The notes below the pieces were generated by a model. It was not told where the DNA came from, searched no databases, and saw only the letters and a program-made list of their open reading frames with translations. A stretch of 51,816 bases of DNA from Clostridia bacterium (GTDB lineage Bacteria > Bacillota > Clostridia > UMGS1883), in the NCBI GenBank assembly GCA_051866635.1, contig JBJDXJ010000022.1:1-51816 (forward strand). Direction: 5' to 3'. The first letter of the stretch is position 1. Every line of letters begins with the position of its first letter. Made by a program: the position numbers and the translations under genes. This document shows, piece after piece, positions 1 through 51,816 of this stretch.

Positions 1-35
1 AAGAATTGAAGCTGAGTAAAATTGGAGTTGATTTA

Positions 36-1274
36 ATGCTTACATCTGAGATAATATGTGTGGGAACAGAGCTTCTTATGGGTCAGGTTGTAAATACCAA
101 TGCCGCATACATTGCTCAAAGGCTTTGTGATATAGGTTTAGCTGTAAACTATTCCTCGGTTGTGGGAGATAATCCCAAACGCCTTCGTGACAGCGTTAGT
201 GAAGCTTTATCACGATGTGATGTTATTATCACCACAGGCGGATTAGGACCTACAGACGACGATTTGACCAAGGAAACAGTGGCAGAACTATTGGGCAAAA
301 AACTTGTTTTCCATGAGGACAGTATGAGAAAAATGGTTTCATATTTAAGAGAATCGGGCAAAAATATGAGTAAAAACAACGAAAAACAGGCTTATCTTCC
401 CGAAGGATGTTTCATTTTAGAAAATGATAACGGAACAGCACCGGGATGTATTGTGGAAAAAGATAATCACTTTGTGGTTATGCTTCCCGGTCCACCTAAG
501 GAAATGAAGCCTATGTTTGACAAGGCTCTTAAGTTTTTAAAAGAAAAGTCTGACGTTGTTATGAAATCCAGGGTTTTACGCCTTTTCGGCATAGGTGAAA
601 GCAGAGCCGCAGCTACTTTGGATGATATTATAAAAGAACAGACAAACCCCACCATTGCCCCTTACGCAAAAGAAGGGGAGGTTACCTTCAGGATAACAGC
701 CTCTGCCAAAGACGAGGATGAGGCACAAAAAATGGTTGACCGTATGGCAGATAAGGTTTACGAAAGGCTGGGAGATTATATCTACGGCGAAGGTGACAGT
801 AACAGTATGGAAAAGGTTCTTGTACAAGCCTTAAAAGAGAAAAATTTAACAATAGCCACTGCCGAAAGCTGTACGGGAGGTCTTATAAGTCAGCTTATAA
901 CAAAGGTTCCCGGGTCAAGCGACGTTTTCGGTTTTGGGTTTGTTACTTATGCAAACGAAGCAAAGGAAAGATTTTTGGGCGTAAAGAAAGAAACTCTTTT
1001 GCAATACGGTGCTGTAAGCGAATTTACGGCAAAGGAAATGGCAGAGGGTGCAAGAGAAAAATCAGGTGCATCTGTTGCATTGTCTGTTACGGGCATTGCA
1101 GGGCCCGGCGGCGGAACAGATGAAAAGCCTGTTGGGCTTGTATACATCGGTGTAAGTGACAAAAACGGCACAGAAGCCTACAGATTTATGATGACGGGCG
1201 ACAGAGAAAGGGTCAGAAAAAAGAGTGCCCTTTGTGCAATGAACATAGTATTGAAAAGAATAAAATCAATTTAA
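36..1274 (+). CDS. cinA: Competence/damage-inducible protein CinA (molybdopterin-binding-like domain + NMN deamidase PncC domain)
   Basis: N-terminal EIICVGTELLMGQVVNTNA and TTGGLGPTDDDLT; C-terminal TAESCTGG and TGIAGPGGG. Start moved to ATG 36 after GGAG. Confidence 0.95.
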   Translation: MLTSEIICVGTELLMGQVVNTNAAYIAQRLCDIGLAVNYSSVVGDNPKRLRDSVSEALSRCDVIITTGGLGPTDDDLTKETVAELLGKKLVFHEDSMRKMVSYLRESGKNMSKNNEKQAYLPEGCFILENDNGTAPGCIVEKDNHFVVMLPGPPKEMKPMFDKALKFLKEKSDVVMKSRVLRLFGIGESRAAATLDDIIKEQTNPTIAPYAKEGEVTFRITASAKDEDEAQKMVDRMADKVYERLGDYIYGEGDSNSMEKVLVQALKEKNLTIATAESCTGGLISQLITKVPGSSDVFGFGFVTYANEAKERFLGVKKETLLQYGAVSEFTAKEMAEGAREKSGASVALSVTGIAGPGGGTDEKPVGLVYIGVSDKNGTEAYRFMMTGDRERVRKKSALCAMNIVLKRIKSI

Positions 1275-1287
1275 TGTGAGGTAGGGT

Positions 1288-1746
1288 ATGGATAAAATAG
1301 CATCATTTACAGTTGACCATGATTTGCTTGAAGAAGGGATGTATATTTCCCGTATAGACGGGGACATAACAACTTTTGATATGAGGACGAGAAAACCAAA
1401 CATGGGCGATTATATGGACAATATAACTATGCACTCTGTTGAGCATATGTTTGCCACATTGGTGCGTAATTGTGCCATCGGTGAAAATGTGATATATTTC
1501 GGTCCCATGGGTTGCAGGACAGGCTTTTACCTTCTTACAAGAGGAATTGACAAGGACGTTGTTTTTAATGAAACAAAAAAAGTTCTAAGTGATATTTGTG
1601 AGGAGAAAACAATGTACGGGCAAAGCCGAAAAGAATGTGGAAATTATAAAGAACTTGACCTTGAAAAGGCAAAGGTTGAATGTGCGAGGTATCTGAAAAT
1701 ACTTGAAGCTAAAGGCGAAAAGAACGATTTTTCATATAAGGAGTGA
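1288..1746 (+). CDS. luxS: S-ribosylhomocysteine lyase (AI-2 synthase)
   Basis: IASFTVDH, HxxEH motif (HSVEH), GPMGCRTGFY with catalytic Cys, ECGNY metal-ligand Cys. Confidence 0.96.
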   Translation: MDKIASFTVDHDLLEEGMYISRIDGDITTFDMRTRKPNMGDYMDNITMHSVEHMFATLVRNCAIGENVIYFGPMGCRTGFYLLTRGIDKDVVFNETKKVLSDICEEKTMYGQSRKECGNYKELDLEKAKVECARYLKILEAKGEKNDFSYKE

Positions 1747-2447
1747 ATGAATTGATAGGCATTATTTGTGCAATGCAGTTGGAGCTTGAGAAAATCAATC
1801 AGGAAATTGAAAACAAGGTTACAGAAACTGTTTCCGGTGTTGTTTTTACAAAAGGAACCCTTTACGGAAAGGATATTGTAACAGCCGTATGCGGTGTAGG
1901 TAAGGTTTTTGCCGCAATATGTACAGAAGCCATGATTATTAAGTATAACCCTGACGTTATAATAAATACAGGCGTTGCAGGAAGTCTTACCGATAAATTG
2001 TCAATCGGTGATGTTGCTGTAAGTGAATATGTAGTTCAGCACGATATGGACACTTCACCATTAGGTGATCCTGTGGGGCTTTTGTCAGGAATTAATATAG
2101 TGAAAATACCGGCAGATTCCACTGTTTCTGATAAAATTGCAGGTTGTGTAAAGGCTTTGGGCAAAAGATGTGAAAAGGGCATAATTGCATCAGGTGACCA
2201 GTTTATCGCAAATGATGAAAAGAAAGAGTACATAAGAGATACATTTGATGCAATCGCCTGTGAAATGGAAGGTGGCAGTGTGGGACACGCCTGCTTTGTA
2301 AATAACGTTAAGTTCACTGTTATAAGGGCAATAAGCGACAGTGCAGGCGGCGAAAGTACAATGGATTATCCCACCTTTGCACGTATGGCGGCAGAACAGT
2401 CAGCCAAGGCAGTGAAACTTTTTGTAAAGGAACACTATAACGGATAA
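1743..2447 (+). CDS. mtnN: 5'-methylthioadenosine/S-adenosylhomocysteine nucleosidase (Pfs)
   Basis: IGIICAM..E, GVGKVFAA, INTGVAG, SGDQFI, EMEG, IRAISDSA. GTG start overlaps the luxS stop. Confidence 0.95.
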   Translation: MNELIGIICAMQLELEKINQEIENKVTETVSGVVFTKGTLYGKDIVTAVCGVGKVFAAICTEAMIIKYNPDVIINTGVAGSLTDKLSIGDVAVSEYVVQHDMDTSPLGDPVGLLSGINIVKIPADSTVSDKIAGCVKALGKRCEKGIIASGDQFIANDEKKEYIRDTFDAIACEMEGGSVGHACFVNNVKFTVIRAISDSAGGESTMDYPTFARMAAEQSAKAVKLFVKEHYNG

Positions 2448-2512
2448 ATTGGATTGTTTCTAGCCTTTTTTGTTAAAAATTAATATAAAATTAATAAAAT
2501 TGTAACTTGCTA

Positions 2513-2541
2513 TTGATTTTTGAAAAAATTTTTGCTAAAAT
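2513..2541 (+). promoter_or_regulatory. Putative sigma-A promoter for the BMP ABC transporter operon
   Basis: TTGATT-17 nt-TAAAAT with TG extended -10. Confidence 0.55.
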
Positions 2542-2604
2542 GATACCGTGTTAATGAGAAGTGTTCTTCTCAAAAAAATTATTTTAATATTGGAGGAGAT
2601 TTCA

Positions 2605-3837
2605 ATGAAGAAATTACTCACTTTCGCACTCGCACTTGTAATGGCATTGTCTCTTGCAGCTTGCGGTGGCGAATCAAACCCCGCAGACCCCACAGAACTT
2701 ACAGGTTCTGCAAGTGTTGAGGATTCATTCAAGATTGGTTTCATTTTCTTGCATGATGAAAACTCAACATACGACAAGAACTTCCTTGATGCAGCAGAAA
2801 TAGCTACAGCTGAACTTGGTCTTAGCCCCGAACAGGTTATCTTCAAGACAAATATTCCTGAAGGTAATGAATGTTACGAAGCTGCAGCAGACCTTGTTGA
2901 CCAGGGTTGCGACATCATATTCGCAGACAGCTTTGGTCATGAGCCTTATATGTTAAAGGCTGCTAAGGAATTTCCTGAAGTAGAATTCTGTCATGCAACA
3001 GGTACAACAGCACACACAGAAGGCGTTAAGAACTTTCACAATGCATTCGCATCTATCTACGAAGGCAGATATCTTGCAGGTATCGCTGCAGGTATGAAGC
3101 TTAACGAAATGATCGAAAGCGGAAAGATTACAGAAGACCAGGCTAAGATGGGTTATGTAGGTGCTTTCACATACGCTGAAGTTGTTTCCGGTTACACATC
3201 TTTCTACCTTGGTGCTAAGTCTGTTTGCCCCAGCGTAACAATGGAAGTACAGTTCACAGGTAGCTGGTACGATGAAGCTCTTGAGAAAGAAGCAGCTACA
3301 AAGCTTCTCAGCAACAACTGTGTACTTATCAGCCAGCACGCTGACTCAATGGGTGCTCCCACAGCTTGTGAAAACGCAGGCGTTCCCAATGTTTCCTACA
3401 ACGGTAGCACACTCAGCGCTTGTCCCAACACATTCATCGTTTCTTCAAGAATTGACTGGGCTCCTTACTTCAAGTATATTATTGAGACAGTTATGAATGG
3501 CGAAGAAATCGTTGCTGACTGGTGCGAAGGCTTTGAAGCAGGTGCTGTAAAACTTACAGATGTTAACGAAAATGTAGCAGCTGCAGGTACCATAGAAGCT
3601 ATGGAAGAAGCAAAGGCTAAGCTTATTGCAGGCGAAATCAATGTATTTGACACAGAAGCATTTACAGTAGGCGGCGAAAAGCTTGAATCTTATCTTGCAG
3701 ATGTTGACACAGACGCTAACTACGAAGGAGATACAGAAGTTATTTCCGACGGTTATTTCCACGAATCTGAATTCCGCAGTGCTCCTTACTTTGATATTCA
3801 GATAGATGGTATTACACTTCTTAACAGTGCATTCTAA
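2605..3837 (+). CDS. BMP-family ABC transporter substrate-binding lipoprotein (nucleoside/purine type)
   Basis: Lipobox LAAC after a signal peptide; IFADSFG, EFCHATG, YEGRYLAGIAAG, ISQHADS resemble BMP/PnrA proteins. RBS GGAGG before ATG 2605. Confidence 0.85.
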   Translation: MKKLLTFALALVMALSLAACGGESNPADPTELTGSASVEDSFKIGFIFLHDENSTYDKNFLDAAEIATAELGLSPEQVIFKTNIPEGNECYEAAADLVDQGCDIIFADSFGHEPYMLKAAKEFPEVEFCHATGTTAHTEGVKNFHNAFASIYEGRYLAGIAAGMKLNEMIESGKITEDQAKMGYVGAFTYAEVVSGYTSFYLGAKSVCPSVTMEVQFTGSWYDEALEKEAATKLLSNNCVLISQHADSMGAPTACENAGVPNVSYNGSTLSACPNTFIVSSRIDWAPYFKYIIETVMNGEEIVADWCEGFEAGAVKLTDVNENVAAAGTIEAMEEAKAKLIAGEINVFDTEAFTVGGEKLESYLADVDTDANYEGDTEVISDGYFHESEFRSAPYFDIQIDGITLLNSAF

Positions 3838-3847
3838 TTAAATTTTT

Positions 3848-3880
3848 AATATAGGGTGGGGAATTTCTCCACCCTATATT
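3848..3880 (+). terminator. Stem-loop after the substrate-binding gene (partial terminator or mRNA stabiliser)
   Basis: AATATAGGGTGG(G)GA-ATT-TC(T)CCACCCTATATT inverted repeat; U-tract is weak. Confidence 0.6.
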
Positions 3881-3959
3881 AGATTAATTGCTTTTTTAAT
3901 AAGCAAAGGGTGTGTGTTTATTAAAGAAGACAATACTTTTTTAAGAATGGAGATTTTTT

Positions 3960-5513
3960 ATGGAACAAAATATTGCTCTGGAACTTAAAAATATAACAAA
4001 AACCTTTGGAAAGGTTGTTGCCAACAAAAATGTTTCACTTAAAGTACATAAGGGTGAAATTCTTGCTATTCTCGGCGAAAACGGCAGTGGTAAAACTACT
4101 TTGATGAATATGATATCGGGTATATATTATCCCGATGAAGGTCAGATTTTTGTGGATGGGAAAGAAGTGTCCATCAAGGGACCGAAGGATGCTTTCAGCT
4201 ATGGCATTGGTATGATACATCAACATTTTAAACTTGTTGATGTGTTTACGGCTGCAGAAAATATCGTTCTCGGTCTTAAAGATGAAAAGGGCTTTAATAT
4301 GGCAAAATATATTGAAGAAATCAAGCAAATTACCGATATGTATGGGTTTGAGCTTGACCCTAATAAGAAAATATACGAAATGTCTGTTTCCGAAAAGCAG
4401 ACTGTTGAAATCATAAAGGTTCTTTACCGTGGTGCAAATATTCTTATTTTGGATGAACCAACTGCCGTACTCACACCCCAGGAAACTGTAAAACTTTTTA
4501 CTGTTTTGCGTAATATGCGTGACAGCGGAAAGGTAATCATTATTATCACTCACAAACTTCACGAGGTGCTTTCACTTTCCGATAATGTGGCGGTTCTTCA
4601 CAAGGGCGAGTATATAGGCACAGTAAAAACCGCTCAAACCAATGAGTCGGAACTTACCGAAATGATGGTTGGTAAAAAAGTTGCATTAAATATTGAACGC
4701 AGTGAAGTTGAAAACTGTGAGGACAGATTGGTGGTACAAAATATCAACTGCACAAACATCGAAGGTGTAAAACTTCTTGATGATGTATCCTTCACTGTCC
4801 GTTCGGGTGAAATATTGGGCATTGCAGGTATTGCAGGCAGCGGACAGAGAGAGCTTTTAGAGGCAATTGCAGGTCTGCAAAATCTTGATAGCGGCAGCAT
4901 TGTCTATAATAACCCCAAAACAGGAAAAAGTGAAAACCTTAGGGACAAGACCCCTGTTGAAATCAGACAGTTAGGTGTAAGGCTTGCCTTTGTTCCCGAG
5001 GACAGACTTGGAATGGGACTTGTTGGAAATATGGACATTATTGATAATATGATGCTCCGTAGCTATAAAAAAGGCAAATCCATGTTTCTTCACCGTAAAA
5101 ATCCTAAATCACTTGCTGAAGAAATCATTGAAAAACTTGAAGTTGTTACGCCTTCCGCACACACCCCTGTAAGAAGGCTTTCCGGCGGAAATGTGCAAAA
5201 AATCCTTGTGGGACGCGAAATTGCATCTTCACCTACGGTGCTTATGGCAGCCTATCCGGTAAGAGGTCTTGATATAAACTCTTCATATACAATATACAAC
5301 CTTCTTAACGAGCAGAAGAGAAAGGGTGTGGCAGTAATTTTTGTGGGTGAGGACCTTGATGTTTTAATAGAACTTTGCGATAGAATTATGGTTATAGGTT
5401 CAGGCAGAGTTACAGGTATTGTTGACGGAAGAAATACCACAAAAGAAGAAATAGGTGTTCTTATGACAAAATCAAAAAGTGACGTTGATAAGACTGGAGG
5501 CGAACAGCAATGA
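3960..5513 (+). CDS. ABC transporter ATP-binding protein with two NBDs (CUT2/nucleoside type)
   Basis: Walker A GENGSGKTT, LILDEPT, second-half LSGGNVQK. Confidence 0.92.
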   Translation: MEQNIALELKNITKTFGKVVANKNVSLKVHKGEILAILGENGSGKTTLMNMISGIYYPDEGQIFVDGKEVSIKGPKDAFSYGIGMIHQHFKLVDVFTAAENIVLGLKDEKGFNMAKYIEEIKQITDMYGFELDPNKKIYEMSVSEKQTVEIIKVLYRGANILILDEPTAVLTPQETVKLFTVLRNMRDSGKVIIIITHKLHEVLSLSDNVAVLHKGEYIGTVKTAQTNESELTEMMVGKKVALNIERSEVENCEDRLVVQNINCTNIEGVKLLDDVSFTVRSGEILGIAGIAGSGQRELLEAIAGLQNLDSGSIVYNNPKTGKSENLRDKTPVEIRQLGVRLAFVPEDRLGMGLVGNMDIIDNMMLRSYKKGKSMFLHRKNPKSLAEEIIEKLEVVTPSAHTPVRRLSGGNVQKILVGREIASSPTVLMAAYPVRGLDINSSYTIYNLLNEQKRKGVAVIFVGEDLDVLIELCDRIMVIGSGRVTGIVDGRNTTKEEIGVLMTKSKSDVDKTGGEQQ

Positions 5514-6604
5514 AAAAACCGGACAAATTATACTTTGCGGCACTGGGACATATTGTCAAGCGTGATGATATTTCATGGTGGAATGCATGGCTTATAAGAA
5601 TAGTTGCCGTAGCACTTGCACTTGTTGTATGTGGCTTTGTAACGGTTTCGCTTACCGACCTTAACCCTATTGAAATGTATGCTACCATGATAGAAGGTGC
5701 AATCGGAACCTCCCGTCTTACATGGAACCTTTTTCAGAATACGGCAATACTTCTTTGCGTAGCACTTGCACTGACGCCTGCCTTTAAAATGAAATTTTGG
5801 AACATCGGCGGCGAGGGACAAATATTAATCGGAGGTTTTGCAACAGCTTGCTGTATGATTTTCTTAGGCGAAAAAATTCCGTCCGTGATACTGATACCAA
5901 TAATGCTTATTACAAGTATTGTTTCTGGGGCAATATGGGGCTTAATTCCTGCATATTTCAAAACTCGTTTCAACTCTAATGAAACACTTTTTACATTGAT
6001 GATGAATTACATTGCCATACAGATTGTAGCTTATTTCACACTTGAATGGTCAATGCCTAAGGGATCGGGAACACCGAGACCGTTGGAGTATGGTCAGCTT
6101 CCTGTACTTTTTGGTCAAAAGTATCTTGTAAATATTTTGATTGTGGCACTTATCACTGTTTTGGTATATATTTATCTTAAATACAGTAAACAGGGGTATG
6201 AAATCGCAGTTGTAGGCGAAAGCGAAAATACTGCAAGATATATAGGCATAAATGTTAAAAAAGTTGTCCTTCGTACAATGATTATTTCAGGTGCTCTTTG
6301 CGGTATAGCAGGCTTTCTTCTTGTTGCGGGAACAGACCATTCATTAAAAAGCGATACAGCAGGCGGCCGTGGCTTTACGGCAATTATGGTTTCCTGGCTT
6401 GCAAAATTTAATCCCATATTTATGGTACTTACATCACTTCTTATAGTATTTTTACAGAAGGGTGCTTCAAAAATTTCCGAGGTTTACCGATTAAACTCAT
6501 CCTTCTCTGATATTATTACCGGTATTATTATATTCTTTATTATCGGTTCTGAGTTTTTTATAAATTATAAAATAAAGTTTAATAAAAAGGAGAGAAATGT
6601 ATGA
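5510..6604 (+). CDS. ABC transporter permease (nucleoside/sugar type)
   Basis: Multi-TM; WNIGGEGQ, LMMNYIA, ARYIGIN motifs; overlaps the ATPase stop. Confidence 0.9.
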   Translation: MKKPDKLYFAALGHIVKRDDISWWNAWLIRIVAVALALVVCGFVTVSLTDLNPIEMYATMIEGAIGTSRLTWNLFQNTAILLCVALALTPAFKMKFWNIGGEGQILIGGFATACCMIFLGEKIPSVILIPIMLITSIVSGAIWGLIPAYFKTRFNSNETLFTLMMNYIAIQIVAYFTLEWSMPKGSGTPRPLEYGQLPVLFGQKYLVNILIVALITVLVYIYLKYSKQGYEIAVVGESENTARYIGINVKKVVLRTMIISGALCGIAGFLLVAGTDHSLKSDTAGGRGFTAIMVSWLAKFNPIFMVLTSLLIVFLQKGASKISEVYRLNSSFSDIITGIIIFFIIGSEFFINYKIKFNKKERNV

Positions 6605-7587
6605 TAACGACAATTATTCAGCGTGCAGTTATGCAGGGAACTCCTTTGCTTTTAGGTTCAACAGGGGAAATACTTACAGAAAAATCAGGTCATCTTAACT
6701 TAGGTATCCCCGGAATTATGTATGTGGGTGCAATAAGCGGTGTTGCAGGTGCTTTTCTTTATGAACAAAGCGTTGCATCGCCCGAACTTATAAACCCACT
6801 TTTAGCAGTTATAATTCCCCTTGTATGCTCTTTGGTAGGTTCAACTCTTATGGGACTTATTTACTGCTTTTTGACAGTTTCACTCCGTGCTAATCAAAAT
6901 GTAACAGGTCTGGCACTCACAACCTTTGGCGTTGGTATAGGTAACTTTTTCGGTGGTTCACTTATAAAACTTGTTGACACTGATGTTCCTTCCATTGCTC
7001 TTTCGCAAACCAGTAACTATTTCAGAACACAGTTGCCCTTTGCCGATAAATTGGGATGGTTTGGTGATATTTTCCTTTCATATGGATTTTTGGTATATGT
7101 TGCAATTATAGTGGCACTTGTATCTTCCTATATCCTTAACAGAACAAGAGTAGGTCTTCATTTAAGGGCAGTGGGCGAAAGCCCGGAAACGGCAGATGCT
7201 GTGGGCATAAATGTTACAAAATACAAGTATTTGTCAACTTGTATAGGCAGTGCAATTGCAGGTCTTGGCGGTCTTTATTATGTAATGGATTACGCCAACG
7301 GTGTTTGGTCTAACAACGGATTTGGTGACCGTGGATGGCTTGCCATAGCACTTGTTATATTCTCTGTATGGCGTCCGTCCTTAAGTATTCTCGGTTCCAT
7401 ACTTTTTGGCTTCTTGTATGTAATTCCCACATATATTCCCGGAATTACGGTAAGTTCAAAAAAACTTTTTGAGATGCTTCCTTATGTTGTAACACTGATA
7501 GTTTTGGTTGTTACAAGTATGAGAAAAAGGAGAGAAAACCAGCCTCCTGCGGCTTTGGGACTTCCTTATTTCCGTGAAGAAAGATAA
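6601..7587 (+). CDS. ABC transporter permease (nucleoside/sugar type)
   Basis: EKSGHLNLGIPG, GLHLRAVGESP, GWLAIALVIF, C-terminal PAALGLPYFREER. Confidence 0.9.
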   Translation: MITTIIQRAVMQGTPLLLGSTGEILTEKSGHLNLGIPGIMYVGAISGVAGAFLYEQSVASPELINPLLAVIIPLVCSLVGSTLMGLIYCFLTVSLRANQNVTGLALTTFGVGIGNFFGGSLIKLVDTDVPSIALSQTSNYFRTQLPFADKLGWFGDIFLSYGFLVYVAIIVALVSSYILNRTRVGLHLRAVGESPETADAVGINVTKYKYLSTCIGSAIAGLGGLYYVMDYANGVWSNNGFGDRGWLAIALVIFSVWRPSLSILGSILFGFLYVIPTYIPGITVSSKKLFEMLPYVVTLIVLVVTSMRKRRENQPPAALGLPYFREER

Positions 7588-7598
7588 TTATCATATGT

Positions 7599-7637
7599 AA
7601 AAAAACGCATTTCAGAACCTCTGAAATGCGTTTTTTA
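7599..7637. terminator. Bidirectional intrinsic terminator
   Basis: AAAAAACGCATTTCAGA-ACC-TCTGAAATGCGTTTTTT between convergent genes. Confidence 0.85.
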
Positions 7638-7645
7638 TATGCTTG

Positions 7646-8854
7646 TTATTTACCCATATCAATAAACTTTTGCATAAGTGTATGACCAAGAGCGATATAT
7701 TCACCATGTTCGTTTGCACATTTTTCAGTGTATGTGTAGCCTGTATGGTTATTATCACCCTTACGGTATATAATGCAAGGCACATCTTCACCGCTGTGTG
7801 TCTTTATTGCAACAGGTGTGTAGTGGTCGGGCATAACCATGAAAATATAATCTTCACCTGCTTTATCAAGCTCTTTCTTAATATAACCTATAATCTTTTC
7901 GTCGATTAATTCAAGGCTCTTTACTTTGCCCGGGGCATCGCCCTGGTGACCACATTCATCAGGTGCTTCAAGGTGAACATATACCAAATCGCAATTGTCC
8001 TTTAAAAGGGCGTCTACAGCCGCTTTTGCTTTGCCGTCAAAATTTGTGTGAAGGTTACCTGTGACACCTTCCACGTCTATTGAATTCATTTCTGCCAGTA
8101 TACCGATACCCTTTATAAGGTCAACAGCAGAAACAACGGCACCCTTTAATCCGTACTTTTCTTCAAAGGAGGAAACAAGAGGCTTTTTGCCTTCGCCCCA
8201 TACCCAGATGGAATTTGCAGGATTTTTGCCCTCGGCAATACGCTTAAGGTTTACAGGGTGGTTTTTCAAAACAGCTTCGCTCTTTTTCATTAAATCAAGA
8301 ATTCTTTCGTTGTCGGGAAGATAGTCTTTGATTTTTTTGTCTGAAATATCATGGGGAGGAGTAAGGTTAAACTTTTCGGGTGCGTTGTCCCATGTGAATA
8401 AATGCCTGTAGCTAACACCGGGATAAAGGTTAATATCACCGCCGAAAAGTGCATCCCTGACAGAAAGTATAAGTTCACGGCTTTCTTCTGTTGAGATTTC
8501 CCCGGCAGAATAGTCAACCATTGTTTTATCCTCGTAATTTTCTTCGTCAGATAAAGTAACAGTGTTTGCACGAAAAGCAGTTTGTGAAGGTGTTAAAACA
8601 ACACCGATTGATGCGGCTTCAAGGGGGGAACGACCTGTGTAATACTCATAGGGGTTATAACCCATAACGCAAAGGTTTGCAACGTCACTGCCGGGCTTTA
8701 AGCCTTCACCTACTGTTTTAACCAAAAACAGCTTACCTTCTGATGCAAACATATCCATATTTGGTGTCTCGGATGCCTCAAGAGGTGTTTTACCACCTAA
8801 AGAGTCAATAGGGTAATCACCGGCACCGTCAGTTAATACAACTACATATTTCAT
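7646..8854 (-). CDS. apgM: Cofactor-independent phosphoglycerate mutase, ApgM type
   Basis: MKYVVVLTDGAGD, GKTPLE, PGSDVANL, GRSPLEAAS, EAPDECGH, MPDHYTP. RBS AAAGGAGG before ATG 8854. Confidence 0.88.
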   Translation of the reverse strand: MKYVVVLTDGAGDYPIDSLGGKTPLEASETPNMDMFASEGKLFLVKTVGEGLKPGSDVANLCVMGYNPYEYYTGRSPLEAASIGVVLTPSQTAFRANTVTLSDEENYEDKTMVDYSAGEISTEESRELILSVRDALFGGDINLYPGVSYRHLFTWDNAPEKFNLTPPHDISDKKIKDYLPDNERILDLMKKSEAVLKNHPVNLKRIAEGKNPANSIWVWGEGKKPLVSSFEEKYGLKGAVVSAVDLIKGIGILAEMNSIDVEGVTGNLHTNFDGKAKAAVDALLKDNCDLVYVHLEAPDECGHQGDAPGKVKSLELIDEKIIGYIKKELDKAGEDYIFMVMPDHYTPVAIKTHSGEDVPCIIYRKGDNNHTGYTYTEKCANEHGEYIALGHTLMQKFIDMGK

Positions 8855-8891
8855 AGGAACATAAGTTCCTCCTTTCAAAAACATTTTAAAT

Positions 8892-8968
8892 ATTATACCA
8901 CCTGTTGTAAAAAAGAGCAATACAATTTTCACTAAAAGTTGACAAATAGTATACTGTAATGATAGGAT
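8892..8968. promoter_or_regulatory. Divergent sigma-A promoters for apgM (minus) and xylB (plus)
   Basis: Minus: TTGCTC(8920-8915)-17-TATAAT(8897-8892) with TG. Plus: TTGACA(8939)-18-TAGGAT(8963) with TG. Confidence 0.5.
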
Positions 8969-8988
8969 ATAGTAAAGGAAGTGATGGT

Positions 8989-10443
8989 ATGTTTTATGTT
9001 GGTATAGATTTGGGAACATCTTCCGTTAAACTTATATTATGCGATAAAGACGGAAATGTTTTAAACTCCGTTACGAAGGATTATCCCATAAGCTTTCCCT
9101 GTGAAGGCTACAGCGAACAAAACCCCTATGATTGGTACGACAAAACAATAGAAGGGCTGTGTGAATTAACAAAAAATGTTTCAGATAAGGTAGCAGGCTT
9201 AAGCGTTGCAGGGCAGATGCACGGGCTTGTAATGCTTGACGAAAATGATAGTATAATACGCCCTGCCATATTGTGGAACGATTCAAGAAGCAGCAGTCAG
9301 TGCGATTATCTTAATAGCATCATAGGCAAGGATGTTTTAAATAAAGAAACCTGTAATATTGCATTTCCGGGTTTTACGGCACCGAAAATCCTTTGGGTAC
9401 AGGAACACGAAAAGGAAAACTTTGATAAGTGCCGTAAAATTATGCTCCCGAAGGATTATATTGTGTACAGATTAACAGGACAGTTTGTAACAGAAGGCAG
9501 TGATGCATCGGGACTTTTGCTTTTTGATGTGGAAAATAACCGCTACAGCAAAAAGATGCTTGATATTTGTAAAATAGATGAATGTATGCTTCCGAAAATA
9601 AAAAAATCCTATGAGAATATCGGTTTTATAAAGGATGAAATTGCAACGAAGCTTGGCTTCGGAAAGGTTACGGTTGCACCTGGTGGCGGTGACAACGCCT
9701 GTGCAGCGATAGGTATGGGTGTTTTAGGTAACAACATGTGCAGTGTGTCTTTAGGCACATCAGGCACTATGTTTATTACAACGGAAAAGTTTTCTTACCC
9801 TAAAAACAATGCACTTCATTTCTTCAGGCACGCTGACGGAAATTTCCACCTGATGGGTTGTATATTAAGTGCGGCAAGCTGTAATAAATGGTGGATTGAA
9901 GATATTTTGAAATCCGATGACTACAGCGAGTTTGAAAACGTACTGCCTGACGGTGAAAACAAAGTTTTTTTCCTGCCGTATTTAATGGGTGAACGTTCAC
10001 CTCATAATGACCCTTATGCCCGTGGTGCTTTTATAGGCATGAGTATGGACACAACACGTGAAGATATGGCAAAGGCTGTTATGGAAGGTGTTTGTTACGC
10101 CCTTCGTGACAGTGTGGAGGAAGCCAGAAGTGAAGGATATGTGATAAATTCAGTAAGACTGTGCGGAGGCGGAAGCCGTAACAGGGCATGGATACAGATG
10201 CTTGCAAATATTTTAAAAGTAGATGTAATTTTGCCTAATGATATCCAGGGTCCTGCCATGGGTGCGGCAATACTTTCAATGGTTGCCGCAGGCGAATATG
10301 ACAGCGTGAAAGCTGCCACGGAAAAAATAGTAAAAATGAAGGAATATATAAATTACGATACCTGTGCGGCAGAAAAGTACGACAAGGGATATGAGAAATT
10401 TAAAAATTTATACAAGTGCCTTAAAAATTGGTATCGAATGTAA
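8989..10443 (+). CDS. xylB: Xylulokinase (FGGY carbohydrate kinase)
   Basis: GIDLGTSSVK, GQMHGLV, AILWNDSRS, GFTAPKILW, GGGDNA, SLGTSG, LMGERSPHND. Confidence 0.8.
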   Translation: MFYVGIDLGTSSVKLILCDKDGNVLNSVTKDYPISFPCEGYSEQNPYDWYDKTIEGLCELTKNVSDKVAGLSVAGQMHGLVMLDENDSIIRPAILWNDSRSSSQCDYLNSIIGKDVLNKETCNIAFPGFTAPKILWVQEHEKENFDKCRKIMLPKDYIVYRLTGQFVTEGSDASGLLLFDVENNRYSKKMLDICKIDECMLPKIKKSYENIGFIKDEIATKLGFGKVTVAPGGGDNACAAIGMGVLGNNMCSVSLGTSGTMFITTEKFSYPKNNALHFFRHADGNFHLMGCILSAASCNKWWIEDILKSDDYSEFENVLPDGENKVFFLPYLMGERSPHNDPYARGAFIGMSMDTTREDMAKAVMEGVCYALRDSVEEARSEGYVINSVRLCGGGSRNRAWIQMLANILKVDVILPNDIQGPAMGAAILSMVAAGEYDSVKAATEKIVKMKEYINYDTCAAEKYDKGYEKFKNLYKCLKNWYRM

Positions 10444-10456
10444 ATAGGAGAAAAAG

Positions 10457-11323
10457 ATGGAAAAAGTTTATGTTTTATATAACCCCACGAGCGGAAATAA
10501 CACAGGTTTTAACAGGTGTAAGGGTATTGATTTAGAAGAAAATTTCAATATTTCATATGAGGACATTACAAAAATTAATGATTATAAAGCCTTTTTTTCT
10601 AAATTAGAAAAGGACGAAAAGGTTATAATTGCAGGGGGCGATGGCACATTAAGCCATTTTGCGGATAATGTGTCAGGGATTAATATTACAAACCCCGTAT
10701 ACTATTATGCTACAGGGTCAGGCAATGATTTCTTAAGGGATTTAGGCTTTGCAAAGGGTGAAAAACCTGTTGTTATAAATAAATATCTTGAAAATCCGCC
10801 ATATATAAAAACAAATGGTATATTACATAGGTTCTTTAACGGCGTAGGCGGAGGATTGGATGCATACGCTTGCAGAGAGTGTAACCGTCTTCATGAAATG
10901 GGCAAAAAGGGGAATTATGTTCTTGCGGCAATAAAGGGTATTCTGTACGATTATAAACCGATTAATGCACAGATAACTATTGACGGCAAGAGGCATGACT
11001 TTAAAAATGTGTGGTTCGTATCGGTTATGAAGGGAAAGTATTTCGGTGGCGGAATAATGCTTGCACCTGACCAAAATCGTGACTTGGAAAAACTGACGGT
11101 TGTTGTGGTTCATAATATAGGGCGGTTAAGGATACTGCCTATAATTCCGGGGGCTTTTAAAGGTAAGCATATTAAGTATACAAAGTACGTGAAGTTTATA
11201 GAAGGGCATGAAATCAGTGTTGAATTTGACCGCACCGTGACAATACAGTTTGATGGGGAAACGGTTGAAGATATTTCAAAATATACTGTAGGAAGTAACG
11301 CATCAATTCTGATTGAAAAGTAA
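10457..11323 (+). CDS. Diacylglycerol/lipid kinase family protein (YegS/BmrU-like)
   Basis: YNPTSG, AGGDGTL, GSGNDF, KYFGGG, QFDGE. Confidence 0.85.
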   Translation: MEKVYVLYNPTSGNNTGFNRCKGIDLEENFNISYEDITKINDYKAFFSKLEKDEKVIIAGGDGTLSHFADNVSGINITNPVYYYATGSGNDFLRDLGFAKGEKPVVINKYLENPPYIKTNGILHRFFNGVGGGLDAYACRECNRLHEMGKKGNYVLAAIKGILYDYKPINAQITIDGKRHDFKNVWFVSVMKGKYFGGGIMLAPDQNRDLEKLTVVVVHNIGRLRILPIIPGAFKGKHIKYTKYVKFIEGHEISVEFDRTVTIQFDGETVEDISKYTVGSNASILIEK

Positions 11324-11326
11324 AAT

Positions 11327-11360
11327 GAGGTATGAAATCCGTAATTGGGTTTCATACCTC
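11327..11360. terminator. Intrinsic terminator between the convergent lipid kinase and the fum/hdr operon
   Basis: GAGGTATGAAATCC-GTAATT-GGGTTTCATACCTC hairpin. Confidence 0.7.
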
Positions 11361-11379
11361 GTTCGGTTTTAGCCGGAAA

Positions 11380-11940
11380 TTATTTATTGCGTGATGCTAA
11401 ATAAGCCTTTTTACCATCTTCGTAAAGGTTATTGCCTTCGGAGTCAATAATAACAACAAGGGGCATATCCTCAACGTAGAGCTTTCTAAGTGCTTCTGCA
11501 CCTAAATCTTCGTATGCGATAAGTTCACATTTCTTGATGCACTTTGCCAAAAGGGCACCAGCACCGCCGATTGCACCAAAGTAAACACCGCTGTATTTCT
11601 TCATAGCATCAACAACTTCGGGGAGTCTTGCACCTTTACCAATCATACCTCTTGCACCAACGCTCATCATAGTAGGTGCATAAGCGTCCATTCTGCCGCT
11701 TGTTGTAGGACCGGCAGAACCGATAACCTGACCGGGCTTAGCAGGAGTGGGACCTACGTAGTAGATTGTGGCATCGGTGGGATCAAATGGAAGGGGCTGA
11801 CCTGCAGCTAAGGCTTCGCACATTCTCTTGTGACCTGCGTCACGGGATGTGTATATTGTACCTGTAAGAAGTACGCTGTCGCCGGCTTTAAGAGTTTTTG
11901 CAAGCTCTTTTGTTAAGGGGAGTGTAATTCTCTTTTCCAT
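11380..11940 (-). CDS. Class I (Fe-S) fumarate hydratase, beta subunit
   Basis: LKAGDSVLLTGTIYTSRDAGHKR, GSAGPTTSGRMD, MIGKG, DLGAEA. Confidence 0.9.
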   Translation of the reverse strand: MEKRITLPLTKELAKTLKAGDSVLLTGTIYTSRDAGHKRMCEALAAGQPLPFDPTDATIYYVGPTPAKPGQVIGSAGPTTSGRMDAYAPTMMSVGARGMIGKGARLPEVVDAMKKYSGVYFGAIGGAGALLAKCIKKCELIAYEDLGAEALRKLYVEDMPLVVIIDSEGNNLYEDGKKAYLASRNK

Positions 11941-12782
11941 TATATCACCTCCGACTTATGTCTTGTAACGTGACAGTTTATGTTGATAGCACAGGGCATA
12001 CCTGCAATATGAGTGGGCATAGTTTCAATGTTCAAGCCAATTGCAGTGGATCTGCCGCCAAAGCCCTGAGGACCGATGCCAAGGGCATTAACCTTTTCAA
12101 GCATTTCTTTTTCCAAATCAGCATAGAAGGGATCGGGATTGGGCTGGTCAATAGGACGCATAAGTGCCTTCTTAGCCAAAAGTGCCGCCTTGTCAAATGT
12201 ACCACCGATACCTACACCGATTGTCATGGGAGGACAGGGGTTGGGGCCTGCAATTTCAACAGTTTCCAAAATGAAATCCTTAATGCCCTGAAGTCCTGCA
12301 GAGGGCTTAAACATACGGATAGCACTCATGTTTTCGCTACCAAAGCCCTTAGGACCTACAGTAACCTTAACACTTTCACCGTCAACGATTTCTGTATAAA
12401 TCATTGCGGGAGTGTTGTCACCTGTGTTACCGCGACGAACCGGGTCCGCTACAACACTCTTACGAAGGTAACCGTTTGCATAGCCACGGCGAACGCCCTC
12501 GTTTATAGCATCTGTGAGATTGCCGCCTGTAAAGTGAACATCCTGACCAATCTCAAGGAATACACAAGCCATGCCTGTGTCCTGACAGATGGGAACACAT
12601 TCATTTTCTGCAATCTCAAAGTTTGTGATAATATTGTCCAATACACCTTTTGCAATGTCCCAGTCTTCGCAAGCACGGCAGGACTTAATAGCATTCTGTA
12701 CGTCCTTGGGGAGGAACTGGTTTGCTTCGATACAAAGTTTTTCAACTACGTCTGTAATTGTCTGTACTTGAATTTCGCGCAT
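11940..12782 (-). CDS. Class I (Fe-S) fumarate hydratase, alpha subunit
   Basis: PICQDTG, LRKSVV, KGFGSEN, NPCPP, IGPQGFGG, NCHVTRH; three Fe-S Cys present. Context favours fumarate over tartrate. Confidence 0.9.
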   Translation of the reverse strand: MREIQVQTITDVVEKLCIEANQFLPKDVQNAIKSCRACEDWDIAKGVLDNIITNFEIAENECVPICQDTGMACVFLEIGQDVHFTGGNLTDAINEGVRRGYANGYLRKSVVADPVRRGNTGDNTPAMIYTEIVDGESVKVTVGPKGFGSENMSAIRMFKPSAGLQGIKDFILETVEIAGPNPCPPMTIGVGIGGTFDKAALLAKKALMRPIDQPNPDPFYADLEKEMLEKVNALGIGPQGFGGRSTAIGLNIETMPTHIAGMPCAININCHVTRHKSEVI

Positions 12783-12803
12783 ATTTTCACCTCAGTTTTA
12801 TTT

Positions 12804-12829
12804 AGGGCACATAGATAGCTATGTGCCCC
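12804..12829 (-). other. Intra-operon stem-loop between frdA-like and fumarate hydratase genes
   Basis: GGGCACATAG-ATAG-CTATGTGCCC perfect inverted repeat, no U-tract on the minus strand. Confidence 0.55.
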
Positions 12830-12836
12830 TATTTAA

Positions 12837-14435
12837 TTAGCGTTCGTGGCGAGCGTACTTGGGAAGAAGGAGGGGAGAAACCTGTTCGGATTCTATACCG
12901 GCATTCTTCAATTCTTCTGCATATGCCTTAATATGGTCAAGGTTCATTGTGCCAAGCTCAACTTCCTTAGCCTTAGCCGCTGCTGCCTTACCTGCATTTC
13001 TGCCGAATACGATAATGTCAAGGAGAGAGTTGCCCATAAGACGGTTTCTGCCGTGGATACCACCAACTGCTTCGCCTGCAACAAGAAGGTTACCGATTGC
13101 CTTTGTGAAGCCGTCACCGCCAATTTCCAAACCACCATTCTGGTAGTGAAGTGTGGGGTAAACAAGGATGGGTTCTTTTCTCATATCGATACCGTAGTTA
13201 AGGTACATTCTGAGCATTGCGGGAATTCTCTTTTCAATTGTACCTTCACCGTGGAGAATTTCAATCATGGGAGTATCAAGCCATACACCGCTGCCGAGAG
13301 GTGTCTCAACACCCCTGCCGTTAGCACATTCACGGATAATAGCAGATGCGGACACGTCACGTGTTTCAAGAGGATGAGCATATGCTTCACCGTCTTTGTT
13401 AACCAGCATTGCTCCGATAGAACGAACCTTTTCAGTAACAAGTGCACCGAAAATCTGTGCGGGGTATGCAACACCTGTGGGGTGATACTGGATTGTATCC
13501 TGATAAAGAAGAGGTGCACCTGCACGGTATCCTAAGATAAGACCATCGGCTGTAGCGCCGTAATGGTTAGAAGTGGGGAAGCCCTGGTAGTGAAGTCTGC
13601 CTGCACCGCCTGTTGCGATGATAACAGTCTTTGCTTTCGCTACCATGTAATCGCCTGTTTCCATGTTAAGAAGAACAGCACCTGCTACCTGACCCTTATC
13701 GTCCTTGATAAGTTCAACAGCTGATGTAAATTCAACAACGGGAATACCACGGTTGATAACTTCGTCACGGAGTGTACGCATGATTTCAGCACCGGAATAG
13801 TCCTTACAAGCGTGCATTCTCTTTCTGGAAGTACCGCCACCGTGTGTTGTAACCATTCTACCGTCTTCGTCCTTATCAAACATTACACCCAAATCATTTA
13901 ACCAGCGGATAGCATCAGGTGCTTCCATTACAAGACGACGGAGAAGTTCGGGACGAGCCGCAAAGTGACCGCCACCGAAAGCATCGATATAATGCTGAAC
14001 TGGGGAGTCGTTTTCCTTGTCAGCCGCCTGAATACCGCCTTCAGCCATCATTGTGTTTGCGTCACCAATTCTAAGCTTAGTAACAATCATAACATTGGCA
14101 CCTGCTTCGTGTGCTTCAATAGCCGCACTGCTGCCTGCACCGCCACCACCGATAACAAGCACGTCTGTTTCATAATCAACCTTTGTAAGGTCGATATCAA
14201 CGCCTAAAAGACGGCTGTTGGAGTGGAGAAGATTACCAAGTTCCGTGGGGATTTTTTCACCCTTGTTGGGACCAATTTTAATTTCAACAAAGCCCTCTGC
14301 TTTATAGTCGGGATGGTATGCTTTAAGAAGTTCATCCTTTTCTTCAGCAGTCATTCTTCTGGGTTCTGTCTTCATTCTTTCTGCTCTTGTTGCTTCAACT
14401 TTTTTGATAGATTCACGCATTGCTTCTGTAAACAT
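12837..14435 (-). CDS. Soluble fumarate reductase flavoprotein subunit (SdhA/FrdA/TfrA family)
   Basis: GGGGAG FAD motif; dicarboxylate-site motifs QYHPTG, LVTEKVR, LETRD, LHYQNGG, HGRNRLMGNSL. Confidence 0.85.
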   Translation of the reverse strand: MFTEAMRESIKKVEATRAERMKTEPRRMTAEEKDELLKAYHPDYKAEGFVEIKIGPNKGEKIPTELGNLLHSNSRLLGVDIDLTKVDYETDVLVIGGGGAGSSAAIEAHEAGANVMIVTKLRIGDANTMMAEGGIQAADKENDSPVQHYIDAFGGGHFAARPELLRRLVMEAPDAIRWLNDLGVMFDKDEDGRMVTTHGGGTSRKRMHACKDYSGAEIMRTLRDEVINRGIPVVEFTSAVELIKDDKGQVAGAVLLNMETGDYMVAKAKTVIIATGGAGRLHYQGFPTSNHYGATADGLILGYRAGAPLLYQDTIQYHPTGVAYPAQIFGALVTEKVRSIGAMLVNKDGEAYAHPLETRDVSASAIIRECANGRGVETPLGSGVWLDTPMIEILHGEGTIEKRIPAMLRMYLNYGIDMRKEPILVYPTLHYQNGGLEIGGDGFTKAIGNLLVAGEAVGGIHGRNRLMGNSLLDIIVFGRNAGKAAAAKAKEVELGTMNLDHIKAYAEELKNAGIESEQVSPLLLPKYARHER

Positions 14436-14447
14436 ATTTATCCCTCC

Positions 14448-15122
14448 TTATTTCTCAATTTCTCTTGTGTTGTAGAGCTCTTTCATTTCAGTGATGGGCT
14501 TGCCCATAACCTGTTCGATAAGCTCGTCGTATGCACCGTGGTTGATTTCTTCAACACGAGTTTTAAGATGCTCAGTTTCGGGAGCAATGTACTTGCCTGT
14601 AAGTCTTCTTGCGAGTAAACCAACCATGGGGTGGGAAATGCCTGCAGGACAACGAACTGTACAGCAACCGCAACCTACGCAGTCAAAAGATTCTTCAGCA
14701 CACTTTTCAAATTCACCACGCTGAGCATATGCGATGTACTGCATTACGTTAAGTGACTGTGTACAAGCCTTGGTACAAGCGTTACAGCCGATACAGCTGT
14801 AAATTTCAGGATATAATTCCATCATAATCTGCTGTGTAGGCTTAATTTGCTGAATATCGTAAGTTCTCTTATCTGTGGGGAAGAAGGGGATAGATGCAAT
14901 ATACATACCCTCCTGAACCTGTGTCTGACAAGCAAGACAGGTCTTTAATTCGTTCTGACCTTTGATTCTGTAAATAGTAGCACAAGCACCGCAGAAACCG
15001 TGACGGCAACCGCAACCGCGGCTAAGAGTGTAGCCGGCGTATTCCATAGCTGTCATGATTGTAAGATCGGCAGGCACCTGGTACTTCTTACCGAAGAAAT
15101 ATACATTAACCATGTTTTCCAT
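14448..15122 (-). CDS. Fumarate reductase iron-sulfur subunit ([2Fe-2S] + 2x[4Fe-4S])
   Basis: CRHGFCGAC...C, CIGCNACTKAC, CVGCGCCTVRCP; adjacent to the flavoprotein gene. Confidence 0.8.
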   Translation of the reverse strand: MENMVNVYFFGKKYQVPADLTIMTAMEYAGYTLSRGCGCRHGFCGACATIYRIKGQNELKTCLACQTQVQEGMYIASIPFFPTDKRTYDIQQIKPTQQIMMELYPEIYSCIGCNACTKACTQSLNVMQYIAYAQRGEFEKCAEESFDCVGCGCCTVRCPAGISHPMVGLLARRLTGKYIAPETEHLKTRVEEINHGAYDELIEQVMGKPITEMKELYNTREIEK

Positions 15123-15151
15123 TTCTATGTCTTCCTTTCTGTTAATCTGTA

Positions 15152-16009
15152 TTAGTATTCTGCCGGGATTTCGTCAAGCTCGTCACAGTGGAATACAGGA
15201 CCGTCCTTACATACGTACTTACTGCCTATATTGCATCTGCCGCACTTGCCAACGCCGCACTTCATACGAAGCTCTAAAGTTGTGATAATCTGCTTTTTGT
15301 CAAAGCCCATTTCCTGCAAGCCCTGAAGAACGAATTTAATCATAATCGGAGGACCGCAGATAAGAGCAACCTTGTTTGTGTCAAAGCCGATTTCCTTAAG
15401 ATAAGAAGGAACAAAGCCTACGTGACCGTCCCAACCTTCCTGTTCACGGTCGATTGTAAGGTAAACATTAACGTTGGGAGCCTTCATCCAGACTTCCTGA
15501 ATTTCCTTAAGCTGAACAAGATCATCAGCTGAACGTGAACCGTAGAGAATATCAACAGTGCCGTAATTTTCACGGTTATCAAGAACGTAGTTAATAACAC
15601 TGCGGAGAGGAGCAAGACCGATACCACCTGCAATAAAGAGGAGGTTTTTGCCCTTCAATTCTGTTTCTACGGGGAAGTTATTACCGTAAGGTCCTCTGAC
15701 TGTGATTTCTTCGCCAACTTCCATAGAGTGGAGATAGTCAGTAAGAACACCGCACTTTTTAATTGAAAATTCCTGAAATTCTTTATTTGTTGGGGAAGAA
15801 GTGATGGAGAACATCGCTTCACCTACACCGGGAACAGATACCATTGCACATTGACCGGGCATATGCTCAAATAACTTGGAGCCGTCGGGAGCTACCACAC
15901 GGAAAGTTTTAACATCGGGAGTTTCCTGACGAATATCTGTAACTACGCCAACATGAGGAATAAGAGTGTCTTCATAAAACTTGTCGTGATTGCAATTACA
16001 TTCGCTCAT
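15152..16009 (-). CDS. flxA: FlxA-like FAD/NAD(P)-binding oxidoreductase (AsrB/HydG family)
   Basis: PGQC, FSITSSP, RGPYGN, AGGIGLAPLRS, CGPPIM, MKCGVGKCGRC...VCKDGPVF. Confidence 0.8.
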   Translation of the reverse strand: MSECNCNHDKFYEDTLIPHVGVVTDIRQETPDVKTFRVVAPDGSKLFEHMPGQCAMVSVPGVGEAMFSITSSPTNKEFQEFSIKKCGVLTDYLHSMEVGEEITVRGPYGNNFPVETELKGKNLLFIAGGIGLAPLRSVINYVLDNRENYGTVDILYGSRSADDLVQLKEIQEVWMKAPNVNVYLTIDREQEGWDGHVGFVPSYLKEIGFDTNKVALICGPPIMIKFVLQGLQEMGFDKKQIITTLELRMKCGVGKCGRCNIGSKYVCKDGPVFHCDELDEIPAEY

Positions 16010-17040
16010 TAGCTTTTACCTCCCTTTTCAAAAGCTTTAATAACCTTTACAATGTTAAGCCCTGAGGGGCACTTGTCAACACATCTGCCACAACCTACGC
16101 AGGAGAACATGCCGTCATTGTTTTGAGGATAATACACCAGCTTGTGCATAAATCTCTGACGGTAACGCTGCATCTGACTTGTACGGTTATTGCCGTGTGC
16201 CATCATTGTAAAGTCGGAATACATACAAGAGTCCCAACAACGATACCTTTGTACGCCGTCACCTGTGTTATAGTCTTTAATATCATAGCACTGACATGTG
16301 GGGCATACGAATGTACATGTTCCGCATGCAAGACAGGGCTTATAAAGTTCTTCCCAAATGGGAGAATTGAACTTGTCAAGTAATACCGCATCGCTTCCCC
16401 AACCATCAAGAGAAAGGTTAGAATAGGGGAGACGTTCAACTATAGATTTAATGGAAGCCTTTTCTTCTTCAACCTTTTTATCATCTGCATCGGTAAGAAG
16501 GCTCTTAACCAAATCTGTCAAAGCGTTACCCTTATCGGTAACAGGTGACCAGTAAAGTTCACCGTCAATCATATATGCCTGTACGTCAGCGGCAGGTGCT
16601 GATGCATCAACGCCGAATACATTACAGAAGCATGATTCTTCAGGCTCGTGACAGGCTAAAGCTACAATTGTGCCATGTTCACGGCGAGCTTTGTAGTAAG
16701 AGTCAACAGGGTCAACAAGGAAAACCTTGTCAAGGACTTCAAGACCCTTTACGTCACAAGATTTCATGCCGAACACAACAAAATCCTTACTCTGACGTTC
16801 TTCGGGAGTGATGTTAAGCTTTTTGCCTTCACGCTTACATGTGTATAAAGTTTCACTTTGTGGGAAGAATGCATCTTTAGGAGACTTAACAGTTTTTAAA
16901 GTGTCAAGGTCAACTGTAACACTTTCATCCCATGCGGCAAAGTTAACACTGCCGTTTATATTGCAAGGTACATATAATTCCTGTGTGTCCGCAATAAGAG
17001 AGAATAATGCGGACAGATTTTCTTTATTTATCTTGTACAT
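16009..17040 (-). CDS. flxB: FlxB-like 4Fe-4S protein (AsrA/HydB family)
   Basis: SPKDAFFPQSE, CLACGTCTFVCPTCQC, RCWDSC, RQRFMHK, CVGCGRCVDKCP. Confidence 0.78.
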   Translation of the reverse strand: MYKINKENLSALFSLIADTQELYVPCNINGSVNFAAWDESVTVDLDTLKTVKSPKDAFFPQSETLYTCKREGKKLNITPEERQSKDFVVFGMKSCDVKGLEVLDKVFLVDPVDSYYKARREHGTIVALACHEPEESCFCNVFGVDASAPAADVQAYMIDGELYWSPVTDKGNALTDLVKSLLTDADDKKVEEEKASIKSIVERLPYSNLSLDGWGSDAVLLDKFNSPIWEELYKPCLACGTCTFVCPTCQCYDIKDYNTGDGVQRYRCWDSCMYSDFTMMAHGNNRTSQMQRYRQRFMHKLVYYPQNNDGMFSCVGCGRCVDKCPSGLNIVKVIKAFEKGGKS

Positions 17041-17043
17041 ACA

Positions 17044-18021
17044 TTATCCCCTTTCTGTAACTATGCCGGGTTCAACATCGTCAAATGTGAAGTTTGTAAG
17101 AGGTCCTCTTGAGTCTGTATCGGCACCTGCCTGATACTCACCGTAGAATGTATCAATATCCTTGATAAACTTACGGTTAAACAAATGAAGGGGAATACCC
17201 TGAGGACAAACTCTTGAACATTCACCGCAGTCAGTACATCTGCCTGCAACGTGGAACGCACGGATGACATGGAACATTTTTTCTTCAAATGAGTCAACAT
17301 TTGCCTTTGCTGCTTCATCAAACTTGTTGGAGTCAAATACGCACTTACGGCAGGAACAAGCGGGGCATACGTTTCTGCATGCGTTACAACGGATACATTT
17401 GCTGAGTTCATTCTGGAAGAGGGCAAACTTTTCTTCAGGACTCATTTTTTCAATCCTTTCAACTTCAGCAAAGCGATCTGCATCCTTTGTGTCACGGCTG
17501 TCAAGCATAACTTCGTCAGCTATCTGATGTTCCTTACCTTTACATACGTGGCAACGTTCTAACATTGCATCGTTGTAGGAACATGTCTTGTCACCGTAAA
17601 GGGTTTTTATTGTAAGTGTTTCGCAATCGGCATCCATAGAGGCACCTGAAACTTCAAGTATACCCTTGATGCCCATTGACTTGATTTTTTCAATGTTAAG
17701 CTTACCCTTACAGCCAACGCCGATAATGTAAGCCTTTTCACGGTCAACACGGTGTTCCTTTATAAGCTGGTTAAAACTGTATGTGTCGCAAGGCTTAAGG
17801 AAAACAAGTGTTTTTCCTTCTTTCTTGCTAGCTTCAATCATGTACTTAGAAAGGTTAGCACCACAGAAACCGTCATAGATAAAATCCGAATCTAAGCTTT
17901 CTGCTGTTTCAAAGTAACAAGGTTCGGGGTTGAAGCCTAAATCGCCCTTCTTCCAACCGAGGACACGAGCTACTTTACCGCTTGCCAAAAGCTCTTTTGC
18001 ACGGTTGATTAATCTTTGCAT
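17044..18021 (-). CDS. flxC: FlxC-like 4Fe-4S protein
   Basis: KPCD, CIRCNACRNVCPACSCRKC, RAFHVAGRCTDCGECSRVCP. Confidence 0.75.
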   Translation of the reverse strand: MQRLINRAKELLASGKVARVLGWKKGDLGFNPEPCYFETAESLDSDFIYDGFCGANLSKYMIEASKKEGKTLVFLKPCDTYSFNQLIKEHRVDREKAYIIGVGCKGKLNIEKIKSMGIKGILEVSGASMDADCETLTIKTLYGDKTCSYNDAMLERCHVCKGKEHQIADEVMLDSRDTKDADRFAEVERIEKMSPEEKFALFQNELSKCIRCNACRNVCPACSCRKCVFDSNKFDEAAKANVDSFEEKMFHVIRAFHVAGRCTDCGECSRVCPQGIPLHLFNRKFIKDIDTFYGEYQAGADTDSRGPLTNFTFDDVEPGIVTERG

Positions 18022-18449
18022 CTCAAATCCCCCAATCTTACGTTTTCACCAAGTGAACGGATTTTTTCAACAAATTCGTTCATTGTTGCAGAGAACTTAA
18101 CACCTTCGGCGGCGGAAACCCATTCAACACGTGTTCTGCCATTTTCAACGCCAAGATAATCAAGCATAGAGAAGAGAAGAGTCATTCTTCTTCTTGCATA
18201 ATAATTACCTGTAGAATAGTGACAGTCACCGGGGTGGCATCCGCAAAGGATAACACCGTCAGCACCCTTTTCAAATGCACGAAGTATAAACATAGGGTTA
18301 ACTCGGCAAGAACAGGGAACACGGATAATCTTTACGTCGGCGGGATATGCTAAACGGCTGCTGCCTGCAAGGTCAGCACCGGCATAACTACACCAGTTAC
18401 AGCAAAATGCCACTATCTTAGGTTTGAATTCTGTATTGTTCATCGACAT
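18009..18449 (-). CDS. mvhD: MvhD/FlxD [2Fe-2S] adaptor subunit
   Basis: FCCNWCSYAGAD, RVPCSCRV, GADGV, GCHPGDCHY, WVSAAEG. Confidence 0.92.
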   Translation of the reverse strand: MSMNNTEFKPKIVAFCCNWCSYAGADLAGSSRLAYPADVKIIRVPCSCRVNPMFILRAFEKGADGVILCGCHPGDCHYSTGNYYARRRMTLLFSMLDYLGVENGRTRVEWVSAAEGVKFSATMNEFVEKIRSLGENVRLGDLRCKD

Positions 18450-20428
18450 ATTGCATCCACCTCCGCGATAATCTGTCTGTTAGAGAAGCCCTGGAGGTCC
18501 ATTGCACCGGAAGGACAAGCAACTGTACAAGCACCGCAACCCTGACAAAGAGCACTGTTAACCTGTGCAAGTCGACGGTCTTCACGGATACCGTGGTCGT
18601 TAACCTGTTTAACTTCGTATGTGATGGCACCATAGGGACATACGTTAGCACATGTGGAGCAACCGTTACAAAGAAGCTCGTCAGCCTTTGCAGTACAGGG
18701 GTTAGTTGTGAGCTTATCCTTTGCAAGTAAGCCGATAGCCTTTACTGCCGCCGCACCTGCCTGTGCTACTGTTTCGGGAATATCTTTGGGTCCCTGGCAT
18801 ACACCGGAGAGGAAAATACCGGCGGTGGGGGACTCAACGGGACGAAGCTTTGCATGGGATTCTGTAAGGAAGTTATTTGTGTCAATACTTGCAGTAAGCA
18901 TTGTTGCAATCTTTCTTACGGAAGCAGAAGGTTCAATTGCTGTTGCAAGAACAACCATGTCAGCTTCTATTTTAATCTGTTTGTTGTCAAGAAGGTCACT
19001 TGCCTGAACTAAAAGTTTACCGTCGGGCTGGGGAGCAACCTTGCCAACCTGTCCTTTAATATAGTTTACATCGTATTCTTCAACTGCTCTGCGGTAGAAT
19101 TCATCAAAGTTCTTACCGGGAGTACGAACGTCAATATAGAATACAGTAACCTTAACATCGGGATATTTGTCACGGATGAGCATTGCGTGCTTAGCTGTAT
19201 ACATACAGCAAATCTTGGAGCAGTAGCTCTTACCGCGGTTATCGTTACAACGGGAACCTACGCACTGTACAAATACAATATGCTCGGGGTGCTTTCCGTC
19301 ACTAAGTCGTTCAAGATGACCCTTTGTAGGACCTGCCGCATTCATAACTCTTTCAAGTTCAAGAGATGTGATAACGTCAGGGGACTGGTTGTATGCATAT
19401 TCGTCATAATTGTCAAGGCTTATTGTGTCAAAGCCTGTTGCAACAACGATTGCACCGTACTTTTCTGTTACAATTTCATCCTGCTGATCGTAGTTGATTG
19501 CACCTGCCTGACAAACCTTGGAGCAAAGTCCGCATTTGCCTGTCTGGAATTTGATACAAGCATCTCTGTCAATTACAGGAACATTTGGGATAGCCTGAGC
19601 AAAGGGCGTGTAGATAGCACTTCTTGTGTTAAGTCCACGGTTAAACTCGGAAGGAGTCTTCTTTGAAGGACACTTTTCCTGACAAGCACCGCAACCTGTA
19701 CACTTATCCATATCAACGCTTCTTGCCTTTTTACGGATATCCACTGTAAAGTCACCTACGAAGCCTGTTACCTTTTCAACTTCGCTGTAGGTGTAAATAG
19801 TAATCTTTTCATGAGCTGCCGCTTCAACCATCTTAGGTGTAAGAATACAAGCAGAACAGTCAAGAGTGGGGAATGTTTTATCAAGCTGGCTCATTCTGCC
19901 GCCGATTGAAGGAGTAGTTTCCACAATGTCAACTTCGTATCCTGCATCTGCAATATCGATAGCTGTCTGTATACCTGCGATACCACCGCCGATAACAAGT
20001 GCACGCTTAGTAACACGGCTTTCACCGGGGAAAAGAGGAGCGTTAAGATTAACCTTTGCAACAGCCGCACGGGCAAGAATAACAGCCTTTTCTGTTGCTT
20101 CCTCCACGTTCTTATGAATCCAGGAACAATGTTCACGAATGTTTGCAATTTCAACCATGTAAGGGTTAATGCCTGCTCTTTCAGCCGCTTTTCTGAAAGT
20201 ATTCTCGTGCATACGAGGTGAACATGAACAAACTACAATGCCTGTAAGGTTCTTTTCCTTAACTGCTTCCAAAATCTTAGCCTGACCTGCTTCGGAACAC
20301 ATATACTGATAATCTTCAGCATGCACAACGCCCATCTCATGGCTTATTACTTCAACTACTTTTTTTACGTCAACCGTAGCGGCAATGTTACTGCCACAGT
20401 GGCAAACGAAAACACCAATTCTCTGCAT
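18440..20428 (-). CDS. hdrA: Heterodisulfide reductase subunit A (flavin-based electron bifurcation subunit)
   Basis: RIGVFVCHCGSNIA, NIREHCSW, GGGIAG, DKTFPTLDCSAC, inserted ferredoxin domain, QCVGSR...CSKICCMYTAKHA, C-terminal 2x[4Fe-4S]. Confidence 0.96.
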   Translation of the reverse strand: MQRIGVFVCHCGSNIAATVDVKKVVEVISHEMGVVHAEDYQYMCSEAGQAKILEAVKEKNLTGIVVCSCSPRMHENTFRKAAERAGINPYMVEIANIREHCSWIHKNVEEATEKAVILARAAVAKVNLNAPLFPGESRVTKRALVIGGGIAGIQTAIDIADAGYEVDIVETTPSIGGRMSQLDKTFPTLDCSACILTPKMVEAAAHEKITIYTYSEVEKVTGFVGDFTVDIRKKARSVDMDKCTGCGACQEKCPSKKTPSEFNRGLNTRSAIYTPFAQAIPNVPVIDRDACIKFQTGKCGLCSKVCQAGAINYDQQDEIVTEKYGAIVVATGFDTISLDNYDEYAYNQSPDVITSLELERVMNAAGPTKGHLERLSDGKHPEHIVFVQCVGSRCNDNRGKSYCSKICCMYTAKHAMLIRDKYPDVKVTVFYIDVRTPGKNFDEFYRRAVEEYDVNYIKGQVGKVAPQPDGKLLVQASDLLDNKQIKIEADMVVLATAIEPSASVRKIATMLTASIDTNNFLTESHAKLRPVESPTAGIFLSGVCQGPKDIPETVAQAGAAAVKAIGLLAKDKLTTNPCTAKADELLCNGCSTCANVCPYGAITYEVKQVNDHGIREDRRLAQVNSALCQGCGACTVACPSGAMDLQGFSNRQIIAEVDAICR

Positions 20429-20433
20429 TCAAA

Positions 20434-20823
20434 TCACCTCCTATATCTTCTGAATGCGCTTACGAGAAGCTGCTGTGGAAGGTCTTCGTCAAGAAGCTCG
20501 GGAATTTCGTCAGCCTTTAAATAATCGCCGCCTTTTTCACGAACTACTATCTGCCTTGCCGCATCAATAAGTTTGCCGGGCATAACGCTTCTGGGGCAAC
20601 GCTCAATACATGCAAAACAGGAAAGACACTTCCAGAGAGATTTGGAATTTGAAAGTGCCTCAATATCGTCGTTTATAACATATGAAACAAACTGGTGAGG
20701 CTTAATATCCATTTCATCAAAAGCGGGACAAGTTGCAGAGCACTTACCGCACTTCATACATTTGAGAGGATTAACGCCGCTGATTTCTTTAATTCTTTCA
20801 GCCTGATTTGTATTGTGACTCAT
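20434..20823 (-). CDS. hdrC: Heterodisulfide reductase subunit C
   Basis: CMKCGKCSATCP and LWKCLSCFACIERCPR, located between hdrB and hdrA. Confidence 0.88.
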   Translation of the reverse strand: MSHNTNQAERIKEISGVNPLKCMKCGKCSATCPAFDEMDIKPHQFVSYVINDDIEALSNSKSLWKCLSCFACIERCPRSVMPGKLIDAARQIVVREKGGDYLKADEIPELLDEDLPQQLLVSAFRRYRR

Positions 20824-21614
20824 TATTCAGCAGCCTCCTTTAATCCTAAAGCTTCAGCGAGAAGTTCTGTGAAATAGTAAACAGGAACACCGCCAACGCT
20901 GTTTTTATTTAAATTATACATACAAAGGGGGCATGCTGTAATAAGCATATCTGCACCGAAGCCCTTTGCACTTTCAACGATTGTATCGCACATATTTTTA
21001 GCCATATCCTTTTCCTTAAGTGAGATATAGCCGCCGCAACATTCATTACGGTAGGGATAAACAACCGGTGTTGCACCTATTGCACGGATAAAATCTTCAA
21101 TAATAGTGGGGTTTTCGGGATTGTCAAATGCGAGAATGTCGCCGGGGCGGAGAAGAAGACAACCGTAGTATGCACCAATCTTCTTGCCTGTCAAGGGGTT
21201 TGTAACCTTTTCCTTTAATTTGTCAAAACCAACCTTGTCACGGAGAACTTCTAAGAAATGGAGCACATTTGTTTCACCTTTGTATGGTGTTTCAAGCTGC
21301 ATATAGTTGTTAGCTCTCGTTTGTATGTCAGCTACGTTTTTCATATCGTCGTTAACACGCTTGATAACATGGTGACAAGCCGAGCAAAGGGTAACCAAAT
21401 CCTGCCCCTTTTCTTTTGCACTGTTTAATGCACGGACCGAGGAAAGTTTAGTTGCAATTTCGTCACTGCCCAAAGGGTAAACGCCGCCGCAACACTGCCA
21501 ATCTTCGATTTCGTCCAATTCAAAACCTAAAGCTATGGCAGACTTTCTTGCATATTCGTCCAAGTCTTTAGCCTTGGTTCTGAGAGTACAACCGGGATAG
21601 TAACTGTACTTCAT
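20823..21614 (-). CDS. hdrB: Heterodisulfide reductase subunit B (two CCG domains)
   Basis: YYPGC-x31-CCG..CSAC and YYGC-x39-CCG..CPLC. Start set at MKYSYYPG after AAAGGA. Confidence 0.92.
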   Translation of the reverse strand: MKYSYYPGCTLRTKAKDLDEYARKSAIALGFELDEIEDWQCCGGVYPLGSDEIATKLSSVRALNSAKEKGQDLVTLCSACHHVIKRVNDDMKNVADIQTRANNYMQLETPYKGETNVLHFLEVLRDKVGFDKLKEKVTNPLTGKKIGAYYGCLLLRPGDILAFDNPENPTIIEDFIRAIGATPVVYPYRNECCGGYISLKEKDMAKNMCDTIVESAKGFGADMLITACPLCMYNLNKNSVGGVPVYYFTELLAEALGLKEAAE

Positions 21615-21667
21615 GGTGTCTGTATCCTTTCTGAGTAGATTTTTTGTGATATACAATATTGTAAAAA

Positions 21668-22618
21668 TTACAATTCAATATTTGCAATGATATCTTTAAG
21701 AGTCTTTGCACTTGCCTGAAGCTGTGCAACTTCTTCATCTGTAAGGTGCATGGGAAGCTTACCCTGAATACCGTTGGGGCCAACAAGTGTAAGTGTGGAA
21801 AGACATACATCGTCAATGCCGTATTCACCGTGCATCATGGAAGATACTGTTGCAACAGAGTCGCTTGCAGCTGTAACTGTGGAGCAAAGCTTTACAACGG
21901 AAGCGGATACTGCGTAGAATGTAGCACCCTTGTTAGCAATAATCTTACCGCCGGACTTCTGAACGTATTCAAGCATAGCATCCTTATCAAGAGGCTTGTA
22001 ATTCTTGCCGAGAGCTTTTGTACATTCGTAATAATCTTCAATCTTGATGCCTGCAACGTCTGCACAAGACCAGGGAATAAAGCTGCTGTCACCGTGTTCA
22101 CCGAAAACATAAGCGTGAACATTCTTCTGAGCTACATGCAAAAGCTCGGATATGCCTGTCTTAAGACGAGCTGTGTCAAGAATTGTACCGGAACCGATAA
22201 CCTGGTTTTCGGGAAGACCGGAAATCTTTGTGAACACATATGTCATAATATCAACAGGATTACTTACAATAATGTAAAGGGCATTGGGAGCATACTTTAC
22301 AATTTCGGGAGTAATACTCTTTAAAATGTTTACATTTGTCTGTGTAAGTTCAAGTCTTGTCTGACCGGGCTTACGTGCCATACCGGAGGTGATAATTACG
22401 ATGTCAGAACCTTCAGCGTCCTTGTATTCGCCTGCAACGATTTTAATGGGGTTTCTAAAGCAAGTGCCCTGAAGAATGTCAAGTACTTCGCCCTCAACCT
22501 TTTGCTTGTTAATGTCAATGAGAACGATTTCACTTGCCATGTCCTCTTCGTGAGAAAGCGTATAAGCTATTGTTGCACCTACACTGCCCGCACCGATGAT
22601 AGTAATTTTACTGCTCAT
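21668..22618 (-). CDS. mdh: LDH-like NAD-dependent malate dehydrogenase (probable; LDH/MDH superfamily)
   Basis: GAGSVG Rossmann motif, GMARKPGQTRLEL loop with Arg at the specificity position, SNPVD, LDTAR, GEHGDS. Confidence 0.7.
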   Translation of the reverse strand: MSSKITIIGAGSVGATIAYTLSHEEDMASEIVLIDINKQKVEGEVLDILQGTCFRNPIKIVAGEYKDAEGSDIVIITSGMARKPGQTRLELTQTNVNILKSITPEIVKYAPNALYIIVSNPVDIMTYVFTKISGLPENQVIGSGTILDTARLKTGISELLHVAQKNVHAYVFGEHGDSSFIPWSCADVAGIKIEDYYECTKALGKNYKPLDKDAMLEYVQKSGGKIIANKGATFYAVSASVVKLCSTVTAASDSVATVSSMMHGEYGIDDVCLSTLTLVGPNGIQGKLPMHLTDEEVAQLQASAKTLKDIIANIEL

Positions 22619-22694
22619 AATAAAATCTCCTTTTTATAAAATAATTTTAATTTATTACGGACTTTACAGTATACCTCACGATACACCACATTAG

Positions 22695-22723
22695 ATTGTA
22701 GCATAAATTAGTGGTTCTAACAA
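22695..22723 (-). promoter_or_regulatory. Putative sigma-A promoter of the mdh-hdr-flx-frd-fum operon
   Basis: TTGTTA-17 nt-TACAAT with TG extended -10 on the minus strand. Confidence 0.55.
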
Positions 22724-22857
22724 GTGCTTTTTGAAAAAAACTAAAAATATTATGTAAAAAAATTTCATTTGGTTGTAATAGGAAGTTTTTTAAAATTTTT
22801 TGTAACCAATATAGAAAAAATGCTATCAAATTTGGCATCTTTTTGTGGTTTTTTACA

Positions 22858-22886
22858 TTGAAATTCAAAAGTAAAAGTGATATAAT
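22858..22886 (+). promoter_or_regulatory. Putative sigma-A promoter of purF
   Basis: TTGAAA-17 nt-TATAAT with TG. Confidence 0.65.
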
Positions 22887-22943
22887 TAAAAGGTGTTATT
22901 TATTTTGACACGTTTTTTACGAACTTTAGGGAGAGGGATACAA

Positions 22944-24359
22944 ATGGGCGGTTTTTTCGGCGTAGCAAGTAAGGACGATTGTGTTTTTGACTTATTTTTC
23001 GGCGTGGACTACCACAGTCACTTAGGTTCACGTAGAGGCGGTATGGCTGTTTACGATAAGGAAAGCGGATTTTCAAGAGCTATTCATAAGATTGACAACG
23101 CACCTTTCAGAACAAAATTTGAAAATGAAGCTAACACAATGCACGGTAATATGGGCGTTGCAAGCATTTCTGATTTTGAACCTCAGCCCATATTGGTAAG
23201 AAGCAACAACGGCACCTTTGCCATAACAACTGTTGGCAGAGTGAACAACATTGACTGCATAGTGGAAAATCTGCTTCAGAAGCATACACAATTTTATGAG
23301 ATGCAGACAGGCGGTATCAACCAGACTGAATTGATTGCGGCACTTATAAATCAGAAGGACAATCTTATTGAAGGTATTCAGTACGCACAAGAGGTTGTGG
23401 AAGGTTCTATCAGCATACTTCTTTTAACAGAAAAGGGTGTTTATGCGGCACGTGATAAATACGGCAGAACACCTGTTGTTATCGGTGAAAAGGACAACGG
23501 CTACTGTGTTTGCATGGAATGTTATGCACATAATAAACTTGGCTACCACGATTATAAAGAGCTGGGACCGGGCGAAATTGTTGTTATTGAGCCCGATAAG
23601 GTTACAACACTTGTTGACCCGGGAAAGAAAATGAAAATCTGCACATTTTTCTGGGTATATTACGGTTATCCGTCATCCTCCTACGAAGGTATGAGCGTTG
23701 AACAGATGCGTTATAACTGCGGTAAGTGCCTTGCAGACAGAGATAATAACAGTGTTGACGTTGACATTGTTGCAGGTGTGCCTGATTCAGGGTTAGCAAC
23801 TGCCATCGGTTACTCTAATGCTTCCGACAAGCCCTTTGCGAGACCTTTTATAAAATATACACCGGCGTGGTCCCGTTCATTTACACCTACAATACAGTCT
23901 AAACGCAGGCAGATTGCAAAAATGAAACTTATCCCAATACGTACACTTATAGAGGATAAAAAACTTCTTTTGGTTGACGATTCAATAGTTCGAGGTACAC
24001 AGCTTGGTGAAACTACAGATTTCCTTTACGAATGTGGTGCAAAAGAGGTTCATATAAGGTCTGCATGCCCTCCTGTAATGTACGGCTGTAAGTATTTGAA
24101 CTTTTCCACATCAACTTCCGAATTGGAGCTTATAACAAGAAGAACAATTGCGAAATTAGAAGGTGTTGAAGACCCCGATATAGAAACTATTAATAAATAT
24201 GTTGACCCCGAAAGCGAAAATTACAAAAAAATGGTAGAAGGTATTCGTGAACAGTTACATTTTACATCTTTGGAGTATTTAAGACTTGACGATATGCTCA
24301 AATCCACAGGTGTGGATAAAGATAAACTTTGCACCTATTGTTGGGACGGCAGAGAATAA
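22944..24359 (+). CDS. purF: Amidophosphoribosyltransferase family protein (N-terminus MGGFFG, no Cys1)
   Basis: AARDKYGRTP, VPDSG, PRPP motif LLVDDSIVRGT, CTF/CKY/CTYC Fe-S cysteines. Confidence 0.88.
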   Translation: MGGFFGVASKDDCVFDLFFGVDYHSHLGSRRGGMAVYDKESGFSRAIHKIDNAPFRTKFENEANTMHGNMGVASISDFEPQPILVRSNNGTFAITTVGRVNNIDCIVENLLQKHTQFYEMQTGGINQTELIAALINQKDNLIEGIQYAQEVVEGSISILLLTEKGVYAARDKYGRTPVVIGEKDNGYCVCMECYAHNKLGYHDYKELGPGEIVVIEPDKVTTLVDPGKKMKICTFFWVYYGYPSSSYEGMSVEQMRYNCGKCLADRDNNSVDVDIVAGVPDSGLATAIGYSNASDKPFARPFIKYTPAWSRSFTPTIQSKRRQIAKMKLIPIRTLIEDKKLLLVDDSIVRGTQLGETTDFLYECGAKEVHIRSACPPVMYGCKYLNFSTSTSELELITRRTIAKLEGVEDPDIETINKYVDPESENYKKMVEGIREQLHFTSLEYLRLDDMLKSTGVDKDKLCTYCWDGRE

Positions 24360-24374
24360 GTGATTATAAAATTG

Positions 24375-24411
24375 AAAGCACAGATTCCTCACTTGGGATT
24401 TGTGCTTTTTT
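24375..24411 (+). terminator. Intrinsic terminator after purF
   Basis: AAAGCACAGATTCC-TCACTT-GGGATTTGTGCTTTTTT. Confidence 0.8.
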
Positions 24412-24525
24412 GTATTAAATATTTAAAAACATCTAACAAAACGGGACATTTATAGTGCGTTTTAACCTTGAAAAAGGCTAAATATCAATTATAATGTAGT
24501 GTGAGAACTTTGTTGGAGGGATAAT

Positions 24526-27500
24526 ATGATGAAAAGAATACTATCATTTTTATTGGCTTTTGCAATGATTATAAGTGCTTTTCCAAGTAGTATAAATGTT
24601 TTGGCAAAAGAAACAGTTTCTAATCTGAGTTTGATAAATTATGGCAGTAGCGGAAATAGCTCAGGCACGGGTATACTTGTGGCAACAGGGGTGTACCCGG
24701 GCAGTAGCGGAACAAGCGACAAAGCACCTTACATAGCAGATGATACAGGTTCGTTTATGACAAACCTCGGTTCTACACGTATAGGCGTTATGGCGTTTTC
24801 GACCGAGGGCGTAAGTGCCGATACGGTTAAAACTGCCACCCTTAATGTGTATGTAAATTTTGTAAACGGAAATATCGGCACAGGCTGGCTGAGATTTGCC
24901 GCTTATGAAACAGATAACCCTTCTCTTACATATTCTGTGGGCGGTATGAATCAGGCTTTGTTCCCTGCAAAAAACAATGATTATTCATACAATGCGGCAA
25001 TGTGGTCAAATGAAAGGTTCACAAACAAAGGTACAGAGGGACAAACTGCAGGGTGGGCAACAATTGATGTGACAAGGGCTGTTAAAAATGCGGTGCTTGA
25101 CGGAAAAAACTATGTTGTACTTCGTTTTCAGGTGCCCACGGCTGGTATAAATCTTTCAACCGAAGGGGATTATGCTCCTTTCATTGAGCTTGTTTCGGGG
25201 GATAAGGTACCGGTTACGATAAACTGCGTTGACGAAAATGACAACGTTATAAAAACAACAACGGAATATATTTTAGAGGGTACAAATTATAAAGCCACTG
25301 CCGATACATATTTAACACTCGGCAATGTTGTTTACACACTTGACGGTGAATCAGAGCAGGAAATTACAGTCAGCGAGGAAGGTAACACGGTAGTATTTAA
25401 CTACACAAGCTCTTTGAGCAATGTGATGGCAAAATACGAATTTGAAGATTCAAGCTTTGCCTTGGGAGATACAGTTACAGACTCATCGGGCAACGGATAT
25501 GACGGATCAGTTGCAGTGGGAGATTTGAGCATAACGGACGGCGTGTACGGAAATGGGATTAATTTAAACAGCAACGGTTACATTGAACTGCCGAGTAATT
25601 TAATTACCGCTTTGAAAGAACTTGACGGCTTTACAGTAAGTGCTTTGGTTAAGAAAAATGCTTTGCAGCATCAGTTTTTGTTTTCAGCATCTGCTGCACA
25701 TTTAACTTCAGGCTCTGTAAGCCTTGGCATTATTGACGCCTATAATTACCGTTATGAAGCAAACGGCGACAGTATTACAACAGGCAAACGAACAGAAACA
25801 GACAGTGAATACGCCTATCTTACAGCCTCTTTGGATTTTGCAAACGGAACGGGCACGCTATATATTGACGGTGTTCAGGTCGGCAGCGGAAGCATTTCAA
25901 AAACCCTTACCGATGTAGGGGCAACTGTGATGGGCATTGGCGTTTCGCCTTATAATGATGGGTACTATAACGGATATATAGACCAATTTGAAATTTATAA
26001 CAAAGTGCTTTCATCAAGCGAGGTTTCAAAAGTTGCAGGATTGATGACAATAACGCCTGTATATACAGATAGTGAAAATAATCGTTCTTACCGTGGCGAA
26101 AGTATTACGGCAAGAATTGGCGAAAGCGTAACTTTTGAAAAGAGCGTTAAAGACAATACTACGTTTTATAATTTTGACGCAATAAACGAAGGCGACCTTA
26201 CAACTACAGTTGTATATGCCGAGGGGCTTTCTTATGATTATATAATTTCAAGTACAAGCGACAAAAATGCCGCATACAAATTGGTAGACAGTGTTACTAT
26301 AGGCGGTGAATGTTCCGAATATGATATAACTCTTCCCGACACTGTGGAGGGCTATGAAGAAAGCCAAATAACTTGGAGCTATGACAGCGATTACGTAACT
26401 GTAGCAGGCAAAAAGGCAACCTTTGAAAAAAAGGACTATACATATACCGTAACATTCACAGCAACTATTGAATACCAGGGGGAAAGCTGCACAAAAGACT
26501 TTAAAGTTTTGGTTCACGCCGAGGACTGCACACCCACTTCAGGCACACGGGCATTCGATATAAACGGATTGGGCTACACCGTGGCAGATGGGGAAAACTT
26601 AATTGATATTGATTTATTTGACTACACCTGTAACAGTTATACAGGCTGGACGAGCGGTGGTGCGGCTCTTACGGATAATTTTAGCATTGCAGAGGGCTAC
26701 AATGACTGCGGCAGTATAAAGGCGGCATCTTTGCCGGGAAGTACGGCGGCAGGCAGTATTAACCCCTACATTCCCCTGCCTGAGCATACGGGTGAGGAAG
26801 CATTTATTATTTCCTTTGCAATAAAGGGCGAGTCAAATTCATCTATTGAGTGGTCAAACGCATTTTTGTGCGATGAAGGAAAAAACAACACAGGCTTTGT
26901 ATGTGGGACATACGACGGCACAAACTATCGCTACGGAATAAATGCATCGCAAAACTGGAGTGTAAACCGCTTTGCCTTTACACCGGGCAAAGACGATAAA
27001 TATATCCGCCTTTGTATAGGTTGGACAAGTAATATTGCCATTGACAATATTTCAATTGTTAAAGCCGAAAAGCATATGATTGAAGTAAGCGAGAGGTATG
27101 TTGACAACCTTACCGTGTATGATGAACAAACAGTTTTAGGCGAGGGCGAATATAGCGTAACGCTTCAATACGGTGAAAAATACATATCAGAACAAGTGCC
27201 TGAAAGCATTGAAGTTGACGGAGTAAATTATATTCTTGTGTCAAATAACAGCGAAAAAACTGTTAAATCAGACACAAACGAATTAACGTTTGATTACCGT
27301 TATATTGATGAAAAGGATAAATTTTTGCATCCCGGCATTTTAAATACCGATGCAGATTTGACAAGAATTGCAGAGGCTATTGCAAATGAAGAAGAGCCAT
27401 ATTATAGTGCATATCAGGCTTTTACGGAGAACACTTATACAAACATAGGCACTGCAAGAGCAGTAGGGTCCGTAAACCGTGGTGGCACGGGTGACAACTG

Positions 27501-30500
27501 TGCACTTTTGTATCATGATGCGGCGAGGGCATATTTCTGTGCTATAAGGTGGAAATTAACAGGTGATACAGCCTATGGTGACTGTGCACGAGATATACTA
27601 AATGCGTGGAGTGCAACACTCAAAAGTGTGGGCGGAACCAGTGACAGATATTTGTTGGCACTCTACTTCTGGCAGATTACAGCGGCAAGTGAACTGATGC
27701 GTGAATACCCCGGCTTTGAACTGGAAAGAATGCAGGATATGCTGTATCTTGTGTGCTACAAGAATATTTCCGAAAAGTTTTTATATTCCAACGAATACGC
27801 TAAAGACCATAATGATGCACATGTTATGAATTACTGGGCTAACTGGGATTTGTGCAATATGGCTTTTGCAATAAGCCTGGGAGTGTTCTGCGACAGACGT
27901 GATATTTACGACAGAGCAACAGAATACTACAAAAATGGTGCAGGTAACGGTTCAATATTTAATGCCGTTCCGAAGCTCTACGAGGCAGAGGAAAGTGAAT
28001 TAAACATAAGTGTGGGTCAGTGGCAGGAGGCAGGCAGGGATATGCCACACGCAATAATGGGGATAGGTCAGATGGCAGTAACCTGTGAGGTTGCATGGAA
28101 TCAGGGCGACGACCTTTACGGCTGGGCAAATAACCGATTTATGTACGGTGCGGAATACCTTGCCCAGGCACAGATGGGTCACAGTGTGCCTTTTACCACA
28201 TATTACTGGTATTCGGGAAACCCCGGAACCTGGTCATCACAAACCGCTATAGCAACGGGCGATGCCTTAAGACCTGTGTTTGAAATTGTTTATAACCACT
28301 ACGCAAAAAGGAAGGGCTACGAACTTCCCGGCGTTAAAGAGGTTGTTGATTATCAGTCGCCCGAGGGCGGTCCCGGAGGGCACAGCTCAACCTTTGACCA
28401 GTTTGGTTTCGGTACGCTTTTGTACACACGTGATGAAGGCGACAGTACCGAGGCAACAGTTCCCAAAAGCAATGTTGAAGAAGGATATTACCGTATAACA
28501 AGTAAGCGTTCCGGTCACGCACTGACAGTTGACAGTGACGGTTATGTAAAACAATATGCAGTTGATGATGAAAACGAAAATCAGCTGTGGCAGCTTGTTG
28601 ACCTTGGCGGAGGTATTTACAAGATAGTAAACGTTGCAACTGGAAAGGTTATGAGCATAGAAAATAATTCATATGACCTGGGAGCACTTCTCACAACAAG
28701 TGATTATGAGGGTAAGTATTCACAGCAGTTTGCATTTTTGTGCATGGAAGATGATTGGGATAATTACTACGCAGGCGGCTACTATAAAATTACCAATGTT
28801 GCAAGCGGTCTGGGACTTGATGTTTTAAATGCTTCTTATGATGAAGGGGCAAGCGTACTTCAGTATACTTACAATTCAGGAAGCTGGCAGCAATGGGATC
28901 TTATTCCGGCTAAAGAAAACGGCGAAGTAACTGTTACGGTTAATTATGTAGACGGTGATAAAATTTTAGGCAGTGAAACAAGTACGCATATTGTGGGCTC
29001 AGATTTATACGATATAAAAGACACGAACGCTTTTTATATAAAATTTGAAGATAAGGCTTATATAGTTTCAAGTGAAAAACAAAGCCATACTGTTACGCTT
29101 GATGATGAAGGGAAAACATATTCTGTCAAAGTGACAGTTTTAAATGAAAATGCAGTTTTGGCAGATACTTTCGCTTCCTTTGACAATACCAACAAAAACA
29201 ATACTGTGGATTTGCTCTTTGCAGGTGCAAACGGTGTTAGTGATGCACCCGATACAGATGATGATGGCGAACGCACCGTTGAGAATAACATTACCTGTGT
29301 GGGAAGTGCGAGAATACCGCTTTTAACATTTAATGTTCCCCGGGATTATACAACAGGGAAGGCTGTTAAACTCAAGTTATACGTTGCAAAAGCAAACGGT
29401 AATCTTGGGGTTAACAACAATATGAAAATTGCCGCAAATACCGCCAATGTAACTGTGGACGAAAGCACAGTTTATACATCTTCAGCTTATGCTGATTTGA
29501 ATAGCCTTGTGTGGTCAAAAACAGCTTTTACCGCAAAAAGTGTATCTTCTGACGGACGAAACCCTGTAAACGAATGGGTGGAAATTGATGTAACGGAATT
29601 TATCGAAAATGCCGTAAATGACAAAATAACTTTTGCCATTTACGCCCCTGCGGCAGGCTGTTATATAGCGGACAGGGAAAAAGCTGTATATGGCGGAGAA
29701 TATGAAGGTAAGGCGGCTTATCTTGAAGTTTGCGACGGATGGACTGTTGAGGCAAACAATGCATCAAAAATCACAAAGAACGGAAGTATTCTGCAAAATA
29801 GTGAGAGCTTTGTTTTAACCGACAGCGACACCGTAAGGTTTTATTCCGATAATAACAATGTTGTGGCATTTACAAACGGAACAAAGGTTTACAAAACCCA
29901 GGAAAGCGTCGCCCCGGAAGAAGGAACTTACACTCCTGCAACAATCGGTGTGTACATGATTGACGGTGCACAGGTAAGAATAGGTGACGGCGTTGACGAA
30001 AACGGCAAAGTTGCATCAGGAAGCGGATTGAGATTTGTGTCTAAAGTTGACAGAATAGATTCTTTGGCAGCTGTTAAAGGTGCGGTTTTCGGTGTTAAAA
30101 TTACAGCCGAGGGAAGCGAAGTGACTGTTGATATTCCCACTGAAAAGTGGCAGACGGAGGATGTGTTTACAACAGCTATTACAAATCTTAACGAATGTAA
30201 TTATAACCGTGAATTTACCGCAACGCCTTACATTATTGCCGATAATCAAACCTTTGAAGGCGAAAATACCACAAGAAGCATTTACCGCGTTGCGGCAGGT
30301 ATATTGATAAACGGCTATAAAGCCGACGAAAACGCCACAGAAGAGGACAAAACAGGTACAACTTATGTACTTACAAAGGTTCTTACAGATGTGCTTAACG
30401 CTTACGTTAATCAGGTGGGACTTCGACTTACAATGACAAATGATGGCACATTTACTGCACGAGTGGATGGCACAGGTGCTTATACAGGCGATTTGTTCTT

Positions 30501-30696
30501 TGAAGTGTCTAAAACCGATAACGGTGACGGCAGCTACAAAATTACAATTACGCCTTCCGAAAATGTTGAAATAAAATCCTGGTGGAAGGATTATGTGAGA
30601 ATTAATAACAACAATTCTGCCGTTAAAAACATGATTTCGGAAGATGAGGTTTCGGAAAACGGAATTCTTACGTTTAAATTCACGCTTAATCGTTAA
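24526..30696 (+). CDS. Large secreted modular protein: alginate-lyase-family catalytic domain with LamG-like, Ig-like, ricin-B (CBM13-like), MucBP-like and duplicated DNRLRE-like modules
   Basis: Signal peptide MKRILSFLLAFAMII; LamG-like YEFE...LYIDGV...GYIDQFEIYNKVLS; lyase-like FLHPG, NYWANWD, WQEAGRD..H, AWNQGDDLYG, DQFGFGTL (~27320-28430); QxW/F repeats QLW, QQF, QQW (~28480-28910). Confidence 0.75.
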   Translation: MMKRILSFLLAFAMIISAFPSSINVLAKETVSNLSLINYGSSGNSSGTGILVATGVYPGSSGTSDKAPYIADDTGSFMTNLGSTRIGVMAFSTEGVSADTVKTATLNVYVNFVNGNIGTGWLRFAAYETDNPSLTYSVGGMNQALFPAKNNDYSYNAAMWSNERFTNKGTEGQTAGWATIDVTRAVKNAVLDGKNYVVLRFQVPTAGINLSTEGDYAPFIELVSGDKVPVTINCVDENDNVIKTTTEYILEGTNYKATADTYLTLGNVVYTLDGESEQEITVSEEGNTVVFNYTSSLSNVMAKYEFEDSSFALGDTVTDSSGNGYDGSVAVGDLSITDGVYGNGINLNSNGYIELPSNLITALKELDGFTVSALVKKNALQHQFLFSASAAHLTSGSVSLGIIDAYNYRYEANGDSITTGKRTETDSEYAYLTASLDFANGTGTLYIDGVQVGSGSISKTLTDVGATVMGIGVSPYNDGYYNGYIDQFEIYNKVLSSSEVSKVAGLMTITPVYTDSENNRSYRGESITARIGESVTFEKSVKDNTTFYNFDAINEGDLTTTVVYAEGLSYDYIISSTSDKNAAYKLVDSVTIGGECSEYDITLPDTVEGYEESQITWSYDSDYVTVAGKKATFEKKDYTYTVTFTATIEYQGESCTKDFKVLVHAEDCTPTSGTRAFDINGLGYTVADGENLIDIDLFDYTCNSYTGWTSGGAALTDNFSIAEGYNDCGSIKAASLPGSTAAGSINPYIPLPEHTGEEAFIISFAIKGESNSSIEWSNAFLCDEGKNNTGFVCGTYDGTNYRYGINASQNWSVNRFAFTPGKDDKYIRLCIGWTSNIAIDNISIVKAEKHMIEVSERYVDNLTVYDEQTVLGEGEYSVTLQYGEKYISEQVPESIEVDGVNYILVSNNSEKTVKSDTNELTFDYRYIDEKDKFLHPGILNTDADLTRIAEAIANEEEPYYSAYQAFTENTYTNIGTARAVGSVNRGGTGDNCALLYHDAARAYFCAIRWKLTGDTAYGDCARDILNAWSATLKSVGGTSDRYLLALYFWQITAASELMREYPGFELERMQDMLYLVCYKNISEKFLYSNEYAKDHNDAHVMNYWANWDLCNMAFAISLGVFCDRRDIYDRATEYYKNGAGNGSIFNAVPKLYEAEESELNISVGQWQEAGRDMPHAIMGIGQMAVTCEVAWNQGDDLYGWANNRFMYGAEYLAQAQMGHSVPFTTYYWYSGNPGTWSSQTAIATGDALRPVFEIVYNHYAKRKGYELPGVKEVVDYQSPEGGPGGHSSTFDQFGFGTLLYTRDEGDSTEATVPKSNVEEGYYRITSKRSGHALTVDSDGYVKQYAVDDENENQLWQLVDLGGGIYKIVNVATGKVMSIENNSYDLGALLTTSDYEGKYSQQFAFLCMEDDWDNYYAGGYYKITNVASGLGLDVLNASYDEGASVLQYTYNSGSWQQWDLIPAKENGEVTVTVNYVDGDKILGSETSTHIVGSDLYDIKDTNAFYIKFEDKAYIVSSEKQSHTVTLDDEGKTYSVKVTVLNENAVLADTFASFDNTNKNNTVDLLFAGANGVSDAPDTDDDGERTVENNITCVGSARIPLLTFNVPRDYTTGKAVKLKLYVAKANGNLGVNNNMKIAANTANVTVDESTVYTSSAYADLNSLVWSKTAFTAKSVSSDGRNPVNEWVEIDVTEFIENAVNDKITFAIYAPAAGCYIADREKAVYGGEYEGKAAYLEVCDGWTVEANNASKITKNGSILQNSESFVLTDSDTVRFYSDNNNVVAFTNGTKVYKTQESVAPEEGTYTPATIGVYMIDGAQVRIGDGVDENGKVASGSGLRFVSKVDRIDSLAAVKGAVFGVKITAEGSEVTVDIPTEKWQTEDVFTTAITNLNECNYNREFTATPYIIADNQTFEGENTTRSIYRVAAGILINGYKADENATEEDKTGTTYVLTKVLTDVLNAYVNQVGLRLTMTNDGTFTARVDGTGAYTGDLFFEVSKTDNGDGSYKITITPSENVEIKSWWKDYVRINNNNSAVKNMISEDEVSENGILTFKFTLNR

Positions 30697-30723
30697 TATA
30701 ATATGAAAAATCCTTTTTTACAC

Positions 30724-30752
30724 TTGCAATATGGAATATATTGTGTTAGAAT
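30724..30752 (+). promoter_or_regulatory. Putative sigma-A promoter of the SCP2 gene
   Basis: TTGCAA-17 nt-TAGAAT with TG. Confidence 0.55.
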
Positions 30753-30786
30753 AATTCAAATAGTTGGGAAAGGACGTATACATACA

Positions 30787-31275
30787 ATGACATTTTTGGA
30801 AAAATTTGAAGATATTAAAGCTATGCTTAATGTTGATGTGAAATTTGAACGTAATTTTGCAATACAGATCAATATGACTGATGACGACTGCTCCGGTGCA
30901 TTTTATGTAAAACACTGTAACGGTGTCTTTGAAGTTCAGCCTTACACCTACCATGACTATGATGCAATGATGACTTTAACAAGTGAAATTCTTTACTGGA
31001 TGCTTACAGGTGAAATTGATTCTGTGGCGGCATTTTTTGAGGGCAAGTTCGCAATTGACGGTAATCTGGAAGCTGTTTTGGAGTTTTTGAAGGTTACAAA
31101 TGTAATAAAGGCTAAGCGTAAGGCTGAAAAGGAAGCTAAGAAGGCTAAAGAAAAGAAAGCCAAGGAAAAGAAGACTAAAGTTGCGAAAACTAAAGAGGAA
31201 GCCGTTAAAGTTGAAAAAGTGGTAAAGACCAAAAGTGCTAAAAAAGAAGCTAAGCAGTTGAAGCTTGATATTTAA
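30787..31275 (+). CDS. SCP2 sterol/lipid-binding domain protein with Lys/Ala/Glu-rich C-terminal tail
   Basis: AIQINMT..GAFYV..EVQPY.YHDYDA..MLTGEIDSVAAFFEGKFAIDGN, followed by KAKRKAEKEAKKAKEKK. Confidence 0.7.
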   Translation: MTFLEKFEDIKAMLNVDVKFERNFAIQINMTDDDCSGAFYVKHCNGVFEVQPYTYHDYDAMMTLTSEILYWMLTGEIDSVAAFFEGKFAIDGNLEAVLEFLKVTNVIKAKRKAEKEAKKAKEKKAKEKKTKVAKTKEEAVKVEKVVKTKSAKKEAKQLKLDI

Positions 31276-31283
31276 GAAAAGAG

Positions 31284-31326
31284 AACAGGACTTTTGCAAT
31301 GCATTTTTGCATAAGCCCTGTTTTTT
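31284..31326 (+). terminator. Probable intrinsic terminator
   Basis: AACAGGACTTTTGCAA...TTGCATAAGCCCTGTTTTTT imperfect hairpin with T-run. Confidence 0.55.
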
Positions 31327-31355
31327 GTATATACAAAAATAAAGGAGAGGTTTTT

Positions 31356-32468
31356 ATGTTCAGGTATTTAATGCCCACAAAGGTAATAGTTGGGAAAAAC
31401 TCTGTTAAGGAAAACATAGATGAGCTTATCTTAGGCTCAAAATGTATGATTGTAACAGGTAAATCGTCAGGCGAAAGAAGTGGGGCACTTGGTGATGTTA
31501 TTGATGTGCTTAAAGACAAAGGGATAGAGTATGTTGTTTATAATAAGATTGGAAACAATCCCACCATAGAAGAAGCGGTTCAGGGTGGCTGTGCGGCACG
31601 AAAGTTTGGTGCTGACTTTTTAATCGGCATAGGCGGGGGCTCCCCCTTGGACGCATGTAAGGCAATTGCTGTTTACGCAGAGAATGAACCTATAGATGGC
31701 AGTGAATTTGAAATGTATGATATTTTTGAGGGGAAATACAAAAATAAGCCCCTTCCCATGGCGGCAATTCCCACAACTGCCGGCACAGGTAGTGAAACAA
31801 CACCTTATTCCATACTTACACTGCATAAAGAGCATAACAAAAAGAGCTTTTCATCACCTGATGTGTTTTATAAAGTAGCTTTTTTAGATGGCAGGTATAC
31901 TGTTAATCTTCCCATTCAGATTGCAAGAAATACTGCTATCGATGCAATGAGCCATCTTTTAGAAGGCTTTACAGATAAGAAGTCATCTCCGGCAAGCGAT
32001 TATATTGCTTTAGAAGGACTTAGAATATTTGGCAAGTACAAGAATAATCTTAAAGACGGCAATTTTAATGTTGACATGTGTACAGACCTTTTATGGGCGG
32101 CTAGCTTAGGTGGAATTGTGATAAGCCAGACAGGTACAACAATCGTTCATTCTATGGGTTATGCACTTACTTATTATAAGGACATTCCCCACGGTATGGC
32201 AAACGGAATGCTCCTTGGTGAATATCTGGAAAGAACAAAAAAGGTGCTTCCCGATAAAATAAACCGAGCAATGGAAGCTATTGGCATGAGCCTTGATGAG
32301 TTTAAGGCTTTTCTTAAAGACTGTTTGCCCTGTGATAAGGATTTTTCAGAAGAAGAGCTTATCCAATGGGCAAATACAAGCATAAAGGCGAAAAATGCAA
32401 GCGTGTGTCCATTTGAAGTGGATTTGGCAAGTGAAGTTGAGATATATAAAAAGTGTTTGTTAAAATAA
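31356..32468 (+). CDS. Iron-containing alcohol dehydrogenase
   Basis: GIGGGSPLDACKAI, IPTTAGTGSE, DAMSHLLEG, VHSMGY, IPHGMANG. Confidence 0.92.
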   Translation: MFRYLMPTKVIVGKNSVKENIDELILGSKCMIVTGKSSGERSGALGDVIDVLKDKGIEYVVYNKIGNNPTIEEAVQGGCAARKFGADFLIGIGGGSPLDACKAIAVYAENEPIDGSEFEMYDIFEGKYKNKPLPMAAIPTTAGTGSETTPYSILTLHKEHNKKSFSSPDVFYKVAFLDGRYTVNLPIQIARNTAIDAMSHLLEGFTDKKSSPASDYIALEGLRIFGKYKNNLKDGNFNVDMCTDLLWAASLGGIVISQTGTTIVHSMGYALTYYKDIPHGMANGMLLGEYLERTKKVLPDKINRAMEAIGMSLDEFKAFLKDCLPCDKDFSEEELIQWANTSIKAKNASVCPFEVDLASEVEIYKKCLLK

Positions 32469-32488
32469 ACTAAATTGAATAAATGGTG

Positions 32489-33163
32489 TTATTTTACAGG
32501 AAATAAGGTAACAGTGTTGTTATCATCACATACACCTAAAAATATATCCTTGGCAGATTTGTATCCTTGAGAATTAAGTTCTCTTTCCAGCCAGATTAAG
32601 TCTAACCCTTTGCGTTTGATGTTGTCATGGAGAATTCTGCCGTCCATAATAATTTCTGTGAAAATATATTCCTTTTCGGGTGCTAAGTTCATATCATAGG
32701 GGGTTAGTGGACGTTTTTCACTTTTAGGCAAAATGGTCAGATGGCCGTTATATTCAAAAACGGCAGTCTGTATATCGTTTAGATTAAAAAAACCTTGCTG
32801 GTGGCACATGACTAAAAATTCACTTAAATCAAGCTTGGATTTTTTCATGTTCTCTCTGTATAGCTTGCCGTTATTCATTATAATTGAGGGAGAACCGTTA
32901 ATGAATTTCCTTGATTTATTAGATTTGGACGTAATTAAGTTTAAAACAACCGCTACGAAACCGTATGTTACCATGGCAAAAAAAGGTTTTTGGGGTGATT
33001 CAAGCTCTGTTGCCAGTTCTGCGGCGATTGAACCTATGGTAATTCCTGTGATGTAGTCAAAAAAGCTAAGCTGTGACATTTGCCTATGACCGATAATTTT
33101 GGCAATAATGAAAAGTGTTAATACGGAAAGAGACGATGTGCATAGAATTTTAAATATATCCAT
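32489..33163 (-). CDS. DUF421/YetF-family membrane protein
   Basis: GHRQMSQLSFFDYITGITIGSIAA, AVFEYNGHLTILPK, IIMDGRI. Confidence 0.88.
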   Translation of the reverse strand: MDIFKILCTSSLSVLTLFIIAKIIGHRQMSQLSFFDYITGITIGSIAAELATELESPQKPFFAMVTYGFVAVVLNLITSKSNKSRKFINGSPSIIMNNGKLYRENMKKSKLDLSEFLVMCHQQGFFNLNDIQTAVFEYNGHLTILPKSEKRPLTPYDMNLAPEKEYIFTEIIMDGRILHDNIKRKGLDLIWLERELNSQGYKSAKDIFLGVCDDNNTVTLFPVK

Positions 33164-33245
33164 TGTTAAATCCTCCGTTTTAGTATAATTATTCTGCCAC
33201 GGAAGAAGTGTAATATACATAAATCTATTTACAAAAAAAGAACAG

Positions 33246-33274
33246 TTGATTAAAAGGTTATACTGTTATATAAT
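33246..33274 (+). promoter_or_regulatory. Putative sigma-A promoter of the PHP gene
   Basis: TTGATT-17 nt-TATAAT. Confidence 0.55.
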
Positions 33275-33305
33275 AAACATGATAATTTGAAAAGAGGCGG
33301 AGTTT

Positions 33306-33989
33306 ATGTACCGATACGAAACACATCTGCACACTTATCCTGTAAGTGCCTGCGGAAAGGTAAGCGTTAAAGAAAATCTTGATTTTTACAAAGAAATGGG
33401 ATACGACGGTATCTTTATAACAAACCATTTTTTGGACGGAAATATAAATATTGATTGGAACACTCCTGTTGAAGAAAAGCTCGATTTTTATTTTTCGGAT
33501 TTTGAAGAAGCCGAAAAATACGGGAAAAAGATTAATCTTAAGGTGTTCTGCGGTATTGAAATGAGTTATGGCGGCACAGATTTCTTAGTTTACGGACTTG
33601 ATAAAGAGTGGTGGCTTAACCATACTGATGTATTGAACGAGCGAAAAAGCAGACAACTGCCCTATCTTATGAGCCAGGGTGCTTTAGTTGTACAGGCACA
33701 TCCTTTCCGTGAAGCAAATTATATTGACCATATCCGTCTTTTTCCCCGTGGGGTAGAAGGGGTAGAGGTTTTTAACGCTGACAGAACAGATTTTGAAAAT
33801 AAAATGGCAAAAATATACGCAGAGGAGTACGGATTTTTACAGACAGCAGGTAGTGACAACCACTGGGGCAAGGATGCAAAAAGGCTTGCAGGACTGGAAT
33901 GTGAGGAACCTGTAGAGGATGTTTCGGATTTTATAAAAAAACTGAGAGACGGTAAAATGAAAATATTTGTCATAGACAGAGCAATGTAA
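33306..33989 (+). CDS. PHP-domain phosphoesterase
   Basis: ETHLHT, ITNHF, GIE, QAHPFR, GVEVFN, GSDNH. Confidence 0.85.
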   Translation: MYRYETHLHTYPVSACGKVSVKENLDFYKEMGYDGIFITNHFLDGNINIDWNTPVEEKLDFYFSDFEEAEKYGKKINLKVFCGIEMSYGGTDFLVYGLDKEWWLNHTDVLNERKSRQLPYLMSQGALVVQAHPFREANYIDHIRLFPRGVEGVEVFNADRTDFENKMAKIYAEEYGFLQTAGSDNHWGKDAKRLAGLECEEPVEDVSDFIKKLRDGKMKIFVIDRAM

Positions 33990-34007
33990 AAATGAAAGAA
34001 AACAGCT

Positions 34008-34067
34008 AAAAAATAAGGGATGGTATAAAAGAATTTCAAATCCTTTTATACCATCCCTTATTTTTTT
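34008..34067. terminator. Long bidirectional intrinsic terminator
   Basis: AAAAAATAAGGGATGGTATAAAAG...CTTTTATACCATCCCTTATTTTTT between convergent genes. Confidence 0.88.
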
Positions 34068-34069
34068 GT

Positions 34070-34489
34070 TTAGTAAATTTCGTAATTTCCTTTTATCATT
34101 AAGATAAGATCGGTTTCTGATTTTATGCCGCGTCCGTCGGAAACCGGGACAATCAGGTTATGGTTGGCAGGAACTACTGCACCGTAAGTAAGGTCCACCC
34201 CTGAAGTAACATCACATACGCCGCCCTTTTCAGTTGAAATAACTGTAGCTGTGCCTGACCTTAAAATTATTTCGCAACCGGCAAGACCGATTAAATGTCT
34301 GTTGGCACTTAAATTTACAACAGAGAATGTAGAAACTGAATTAACATAGGGGATAAGAGTTGAGTCCACATAACTCTTGGAAATAAGCGGATCATCGGAA
34401 TTTCCCGGGGTAGACGCAGAAACCCCGATTGAAATAACAAAAGCCAATATAAGTACACCAACTAAAATCTTTTGTGATAATTTTTTCAT
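34070..34489 (-). CDS. Hypothetical exported protein
   Basis: Signal-peptide-like N-terminus; GNSDDPLISKSYVD and EIILRSG segments; RBS AAAGGAG. Confidence 0.65.
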   Translation of the reverse strand: MKKLSQKILVGVLILAFVISIGVSASTPGNSDDPLISKSYVDSTLIPYVNSVSTFSVVNLSANRHLIGLAGCEIILRSGTATVISTEKGGVCDVTSGVDLTYGAVVPANHNLIVPVSDGRGIKSETDLILMIKGNYEIY

Positions 34490-34507
34490 ATTTCATTACT
34501 CCTTTGT

Positions 34508-34852
34508 TCAAATTAGTCCGAAGCTTATTGATAAAGCATCGTTCACCTTTATCATCTGTACATCATCAAGTCTGCCGATTTTTTCGCGAAGTCGCTTTTT
34601 GTCGATGGTGCGAACCTGTTCAAGTAATATAACACTGTCCTTACTAAGTCCGTACCTTGCTGCATCAATCTCAATATGAGTGGGAAGCTTTGCCTTGTTG
34701 ATTTTACTTGTAATAGCTGCCGCAATTACCGTGGGACTGTATTTGTTACCCACATCATTCTGTACAACCAACACCGGTCTTGTGCCGCCTTGCTCACTGC
34801 CCACAACAGGGCTTAGATCAGCGTAAAAAATATCTCCTCGCTTTACGATCAA
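34508..34852 (-). CDS. ndoA: Type II toxin, MazF/PemK endoribonuclease (EndoA)
   Basis: [53 protein letters not shown]. Confidence 0.95.
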
Positions 34853-34854
34853 AA

Positions 34855-35127
34855 CTATTCACATCCCATTAAATAATCCTCGTAGGCATCTTGTGTAGCT
34901 TGATCTGAGTCAAAACACTCTTCCGCAATGGAAAGGTTAATCTCTGCCATTTCGGCATATCCTATTCCAAGTTTCTTTTTGTTTTCAATTCTCCTTCTTT
35001 CCGCCAGATAAATTTTTATCATCGATTCAATCATATTGCTTCTTGACACTTTTAAAGCACGTGATATTTTATCGACATCTGTTAAAATATCGTCGGGAAG
35101 TGTAATGGAGATTTCTTTTCGTTCCAT
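34855..35127 (-). CDS. ndoAI: CopG/RHH antitoxin (EndoAI, MazE)
   Basis: [20 protein letters not shown] segment, [15 protein letters not shown]; immediately upstream of the toxin. Confidence 0.88.
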
Positions 35128-35163
35128 AAGCTGACCTCCCTTTGGAAATATAGATACACTTAG

Positions 35164-35192
35164 ATTATATACCCAAAGTAAGCTCAAGTCAA
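35164..35192 (-). promoter_or_regulatory. Sigma-A promoter of the toxin-antitoxin operon
   Basis: TTGACT-17 nt-TATAAT. Confidence 0.7.
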
Positions 35193-35376
35193 ATGTAACT
35201 TGTTCCACGAGAGGTAATATGTACAAAAAACCTTTCGGGAAGGAAGAAACGATTACCTACACTAAGAGTCTGTACAAAAGTTTTGAAATTAATACATGGA
35301 ACAGAAATTTTAATTCATTACAGTATATTACATTTAACTTTACTTGGTGCGAAATATAAGCAAATTCATATAATAG

Positions 35377-35409
35377 AATAAACGGTACTGAATTTCAGCA
35401 CCGTTATTT
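35377..35409 (-). terminator. Terminator after the PBP1A gene
   Basis: Minus strand AACGGTGCTGAAATTCAGTACCGTT followed by TATTCT. Confidence 0.6.
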
Positions 35410-35410
35410 G

Positions 35411-37702
35411 TTAAAGTCCTGTGTCAGATAACTGGGGAGAATTAGGCAATGTTTGCAATATGTCTGAATTGTCAGGAGGAGTGACATTTGAGTTGTTTTG
35501 AGTTGAGTCATATATAGGCACATCATTGGGGGTATAAATTGTGTCCGGATAAGAGTTTACATTTTCGGTAGGCTCATAATAATTTCTTAAGTTATCCTCG
35601 CCCATGTCAATCTCCTTATGAATAGTACATCTGGTAGTTGGTCTTGCACTTTCCGAATAATCCCCATGTGCTAAACTTTCACATGTTGAATTGGGGAGAA
35701 GACCGCTTTGTGCACATAAAAGAACCTTACTTGTAGCACCGAGTGTGTTAAAGTCTTTATAAGGCAGATTAGAGTGGATTTGTTCCATAACACCCTTCCA
35801 TACCTTTGCAGAAGGATTACCGGAAATACCTCGAAGGCTCTTGGGTGTGTCATAACCATACCAAACAGCACCAACATAATAGGGGGTATATCCTACAAAC
35901 CAACGGTCATAGTTGTTACTTGTTGTACCTGTCTTACCTGCGGAAGGCATAGAAGAAAGCCGTGCTGAAGTTCCTGTGCCGCTCGTAACAACACCTTGGA
36001 GCATCTGTGTCATTGTGACAGCTGTAGTTTCGCTGATTGCAGGCTGAGCTTTAGGCGTTCTTTCCAAAATAACCTCACCTGAAGGGTCCAAAACCTTTGT
36101 ATAGAAGGAAGGTTCATAATATGATCCTTTAGATGCAAAAGGTACATAAGCCGCCGCCATTTCAAGAACGCTGACACCGTCTGTGAGACCGCCAAGACCA
36201 ATGGAAGCAAAACCTTTATCGGAAAAAACCTTACCGTTTTCTTCACGTGATTCAACAAGGGAAGAAATATGCATGTTTTTGGTCAAAAAGCTGAATGAAC
36301 GTTCCAATCCCACACGTTGTAAAATCTTTACGGCAGGAACATTTCTTGAGCCTGCAAGTGCAGATGCAACCGTTATATTGCCTCTGAAACTTCTGTCGTC
36401 GTTTCTTGGGGACCAATCACCTATTGTTACGGGAGTATCTGAAACGATAGTCTGTGGAGTTACAAGGCCATATTCAACTGCAGGAGCATAGATAGCAATT
36501 GGCTTTATGGAACTACCGGGCTGGCGAAGGGTCTGTGTGGCACGGTTAAGTGTTCTCGATGCTTCCTTTACGCCTCGTCCACCTACAACACCTGCAACAT
36601 AACCTGTTGTGGGGTCAATTACTACCATGGAGGACTGAACAATTGTATCACCGCTTGTTTTTGGAAAATTATCTAAATTAGCGTAATAAGCATCCATTAT
36701 CGATTGAACGTTAGTGTTCATAGCGGAGTAAATTTTAAAACCGCCACAGTAAAGAAGTTTTTCAGCAATTGCCTTTGTGTAGCCTTTCTGTTCAACCAAA
36801 TCATTTACAATCTGGTCGATAAGAGCATCTGTATAGTAGCTTGTAGTTGAGCTGTAGCCTGTAGATTCCTCCTTTGCGACAGTTACAACCTCTGTTGCCT
36901 TTGCCTCGGCATATTCGGGATAAGTGATATATCCAAGCTCGTACATCTTATTTAAAATAACATCACGACGCTGGCGGTTATTTTCAGGGTTACGCTTGGG
37001 GTCATATTTTGTGGGGAACTGAGTAATAGCGGCGATTGTGGCACATTCGGAAAGTGTTAATTCGCTAAGCTCCTTATTAAAATAAACCTTTGAAGCACTT
37101 TTTACGCCGTTACACTGCTGGGAAAGATATATTGTGTTTAGATAAAGCTCCAATATTTCATCCTTGTCAATTTCCTGCTCCAGCTTATATGCACGGTAAA
37201 TTTCCTGGATTTTACGGTCAATGGAATAATCATCTTCACCTGTTATATTTTTTATAAGCTGTTGAGTAATTGTACTGCCCCCGTAGGTTGATTCGGAGCT
37301 ACCGGTAATCTTCTGCTGTATATAACCGATTGCCGCGCCTACGGTACGCTTAATGTCAAAACCCTTGTGTGTGTAAAACCTTTCGTCTTCGATTGCAACA
37401 AATGCGTTCTTTAAATGGTCAGGGATTTCCTCAAGGTCTGCCCAGACACGGTTTTCTTCATCATAAAGAACTTCCAACTGATGTTCCGTTCCGTATTCAT
37501 CAACTGCATATACAAAGCTTGTTAAATTTACGCTCATCTGCTTTAAATCAAGAAGTTCAATATTGTCAATATAACCCACCAATGAGCCAAATATAACACC
37601 GCCTGCAATGGTAATCAAAACCAGAAACAGAACACATAATACTTTCAGTGTCATAAAAAGTCCGGATAAAAACTTATTTCGCTGTTTTTTCTTCTTAGCC
37701 AT
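35411..37702 (-). CDS. Class A penicillin-binding protein (PBP1A family, transglycosylase-transpeptidase)
   Basis: AIEDERFYTHKG, GGSTITQQLIKN, RKIQE; transpeptidase SSIK, SRN, KTGT; N-terminal TM helix. Confidence 0.93.
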   Translation of the reverse strand: MAKKKKQRNKFLSGLFMTLKVLCVLFLVLITIAGGVIFGSLVGYIDNIELLDLKQMSVNLTSFVYAVDEYGTEHQLEVLYDEENRVWADLEEIPDHLKNAFVAIEDERFYTHKGFDIKRTVGAAIGYIQQKITGSSESTYGGSTITQQLIKNITGEDDYSIDRKIQEIYRAYKLEQEIDKDEILELYLNTIYLSQQCNGVKSASKVYFNKELSELTLSECATIAAITQFPTKYDPKRNPENNRQRRDVILNKMYELGYITYPEYAEAKATEVVTVAKEESTGYSSTTSYYTDALIDQIVNDLVEQKGYTKAIAEKLLYCGGFKIYSAMNTNVQSIMDAYYANLDNFPKTSGDTIVQSSMVVIDPTTGYVAGVVGGRGVKEASRTLNRATQTLRQPGSSIKPIAIYAPAVEYGLVTPQTIVSDTPVTIGDWSPRNDDRSFRGNITVASALAGSRNVPAVKILQRVGLERSFSFLTKNMHISSLVESREENGKVFSDKGFASIGLGGLTDGVSVLEMAAAYVPFASKGSYYEPSFYTKVLDPSGEVILERTPKAQPAISETTAVTMTQMLQGVVTSGTGTSARLSSMPSAGKTGTTSNNYDRWFVGYTPYYVGAVWYGYDTPKSLRGISGNPSAKVWKGVMEQIHSNLPYKDFNTLGATSKVLLCAQSGLLPNSTCESLAHGDYSESARPTTRCTIHKEIDMGEDNLRNYYEPTENVNSYPDTIYTPNDVPIYDSTQNNSNVTPPDNSDILQTLPNSPQLSDTGL

Positions 37703-37856
37703 ATATAACAGTCCTTTCAGAACAAAATTACATAATACACTATTCTAATTATACATTAAAAGAATTAAAAAAGTATTACAAATTCGCTCTTTTTGAATAT
37801 AAAAATGAATTTTTGCGAAAAATATTCACAAAAGATAAAAGAAGGGCTTTGAAAAT

Positions 37857-38231
37857 ATGAGAAAGGGACTATGGTTTGGTGCAATTTGCGTTATTGCATT
37901 TATAGGCGGAATAACTGCCGGATTTATAAGTTCAAGAATTAGTCTCAAGGAACCTATTCATGCCACGGAAGAAAGGGTTGAGGCTGTAAATAATGAAGAA
38001 GAAACACTGCCACATACAGTTACCAAAGAAACGGACTACTATTACGTGTGTATAGAAGGCGAGTCATTAGTTGTTTTTGAGGTGTTTGACGATAATACAC
38101 AAGAAGAAATCGGACGCACTTTTGTAGAATATGCCAACATTCCCCAAAGTGATAAAGTCGCCCTTTCAGAGGGGATTGCCTTTGAAGAAAGGGAAGAGGC
38201 CCTTATGTTAATTGAGGACTTTGTAAGCTGA
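37857..38231 (+). CDS. Small membrane-anchored protein, BofC C-terminal-like
   Basis: N-terminal TM; C-terminus LSEGIAFEEREEALMLIEDFVS resembles BofC_C. Confidence 0.55.
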   Translation: MRKGLWFGAICVIAFIGGITAGFISSRISLKEPIHATEERVEAVNNEEETLPHTVTKETDYYYVCIEGESLVVFEVFDDNTQEEIGRTFVEYANIPQSDKVALSEGIAFEEREEALMLIEDFVS

Positions 38232-38233
38232 AG

Positions 38234-38346
38234 AACAAAGTGTCTCCTCGCTTTTGGCAATAGTTGCCTTTAAAGCGAACAGAGGAGAAAACACTTTGTT
38301 ACGCCATGTGCGTTTTCCGAGCTGTTCAAGGAAATTCTCACACGGC
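38234..38346. other. Structured intergenic element (two long hairpins)
   Basis: Hairpin 1: AACAAAGTGT/ACACTTTGTT, CTCCTC/GAGGAG, CGCTTT/AAAGCG, GGCAA/TTGCC. Hairpin 2: GCCATGTG/CACACGGC. Confidence 0.5.
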
Positions 38347-38353
38347 AATAGAA

Positions 38354-38397
38354 AAAAATACGTCTATGATATACAGAAATATCATAGACGTATTTTT
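38354..38397. terminator. Bidirectional intrinsic terminator
   Basis: AAAAATACGTCTATGATAT-ACAGAA-ATATCATAGACGTATTTTT. Confidence 0.88.
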
Positions 38398-38413
38398 AAG
38401 TTATTGAAATTTT

Positions 38414-38695
38414 TCAAAATACTTTTTTGTATCCGCCGCTTCCCTTGGATAAACATCTGCTGACACGGGAAATGGTTGCTGTAGAAGCACCCGTATGCTC
38501 TGTAATCTGAACAAAGGATTGACCTTCGTTCAACATTTTTGCAACCTGAAGCCTTTGTGCCATAGCGTGAAGCTCCTTAACGGAACAAATGTCCTCAAAA
38601 AAAGCACGGCAGTCGGAAGGGGAGCTGAGTTTTGAAATTGCTTCATATAACAGACCGATTTCATCAGTATAAATTTTGTCAGTATTACTGTTCAT
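38414..38695 (-). CDS. yerC: YerC/YecD (TrpR-like) regulator, probable HisR
   Basis: LYEAI..L..CRAFFEDICSVKEL.AMAQRLQVAKML, TGASTATISRVSRCL..GSGGY. Confidence 0.9.
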   Translation of the reverse strand: MNSNTDKIYTDEIGLLYEAISKLSSPSDCRAFFEDICSVKELHAMAQRLQVAKMLNEGQSFVQITEHTGASTATISRVSRCLSKGSGGYKKVF

Positions 38696-38702
38696 ATCAC
38701 AC

Positions 38703-39482
38703 CTACATGAGCTTTGTCAAGAACGCTTTTGTTCTTGGATTTTTCGGGTTTTTAAGGACTTCGTCAGGGGTGCCTTCTTCCGCTATTATACCTTTATCCA
38801 TGAAAATTACCTTGTCACTTACAGAGTAAGCAAAGTCAATTTCATGGGTAACTATAACCATGGTAATATGTTCTGCCGCCAATTGACGTATAACCTTTAA
38901 AATTTCGCCCGTAAGCTCCGGGTCAAGAGCACTTGTAGGTTCGTCAAAGAAAAGTATACGAGGCTTTAACGCCAAAGCACGTGCAATTGAAACACGTTGC
39001 TTCTGACCGCCTGACAATTGGCAAGGATAGCTTGACAGTTTTTCTGAAAGACCTACGCTGTCAAGTATCTTTTTTGCGTTTTCTTCTATTTCTGCAATAA
39101 TCTCTTTTTTGCGTGCTTTGTAATCAGGACGCTTTTTTGCCAGAAGACGGGGGGCCAATGTTACATTGTCAAGAACGCTGTACTGAGGAAAGAGGTTAAA
39201 ATCCTGGAAAACCAAACCGAAGTTAAGCTGTTTTTCACGGATTTGGGATGGGGACATCTTTTCCTTAGAGTTTGCATCAAAAAGGAGCTTTCCGTCAAGA
39301 TAAACCTCACCGCCGTCGGCAATTTCCAGAAAGTTAATACAACGTAAAAGAGTTGTTTTACCACTGCCTGAAGACCCGATTACAGAAACAACCTGACCTT
39401 CCTCCATGGAAAAATTAATATCTTCCAAAACCCTTGTTTTACCGAAGTGTTTTGAAAGGTTATTTACTTCTAAAATTTTCAT
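38703..39482 (-). CDS. Polar amino acid ABC transporter ATP-binding protein
   Basis: GSSGSGKTT, VFQDFNLFP, LSGGQKQRV, FDEPTSALDPEL. Confidence 0.93.
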   Translation of the reverse strand: MKILEVNNLSKHFGKTRVLEDINFSMEEGQVVSVIGSSGSGKTTLLRCINFLEIADGGEVYLDGKLLFDANSKEKMSPSQIREKQLNFGLVFQDFNLFPQYSVLDNVTLAPRLLAKKRPDYKARKKEIIAEIEENAKKILDSVGLSEKLSSYPCQLSGGQKQRVSIARALALKPRILFFDEPTSALDPELTGEILKVIRQLAAEHITMVIVTHEIDFAYSVSDKVIFMDKGIIAEEGTPDEVLKNPKNPRTKAFLTKLM

Positions 39483-39492
39483 ATCTTATACC

Positions 39493-40149
39493 TCAATTAA
39501 AGTAACTTAATTTCTTTTCAATAGCTCTGAAAATAACTGTTAAAATTCCGCAGAACAAAAGATAGAAAAGACCCGAATAGAACAAAGGCCATAAGATATG
39601 GTCACTTGCCATGAAACGCTTAGCATTCCAGGTGATTTCATAAATCATAATTGTGTTTGCAAGGGCGGTATCTTTAACAAGGGTTATAAATTCGTTGCTC
39701 ATAGGGGGAACAATGTGCTTTACAACTTGTAAAAGAACAACCTTGAAAAATGCCTGAGATTTTGTCATCCCTAAAACCTGGCAGGCTTCATACTGACCCT
39801 TGGGAACAGATTCTATGCCGCCGCGGAAAATTTCAGAAAAATAGCAGGAATAGTTGAGAACAAAGGCTATCATTACAGCTACAAAGGTATTCATACCACG
39901 AATACCGATAAAGCCGGGTCCCAACCCGAAAAGAATAAGCTGAAGCATAAGGGGAGTACCTCTTATAATCCAGATTAAAAATCTTATGGGCAATCTTATT
40001 ATAAAGAGCTTGCTTCTTGAGCCGAATGACAGTATAAGCCCCAACGGCAGAGCCAGTAAAAGGGTGAGGGCAAAAATCTTAAAAGTAACACCTAATCCGT
40101 CCAGTAAGCTCAACGTAACAGGAACAAAAAGTTCAATAAATTTTGACAT
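39493..40149 (-). CDS. Polar amino acid ABC transporter permease
   Basis: IRGTPLMLQL, YFSEIFRGGIESVPKGQYEA, LVKDTAL. Confidence 0.93.
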   Translation of the reverse strand: MSKFIELFVPVTLSLLDGLGVTFKIFALTLLLALPLGLILSFGSRSKLFIIRLPIRFLIWIIRGTPLMLQLILFGLGPGFIGIRGMNTFVAVMIAFVLNYSCYFSEIFRGGIESVPKGQYEACQVLGMTKSQAFFKVVLLQVVKHIVPPMSNEFITLVKDTALANTIMIYEITWNAKRFMASDHILWPLFYSGLFYLLFCGILTVIFRAIEKKLSYFN

Positions 40150-40184
40150 AGCTACACCTTTAAGTAAAAATACTTTATATAGTT

Positions 40185-40212
40185 TAAAAGGCAGATATCA
40201 ATCTGCCTTTTA
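40185..40212 (-). terminator. Stem-loop after the substrate-binding gene
   Basis: TAAAAGGCAGAT-ATCA-ATCTGCCTTTTA. Confidence 0.65.
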
Positions 40213-40237
40213 GTATTATTAATATGAATTAATCAAA

Positions 40238-41032
40238 TCAGAATGCGAGGTTAAGGTCATACTTTTCAGCAAGTGCTGTAAGTGTACCGTCAGCATAAAG
40301 CTCATCAATTGCACCGTTTACAGCATCACAAAGTTCTGTGTCGGAAAGGCGGAAACCGATACCGTATTCTTCGCTTGTAAGTTCGATGGAGTATGTAAGA
40401 GAATCAAAGTCTGTGCCTTCAGCTGTCATAGCCTTTGCCATTGTAATGTCGATTACGCAAGCGTCAGCCTGGCCGCCCATAACTGCCAATACAGCATCTG
40501 TCTGAGCCGCAACGGGTGCATAGTTAGCATCAAGACCGTTGTCCTTGATTGCTTCTTCGCCTGCAGAACCTGCTTCAGCGGCAAACTTCAAGCCCTTAAG
40601 GCTTTCAACGTCAGCATAGTTTTCAATAACGTCCTTGTTCATAACAACAACCTGTGCGTTCTTTACATAAGCCTTAGATACAAGACAGTTGCTTTTAACT
40701 TCGTCGGAAATTGTCATACCGTTCCAAATGCAGTCAAACTGGTCTGCATCAAGTGTTACAAACTTTGTGTCCCAGTTGATTTCAACAAATTCGGGTTCAT
40801 AGTTAAGCTTTTCACAAACAGCTTCTGCAAATTCTGTGTCGAAACCTGTAAGAGTGCCGTCTTCCATGTAGTTCATGGGTTCGTAAATTGTGTAGCCGAT
40901 AACAAGCTTTTCTTTTTCGACAGCTTCTGTTACATCTGTAGGTTCTGCCACGGCGTCAGAGTTGCCGCCGCCACATGCCGCAAGAGCGAACATAAGGCAA
41001 AGTGCCATAATAAGTGATAAAGTTTTTTTCAT
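40238..41032 (-). CDS. Polar amino acid ABC transporter substrate-binding lipoprotein (possibly histidine)
   Basis: Lipobox LAAC, GFDTEFA, EINWDTK, DCIWNGMTI, EEYGIGFR. Confidence 0.9.
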   Translation of the reverse strand: MKKTLSLIMALCLMFALAACGGGNSDAVAEPTDVTEAVEKEKLVIGYTIYEPMNYMEDGTLTGFDTEFAEAVCEKLNYEPEFVEINWDTKFVTLDADQFDCIWNGMTISDEVKSNCLVSKAYVKNAQVVVMNKDVIENYADVESLKGLKFAAEAGSAGEEAIKDNGLDANYAPVAAQTDAVLAVMGGQADACVIDITMAKAMTAEGTDFDSLTYSIELTSEEYGIGFRLSDTELCDAVNGAIDELYADGTLTALAEKYDLNLAF

Positions 41033-41084
41033 GGTAAATTCCTCCAAGATTTAAATAAATTAGTCTTTTAAAAACTATGTTGCC

Positions 41085-41113
41085 ATTGTAACACTTTAGC
41101 AAACTAAAGTCAA
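41085..41113 (-). promoter_or_regulatory. Sigma-A promoter with an embedded HisR/YerC-type palindromic operator
   Basis: TTGACT-17-TACAAT (with TG); palindrome ACTTTAG-CAAA-CTAAAGT at 41093-41110 spans the spacer and part of the -35. Confidence 0.75.
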
Positions 41114-41138
41114 GTCCTTTTTTTGAAAATTTATATGT

Positions 41139-41178
41139 AAAAAACATACGCCATTTCTGACTCTCAAAAATGGCGTAT
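41139..41178 (-). terminator. Intrinsic terminator after ilvC
   Basis: Minus strand ATACGCCATTTTTGA-GAG-TCAGAAATGGCGTAT followed by GTTTTTT. Confidence 0.8.
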
Positions 41179-41192
41179 AATATGGTTTTTAA

Positions 41193-42759
<1,567 letters not shown>

Positions 42760-42762
42760 GGT

Positions 42763-44433
42763 TTAGTCCTCCTTCTTCATAATAATATCTGAAATTGAGC
42801 CGTTAGCGGGAATCATGGGAAGAACAAATTCATCCGAGTCAATACGGCAGTCAATAAGAGAAAAACCTTCGGATTTGAAAGCCTTATCGCAAGCCTCTTT
42901 AAGCTCTTTTGGTGTTGTGGCAACAAAGCCTTCTCCGCCCATAGCTTCAGCTAAAGCCTTATAATTGGTTGCTCTGTCCAGCGTTGTCTGTGAATAGTGC
43001 TTATCATAGAAAACAGTCTGCCACTGACGAACCATACCCAAAACATTATTATTCATAAGAATAATCTTAACGGGAAGGTTGTATTTGGCACATGTTGCAA
43101 GCTCGTTAAAATTCATATGGAAGCTACCGTCACCTGTAACCATAACTGTCATTTCTTTATTATTGGCAATACAAGCACCGATTGCGGCACCTAAGCCGAA
43201 GCCCATTGTACCTAAGCCGCCGCTTGTAATAAGCGTTCTGGGCTGCATAAAGTCATAAAACTGCGTAACCCACATCTGGTGCTGACCAACATCGGTTGCA
43301 ACTGCGGTGGAATCCTTTGTGTGATTACGGACTTCTTCCAGAACAACCTTAGGATTCATATCGTGCTGCTTAGTAATGCGGGACGCTTCAAGGTCCTTGT
43401 ATTCCTGAATTTCCTTTTCCCATTCATCGTGAACCATGGGCTCAAGGCTATCGGTAAGTCTTTCAAGGATTCTGTCAAGTGAACCCACAATACCCACATT
43501 ACAGGGGATATTCTTATTGATTTCAGCTTCGTCGATATCAATATGTATAATCTTAGCTTTGGGACAGAACTTCACCTTGTTGCCTGTTGCACGGTCGGAA
43601 AAACGTGTGCCTATGGCAATGATAAGGTCTGCGGAATACATGGATTTTGTGGCGGCAAATCTGCCGTGCATACCAACCATGCCTACAAAGCCCTTAAAAT
43701 CACGGGGAACTGCTGAAATACCCATCATACTTGTACCGATTGGAGCGTCAATCCTTTCAGCGAACTTTAAAAGTGCGGGAGAAGTATCAGAAAGAACAAC
43801 ACCGCCACCTGCGAAGATAAAAGGCTTCTTAGCCTTTTTAATAAGTTCAATCGAAGCTTCAACGTCCTTTTCTTCATACATAGGAGCAGGAAGATAGGGA
43901 ACGGGAGAAGAAGGCTCATATTCACAAACATCGTTTTGGATGTTCTTGGGAATATCAATAAGCACAGGACCGGGACGACCGCTTTTTGCAAGCTGAAAAG
44001 CTTCCCTTACAGTGTCTGCCAGCTCTTTTACATCCTTGACTATGTAGTTATGCTTTGTAATAGGCATCGTAACACCTGTGATGTCAACTTCCTGGAAACT
44101 GTCCTTGCCAAGCAAGCTCATGCCAACGTTGCCTGTAATTGCAACCATGGGAGTAGAGTCAAGAAATGCTGTTGCAATACCGGTAACAAGGTTTGTGGCA
44201 CCGGGTCCTGAGGTCGCCAATACGACGCCCACCTTGCCCGAAGCACGTGCAAAGCCGTCAGCGGCATGGGATGCACCCTGTTCATGGCTTGTAATATAGT
44301 GAGTGATTTTATCACTACGCTGGTAAAGTGCTTCGTAAATATCCAGAACGGCACCGCCCGGATATCCGAAAATTGTGTCAACGCCTTGTTCAATCAGTGT
44401 TTCAACAAGAATCTGTGAACCTTTAAGTTGCAT
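42763..44433 (-). CDS. ilvB: Acetolactate synthase large subunit
   Basis: FGYPGGAVL, HEQGASHAADG, TSGPGATN, DVGQHQMW, GDGSF..NN TPP motif. RBS GGAGG before ATG 44433. Confidence 0.97.
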   Translation of the reverse strand: MQLKGSQILVETLIEQGVDTIFGYPGGAVLDIYEALYQRSDKITHYITSHEQGASHAADGFARASGKVGVVLATSGPGATNLVTGIATAFLDSTPMVAITGNVGMSLLGKDSFQEVDITGVTMPITKHNYIVKDVKELADTVREAFQLAKSGRPGPVLIDIPKNIQNDVCEYEPSSPVPYLPAPMYEEKDVEASIELIKKAKKPFIFAGGGVVLSDTSPALLKFAERIDAPIGTSMMGISAVPRDFKGFVGMVGMHGRFAATKSMYSADLIIAIGTRFSDRATGNKVKFCPKAKIIHIDIDEAEINKNIPCNVGIVGSLDRILERLTDSLEPMVHDEWEKEIQEYKDLEASRITKQHDMNPKVVLEEVRNHTKDSTAVATDVGQHQMWVTQFYDFMQPRTLITSGGLGTMGFGLGAAIGACIANNKEMTVMVTGDGSFHMNFNELATCAKYNLPVKIILMNNNVLGMVRQWQTVFYDKHYSQTTLDRATNYKALAEAMGGEGFVATTPKELKEACDKAFKSEGFSLIDCRIDSDEFVLPMIPANGSISDIIMKKED

Positions 44434-44454
44434 AGAAAAAACACCTCCGAATAT

Positions 44455-44487
44455 AAATAAAACCTTGCAGAACATCCTGCAAGGTTA
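44455..44487 (-). terminator. Attenuator terminator in the ilvB leader
   Basis: Minus strand AACCTTGCAGGATGTTCTGCAAGGTT hairpin followed by TTATTT, located between the promoter and the ilvB RBS. Confidence 0.8.
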
Positions 44488-44499
44488 AAAAAATAATCA

Positions 44500-44616
44500 T
44501 CAGAGTGAAATGATATTTGATAAGCCTGCCTGATGTGCATCAAAAGAAACGCCGATTGCTAGTATAAGCACGACGCAGCTTATAATGACAAGTGCAGTAA
44601 ATATCGTCAATATCAT
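44500..44616 (-). CDS. Putative ilv leader peptide (38 aa, Ile/Leu/Val-rich)
   Basis: MILTIFTALVIISCVVLILAIGVSFDAHQAGLSNIISL*; RBS AAAGAGG 7 nt upstream; 18 of 38 codons encode I/L/V. Confidence 0.7.
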   Translation of the reverse strand: MILTIFTALVIISCVVLILAIGVSFDAHQAGLSNIISL

Positions 44617-44655
44617 ACATAAACCTCTTTCTGAATAATTTTTAATTTGTCGTTA

Positions 44656-44684
44656 ATTGTACCACTGAAATATTTATTTGTCAA
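44656..44684 (-). promoter_or_regulatory. Sigma-A promoter of the leader-ilvBNC transcript
   Basis: TTGACA-17 nt-TACAAT with TG. Confidence 0.75.
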
Positions 44685-44733
44685 CTGTAAAATTCTAAAA
44701 AATCTATAATTCTTTATAATAATACAATAATCC

Positions 44734-44762
44734 TTGCCAATTTGCAAAATGTATTTTATAAT
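44734..44762 (+). promoter_or_regulatory. Putative sigma-A promoter of the acyltransferase gene
   Basis: TTGCCA-17 nt-TATAAT. Confidence 0.6.
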
Positions 44763-44795
44763 GAAGAAAGCAAGTGTAAAAAGAGAGGAACAGCT

Positions 44796-45851
44796 ATGAA
44801 AAAGAAATTCGAAAATTATATACCCTATGCTGATGTAACAAGAATTCTTGCGGCATTTATGGTTGTGATGCTTCATGTGTCGGGGATAAGGCTTATATCA
44901 TACCCTGTGGGAAGCGAGAATTTTATGTGGGCGGCATTTTTTGACTGTCTTTGCCGTTGGACTGTTCCGGGGTTTATAATGCTCAGCGGTATGCTTTTTC
45001 TGGATAAAAAGAAAAAAGTGTCAATTAAAACACTGTACACAAAAAACATTTTAAGGCTTGTGACCGCTTTTGTTTTCTGGTCATATCTTTATAATTTTTA
45101 TGCATATTTTGTACAGCTTCACGATATTAAACAGGCTGGGATAAAGGCTTTAATAAATATGCCAAACGGTGCAATGCATCTGTGGTTTATATTTATTATG
45201 ATAGGTCTTTATATTATAGTACCATTTTTAAAACGTATGTGTGAGCATATGACAAAGGGTGAGGCGGAATATTTCATCTTGTTAAGTATTATAATTACAT
45301 TTTTGCCGAAAACACTGTCCTCTTTTGAAGTATTTAAGCCTTTCTTGGAATACATAGCAAAGTTTGAAATTAATCTGGCGGCAGGATACTCCGGGCTTTT
45401 TGTGGCAGGCTGGTACATAAATAACTTCGAACATAAAAAGAGTTTCAGATATGTCAGTTACTCTTTGGGTATAGCGGGGTTTTTATACATGTTTTTCACA
45501 ACTGTGTATTTTTCAATGGAAAGAAAAGCCCTTTGCGATGAATTTATGAGCTTTAAAAGCATAAGTGCATTTTTGATGGCATTTGCGGTTGTTCTTTGGC
45601 TTAAAAGTGCTTTTTCGGGAAAAACCTTTAGCAGACGTGCTGTTTCAAACCTGAGCTTTTATTCCAAATATACCTTCGGTATTTATCTTGTTCATGAAAT
45701 GTTTTTGAACATTTCTTCCGCAAAGGGCTGGTTTGTATTTGCCAATATGCCTTATATAGGCATACCTTTGGAAGGCATGCTTGTATTTGTTTTAAGTGCT
45801 GTTGTTACAGGTATTATTGTGTGGCTACCCTTTGGTAAATACATATCTTAG
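44796..45851 (+). CDS. Membrane-bound acyltransferase family 3 (surface polysaccharide O-acyltransferase-like)
   Basis: DVTRILAAFMVVMLH, VPGFIMLSG, HLWFIFIMIGLY, TFGIYLVH; about 10 TM segments. Confidence 0.85.
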   Translation: MKKKFENYIPYADVTRILAAFMVVMLHVSGIRLISYPVGSENFMWAAFFDCLCRWTVPGFIMLSGMLFLDKKKKVSIKTLYTKNILRLVTAFVFWSYLYNFYAYFVQLHDIKQAGIKALINMPNGAMHLWFIFIMIGLYIIVPFLKRMCEHMTKGEAEYFILLSIIITFLPKTLSSFEVFKPFLEYIAKFEINLAAGYSGLFVAGWYINNFEHKKSFRYVSYSLGIAGFLYMFFTTVYFSMERKALCDEFMSFKSISAFLMAFAVVLWLKSAFSGKTFSRRAVSNLSFYSKYTFGIYLVHEMFLNISSAKGWFVFANMPYIGIPLEGMLVFVLSAVVTGIIVWLPFGKYIS

Positions 45852-45860
45852 GAGATTATT

Positions 45861-47207
45861 ATGAGACCGATTTATAATGCATTAAATGACGAAAAATTTA
45901 AAAATCAAATACCGTTCCATATCCCCGGACATTTACGGGGCAGAGGGCTGAAGGATTTTGGATTTTCACTTAATATGGATGTAACGGAGCTTTATGAAAC
46001 AGACGATTTGCATGCACCTGAAGGTGTTATTAAGCAGTCGATGGACAACGCTGCAAAGGTATTTGGCAGTAAAAAAGCATATTACCTTGTAAACGGTTCT
46101 ACCTGCGGTGTACAGGCAATGGTGTTAGGCTTTGTGGGTGAGGGCGAAAAAATTATATGCGACCGTTACGCACACAAAAGCTTTGTATCAGCCCTTACTT
46201 TAAGCGGTGCGGAGCCTGTGTGGGTCACTCCCGATATTATCGATGACGGAACAATGTGGAGCGGAATAAAAGTTTCAAACATAGAAAAGGCAATGACTGA
46301 AAACCCTGATGCAAAAGCCGTTTACATTACTGCACCAAATTATTTCGGCATTATGGGTGATATAGAAGAAATTGCAAAAAAGGCACATGAAAAGGGTATG
46401 TATCTTTTAGTTGACGGTGCCCACGGTGCACATTACGGATTAAGCGAGCATTTACCGCCTGCCATAATAAAATTAGGGGCAGATGCGGTATGTATGAGCT
46501 TGCACAAAACTTTGCCAAGCCTTACTCAGACTGCAATCCTTTTAACAAACAAAAAGTACGAAAGGGTTGAAGATGCTTTGAAAATCGTACAGACATCTTC
46601 TCCGAGCTATTTGTTTACCGCTTCTTGTGAATATGCGGTCGAATTTTATGAAAAATGCGGAAAAGAGCCGTGGCAAAGGCTTTTTGAAGTGGTGGAAAGG
46701 TATTTTCCTGAACAGATTAAAAACTGCGAAGAAAGTGTAAAGTTTAAAGACTTTACACGCTTGAACATCCCTGTTTCAGGGAATTCTTACCGTGTGGCAG
46801 AAATTCTGCGTGAAGATTACAATATCGGTGTTGAATGTTGTTACGGCGGGGGAATTGTGGCAGTTTTGAACACATTTCACACTGAGGAGGAAATAAAAAA
46901 GCTACGCCATGCAATAGATTCTATCCATATACCTTATTCTGAAAAATTGCGTATTGCACCTTTTGAGGGCAAAAAAATATATTCGCCAAGACAAGCCTTT
47001 TTTGCAAAAAAAAGATGGATACCTTTTTTATTAGCCGCAGGAAAAGTATCTGCATCGGGTATTATGGTATATCCTCCCGGAGTGTACCAGGTGTTGCCCG
47101 GTGAGGAAATAAGTGACACAGCTGTGGCAGTTATCAATGAGCTTTTAAAAAAGGGTGCACAAATACCGTCGCTTTTCCAATCAAATTGCTTGATTTTTGA
47201 TGAATAA
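45861..47207 (+). CDS. PLP-dependent Orn/Lys/Arg decarboxylase (YaaO-like)
   Basis: FHIPGH, DVTEL, LVNGSTCG, HKS, VDGAHGAH, SLHKTL (PLP Lys), TSSPSY, YPPG. Confidence 0.9.
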   Translation: MRPIYNALNDEKFKNQIPFHIPGHLRGRGLKDFGFSLNMDVTELYETDDLHAPEGVIKQSMDNAAKVFGSKKAYYLVNGSTCGVQAMVLGFVGEGEKIICDRYAHKSFVSALTLSGAEPVWVTPDIIDDGTMWSGIKVSNIEKAMTENPDAKAVYITAPNYFGIMGDIEEIAKKAHEKGMYLLVDGAHGAHYGLSEHLPPAIIKLGADAVCMSLHKTLPSLTQTAILLTNKKYERVEDALKIVQTSSPSYLFTASCEYAVEFYEKCGKEPWQRLFEVVERYFPEQIKNCEESVKFKDFTRLNIPVSGNSYRVAEILREDYNIGVECCYGGGIVAVLNTFHTEEEIKKLRHAIDSIHIPYSEKLRIAPFEGKKIYSPRQAFFAKKRWIPFLLAAGKVSASGIMVYPPGVYQVLPGEEISDTAVAVINELLKKGAQIPSLFQSNCLIFDE

Positions 47208-47218
47208 TATAGTATAAT
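47190..47218 (+). promoter_or_regulatory. Putative sigma-A promoter for holB-ricT
   Basis: TTGATT-17 nt-TATAAT overlapping the end of the decarboxylase gene. Confidence 0.55.
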
Positions 47219-47253
47219 TATTTGAGTTTATCTTAACTGAAAGGATACTTGAC

Positions 47254-48246
47254 GTGACAGAGTTTTATATTGAAGGTCAGAGAGCATTGAAAATCCTTGA
47301 AAGGGATGTACAATCAAATACCGTGCGTCAGGGATATATCTTCGATGGCAGTGAGGGCATAGGTAAAAAAACTGCCGCAAGGCTTTTTGCAAAAATGCTT
47401 CTTTGTGAAGGTGAGCATAAGCCTTGCAGTGTTTGTCATTCATGCAGTATGTTTGAAGCGGGCAGTCATCCGGATGTTTATTACTTGAAAAATTCACCGG
47501 TGAAAATTGACGATGTAAGGGACATGAACAGTGAACTGTACATAAAGCCCTTTACTTCAAAGCGGAAGGTTTTCATTGTGGAACATGCAGATGAGATGAA
47601 TATTCCGGCACAGAACGCTTTTTTGAAGTCCTTTGAGGAACCGCCGGAGTATGCAGTTATTATTTTAATTGCATCAAGTTCAAAAAAGCTTTTGCCAACC
47701 ATTTTGTCAAGGGGTACTAAAATACCTTTTTCTCCTTTTCCCGAAGAAAAAATACGCGAATTTGTGGAAAAGAAATACGCTATTACAGGGGAAAGAGGTG
47801 CTTTTTTGGCAAAGTACAGCTCGGGCATCGTAGGCAGGGTGATAGATGTTGCGGAAGATGAGGAGTTTTATGCCATACGCCATGACATGATTATGAAAAT
47901 AAAGGACATGGCAGGTGACAGGGTAAGTATTTTGTCACTTATAGAGGCTTTTGGTGCAACAACAAGACGCATACCTGAAAAGTGCGGTTTATATTTTGAT
48001 ATTTTTATGGGCTTTTTTTCTGATGTGTCGGCACTGAAAAACGGTGGCAGAATTATAAACTCGGATTACAAAGATGTGATAGATGATTTTGCCGCAAAGG
48101 TAACGGGCAGGTCCGCAAGACGTGTTGTGGAAATTGCCGCAAAGGTTAAAAGTGAATTAAATCCATCGATGAAATATGATTTGTGGATTACAAATATGCT
48201 TATAAATTGCTGGGAGGAAATACATGGAACAGGTAATAGGAGTTAA
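47254..48246 (+). CDS. holB: DNA polymerase III subunit delta'
   Basis: GSEGIGKK, zinc motif C..PCSVCHSC, HPD, AQNAFLKSFEEPP, LLPTILSR. Confidence 0.92.
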   Translation: MTEFYIEGQRALKILERDVQSNTVRQGYIFDGSEGIGKKTAARLFAKMLLCEGEHKPCSVCHSCSMFEAGSHPDVYYLKNSPVKIDDVRDMNSELYIKPFTSKRKVFIVEHADEMNIPAQNAFLKSFEEPPEYAVIILIASSSKKLLPTILSRGTKIPFSPFPEEKIREFVEKKYAITGERGAFLAKYSSGIVGRVIDVAEDEEFYAIRHDMIMKIKDMAGDRVSILSLIEAFGATTRRIPEKCGLYFDIFMGFFSDVSALKNGGRIINSDYKDVIDDFAAKVTGRSARRVVEIAAKVKSELNPSMKYDLWITNMLINCWEEIHGTGNRS

Positions 48247-49096
48247 ATTTAAACGAGTGGGAAAGACTTATTATTTCTCACCTAACGGTACAAATCCTCA
48301 GGTTGGTGACGATGTAATTGTTGAAACAGCCCGTGGTGTTGAATACGGCAGAGTTGCAATGGGTATAAAGGAAGTTGAAGATGAGGAAATTGTGGCACCT
48401 TTAAAGCCCATTATCAGGGTTGCAACTAAAGAAGATGCAAAAACTTTGGAAGAAAACAAGAAAAAACAGGTTGAAGCATTTAAGATATGCGAGGAAAAAA
48501 TAGCTCATCACAAACTTGACATGAAGCTTGTTGATGTGGAATATACCTTTGACTGCAATAAGGTACTTTTTTATTTCACAAGCGACAAACGTGTTGACTT
48601 CCGTGAACTTGTAAAGGATCTTGCAAGTGTGTTCAGAACAAGAATTGAATTAAGGCAAATCGGTGTCCGTGATGAAGCTAAAATGTTGGGCGGATTGGGC
48701 GTATGCGGCAGAAACCTTTGCTGTGTACAGTACCTTGACGATTTCCAGCCTGTGTCAATAAAAATGGCAAAGGAACAGGGCTTAAGTCTTAACCCCACAA
48801 AAATCTCAGGCAATTGCGGAAGATTGATGTGCTGTTTAAAGTATGAACAGGACTGCTATGAAGAGCTTTTGAAGACAACACCGCGTGTAGGTGCATTGGT
48901 ATCAACACCTTCAGGTAAGGGTAATGTTATTTCCGTTTCTCTCTTAAAGGAAAAGGTAAAGGTTCAGCTTACAAAGGGCGATGAAACAGATATCGTTGAA
49001 ATGGATGTAAAGGATATTACAATTATCCGTGACGGCAAAAAGGTTCATGAGGATGATGAATACTCTGAGAATGAGTTAAAGGCTATACAGGATTGA
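48224..49096 (+). CDS. ricT: RicT/YaaT (PSP1 family)
   Basis: VIVETARGVEYG, RVDFRELVKDLA, RIELRQIGVRDEAK, CGRNLCC, CGRLMCCLKYE. Confidence 0.93.
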   Translation: MEQVIGVKFKRVGKTYYFSPNGTNPQVGDDVIVETARGVEYGRVAMGIKEVEDEEIVAPLKPIIRVATKEDAKTLEENKKKQVEAFKICEEKIAHHKLDMKLVDVEYTFDCNKVLFYFTSDKRVDFRELVKDLASVFRTRIELRQIGVRDEAKMLGGLGVCGRNLCCVQYLDDFQPVSIKMAKEQGLSLNPTKISGNCGRLMCCLKYEQDCYEELLKTTPRVGALVSTPSGKGNVISVSLLKEKVKVQLTKGDETDIVEMDVKDITIIRDGKKVHEDDEYSENELKAIQD

Positions 49097-49109
49097 TTGA
49101 GGGATTAGT

Positions 49110-50066
49110 ATGAAAATTGTAATACTTGATGCAATGACTTTGGGTGAGGGAATATCCCTTGAACCTATAAAAGCATTGGGTGATACGGTTATTTACGACA
49201 ATATCGAAAACGAAAAAATTGCCGAAGCATTAATTGATGCGGATGTATGCGTGACCAACAAAAAGCTTTTAGGCAGTCATAATCTTCATAATGCTAAAAA
49301 CTTGAAGCTTATTTGCCTTACTGCCACAGGCTACAATAATGTGAAGTTGGATTATTGCATCAGTCGTGGGATTAAGGTAAGGAATGTTCCCGGTTACTGC
49401 AAGGAAAGCGTGTGCCAGCACACCTTTGCCCTTCTTTTGTCGCTTATGGAATCACTTACCTATTATGACAGCTTTGTGAAAAACGGCTCCTATACAAAAA
49501 GTGGGCTTGCAAATCACATAGGCCGTCCCTTTGGTGAAATTTCGGGAAAAACTTGGGGCATTATCGGTCTTGGCGGTATCGGGAAAGAAGTTGCAAAGGT
49601 GGCAACAGCTTTCGGTGCAAATGTTATTTATGCACCAATATCTCACAAAAGCCGTAAGGAAGATTATCGGGAAGTTACAATAGATGAACTTTTTAAAACA
49701 AGCGATATTGTGTCCATACATTCCCCTTTGAATGATAAAACGGAAAACCTTGTAAATTACGAAAAACTGTCAATGATGAAAAAGGACGCTTTTCTCATAA
49801 ATGTAGGACGGGGAGCAATTGTAAATTCCCACGATTTGGTTGAAGCTGTTGACAAGGGCGTAATAAAAGGGGCAGGAATTGATGTGTACCCCTCTGAACC
49901 GCCTTCGGAGAATGACCCTTTCATGAACATTAAGCACCACGAAAGATTTGTGTTCACGCCCCATATTGCATGGGCATCCACCGAGGCAAGACAGCGTTGT
50001 GTTGATATCGTAGGTGAGAATATAAAGGCATTAATTGAAAATAAAGGATGTAACGATGTATGGTAA
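49110..50066 (+). CDS. D-isomer-specific 2-hydroxyacid dehydrogenase
   Basis: TATGYNNV, GIIGLGGIG, HSPL, INVGRG, DVYPSEP, TPHIAWAS. Confidence 0.9.
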   Translation: MKIVILDAMTLGEGISLEPIKALGDTVIYDNIENEKIAEALIDADVCVTNKKLLGSHNLHNAKNLKLICLTATGYNNVKLDYCISRGIKVRNVPGYCKESVCQHTFALLLSLMESLTYYDSFVKNGSYTKSGLANHIGRPFGEISGKTWGIIGLGGIGKEVAKVATAFGANVIYAPISHKSRKEDYREVTIDELFKTSDIVSIHSPLNDKTENLVNYEKLSMMKKDAFLINVGRGAIVNSHDLVEAVDKGVIKGAGIDVYPSEPPSENDPFMNIKHHERFVFTPHIAWASTEARQRCVDIVGENIKALIENKGCNDVW

Positions 50067-50707
50067 AAGGTGTTATTTTTGATCTTGACGGCACATTGAT
50101 AGACACTATTTCCGGTTTGGCAAATTCGGTAAATGCCGCTATGGATTATTACGGGTTTCCAAATCATACTGTGGAAGAATACCGTACATTTGTGGGGAAC
50201 GGTGTGGGCAAACTTGTTGAACGTGCCCTACCCGAAGGAAAGAAGCATATGGTGGGAGAGGCAAGAAAGGTATTTGAAAAGCATTATGAAAAAACAATGC
50301 TTGATATTCTGCCTGTGTATGACGGAATAAACGAGCTTTTAGAATATCTTTTGAATAAGGGCATAAAGATTGCGGTTAACACAAATAAAATGGATTTGTT
50401 TGCAAAGCCAATGATTGAAAAAGCCTTTGGTGATATATTTTCATTCGTTTTAGGTGAGGTTGATACATTCCCACGTAAGCCTGCTCCTGATGGAGTAAAT
50501 TATCTTTTGGACAAGATGGGTATTACAAAGGATGAATGTATTTTCATAGGCGACAGTCAGGTGGATATACAAACAGCGAAAAACGCCCACATGAGAGGCA
50601 TTTCCGTTACATGGGGGTTCGTAAATAAGGAAGTTTTGTCACAAAATGAGCCTATGGTAATGGTTGACACCCCTTATGAGATTATAGATTTGATTGAAAG
50701 GGATTAA
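50060..50707 (+). CDS. HAD-family hydrolase (phosphoglycolate phosphatase-like)
   Basis: FDLDGTL, TNK, KPAP, IGDSQVD, VTWGF. Confidence 0.9.
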
Positions 50708-50711
50708 TACA

Positions 50712-51816
50712 ATGCAGGATAATATTCGTAATTTCAGCATTATTGCACATATTGACCACGGTAAAAGCACACTTGCCGACAGATTGTTGGAATTGACAGG
50801 TGTGGTTGAAAGCCGTGATATGGAAGAACAGCTTCTTGATAATATGGAGCTTGAAAGAGAAAGAGGCATTACAATTAAAGCCAGGGCCGTAAGACTTAAT
50901 TATAAGGCAAAAGACGGCAAAGATTATGTTTTGAACCTTATCGATACCCCCGGTCATGTTGACTTTAATTACGAGGTTTCACGTTCTCTGGCGGCGTGCG
51001 AGGGTGCACTTTTAGTAGTTGATGCGGCACAGGGGATTGAAGCACAGACCTTGGCAAACACATACCTTGCCTTGGACCATAATCTTGAAATACTTCCCGT
51101 TATAAATAAAATTGACCTTCCCAGTGCACGTCCTGAATATGTTGCAAAAGAAATTGAGGATATTATCGGTATACCCGCAGAGGATGCACCTCAGATAAGT
51201 GCGAAAACAGGACTTAATGTTGAAAGTGTGTTAGAATATGTTGTGAATAATATTCCCGCACCTAAGGGTGACCCCAATGCCCCCACAAAGGCACTTATTT
51301 TCGACTCTTACTACGATTCTTATAAGGGCGTTATAGTATATTTTAGACTTGTTGACGGCTATATTGAGCCCGGTATGAAAATAAGGTTTATGGCAACAGG
51401 TGCTGAATTTGATGTTGTGGAAACGGGTTACCTTATGCCTAACGGACTTCAGAGTGCAAAAAGACTTTCAGCCGGTGAAGTTGGATATGTTGCCGCAAGT
51501 ATTAAAAACGTAAGGGATACAAGTGTTGGTGACACTATAACAAATGCCAACAACCCTGCATCCGAACCCCTGCCCGGCTACAGAAAGGTAAATCCTATGG
51601 TTTACTGCGGTATTTACCCGGCAGACGGTGCGAAGTACGGTGATTTACGTGACGCATTGGAGAAGCTGCAATTAAACGATGCGGCACTTTTGTTTGAGCC
51701 TGAGACAAGTGTGGCTTTGGGCTTTGGTTTCAGATGCGGATTTTTAGGTCTTTTGCATATGGAGATTATCCAGGAAAGACTTGAAAGGGAATTTAACCTT
51801 GACCTTGTTACAACTG
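50712..51816 (+). CDS. lepA: Translation elongation factor 4 (partial; runs off the window end)
   Basis: Manual translation [69 protein letters not shown]. Not in the ORF track because there is no stop codon in the window. Confidence 0.97.

Follow-up and report, generated by a model that had tools for sequence, protein, structure and literature searches.

Among the closest described systems is the 'succinate operon' of Pseudoclostridium thermosuccinogenes, to which a 2019 preprint by Koendjbiharie and van Kranenburg is reportedly tied. For that operon, which an earlier sequence-only reading of our locus had correctly cited, the same bifurcation model that we consider here was proposed, and expression rose about 4-fold under CO2 limitation; like the present operon, it unites fumarate hydratase and a fumarate reductase of two genes with the seven genes of Flx-Hdr, with oxaloacetate from GTP-PEPCK and succinate formation proposed to be coupled to ferredoxin reduction (Koendjbiharie et al. 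2020, PMC7282089). Bifurcation was independently proposed for tubeworm symbionts (Rubin-Blum 2019, PMC6315080; Mitchell 2024, PMC11636981); in these and in Thioflavicoccus mobilis, Tfr-like FrdAB is likewise interspersed with flxABCD-hdrABC and proposed to receive electrons directly, although the expression pattern of tfrAB in Endoriftia differed from that of the rest of the cluster (PMC11636981), which counts against the model. FlxABCD-HdrABC of Desulfovibrio vulgaris reportedly has the same seven subunit types as our locus, with NADH as proposed donor, ferredoxin as low-potential acceptor and DsrC as proposed high-potential acceptor (Ramos et al. 2015, as cited in PMC7282089, PMC5861303 and PMC6315080). 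In the methanogen MvhAGD-HdrABC complex (PDB 5odc and relatives), a [NiFe] hydrogenase is the donor module and CoM-S-S-CoB the partner at the HdrB site, and TfrAB of Methanothermobacter and type E SQR-MFR systems with SdhE connect a CCG module to an SdhB-like iron–sulfur chain. The bifurcating arrangement with fumarate reductase has been put forward in print but never proven; the literature searched on this question yielded no assay or biochemical proof of such an enzyme.

Here we describe a further instance of this proposed, unproven arrangement, in a gut Clostridia genome in which neither Rnf nor Ech was found. Within the window (the whole analysed stretch of 51,816 nucleotides), the ORF list contains 12 co-directional minus-strand ORFs (22618..11380) that match, in Pfam and NCBIfam, LDH-like malate dehydrogenase, HdrB, HdrC, HdrA, FlxD/MvhD, FlxC, FlxB, FlxA, FrdB, FrdA, fumarase alpha and fumarase beta, in that order, so that malate dehydrogenase, fumarase, a membrane-free fumarate reductase and an NADH-fed Hdr-Flx module are joined in one predicted operon. 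The sequence-only reading had this content and order right but counted 11 genes, having taken the two fumarase subunits as one. The tight packing that it reported (gaps under 60 nt) was borne out by intergenic distances of −13 to +54 nt, with a GGAGG-like Shine-Dalgarno site ahead of all 12 starts, and so was its statement that the cluster has no membrane anchor, hydrogenase or dsrC: the ORF list and the Pfam and NCBIfam matches gave none, and no membrane helix was found in the 12 proteins (maximum Kyte-Doolittle 19-residue mean ≤1.44). The P. thermosuccinogenes operon, as described in PMC7282089, begins with fumarate hydratase, ends with a hypothetical protein (possibly a transporter) and has no mdh, whereas here mdh is first and a split fumarase last; judged by composition only, the two are presumably orthologous. 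The tubeworm symbiont and T. mobilis clusters belong to autotrophic Gammaproteobacteria with the rTCA cycle, with OGOR (korABCD) inserted and Rnf and PntAB nearby, whereas the present cluster lacks kor genes and lies in a fermentative member of the Clostridia.

All genes below are on the minus strand. HdrA (18440..20428; 662 aa; NF040770, 786 bits), a flavoprotein with multiple [4Fe-4S] motifs and a putative bifurcating FAD, aligns over residues 3-660 to methanogen HdrA (5odc_A, 680 bits), with conserved Cys motifs (inspected by eye) and both ferredoxin domains intact. The HdrB-like protein (20823..21614; 263 aa) contains two PF02754 stretches with two complete CCG motifs, aligns over residues 1-258 to methanogen HdrB with 10 of 10 Cys of both motifs conserved, and is the sole CCG-domain protein of the genome. 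Its longest ORF has a TTG start at 21656; the ATG at 21614 is the likelier start because residue 1 then aligns to residue 1 of solved HdrB and because this ATG has its own Shine-Dalgarno site. The HdrC-like 2x[4Fe-4S] protein (20434..20823; 129 aa; Pfam and NCBIfam) is shorter than its methanogen counterpart and has a different C-terminal tail, which is conserved (residues 106-125 are largely invariant across 32 orthologues). An MvhD-like subunit, FlxD (18009..18449; 146 aa; PF02662 FlpD, 185 bits), is also shared with the methanogen complex, whereas the donor module here is Flx, presumably fed by NADH. It comprises a FlxC-like FeS protein (17044..18021; 325 aa; 4Fe-4S dicluster domain at residues 205-276), whose gene keeps its place in the Flx module in all 56 loci; FlxB (16009..17040; 343 aa; PF17179), an AsrA/sulfhydrogenase-beta-like (HydB-like) FeS protein with NCBIfam scores under both cut-offs (ShyB 191 bits, AsrA 157 bits); and FlxA (15152..16009; 285 aa; FAD_binding_6, NAD_binding_1 and the 2Fe-2S domain DHODB_Fe-S_bind), the putative NADH entry point.

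Where D. vulgaris is proposed to use DsrC, not found in this 96.6%-complete genome, the operon instead contains FrdAB. FrdB (14448..15122; 224 aa) is a very divergent SdhB/FrdB relative with one 2Fe-2S and two CxxCxxCxxxC [4Fe-4S] motifs and no CCG domain, colinear with E. coli FrdB (1kf6_B) over residues 14-194, although the match is weak (E = 3.8e-4). FrdA (12837..14435; 532 aa; FAD_binding_2 at residues 91-471) has a conserved N-terminal extension of 88 aa, and is short, lacking the PF02910 C-terminal domain. Its best NCBIfam family is TfrA (344.7 bits against a cut-off of 718), none of the curated NCBIfam fumarate reductase or SdhA models reaches its cut-off, and the HdrB-like protein matches the SdhE family (142.8 bits) and the HdrB family (141.1 bits) equally well. 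These matches recall the TfrAB and SdhE-type systems, but scores here are far under the curated cut-offs and no thiol or quinone partner is evident; moreover, TfrB carries FeS and CCG parts in one polypeptide, whereas frdB and hdrB are separate and seven genes apart. In FrdA, the counterparts of E. coli SdhA R286, H354 and R399 are Arg359, His318 and Arg465; the covalent-FAD His45 of SdhA is Asn and His242 is Ala, the latter position being non-His (Leu) also in the top solved relative, 7d6v. Asn in place of the covalent-FAD His is expected of an enzyme working in the reductase direction, and succinate oxidation generally needs covalent FAD. The features of FrdA thus fit a fumarate reductase, with fumarate as the probable substrate mainly from context, because the His242 equivalent is Ala and no curated cut-off is reached.

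Complex prediction for HdrB, HdrC and FrdB, a check that had been suggested for this locus, gave scores of 0.17, 0.87 and 0.89 in three runs (median 0.87; best of three controls 0.07), the one low run counting against the interface. Among 80 solved complexes, 58 attain the score mark, as do 2 among 110 mismatched pairs; these counts hold only roughly here, as the calibration set consists of single-chain pairs run with different alignments. The runs share at least 28% of their contacts (partner pLDDT ≥80), placing HdrB C9, R12-K14, D38-C41 and G43 (first CCG motif) against FrdB 107-113, the first CxxC of its first [4Fe-4S] motif, and 158-159, with HdrC tail residues 104-129 also touching FrdB. 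The FrdB protein is therefore the predicted partner where the methanogen complex binds CoM-S-S-CoB, and the contact corresponds to the CCG-to-SdhB-like wiring of TfrAB and SdhE-type systems. No CCG-protein/SdhB-like complex was found among solved chains (the HdrB search at E ≤1e-5 gave methanogen HdrB only), so the result is unlikely to be a memory of a similar solved complex. Docking covered these three proteins. The model points to a direct electron path from Hdr towards fumarate that would need no thiol carrier.

Conservation among relatives points the same way. The nine-gene core hdrBCA-flxDCBA-frdBA is colinear in all 56 loci with at least 7.4 kb of upstream sequence, and in 80 of 80 related loci whatever genes are present keep order and strand; together with the docking median, this supports in silico a physical Frd-Hdr link. 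Of 200 genomes sampled from the class, 46 have a FrdB orthologue, and the arrangement is common in gut Clostridia. The fumarase genes, encoding class I alpha (11940..12782; 280 aa; PF05681 Fumerase, 388.8 bits) and beta (11380..11940; 186 aa; PF05683 Fumerase_C, 198.5 bits) subunits, come after frdA in 63 of 70 loci. Of 53 loci, 36 have mdh ahead of the core, so its earlier placement in the same operon holds for this locus but is optional in relatives. The encoded protein (21668..22618; 316 aa; Ldh_1_N and Ldh_1_C) passes the NCBIfam cut-offs of both the MDH subfamily (288 against 283 bits) and L-lactate dehydrogenase (340.7 against 339). At the Q102/R102 specificity position it has Arg, as does its best PDB match, 1y6j, where LDH 4m1q has Gln. 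We call it a malate dehydrogenase because of this substrate-discriminating Arg and its context.

Elsewhere in the genome are a GTP-PEPCK (555 bits) and NadB as the sole other FrdA-like gene. The [FeFe] hydrogenases include a group A6 NADH-dependent enzyme, whose gene adjoins one that is NuoF-like, and two that are monomeric. No UbiA/MenA-family prenyltransferase was found in the genome, which, with the lack of a membrane subunit in the cluster, fits the quinone-free part of the earlier claim of quinone-free energy conservation. Chemiosmotic conservation finds no backing here: in this genome RnfC falls below its cut-off, and searches for RnfD/NqrB and for Ech/NuoD-like proteins gave none, whereas P. 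thermosuccinogenes has both Rnf and Ech (PMC7282089). Since Rnf, Ech and a route to quinones were not found, the most likely sink for reduced ferredoxin is the [FeFe] hydrogenases, and the gain is probably redox balancing through them rather than chemiosmosis.

We consider it probable, at roughly 60%, that the operon encodes a soluble, quinone-independent, bifurcating fumarate-reducing supercomplex plus two feeder enzymes. Oxaloacetate from GTP-PEPCK would be converted to fumarate by the LDH-like malate dehydrogenase and the two-subunit class I fumarase. NADH would enter at FlxA, with FlxB, FlxC and FlxD relaying electrons to the HdrA FAD, where the pair would be split: the low-potential electron would pass through the HdrA ferredoxin domains to ferredoxin, and the high-potential electron through HdrC to the two non-cubane clusters of HdrB. 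No disulfide would be reduced there; the electron would instead go straight into the [4Fe-4S]/[2Fe-2S] chain of FrdB at the CCG site and on to a non-covalent FAD of FrdA, the presumed site of fumarate reduction. The net reaction would be 2 NADH + oxidised ferredoxin + fumarate → 2 NAD+ + reduced ferredoxin + succinate, such that one fumarate would take up two NADH and more ATP could be made by substrate-level phosphorylation. With fumarate at an E0' of +33 mV, NADH at −320 mV (PMC5861303) and ferredoxin at about −500 mV (PMC9304861), arithmetic gives about −33 kJ/mol; because about −33 to −49 kJ/mol would stay unused, the coupling may be more complex than this scheme.

The same potentials leave room for a simpler enzyme, a non-bifurcating soluble NADH:fumarate oxidoreductase in which Flx/Hdr is a mere wire to FrdAB and ferredoxin stays unreduced or serves only as alternative donor. 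NADH to fumarate is exergonic by itself (PMC5861303), and neither Rnf nor Ech is there to use reduced ferredoxin chemiosmotically. A precedent, compared here by description only, is the fumarate reductase of Hydrogenobacter thermophilus, with reportedly dispersed subunit genes and no known claim of bifurcation. That enzyme is reported to be soluble, five-subunit and NADH-dependent (Miura 2008, as cited in PMC13147460). Yet eleven genes, nine of them strictly conserved, would be a heavy apparatus for downhill transfer, HdrA matches the bifurcating methanogen enzyme along its entire length and retains both ferredoxin domains, and ferredoxin-using hydrogenases are present, making this reading unlikely. 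Less probable still is a pair of enzymes joined by a diffusible thiol, in which Flx-Hdr reduces a disulfide as well as ferredoxin, and the thiol is then oxidised again by FrdAB, as thiol:fumarate reductase does. No ligand of the disulfide-reducing site is missing from HdrB, which counts against the direct wire in that a so far unrecognised thiol substrate would be equally compatible with it; FrdA's best family is TfrA; and a DsrC-like route is among the options named for Endoriftia (PMC11636981). But FrdB lacks the CCG domain, the thiol-oxidising part of TfrB, and the model puts FrdB over the CCG site of HdrB; because CCG domains occur only in HdrB and DsrC was not found in the genome, a thiol partner is improbable.

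It is very unlikely that FrdAB acts on another enoate or acceptor, the fumarase link being a by-product of TCA-branch clustering. FrdA does fall under every curated fumarate reductase or SdhA cut-off and has neither a His242 equivalent nor the C-terminal domain, and the FAD_binding_2 family includes urocanate reductase (6t85); yet FrdA retains the Arg, His and Arg with which fumarate reductases carry out catalysis, 7d6v too is non-His at the His242 position, and the recurrent fumAB directly after frdA and mdh ahead of the core argue for fumarate. We give equally little weight to the reverse reaction, confurcation, with succinate and reduced ferredoxin reducing NAD+ in an operon for succinate oxidation. 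Flavin-based bifurcating enzymes are generally reversible, as are the fumarase and malate dehydrogenase reactions, but the Asn at the covalent-FAD position of FrdA argues against succinate oxidation, and GTP-PEPCK and the fermentative hydrogenases point to a saccharolytic succinate-former. The P. thermosuccinogenes operon, too, belongs to succinate production (PMC7282089).

The promoter that the sequence-only reading had predicted upstream of the cluster (22695..22723, minus strand) was present in our scan as a sigma-70-like candidate (TTGTTA, 17 nt, TACAAT; 9 of 12 consensus positions) with TG before the −10 element, but it is no more than a match to the consensus, and the region holds 39 such matches where 24.9 would be expected; the leader of the cluster is 274 nt long and AT-rich. 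The earlier terminator call was sound: the minus-strand hairpin at 11327..11360 (dG −21.3 kcal/mol, z −6.29), followed by a U-rich tail, was matched in stability by none of 200 shuffles. This terminator is common to the cluster and a convergent gene. An 11-bp stem-loop without a U-tract lies on the minus strand in the frdA-fumA gap (12805..12828; dG −19.7 kcal/mol, z −3.2), at a site that the signal scan of the window flagged on the plus strand.

Twelve ORFs, all co-directional on the minus strand, span positions 22618 to 11380 in the ORF listing of the window, with gaps of −13 to +54 nt between genes and a GGAGG-like ribosome-binding site at each start. The composition claimed in a sequence-only reading, an Hdr–Flx module clustered with frdBA, fumarase and mdh, was borne out by Pfam and NCBIfam searches: in gene order, an LDH/MDH-family dehydrogenase (gene 1; 21668-22618, minus strand), hdrB (HdrB-like, with two CCG domains), hdrC (HdrC-like, 2×[4Fe-4S]), hdrA (NF040770, 786 bits), flxD (an MvhD/FlpD protein), flxC (a FlxC-like FeS protein), flxB (AsrA/sulfhydrogenase-beta-like), flxA (FAD and NAD binding, 2Fe-2S), frdB (a 224-aa FeS protein), frdA (a 532-aa FAD_binding_2 flavoprotein; 12837-14435, minus strand) and the adjacent fumA and fumB (class I fumarase alpha and beta; Fumerase, 388.8 bits, and Fumerase_C, 198.5 bits). 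A promoter candidate lies upstream of the operon (9-of-12 consensus match, extended −10), and at the terminator that had also been claimed a strong hairpin (dG −21.3 kcal/mol, z −6.3) is followed by a U-rich tail. The asserted lack of a membrane anchor likewise held: the highest 19-residue Kyte–Doolittle mean across all 12 operon proteins was 1.44, with no membrane-spanning hydrophobic stretch in any of them, and the operon thus has no anchor of the kind found in a classical membrane QFR.

The FlxABCD–HdrABC gene set is complete and co-located (flxA, flxB, flxC, flxD (mvhD), hdrA, hdrB and hdrC, by Pfam and NCBIfam). HdrA carries the FAD domain and [4Fe-4S] Cys motifs, and its residues 3-660 align at 680 bits to 5odc_A, the bifurcating Methanothermococcus HdrA, with the Cys motifs kept for those inspected by eye in the alignment. 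HdrB retains all ten Cys of both CCG motifs (non-cubane clusters), and likely starts at ATG 21614 rather than at an upstream TTG, residue 1 then pairing with residue 1 of solved HdrB.

The two reductase subunits are more distant from characterized families. The best curated family for FrdA was TfrA (344.7 bits versus a cut-off of 718; NCBIfam), no curated cut-off was reached, and Pfam gave no match to the PF02910 C-terminal helical domain. FrdB, with one 2Fe-2S motif and two CxxCxxCxxxC motifs, showed weak but colinear similarity to Escherichia coli FrdB (E 3.8e-4; TIGR00384, 25.6 bits versus a cut-off of 88). The pair does not match TfrAB, since TfrB unites its FeS part with two CCG domains on a single chain, and FrdB has no CCG domain by Pfam, these domains sitting on HdrB instead. 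AlphaFold2 models of single chains were too poor for a fold search with FrdA (29 orthologues; mean pLDDT 68, with large stretches <50) and for a fold test with FrdB (32 orthologues; mean pLDDT 56). An 88-residue N-terminal extension of FrdA, conserved among the 29 orthologues and without a family match in Pfam or NCBIfam, was modelled with two helices and a small sheet (residues 1-88, pLDDT about 59-91) and may be a docking element.

Gene 1 has the Ldh_1_N and Ldh_1_C fold, and its name is ambiguous by HMM alone because it passes NCBIfam cut-offs for L-lactate dehydrogenase (340.7 versus 339, an equivalog included, and 334.3 versus 303.55) as well as for an MDH subfamily (288 versus 283). At the position where the lactate dehydrogenase 4m1q has Gln, gene 1 has Arg; by the Q102R rule, Arg at this Gln/Arg specificity position indicates oxaloacetate as substrate, which points to an LDH-like malate dehydrogenase that automatic annotation would probably label an LDH. 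The same Arg occurs in 1y6j, the top PDB match of gene 1, deposited as an LDH.

A predicted link between the two halves of the operon came from the multimer prediction of FrdB with HdrBC that had been suggested from the sequence. HdrB, HdrC and FrdB, each with a 32-orthologue alignment, were folded jointly as the sole combination run; the runs scored 0.17, 0.87 and 0.89 (median 0.87, versus 0.07 for the best of three controls), agreed in at least 28% of contacts and gave a partner pLDDT of at least 80. The score mark is reached by 58 of 80 solved complexes versus 2 of 110 mismatched pairs, counts that hold at most roughly here because own alignments and three chains were used. On the HdrB side, the predicted interface comprises C9, R12-K14, D38-C41 and G43, which make up the first CCG motif; on the FrdB side it comprises residues 96-113 (including the first two Cys of the first [4Fe-4S] motif), 124-135 and 158-159; and it also takes in the conserved C-terminal tail of HdrC (104-129). 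Solved structures matching the operon's HdrB were methanogen HdrB chains only, so no solved complex of a CCG protein with an SdhB-like chain was available to be remembered by the predictor. The model thus supports docking of FrdB on the CCG site of HdrB, backing rather than demonstrating binding. TfrB, by fusion, and type E enzymes, through SdhB–SdhE pairing, both connect a CCG module with an SdhB-like chain. The predicted HdrB–FrdB contact would resemble both arrangements, a likeness reflected in the NCBIfam scores; the operon's HdrB scored 142.8 bits for SdhE, the 'anchor' of methylmenaquinol:fumarate reductase, and an equivalent 141.1 bits for HdrB, each far short of the cut-off.

The scheme below builds on what was directly observed, namely composition, motifs, conserved linkage, the predicted interface and a lack of parts for a membrane, a quinone or a thiol carrier. 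NADH would enter at FlxA and pass its electrons through FlxB, FlxC and FlxD to the FAD of HdrA, where the pair would be split, one electron going to ferredoxin and the other through HdrC and the non-cubane clusters of HdrB directly to FrdB, and then via FrdA to fumarate. In a more far-reaching reading, given a probability of roughly 0.4, the non-cubane clusters of HdrB in this family would have given up thiol/disulfide chemistry, FrdB would plug the CCG site, and HdrBC would do no more than carry electrons from the bifurcating flavin to fumarate, making this the first Hdr complex to reach a high-potential substrate via a docked protein. The module is present in about a quarter of the Clostridia sampled (46 of 200); on the same reading it would be the principal way of reducing ferredoxin with NADH in Rnf-less gut lineages such as the window's, and would then set the succinate/H2 balance of much of the gut and rumen microbiota.

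Three other readings received low weight. A diffusible thiol could shuttle electrons between Hdr–Flx and FrdAB, the CCG motifs of HdrB being intact, but neither the disulfide acceptor DsrC (no PF04358 match) nor any CCG protein besides the operon's HdrB was found in the 96.6%-complete genome, and we regard such a shuttle as improbable. That FrdAB acts on a substrate other than fumarate is also unlikely: by alignment, FrdA R359, H318 and R465 correspond to E. coli SdhA R286, H354 and R399, so that the catalytic Arg (proton donor), His and Arg are kept. FrdA has Asn at the covalent-FAD His (SdhA H45) and Ala at the second substrate-binding His (SdhA H242), where 7d6v, the best solved relative of FrdA, has Leu. 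Operation of the complex in reverse has a similarly small chance. With fumarate at an E0' of +33 mV, NADH at −320 mV (both from PMC5861303) and ferredoxin at about −500 mV (PMC9304861, abstract), the forward reaction of 2 NADH, ferredoxin and fumarate is by arithmetic exergonic by about 33 kJ/mol.

The 2.33-Mb genome bears on where the reduced ferredoxin might go. It is a draft, in which a missing match is not proof of absence, and it returned no match for a UbiA/MenA prenyltransferase, RnfC (over cut-off), RnfD/NqrB, an Ech/NuoD-like subunit, ATP-PEPCK or methylmalonyl-CoA mutase. GTP-PEPCK and a carboxyltransferase of the oxaloacetate-decarboxylase/pyruvate-carboxylase type are encoded, and NadB is the sole other FrdA-like gene. 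Energy conservation had been proposed to be quinone-free, and the quinone-free part fits, with no UbiA/MenA found in the genome and no membrane subunit in the operon (among close relatives carrying FrdB, only 2 of 20 have a UbiA-family gene); energy conservation in a chemiosmotic sense is not backed, because with no Rnf, Ech or quinone route found in the genome the reduced ferredoxin has no evident chemiosmotic outlet. In the window's organism, hydrogenases are the likely sink, the benefit then being a doubled NADH-oxidizing capacity per fumarate. A group A6 NADH-dependent [FeFe] hydrogenase adjoins a NuoF-like gene (positions 69293-72917 of contig C6 of the window's own genome, G000; 909 bits versus 765), and the pair is likely a hydrogenase of the confurcating kind, for which the operon's complex would supply the reduced ferredoxin. 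The genome also encodes a fourth hydrogenase-like gene and two [FeFe] hydrogenases of the monomeric type (605 and 545 bits versus 450).

We considered and rejected the idea that the module replaces Rnf in general. Among 41 close relatives, 4 have both FrdB and RnfD, 16 have FrdB without RnfD, 16 have RnfD without FrdB and 5 have neither, so that 16 of the 21 RnfD-less genomes carry FrdB; this pattern follows genus lines and is not independent evidence, and the apparent anticorrelation is largely gone in an even sample of the class Clostridia, where RnfD is present in 32 of the 46 FrdB carriers, absent from 14, and present in 160 of 201 genomes overall. With RnfD in those 32 carriers, Rnf-linked conservation is possible elsewhere. 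RnfD is missing from G000 and from the other sampled species of its genus (0 of 9), as it is from two further genera (g10 and g11).

In a collection holding one genome per species, at least 578 FrdA relatives were confirmed among 599 candidate stretches, and the synteny comparison proposed from the sequence was made on the best 80 of the 578 matches, all from gut and rumen Clostridia, with cultured isolates among them; at FrdA identities of 74-97%, its counts say nothing on more distant versions. The window's order and strand were reproduced in 80 of 80 loci for the genes present. Among these best 80 of 578, the whole nine-gene core from hdrB to frdA was found in all 56 loci with at least 7.4 kb upstream of frdA, fumA and fumB lay downstream in 63 of 70 loci with room (absent despite room in seven of the 70: L011, L015, L017, L049, L069, L079 and L080, of which L011, L017, L079 and L080 are examples that do carry the nine-gene core), and of the 53 loci with room for it, 36 had mdh immediately upstream. 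The Hdr–Flx–Frd core is accordingly an invariant unit in these counts, nearly always accompanied by fumarase and often, though optionally, by mdh. In one related locus (L078), an mdh-like gene follows fumB rather than preceding hdrB.

FrdB orthologues occurred in 46 of the 200 scored genomes of the even class sample (31 of 135 genera; one further genome was unscored), all at E ≤1e-111 except one partial match, and in 20 of the 41 close relatives, including 4 of 9 other species of the window's genus. The matches were all-or-none, with near-uniform scores of 370-504 bits across many families. Uniformly high scores and a patchy distribution suggest that the whole module may have spread horizontally among gut Clostridia.

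The precedent cited for Pseudoclostridium thermosuccinogenes was confirmed. PMC7282089 describes a 'succinate operon' in which fumarate hydratase and a hypothetical protein accompany seven Flx–Hdr and two fumarate reductase genes, sets out the same bifurcation model (citing a 2019 preprint), and reports the operon about 4-fold up under CO2 limitation. An independent proposal, in PMC6315080, concerns tfrAB interspersed with flxABCD–hdrABC and korABCD in tubeworm symbionts and Thioflavicoccus; PMC11636981 later gave co-expression support for the tubeworm-symbiont cluster, tfrAB excepted, and the idea recurs in a 2026 survey (PMC13147460). The literature searched contained the proposal only, with no enzyme assay or biochemical demonstration, and had no occurrence of the phrase 'bifurcating fumarate reductase'. 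The operon is thus real and the bifurcation reading reasonable, of a kind already proposed and still unproven. What we add is the variant with mdh first and split fumarase last and a measure of how widespread the family is among Clostridia of gut and rumen, either of which may already be described, together with a genomic setting in which quinone, DsrC, Rnf and Ech components were not found and a testable model of FrdB docking on the HdrB CCG site.

If the reading is correct, many gut and rumen Clostridia would reduce fumarate without a quinone or a membrane, oxidizing two NADH per fumarate and gaining reduced ferredoxin, which would alter how electrons and ATP are accounted for in succinate fermentation and tie succinate output to H2 output. 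The enzyme would also extend flavin-based bifurcation by a new class, in which Flx–Hdr has a defined high-potential acceptor outside sulfate reducers. Because neither FrdA nor FrdB receives a name from curated HMMs, routine metabolic reconstructions probably miss the pathway, despite FrdB in 46 of 200 class genomes and at least 578 genomes, one per species, with relatives of FrdA. Carriers include cultured strains (isolates of Blautia schinkii, Fusicatenibacter faecihominis, Sporofaciens musculi, Porcincola intestinalis and Ohessyouella blattaphilus), and the biochemical question is therefore directly testable.

Within the operon, a perfect 11-bp stem-loop without a U-tract lies in the frdA–fumA gap (12805-12828; dG −19.7 kcal/mol, z −3.2) and could be a processing, stability or attenuation element setting the fumarase-to-reductase ratio; an Rfam scan of the whole window found no family at gathering score, and no known leader or riboswitch. 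The flanks are unrelated to the operon, encoding a nucleoside-type ABC transporter, phosphoglycerate mutase, sugar and lipid kinases, a purF-like gene and a 2056-aa lectin/lyase protein. This last ORF (24526-30696) has Laminin_G_3, alginate-lyase-like, ricin-type lectin and Ig-like domains, and probably encodes a large protein that degrades polysaccharides at the cell surface or after secretion.
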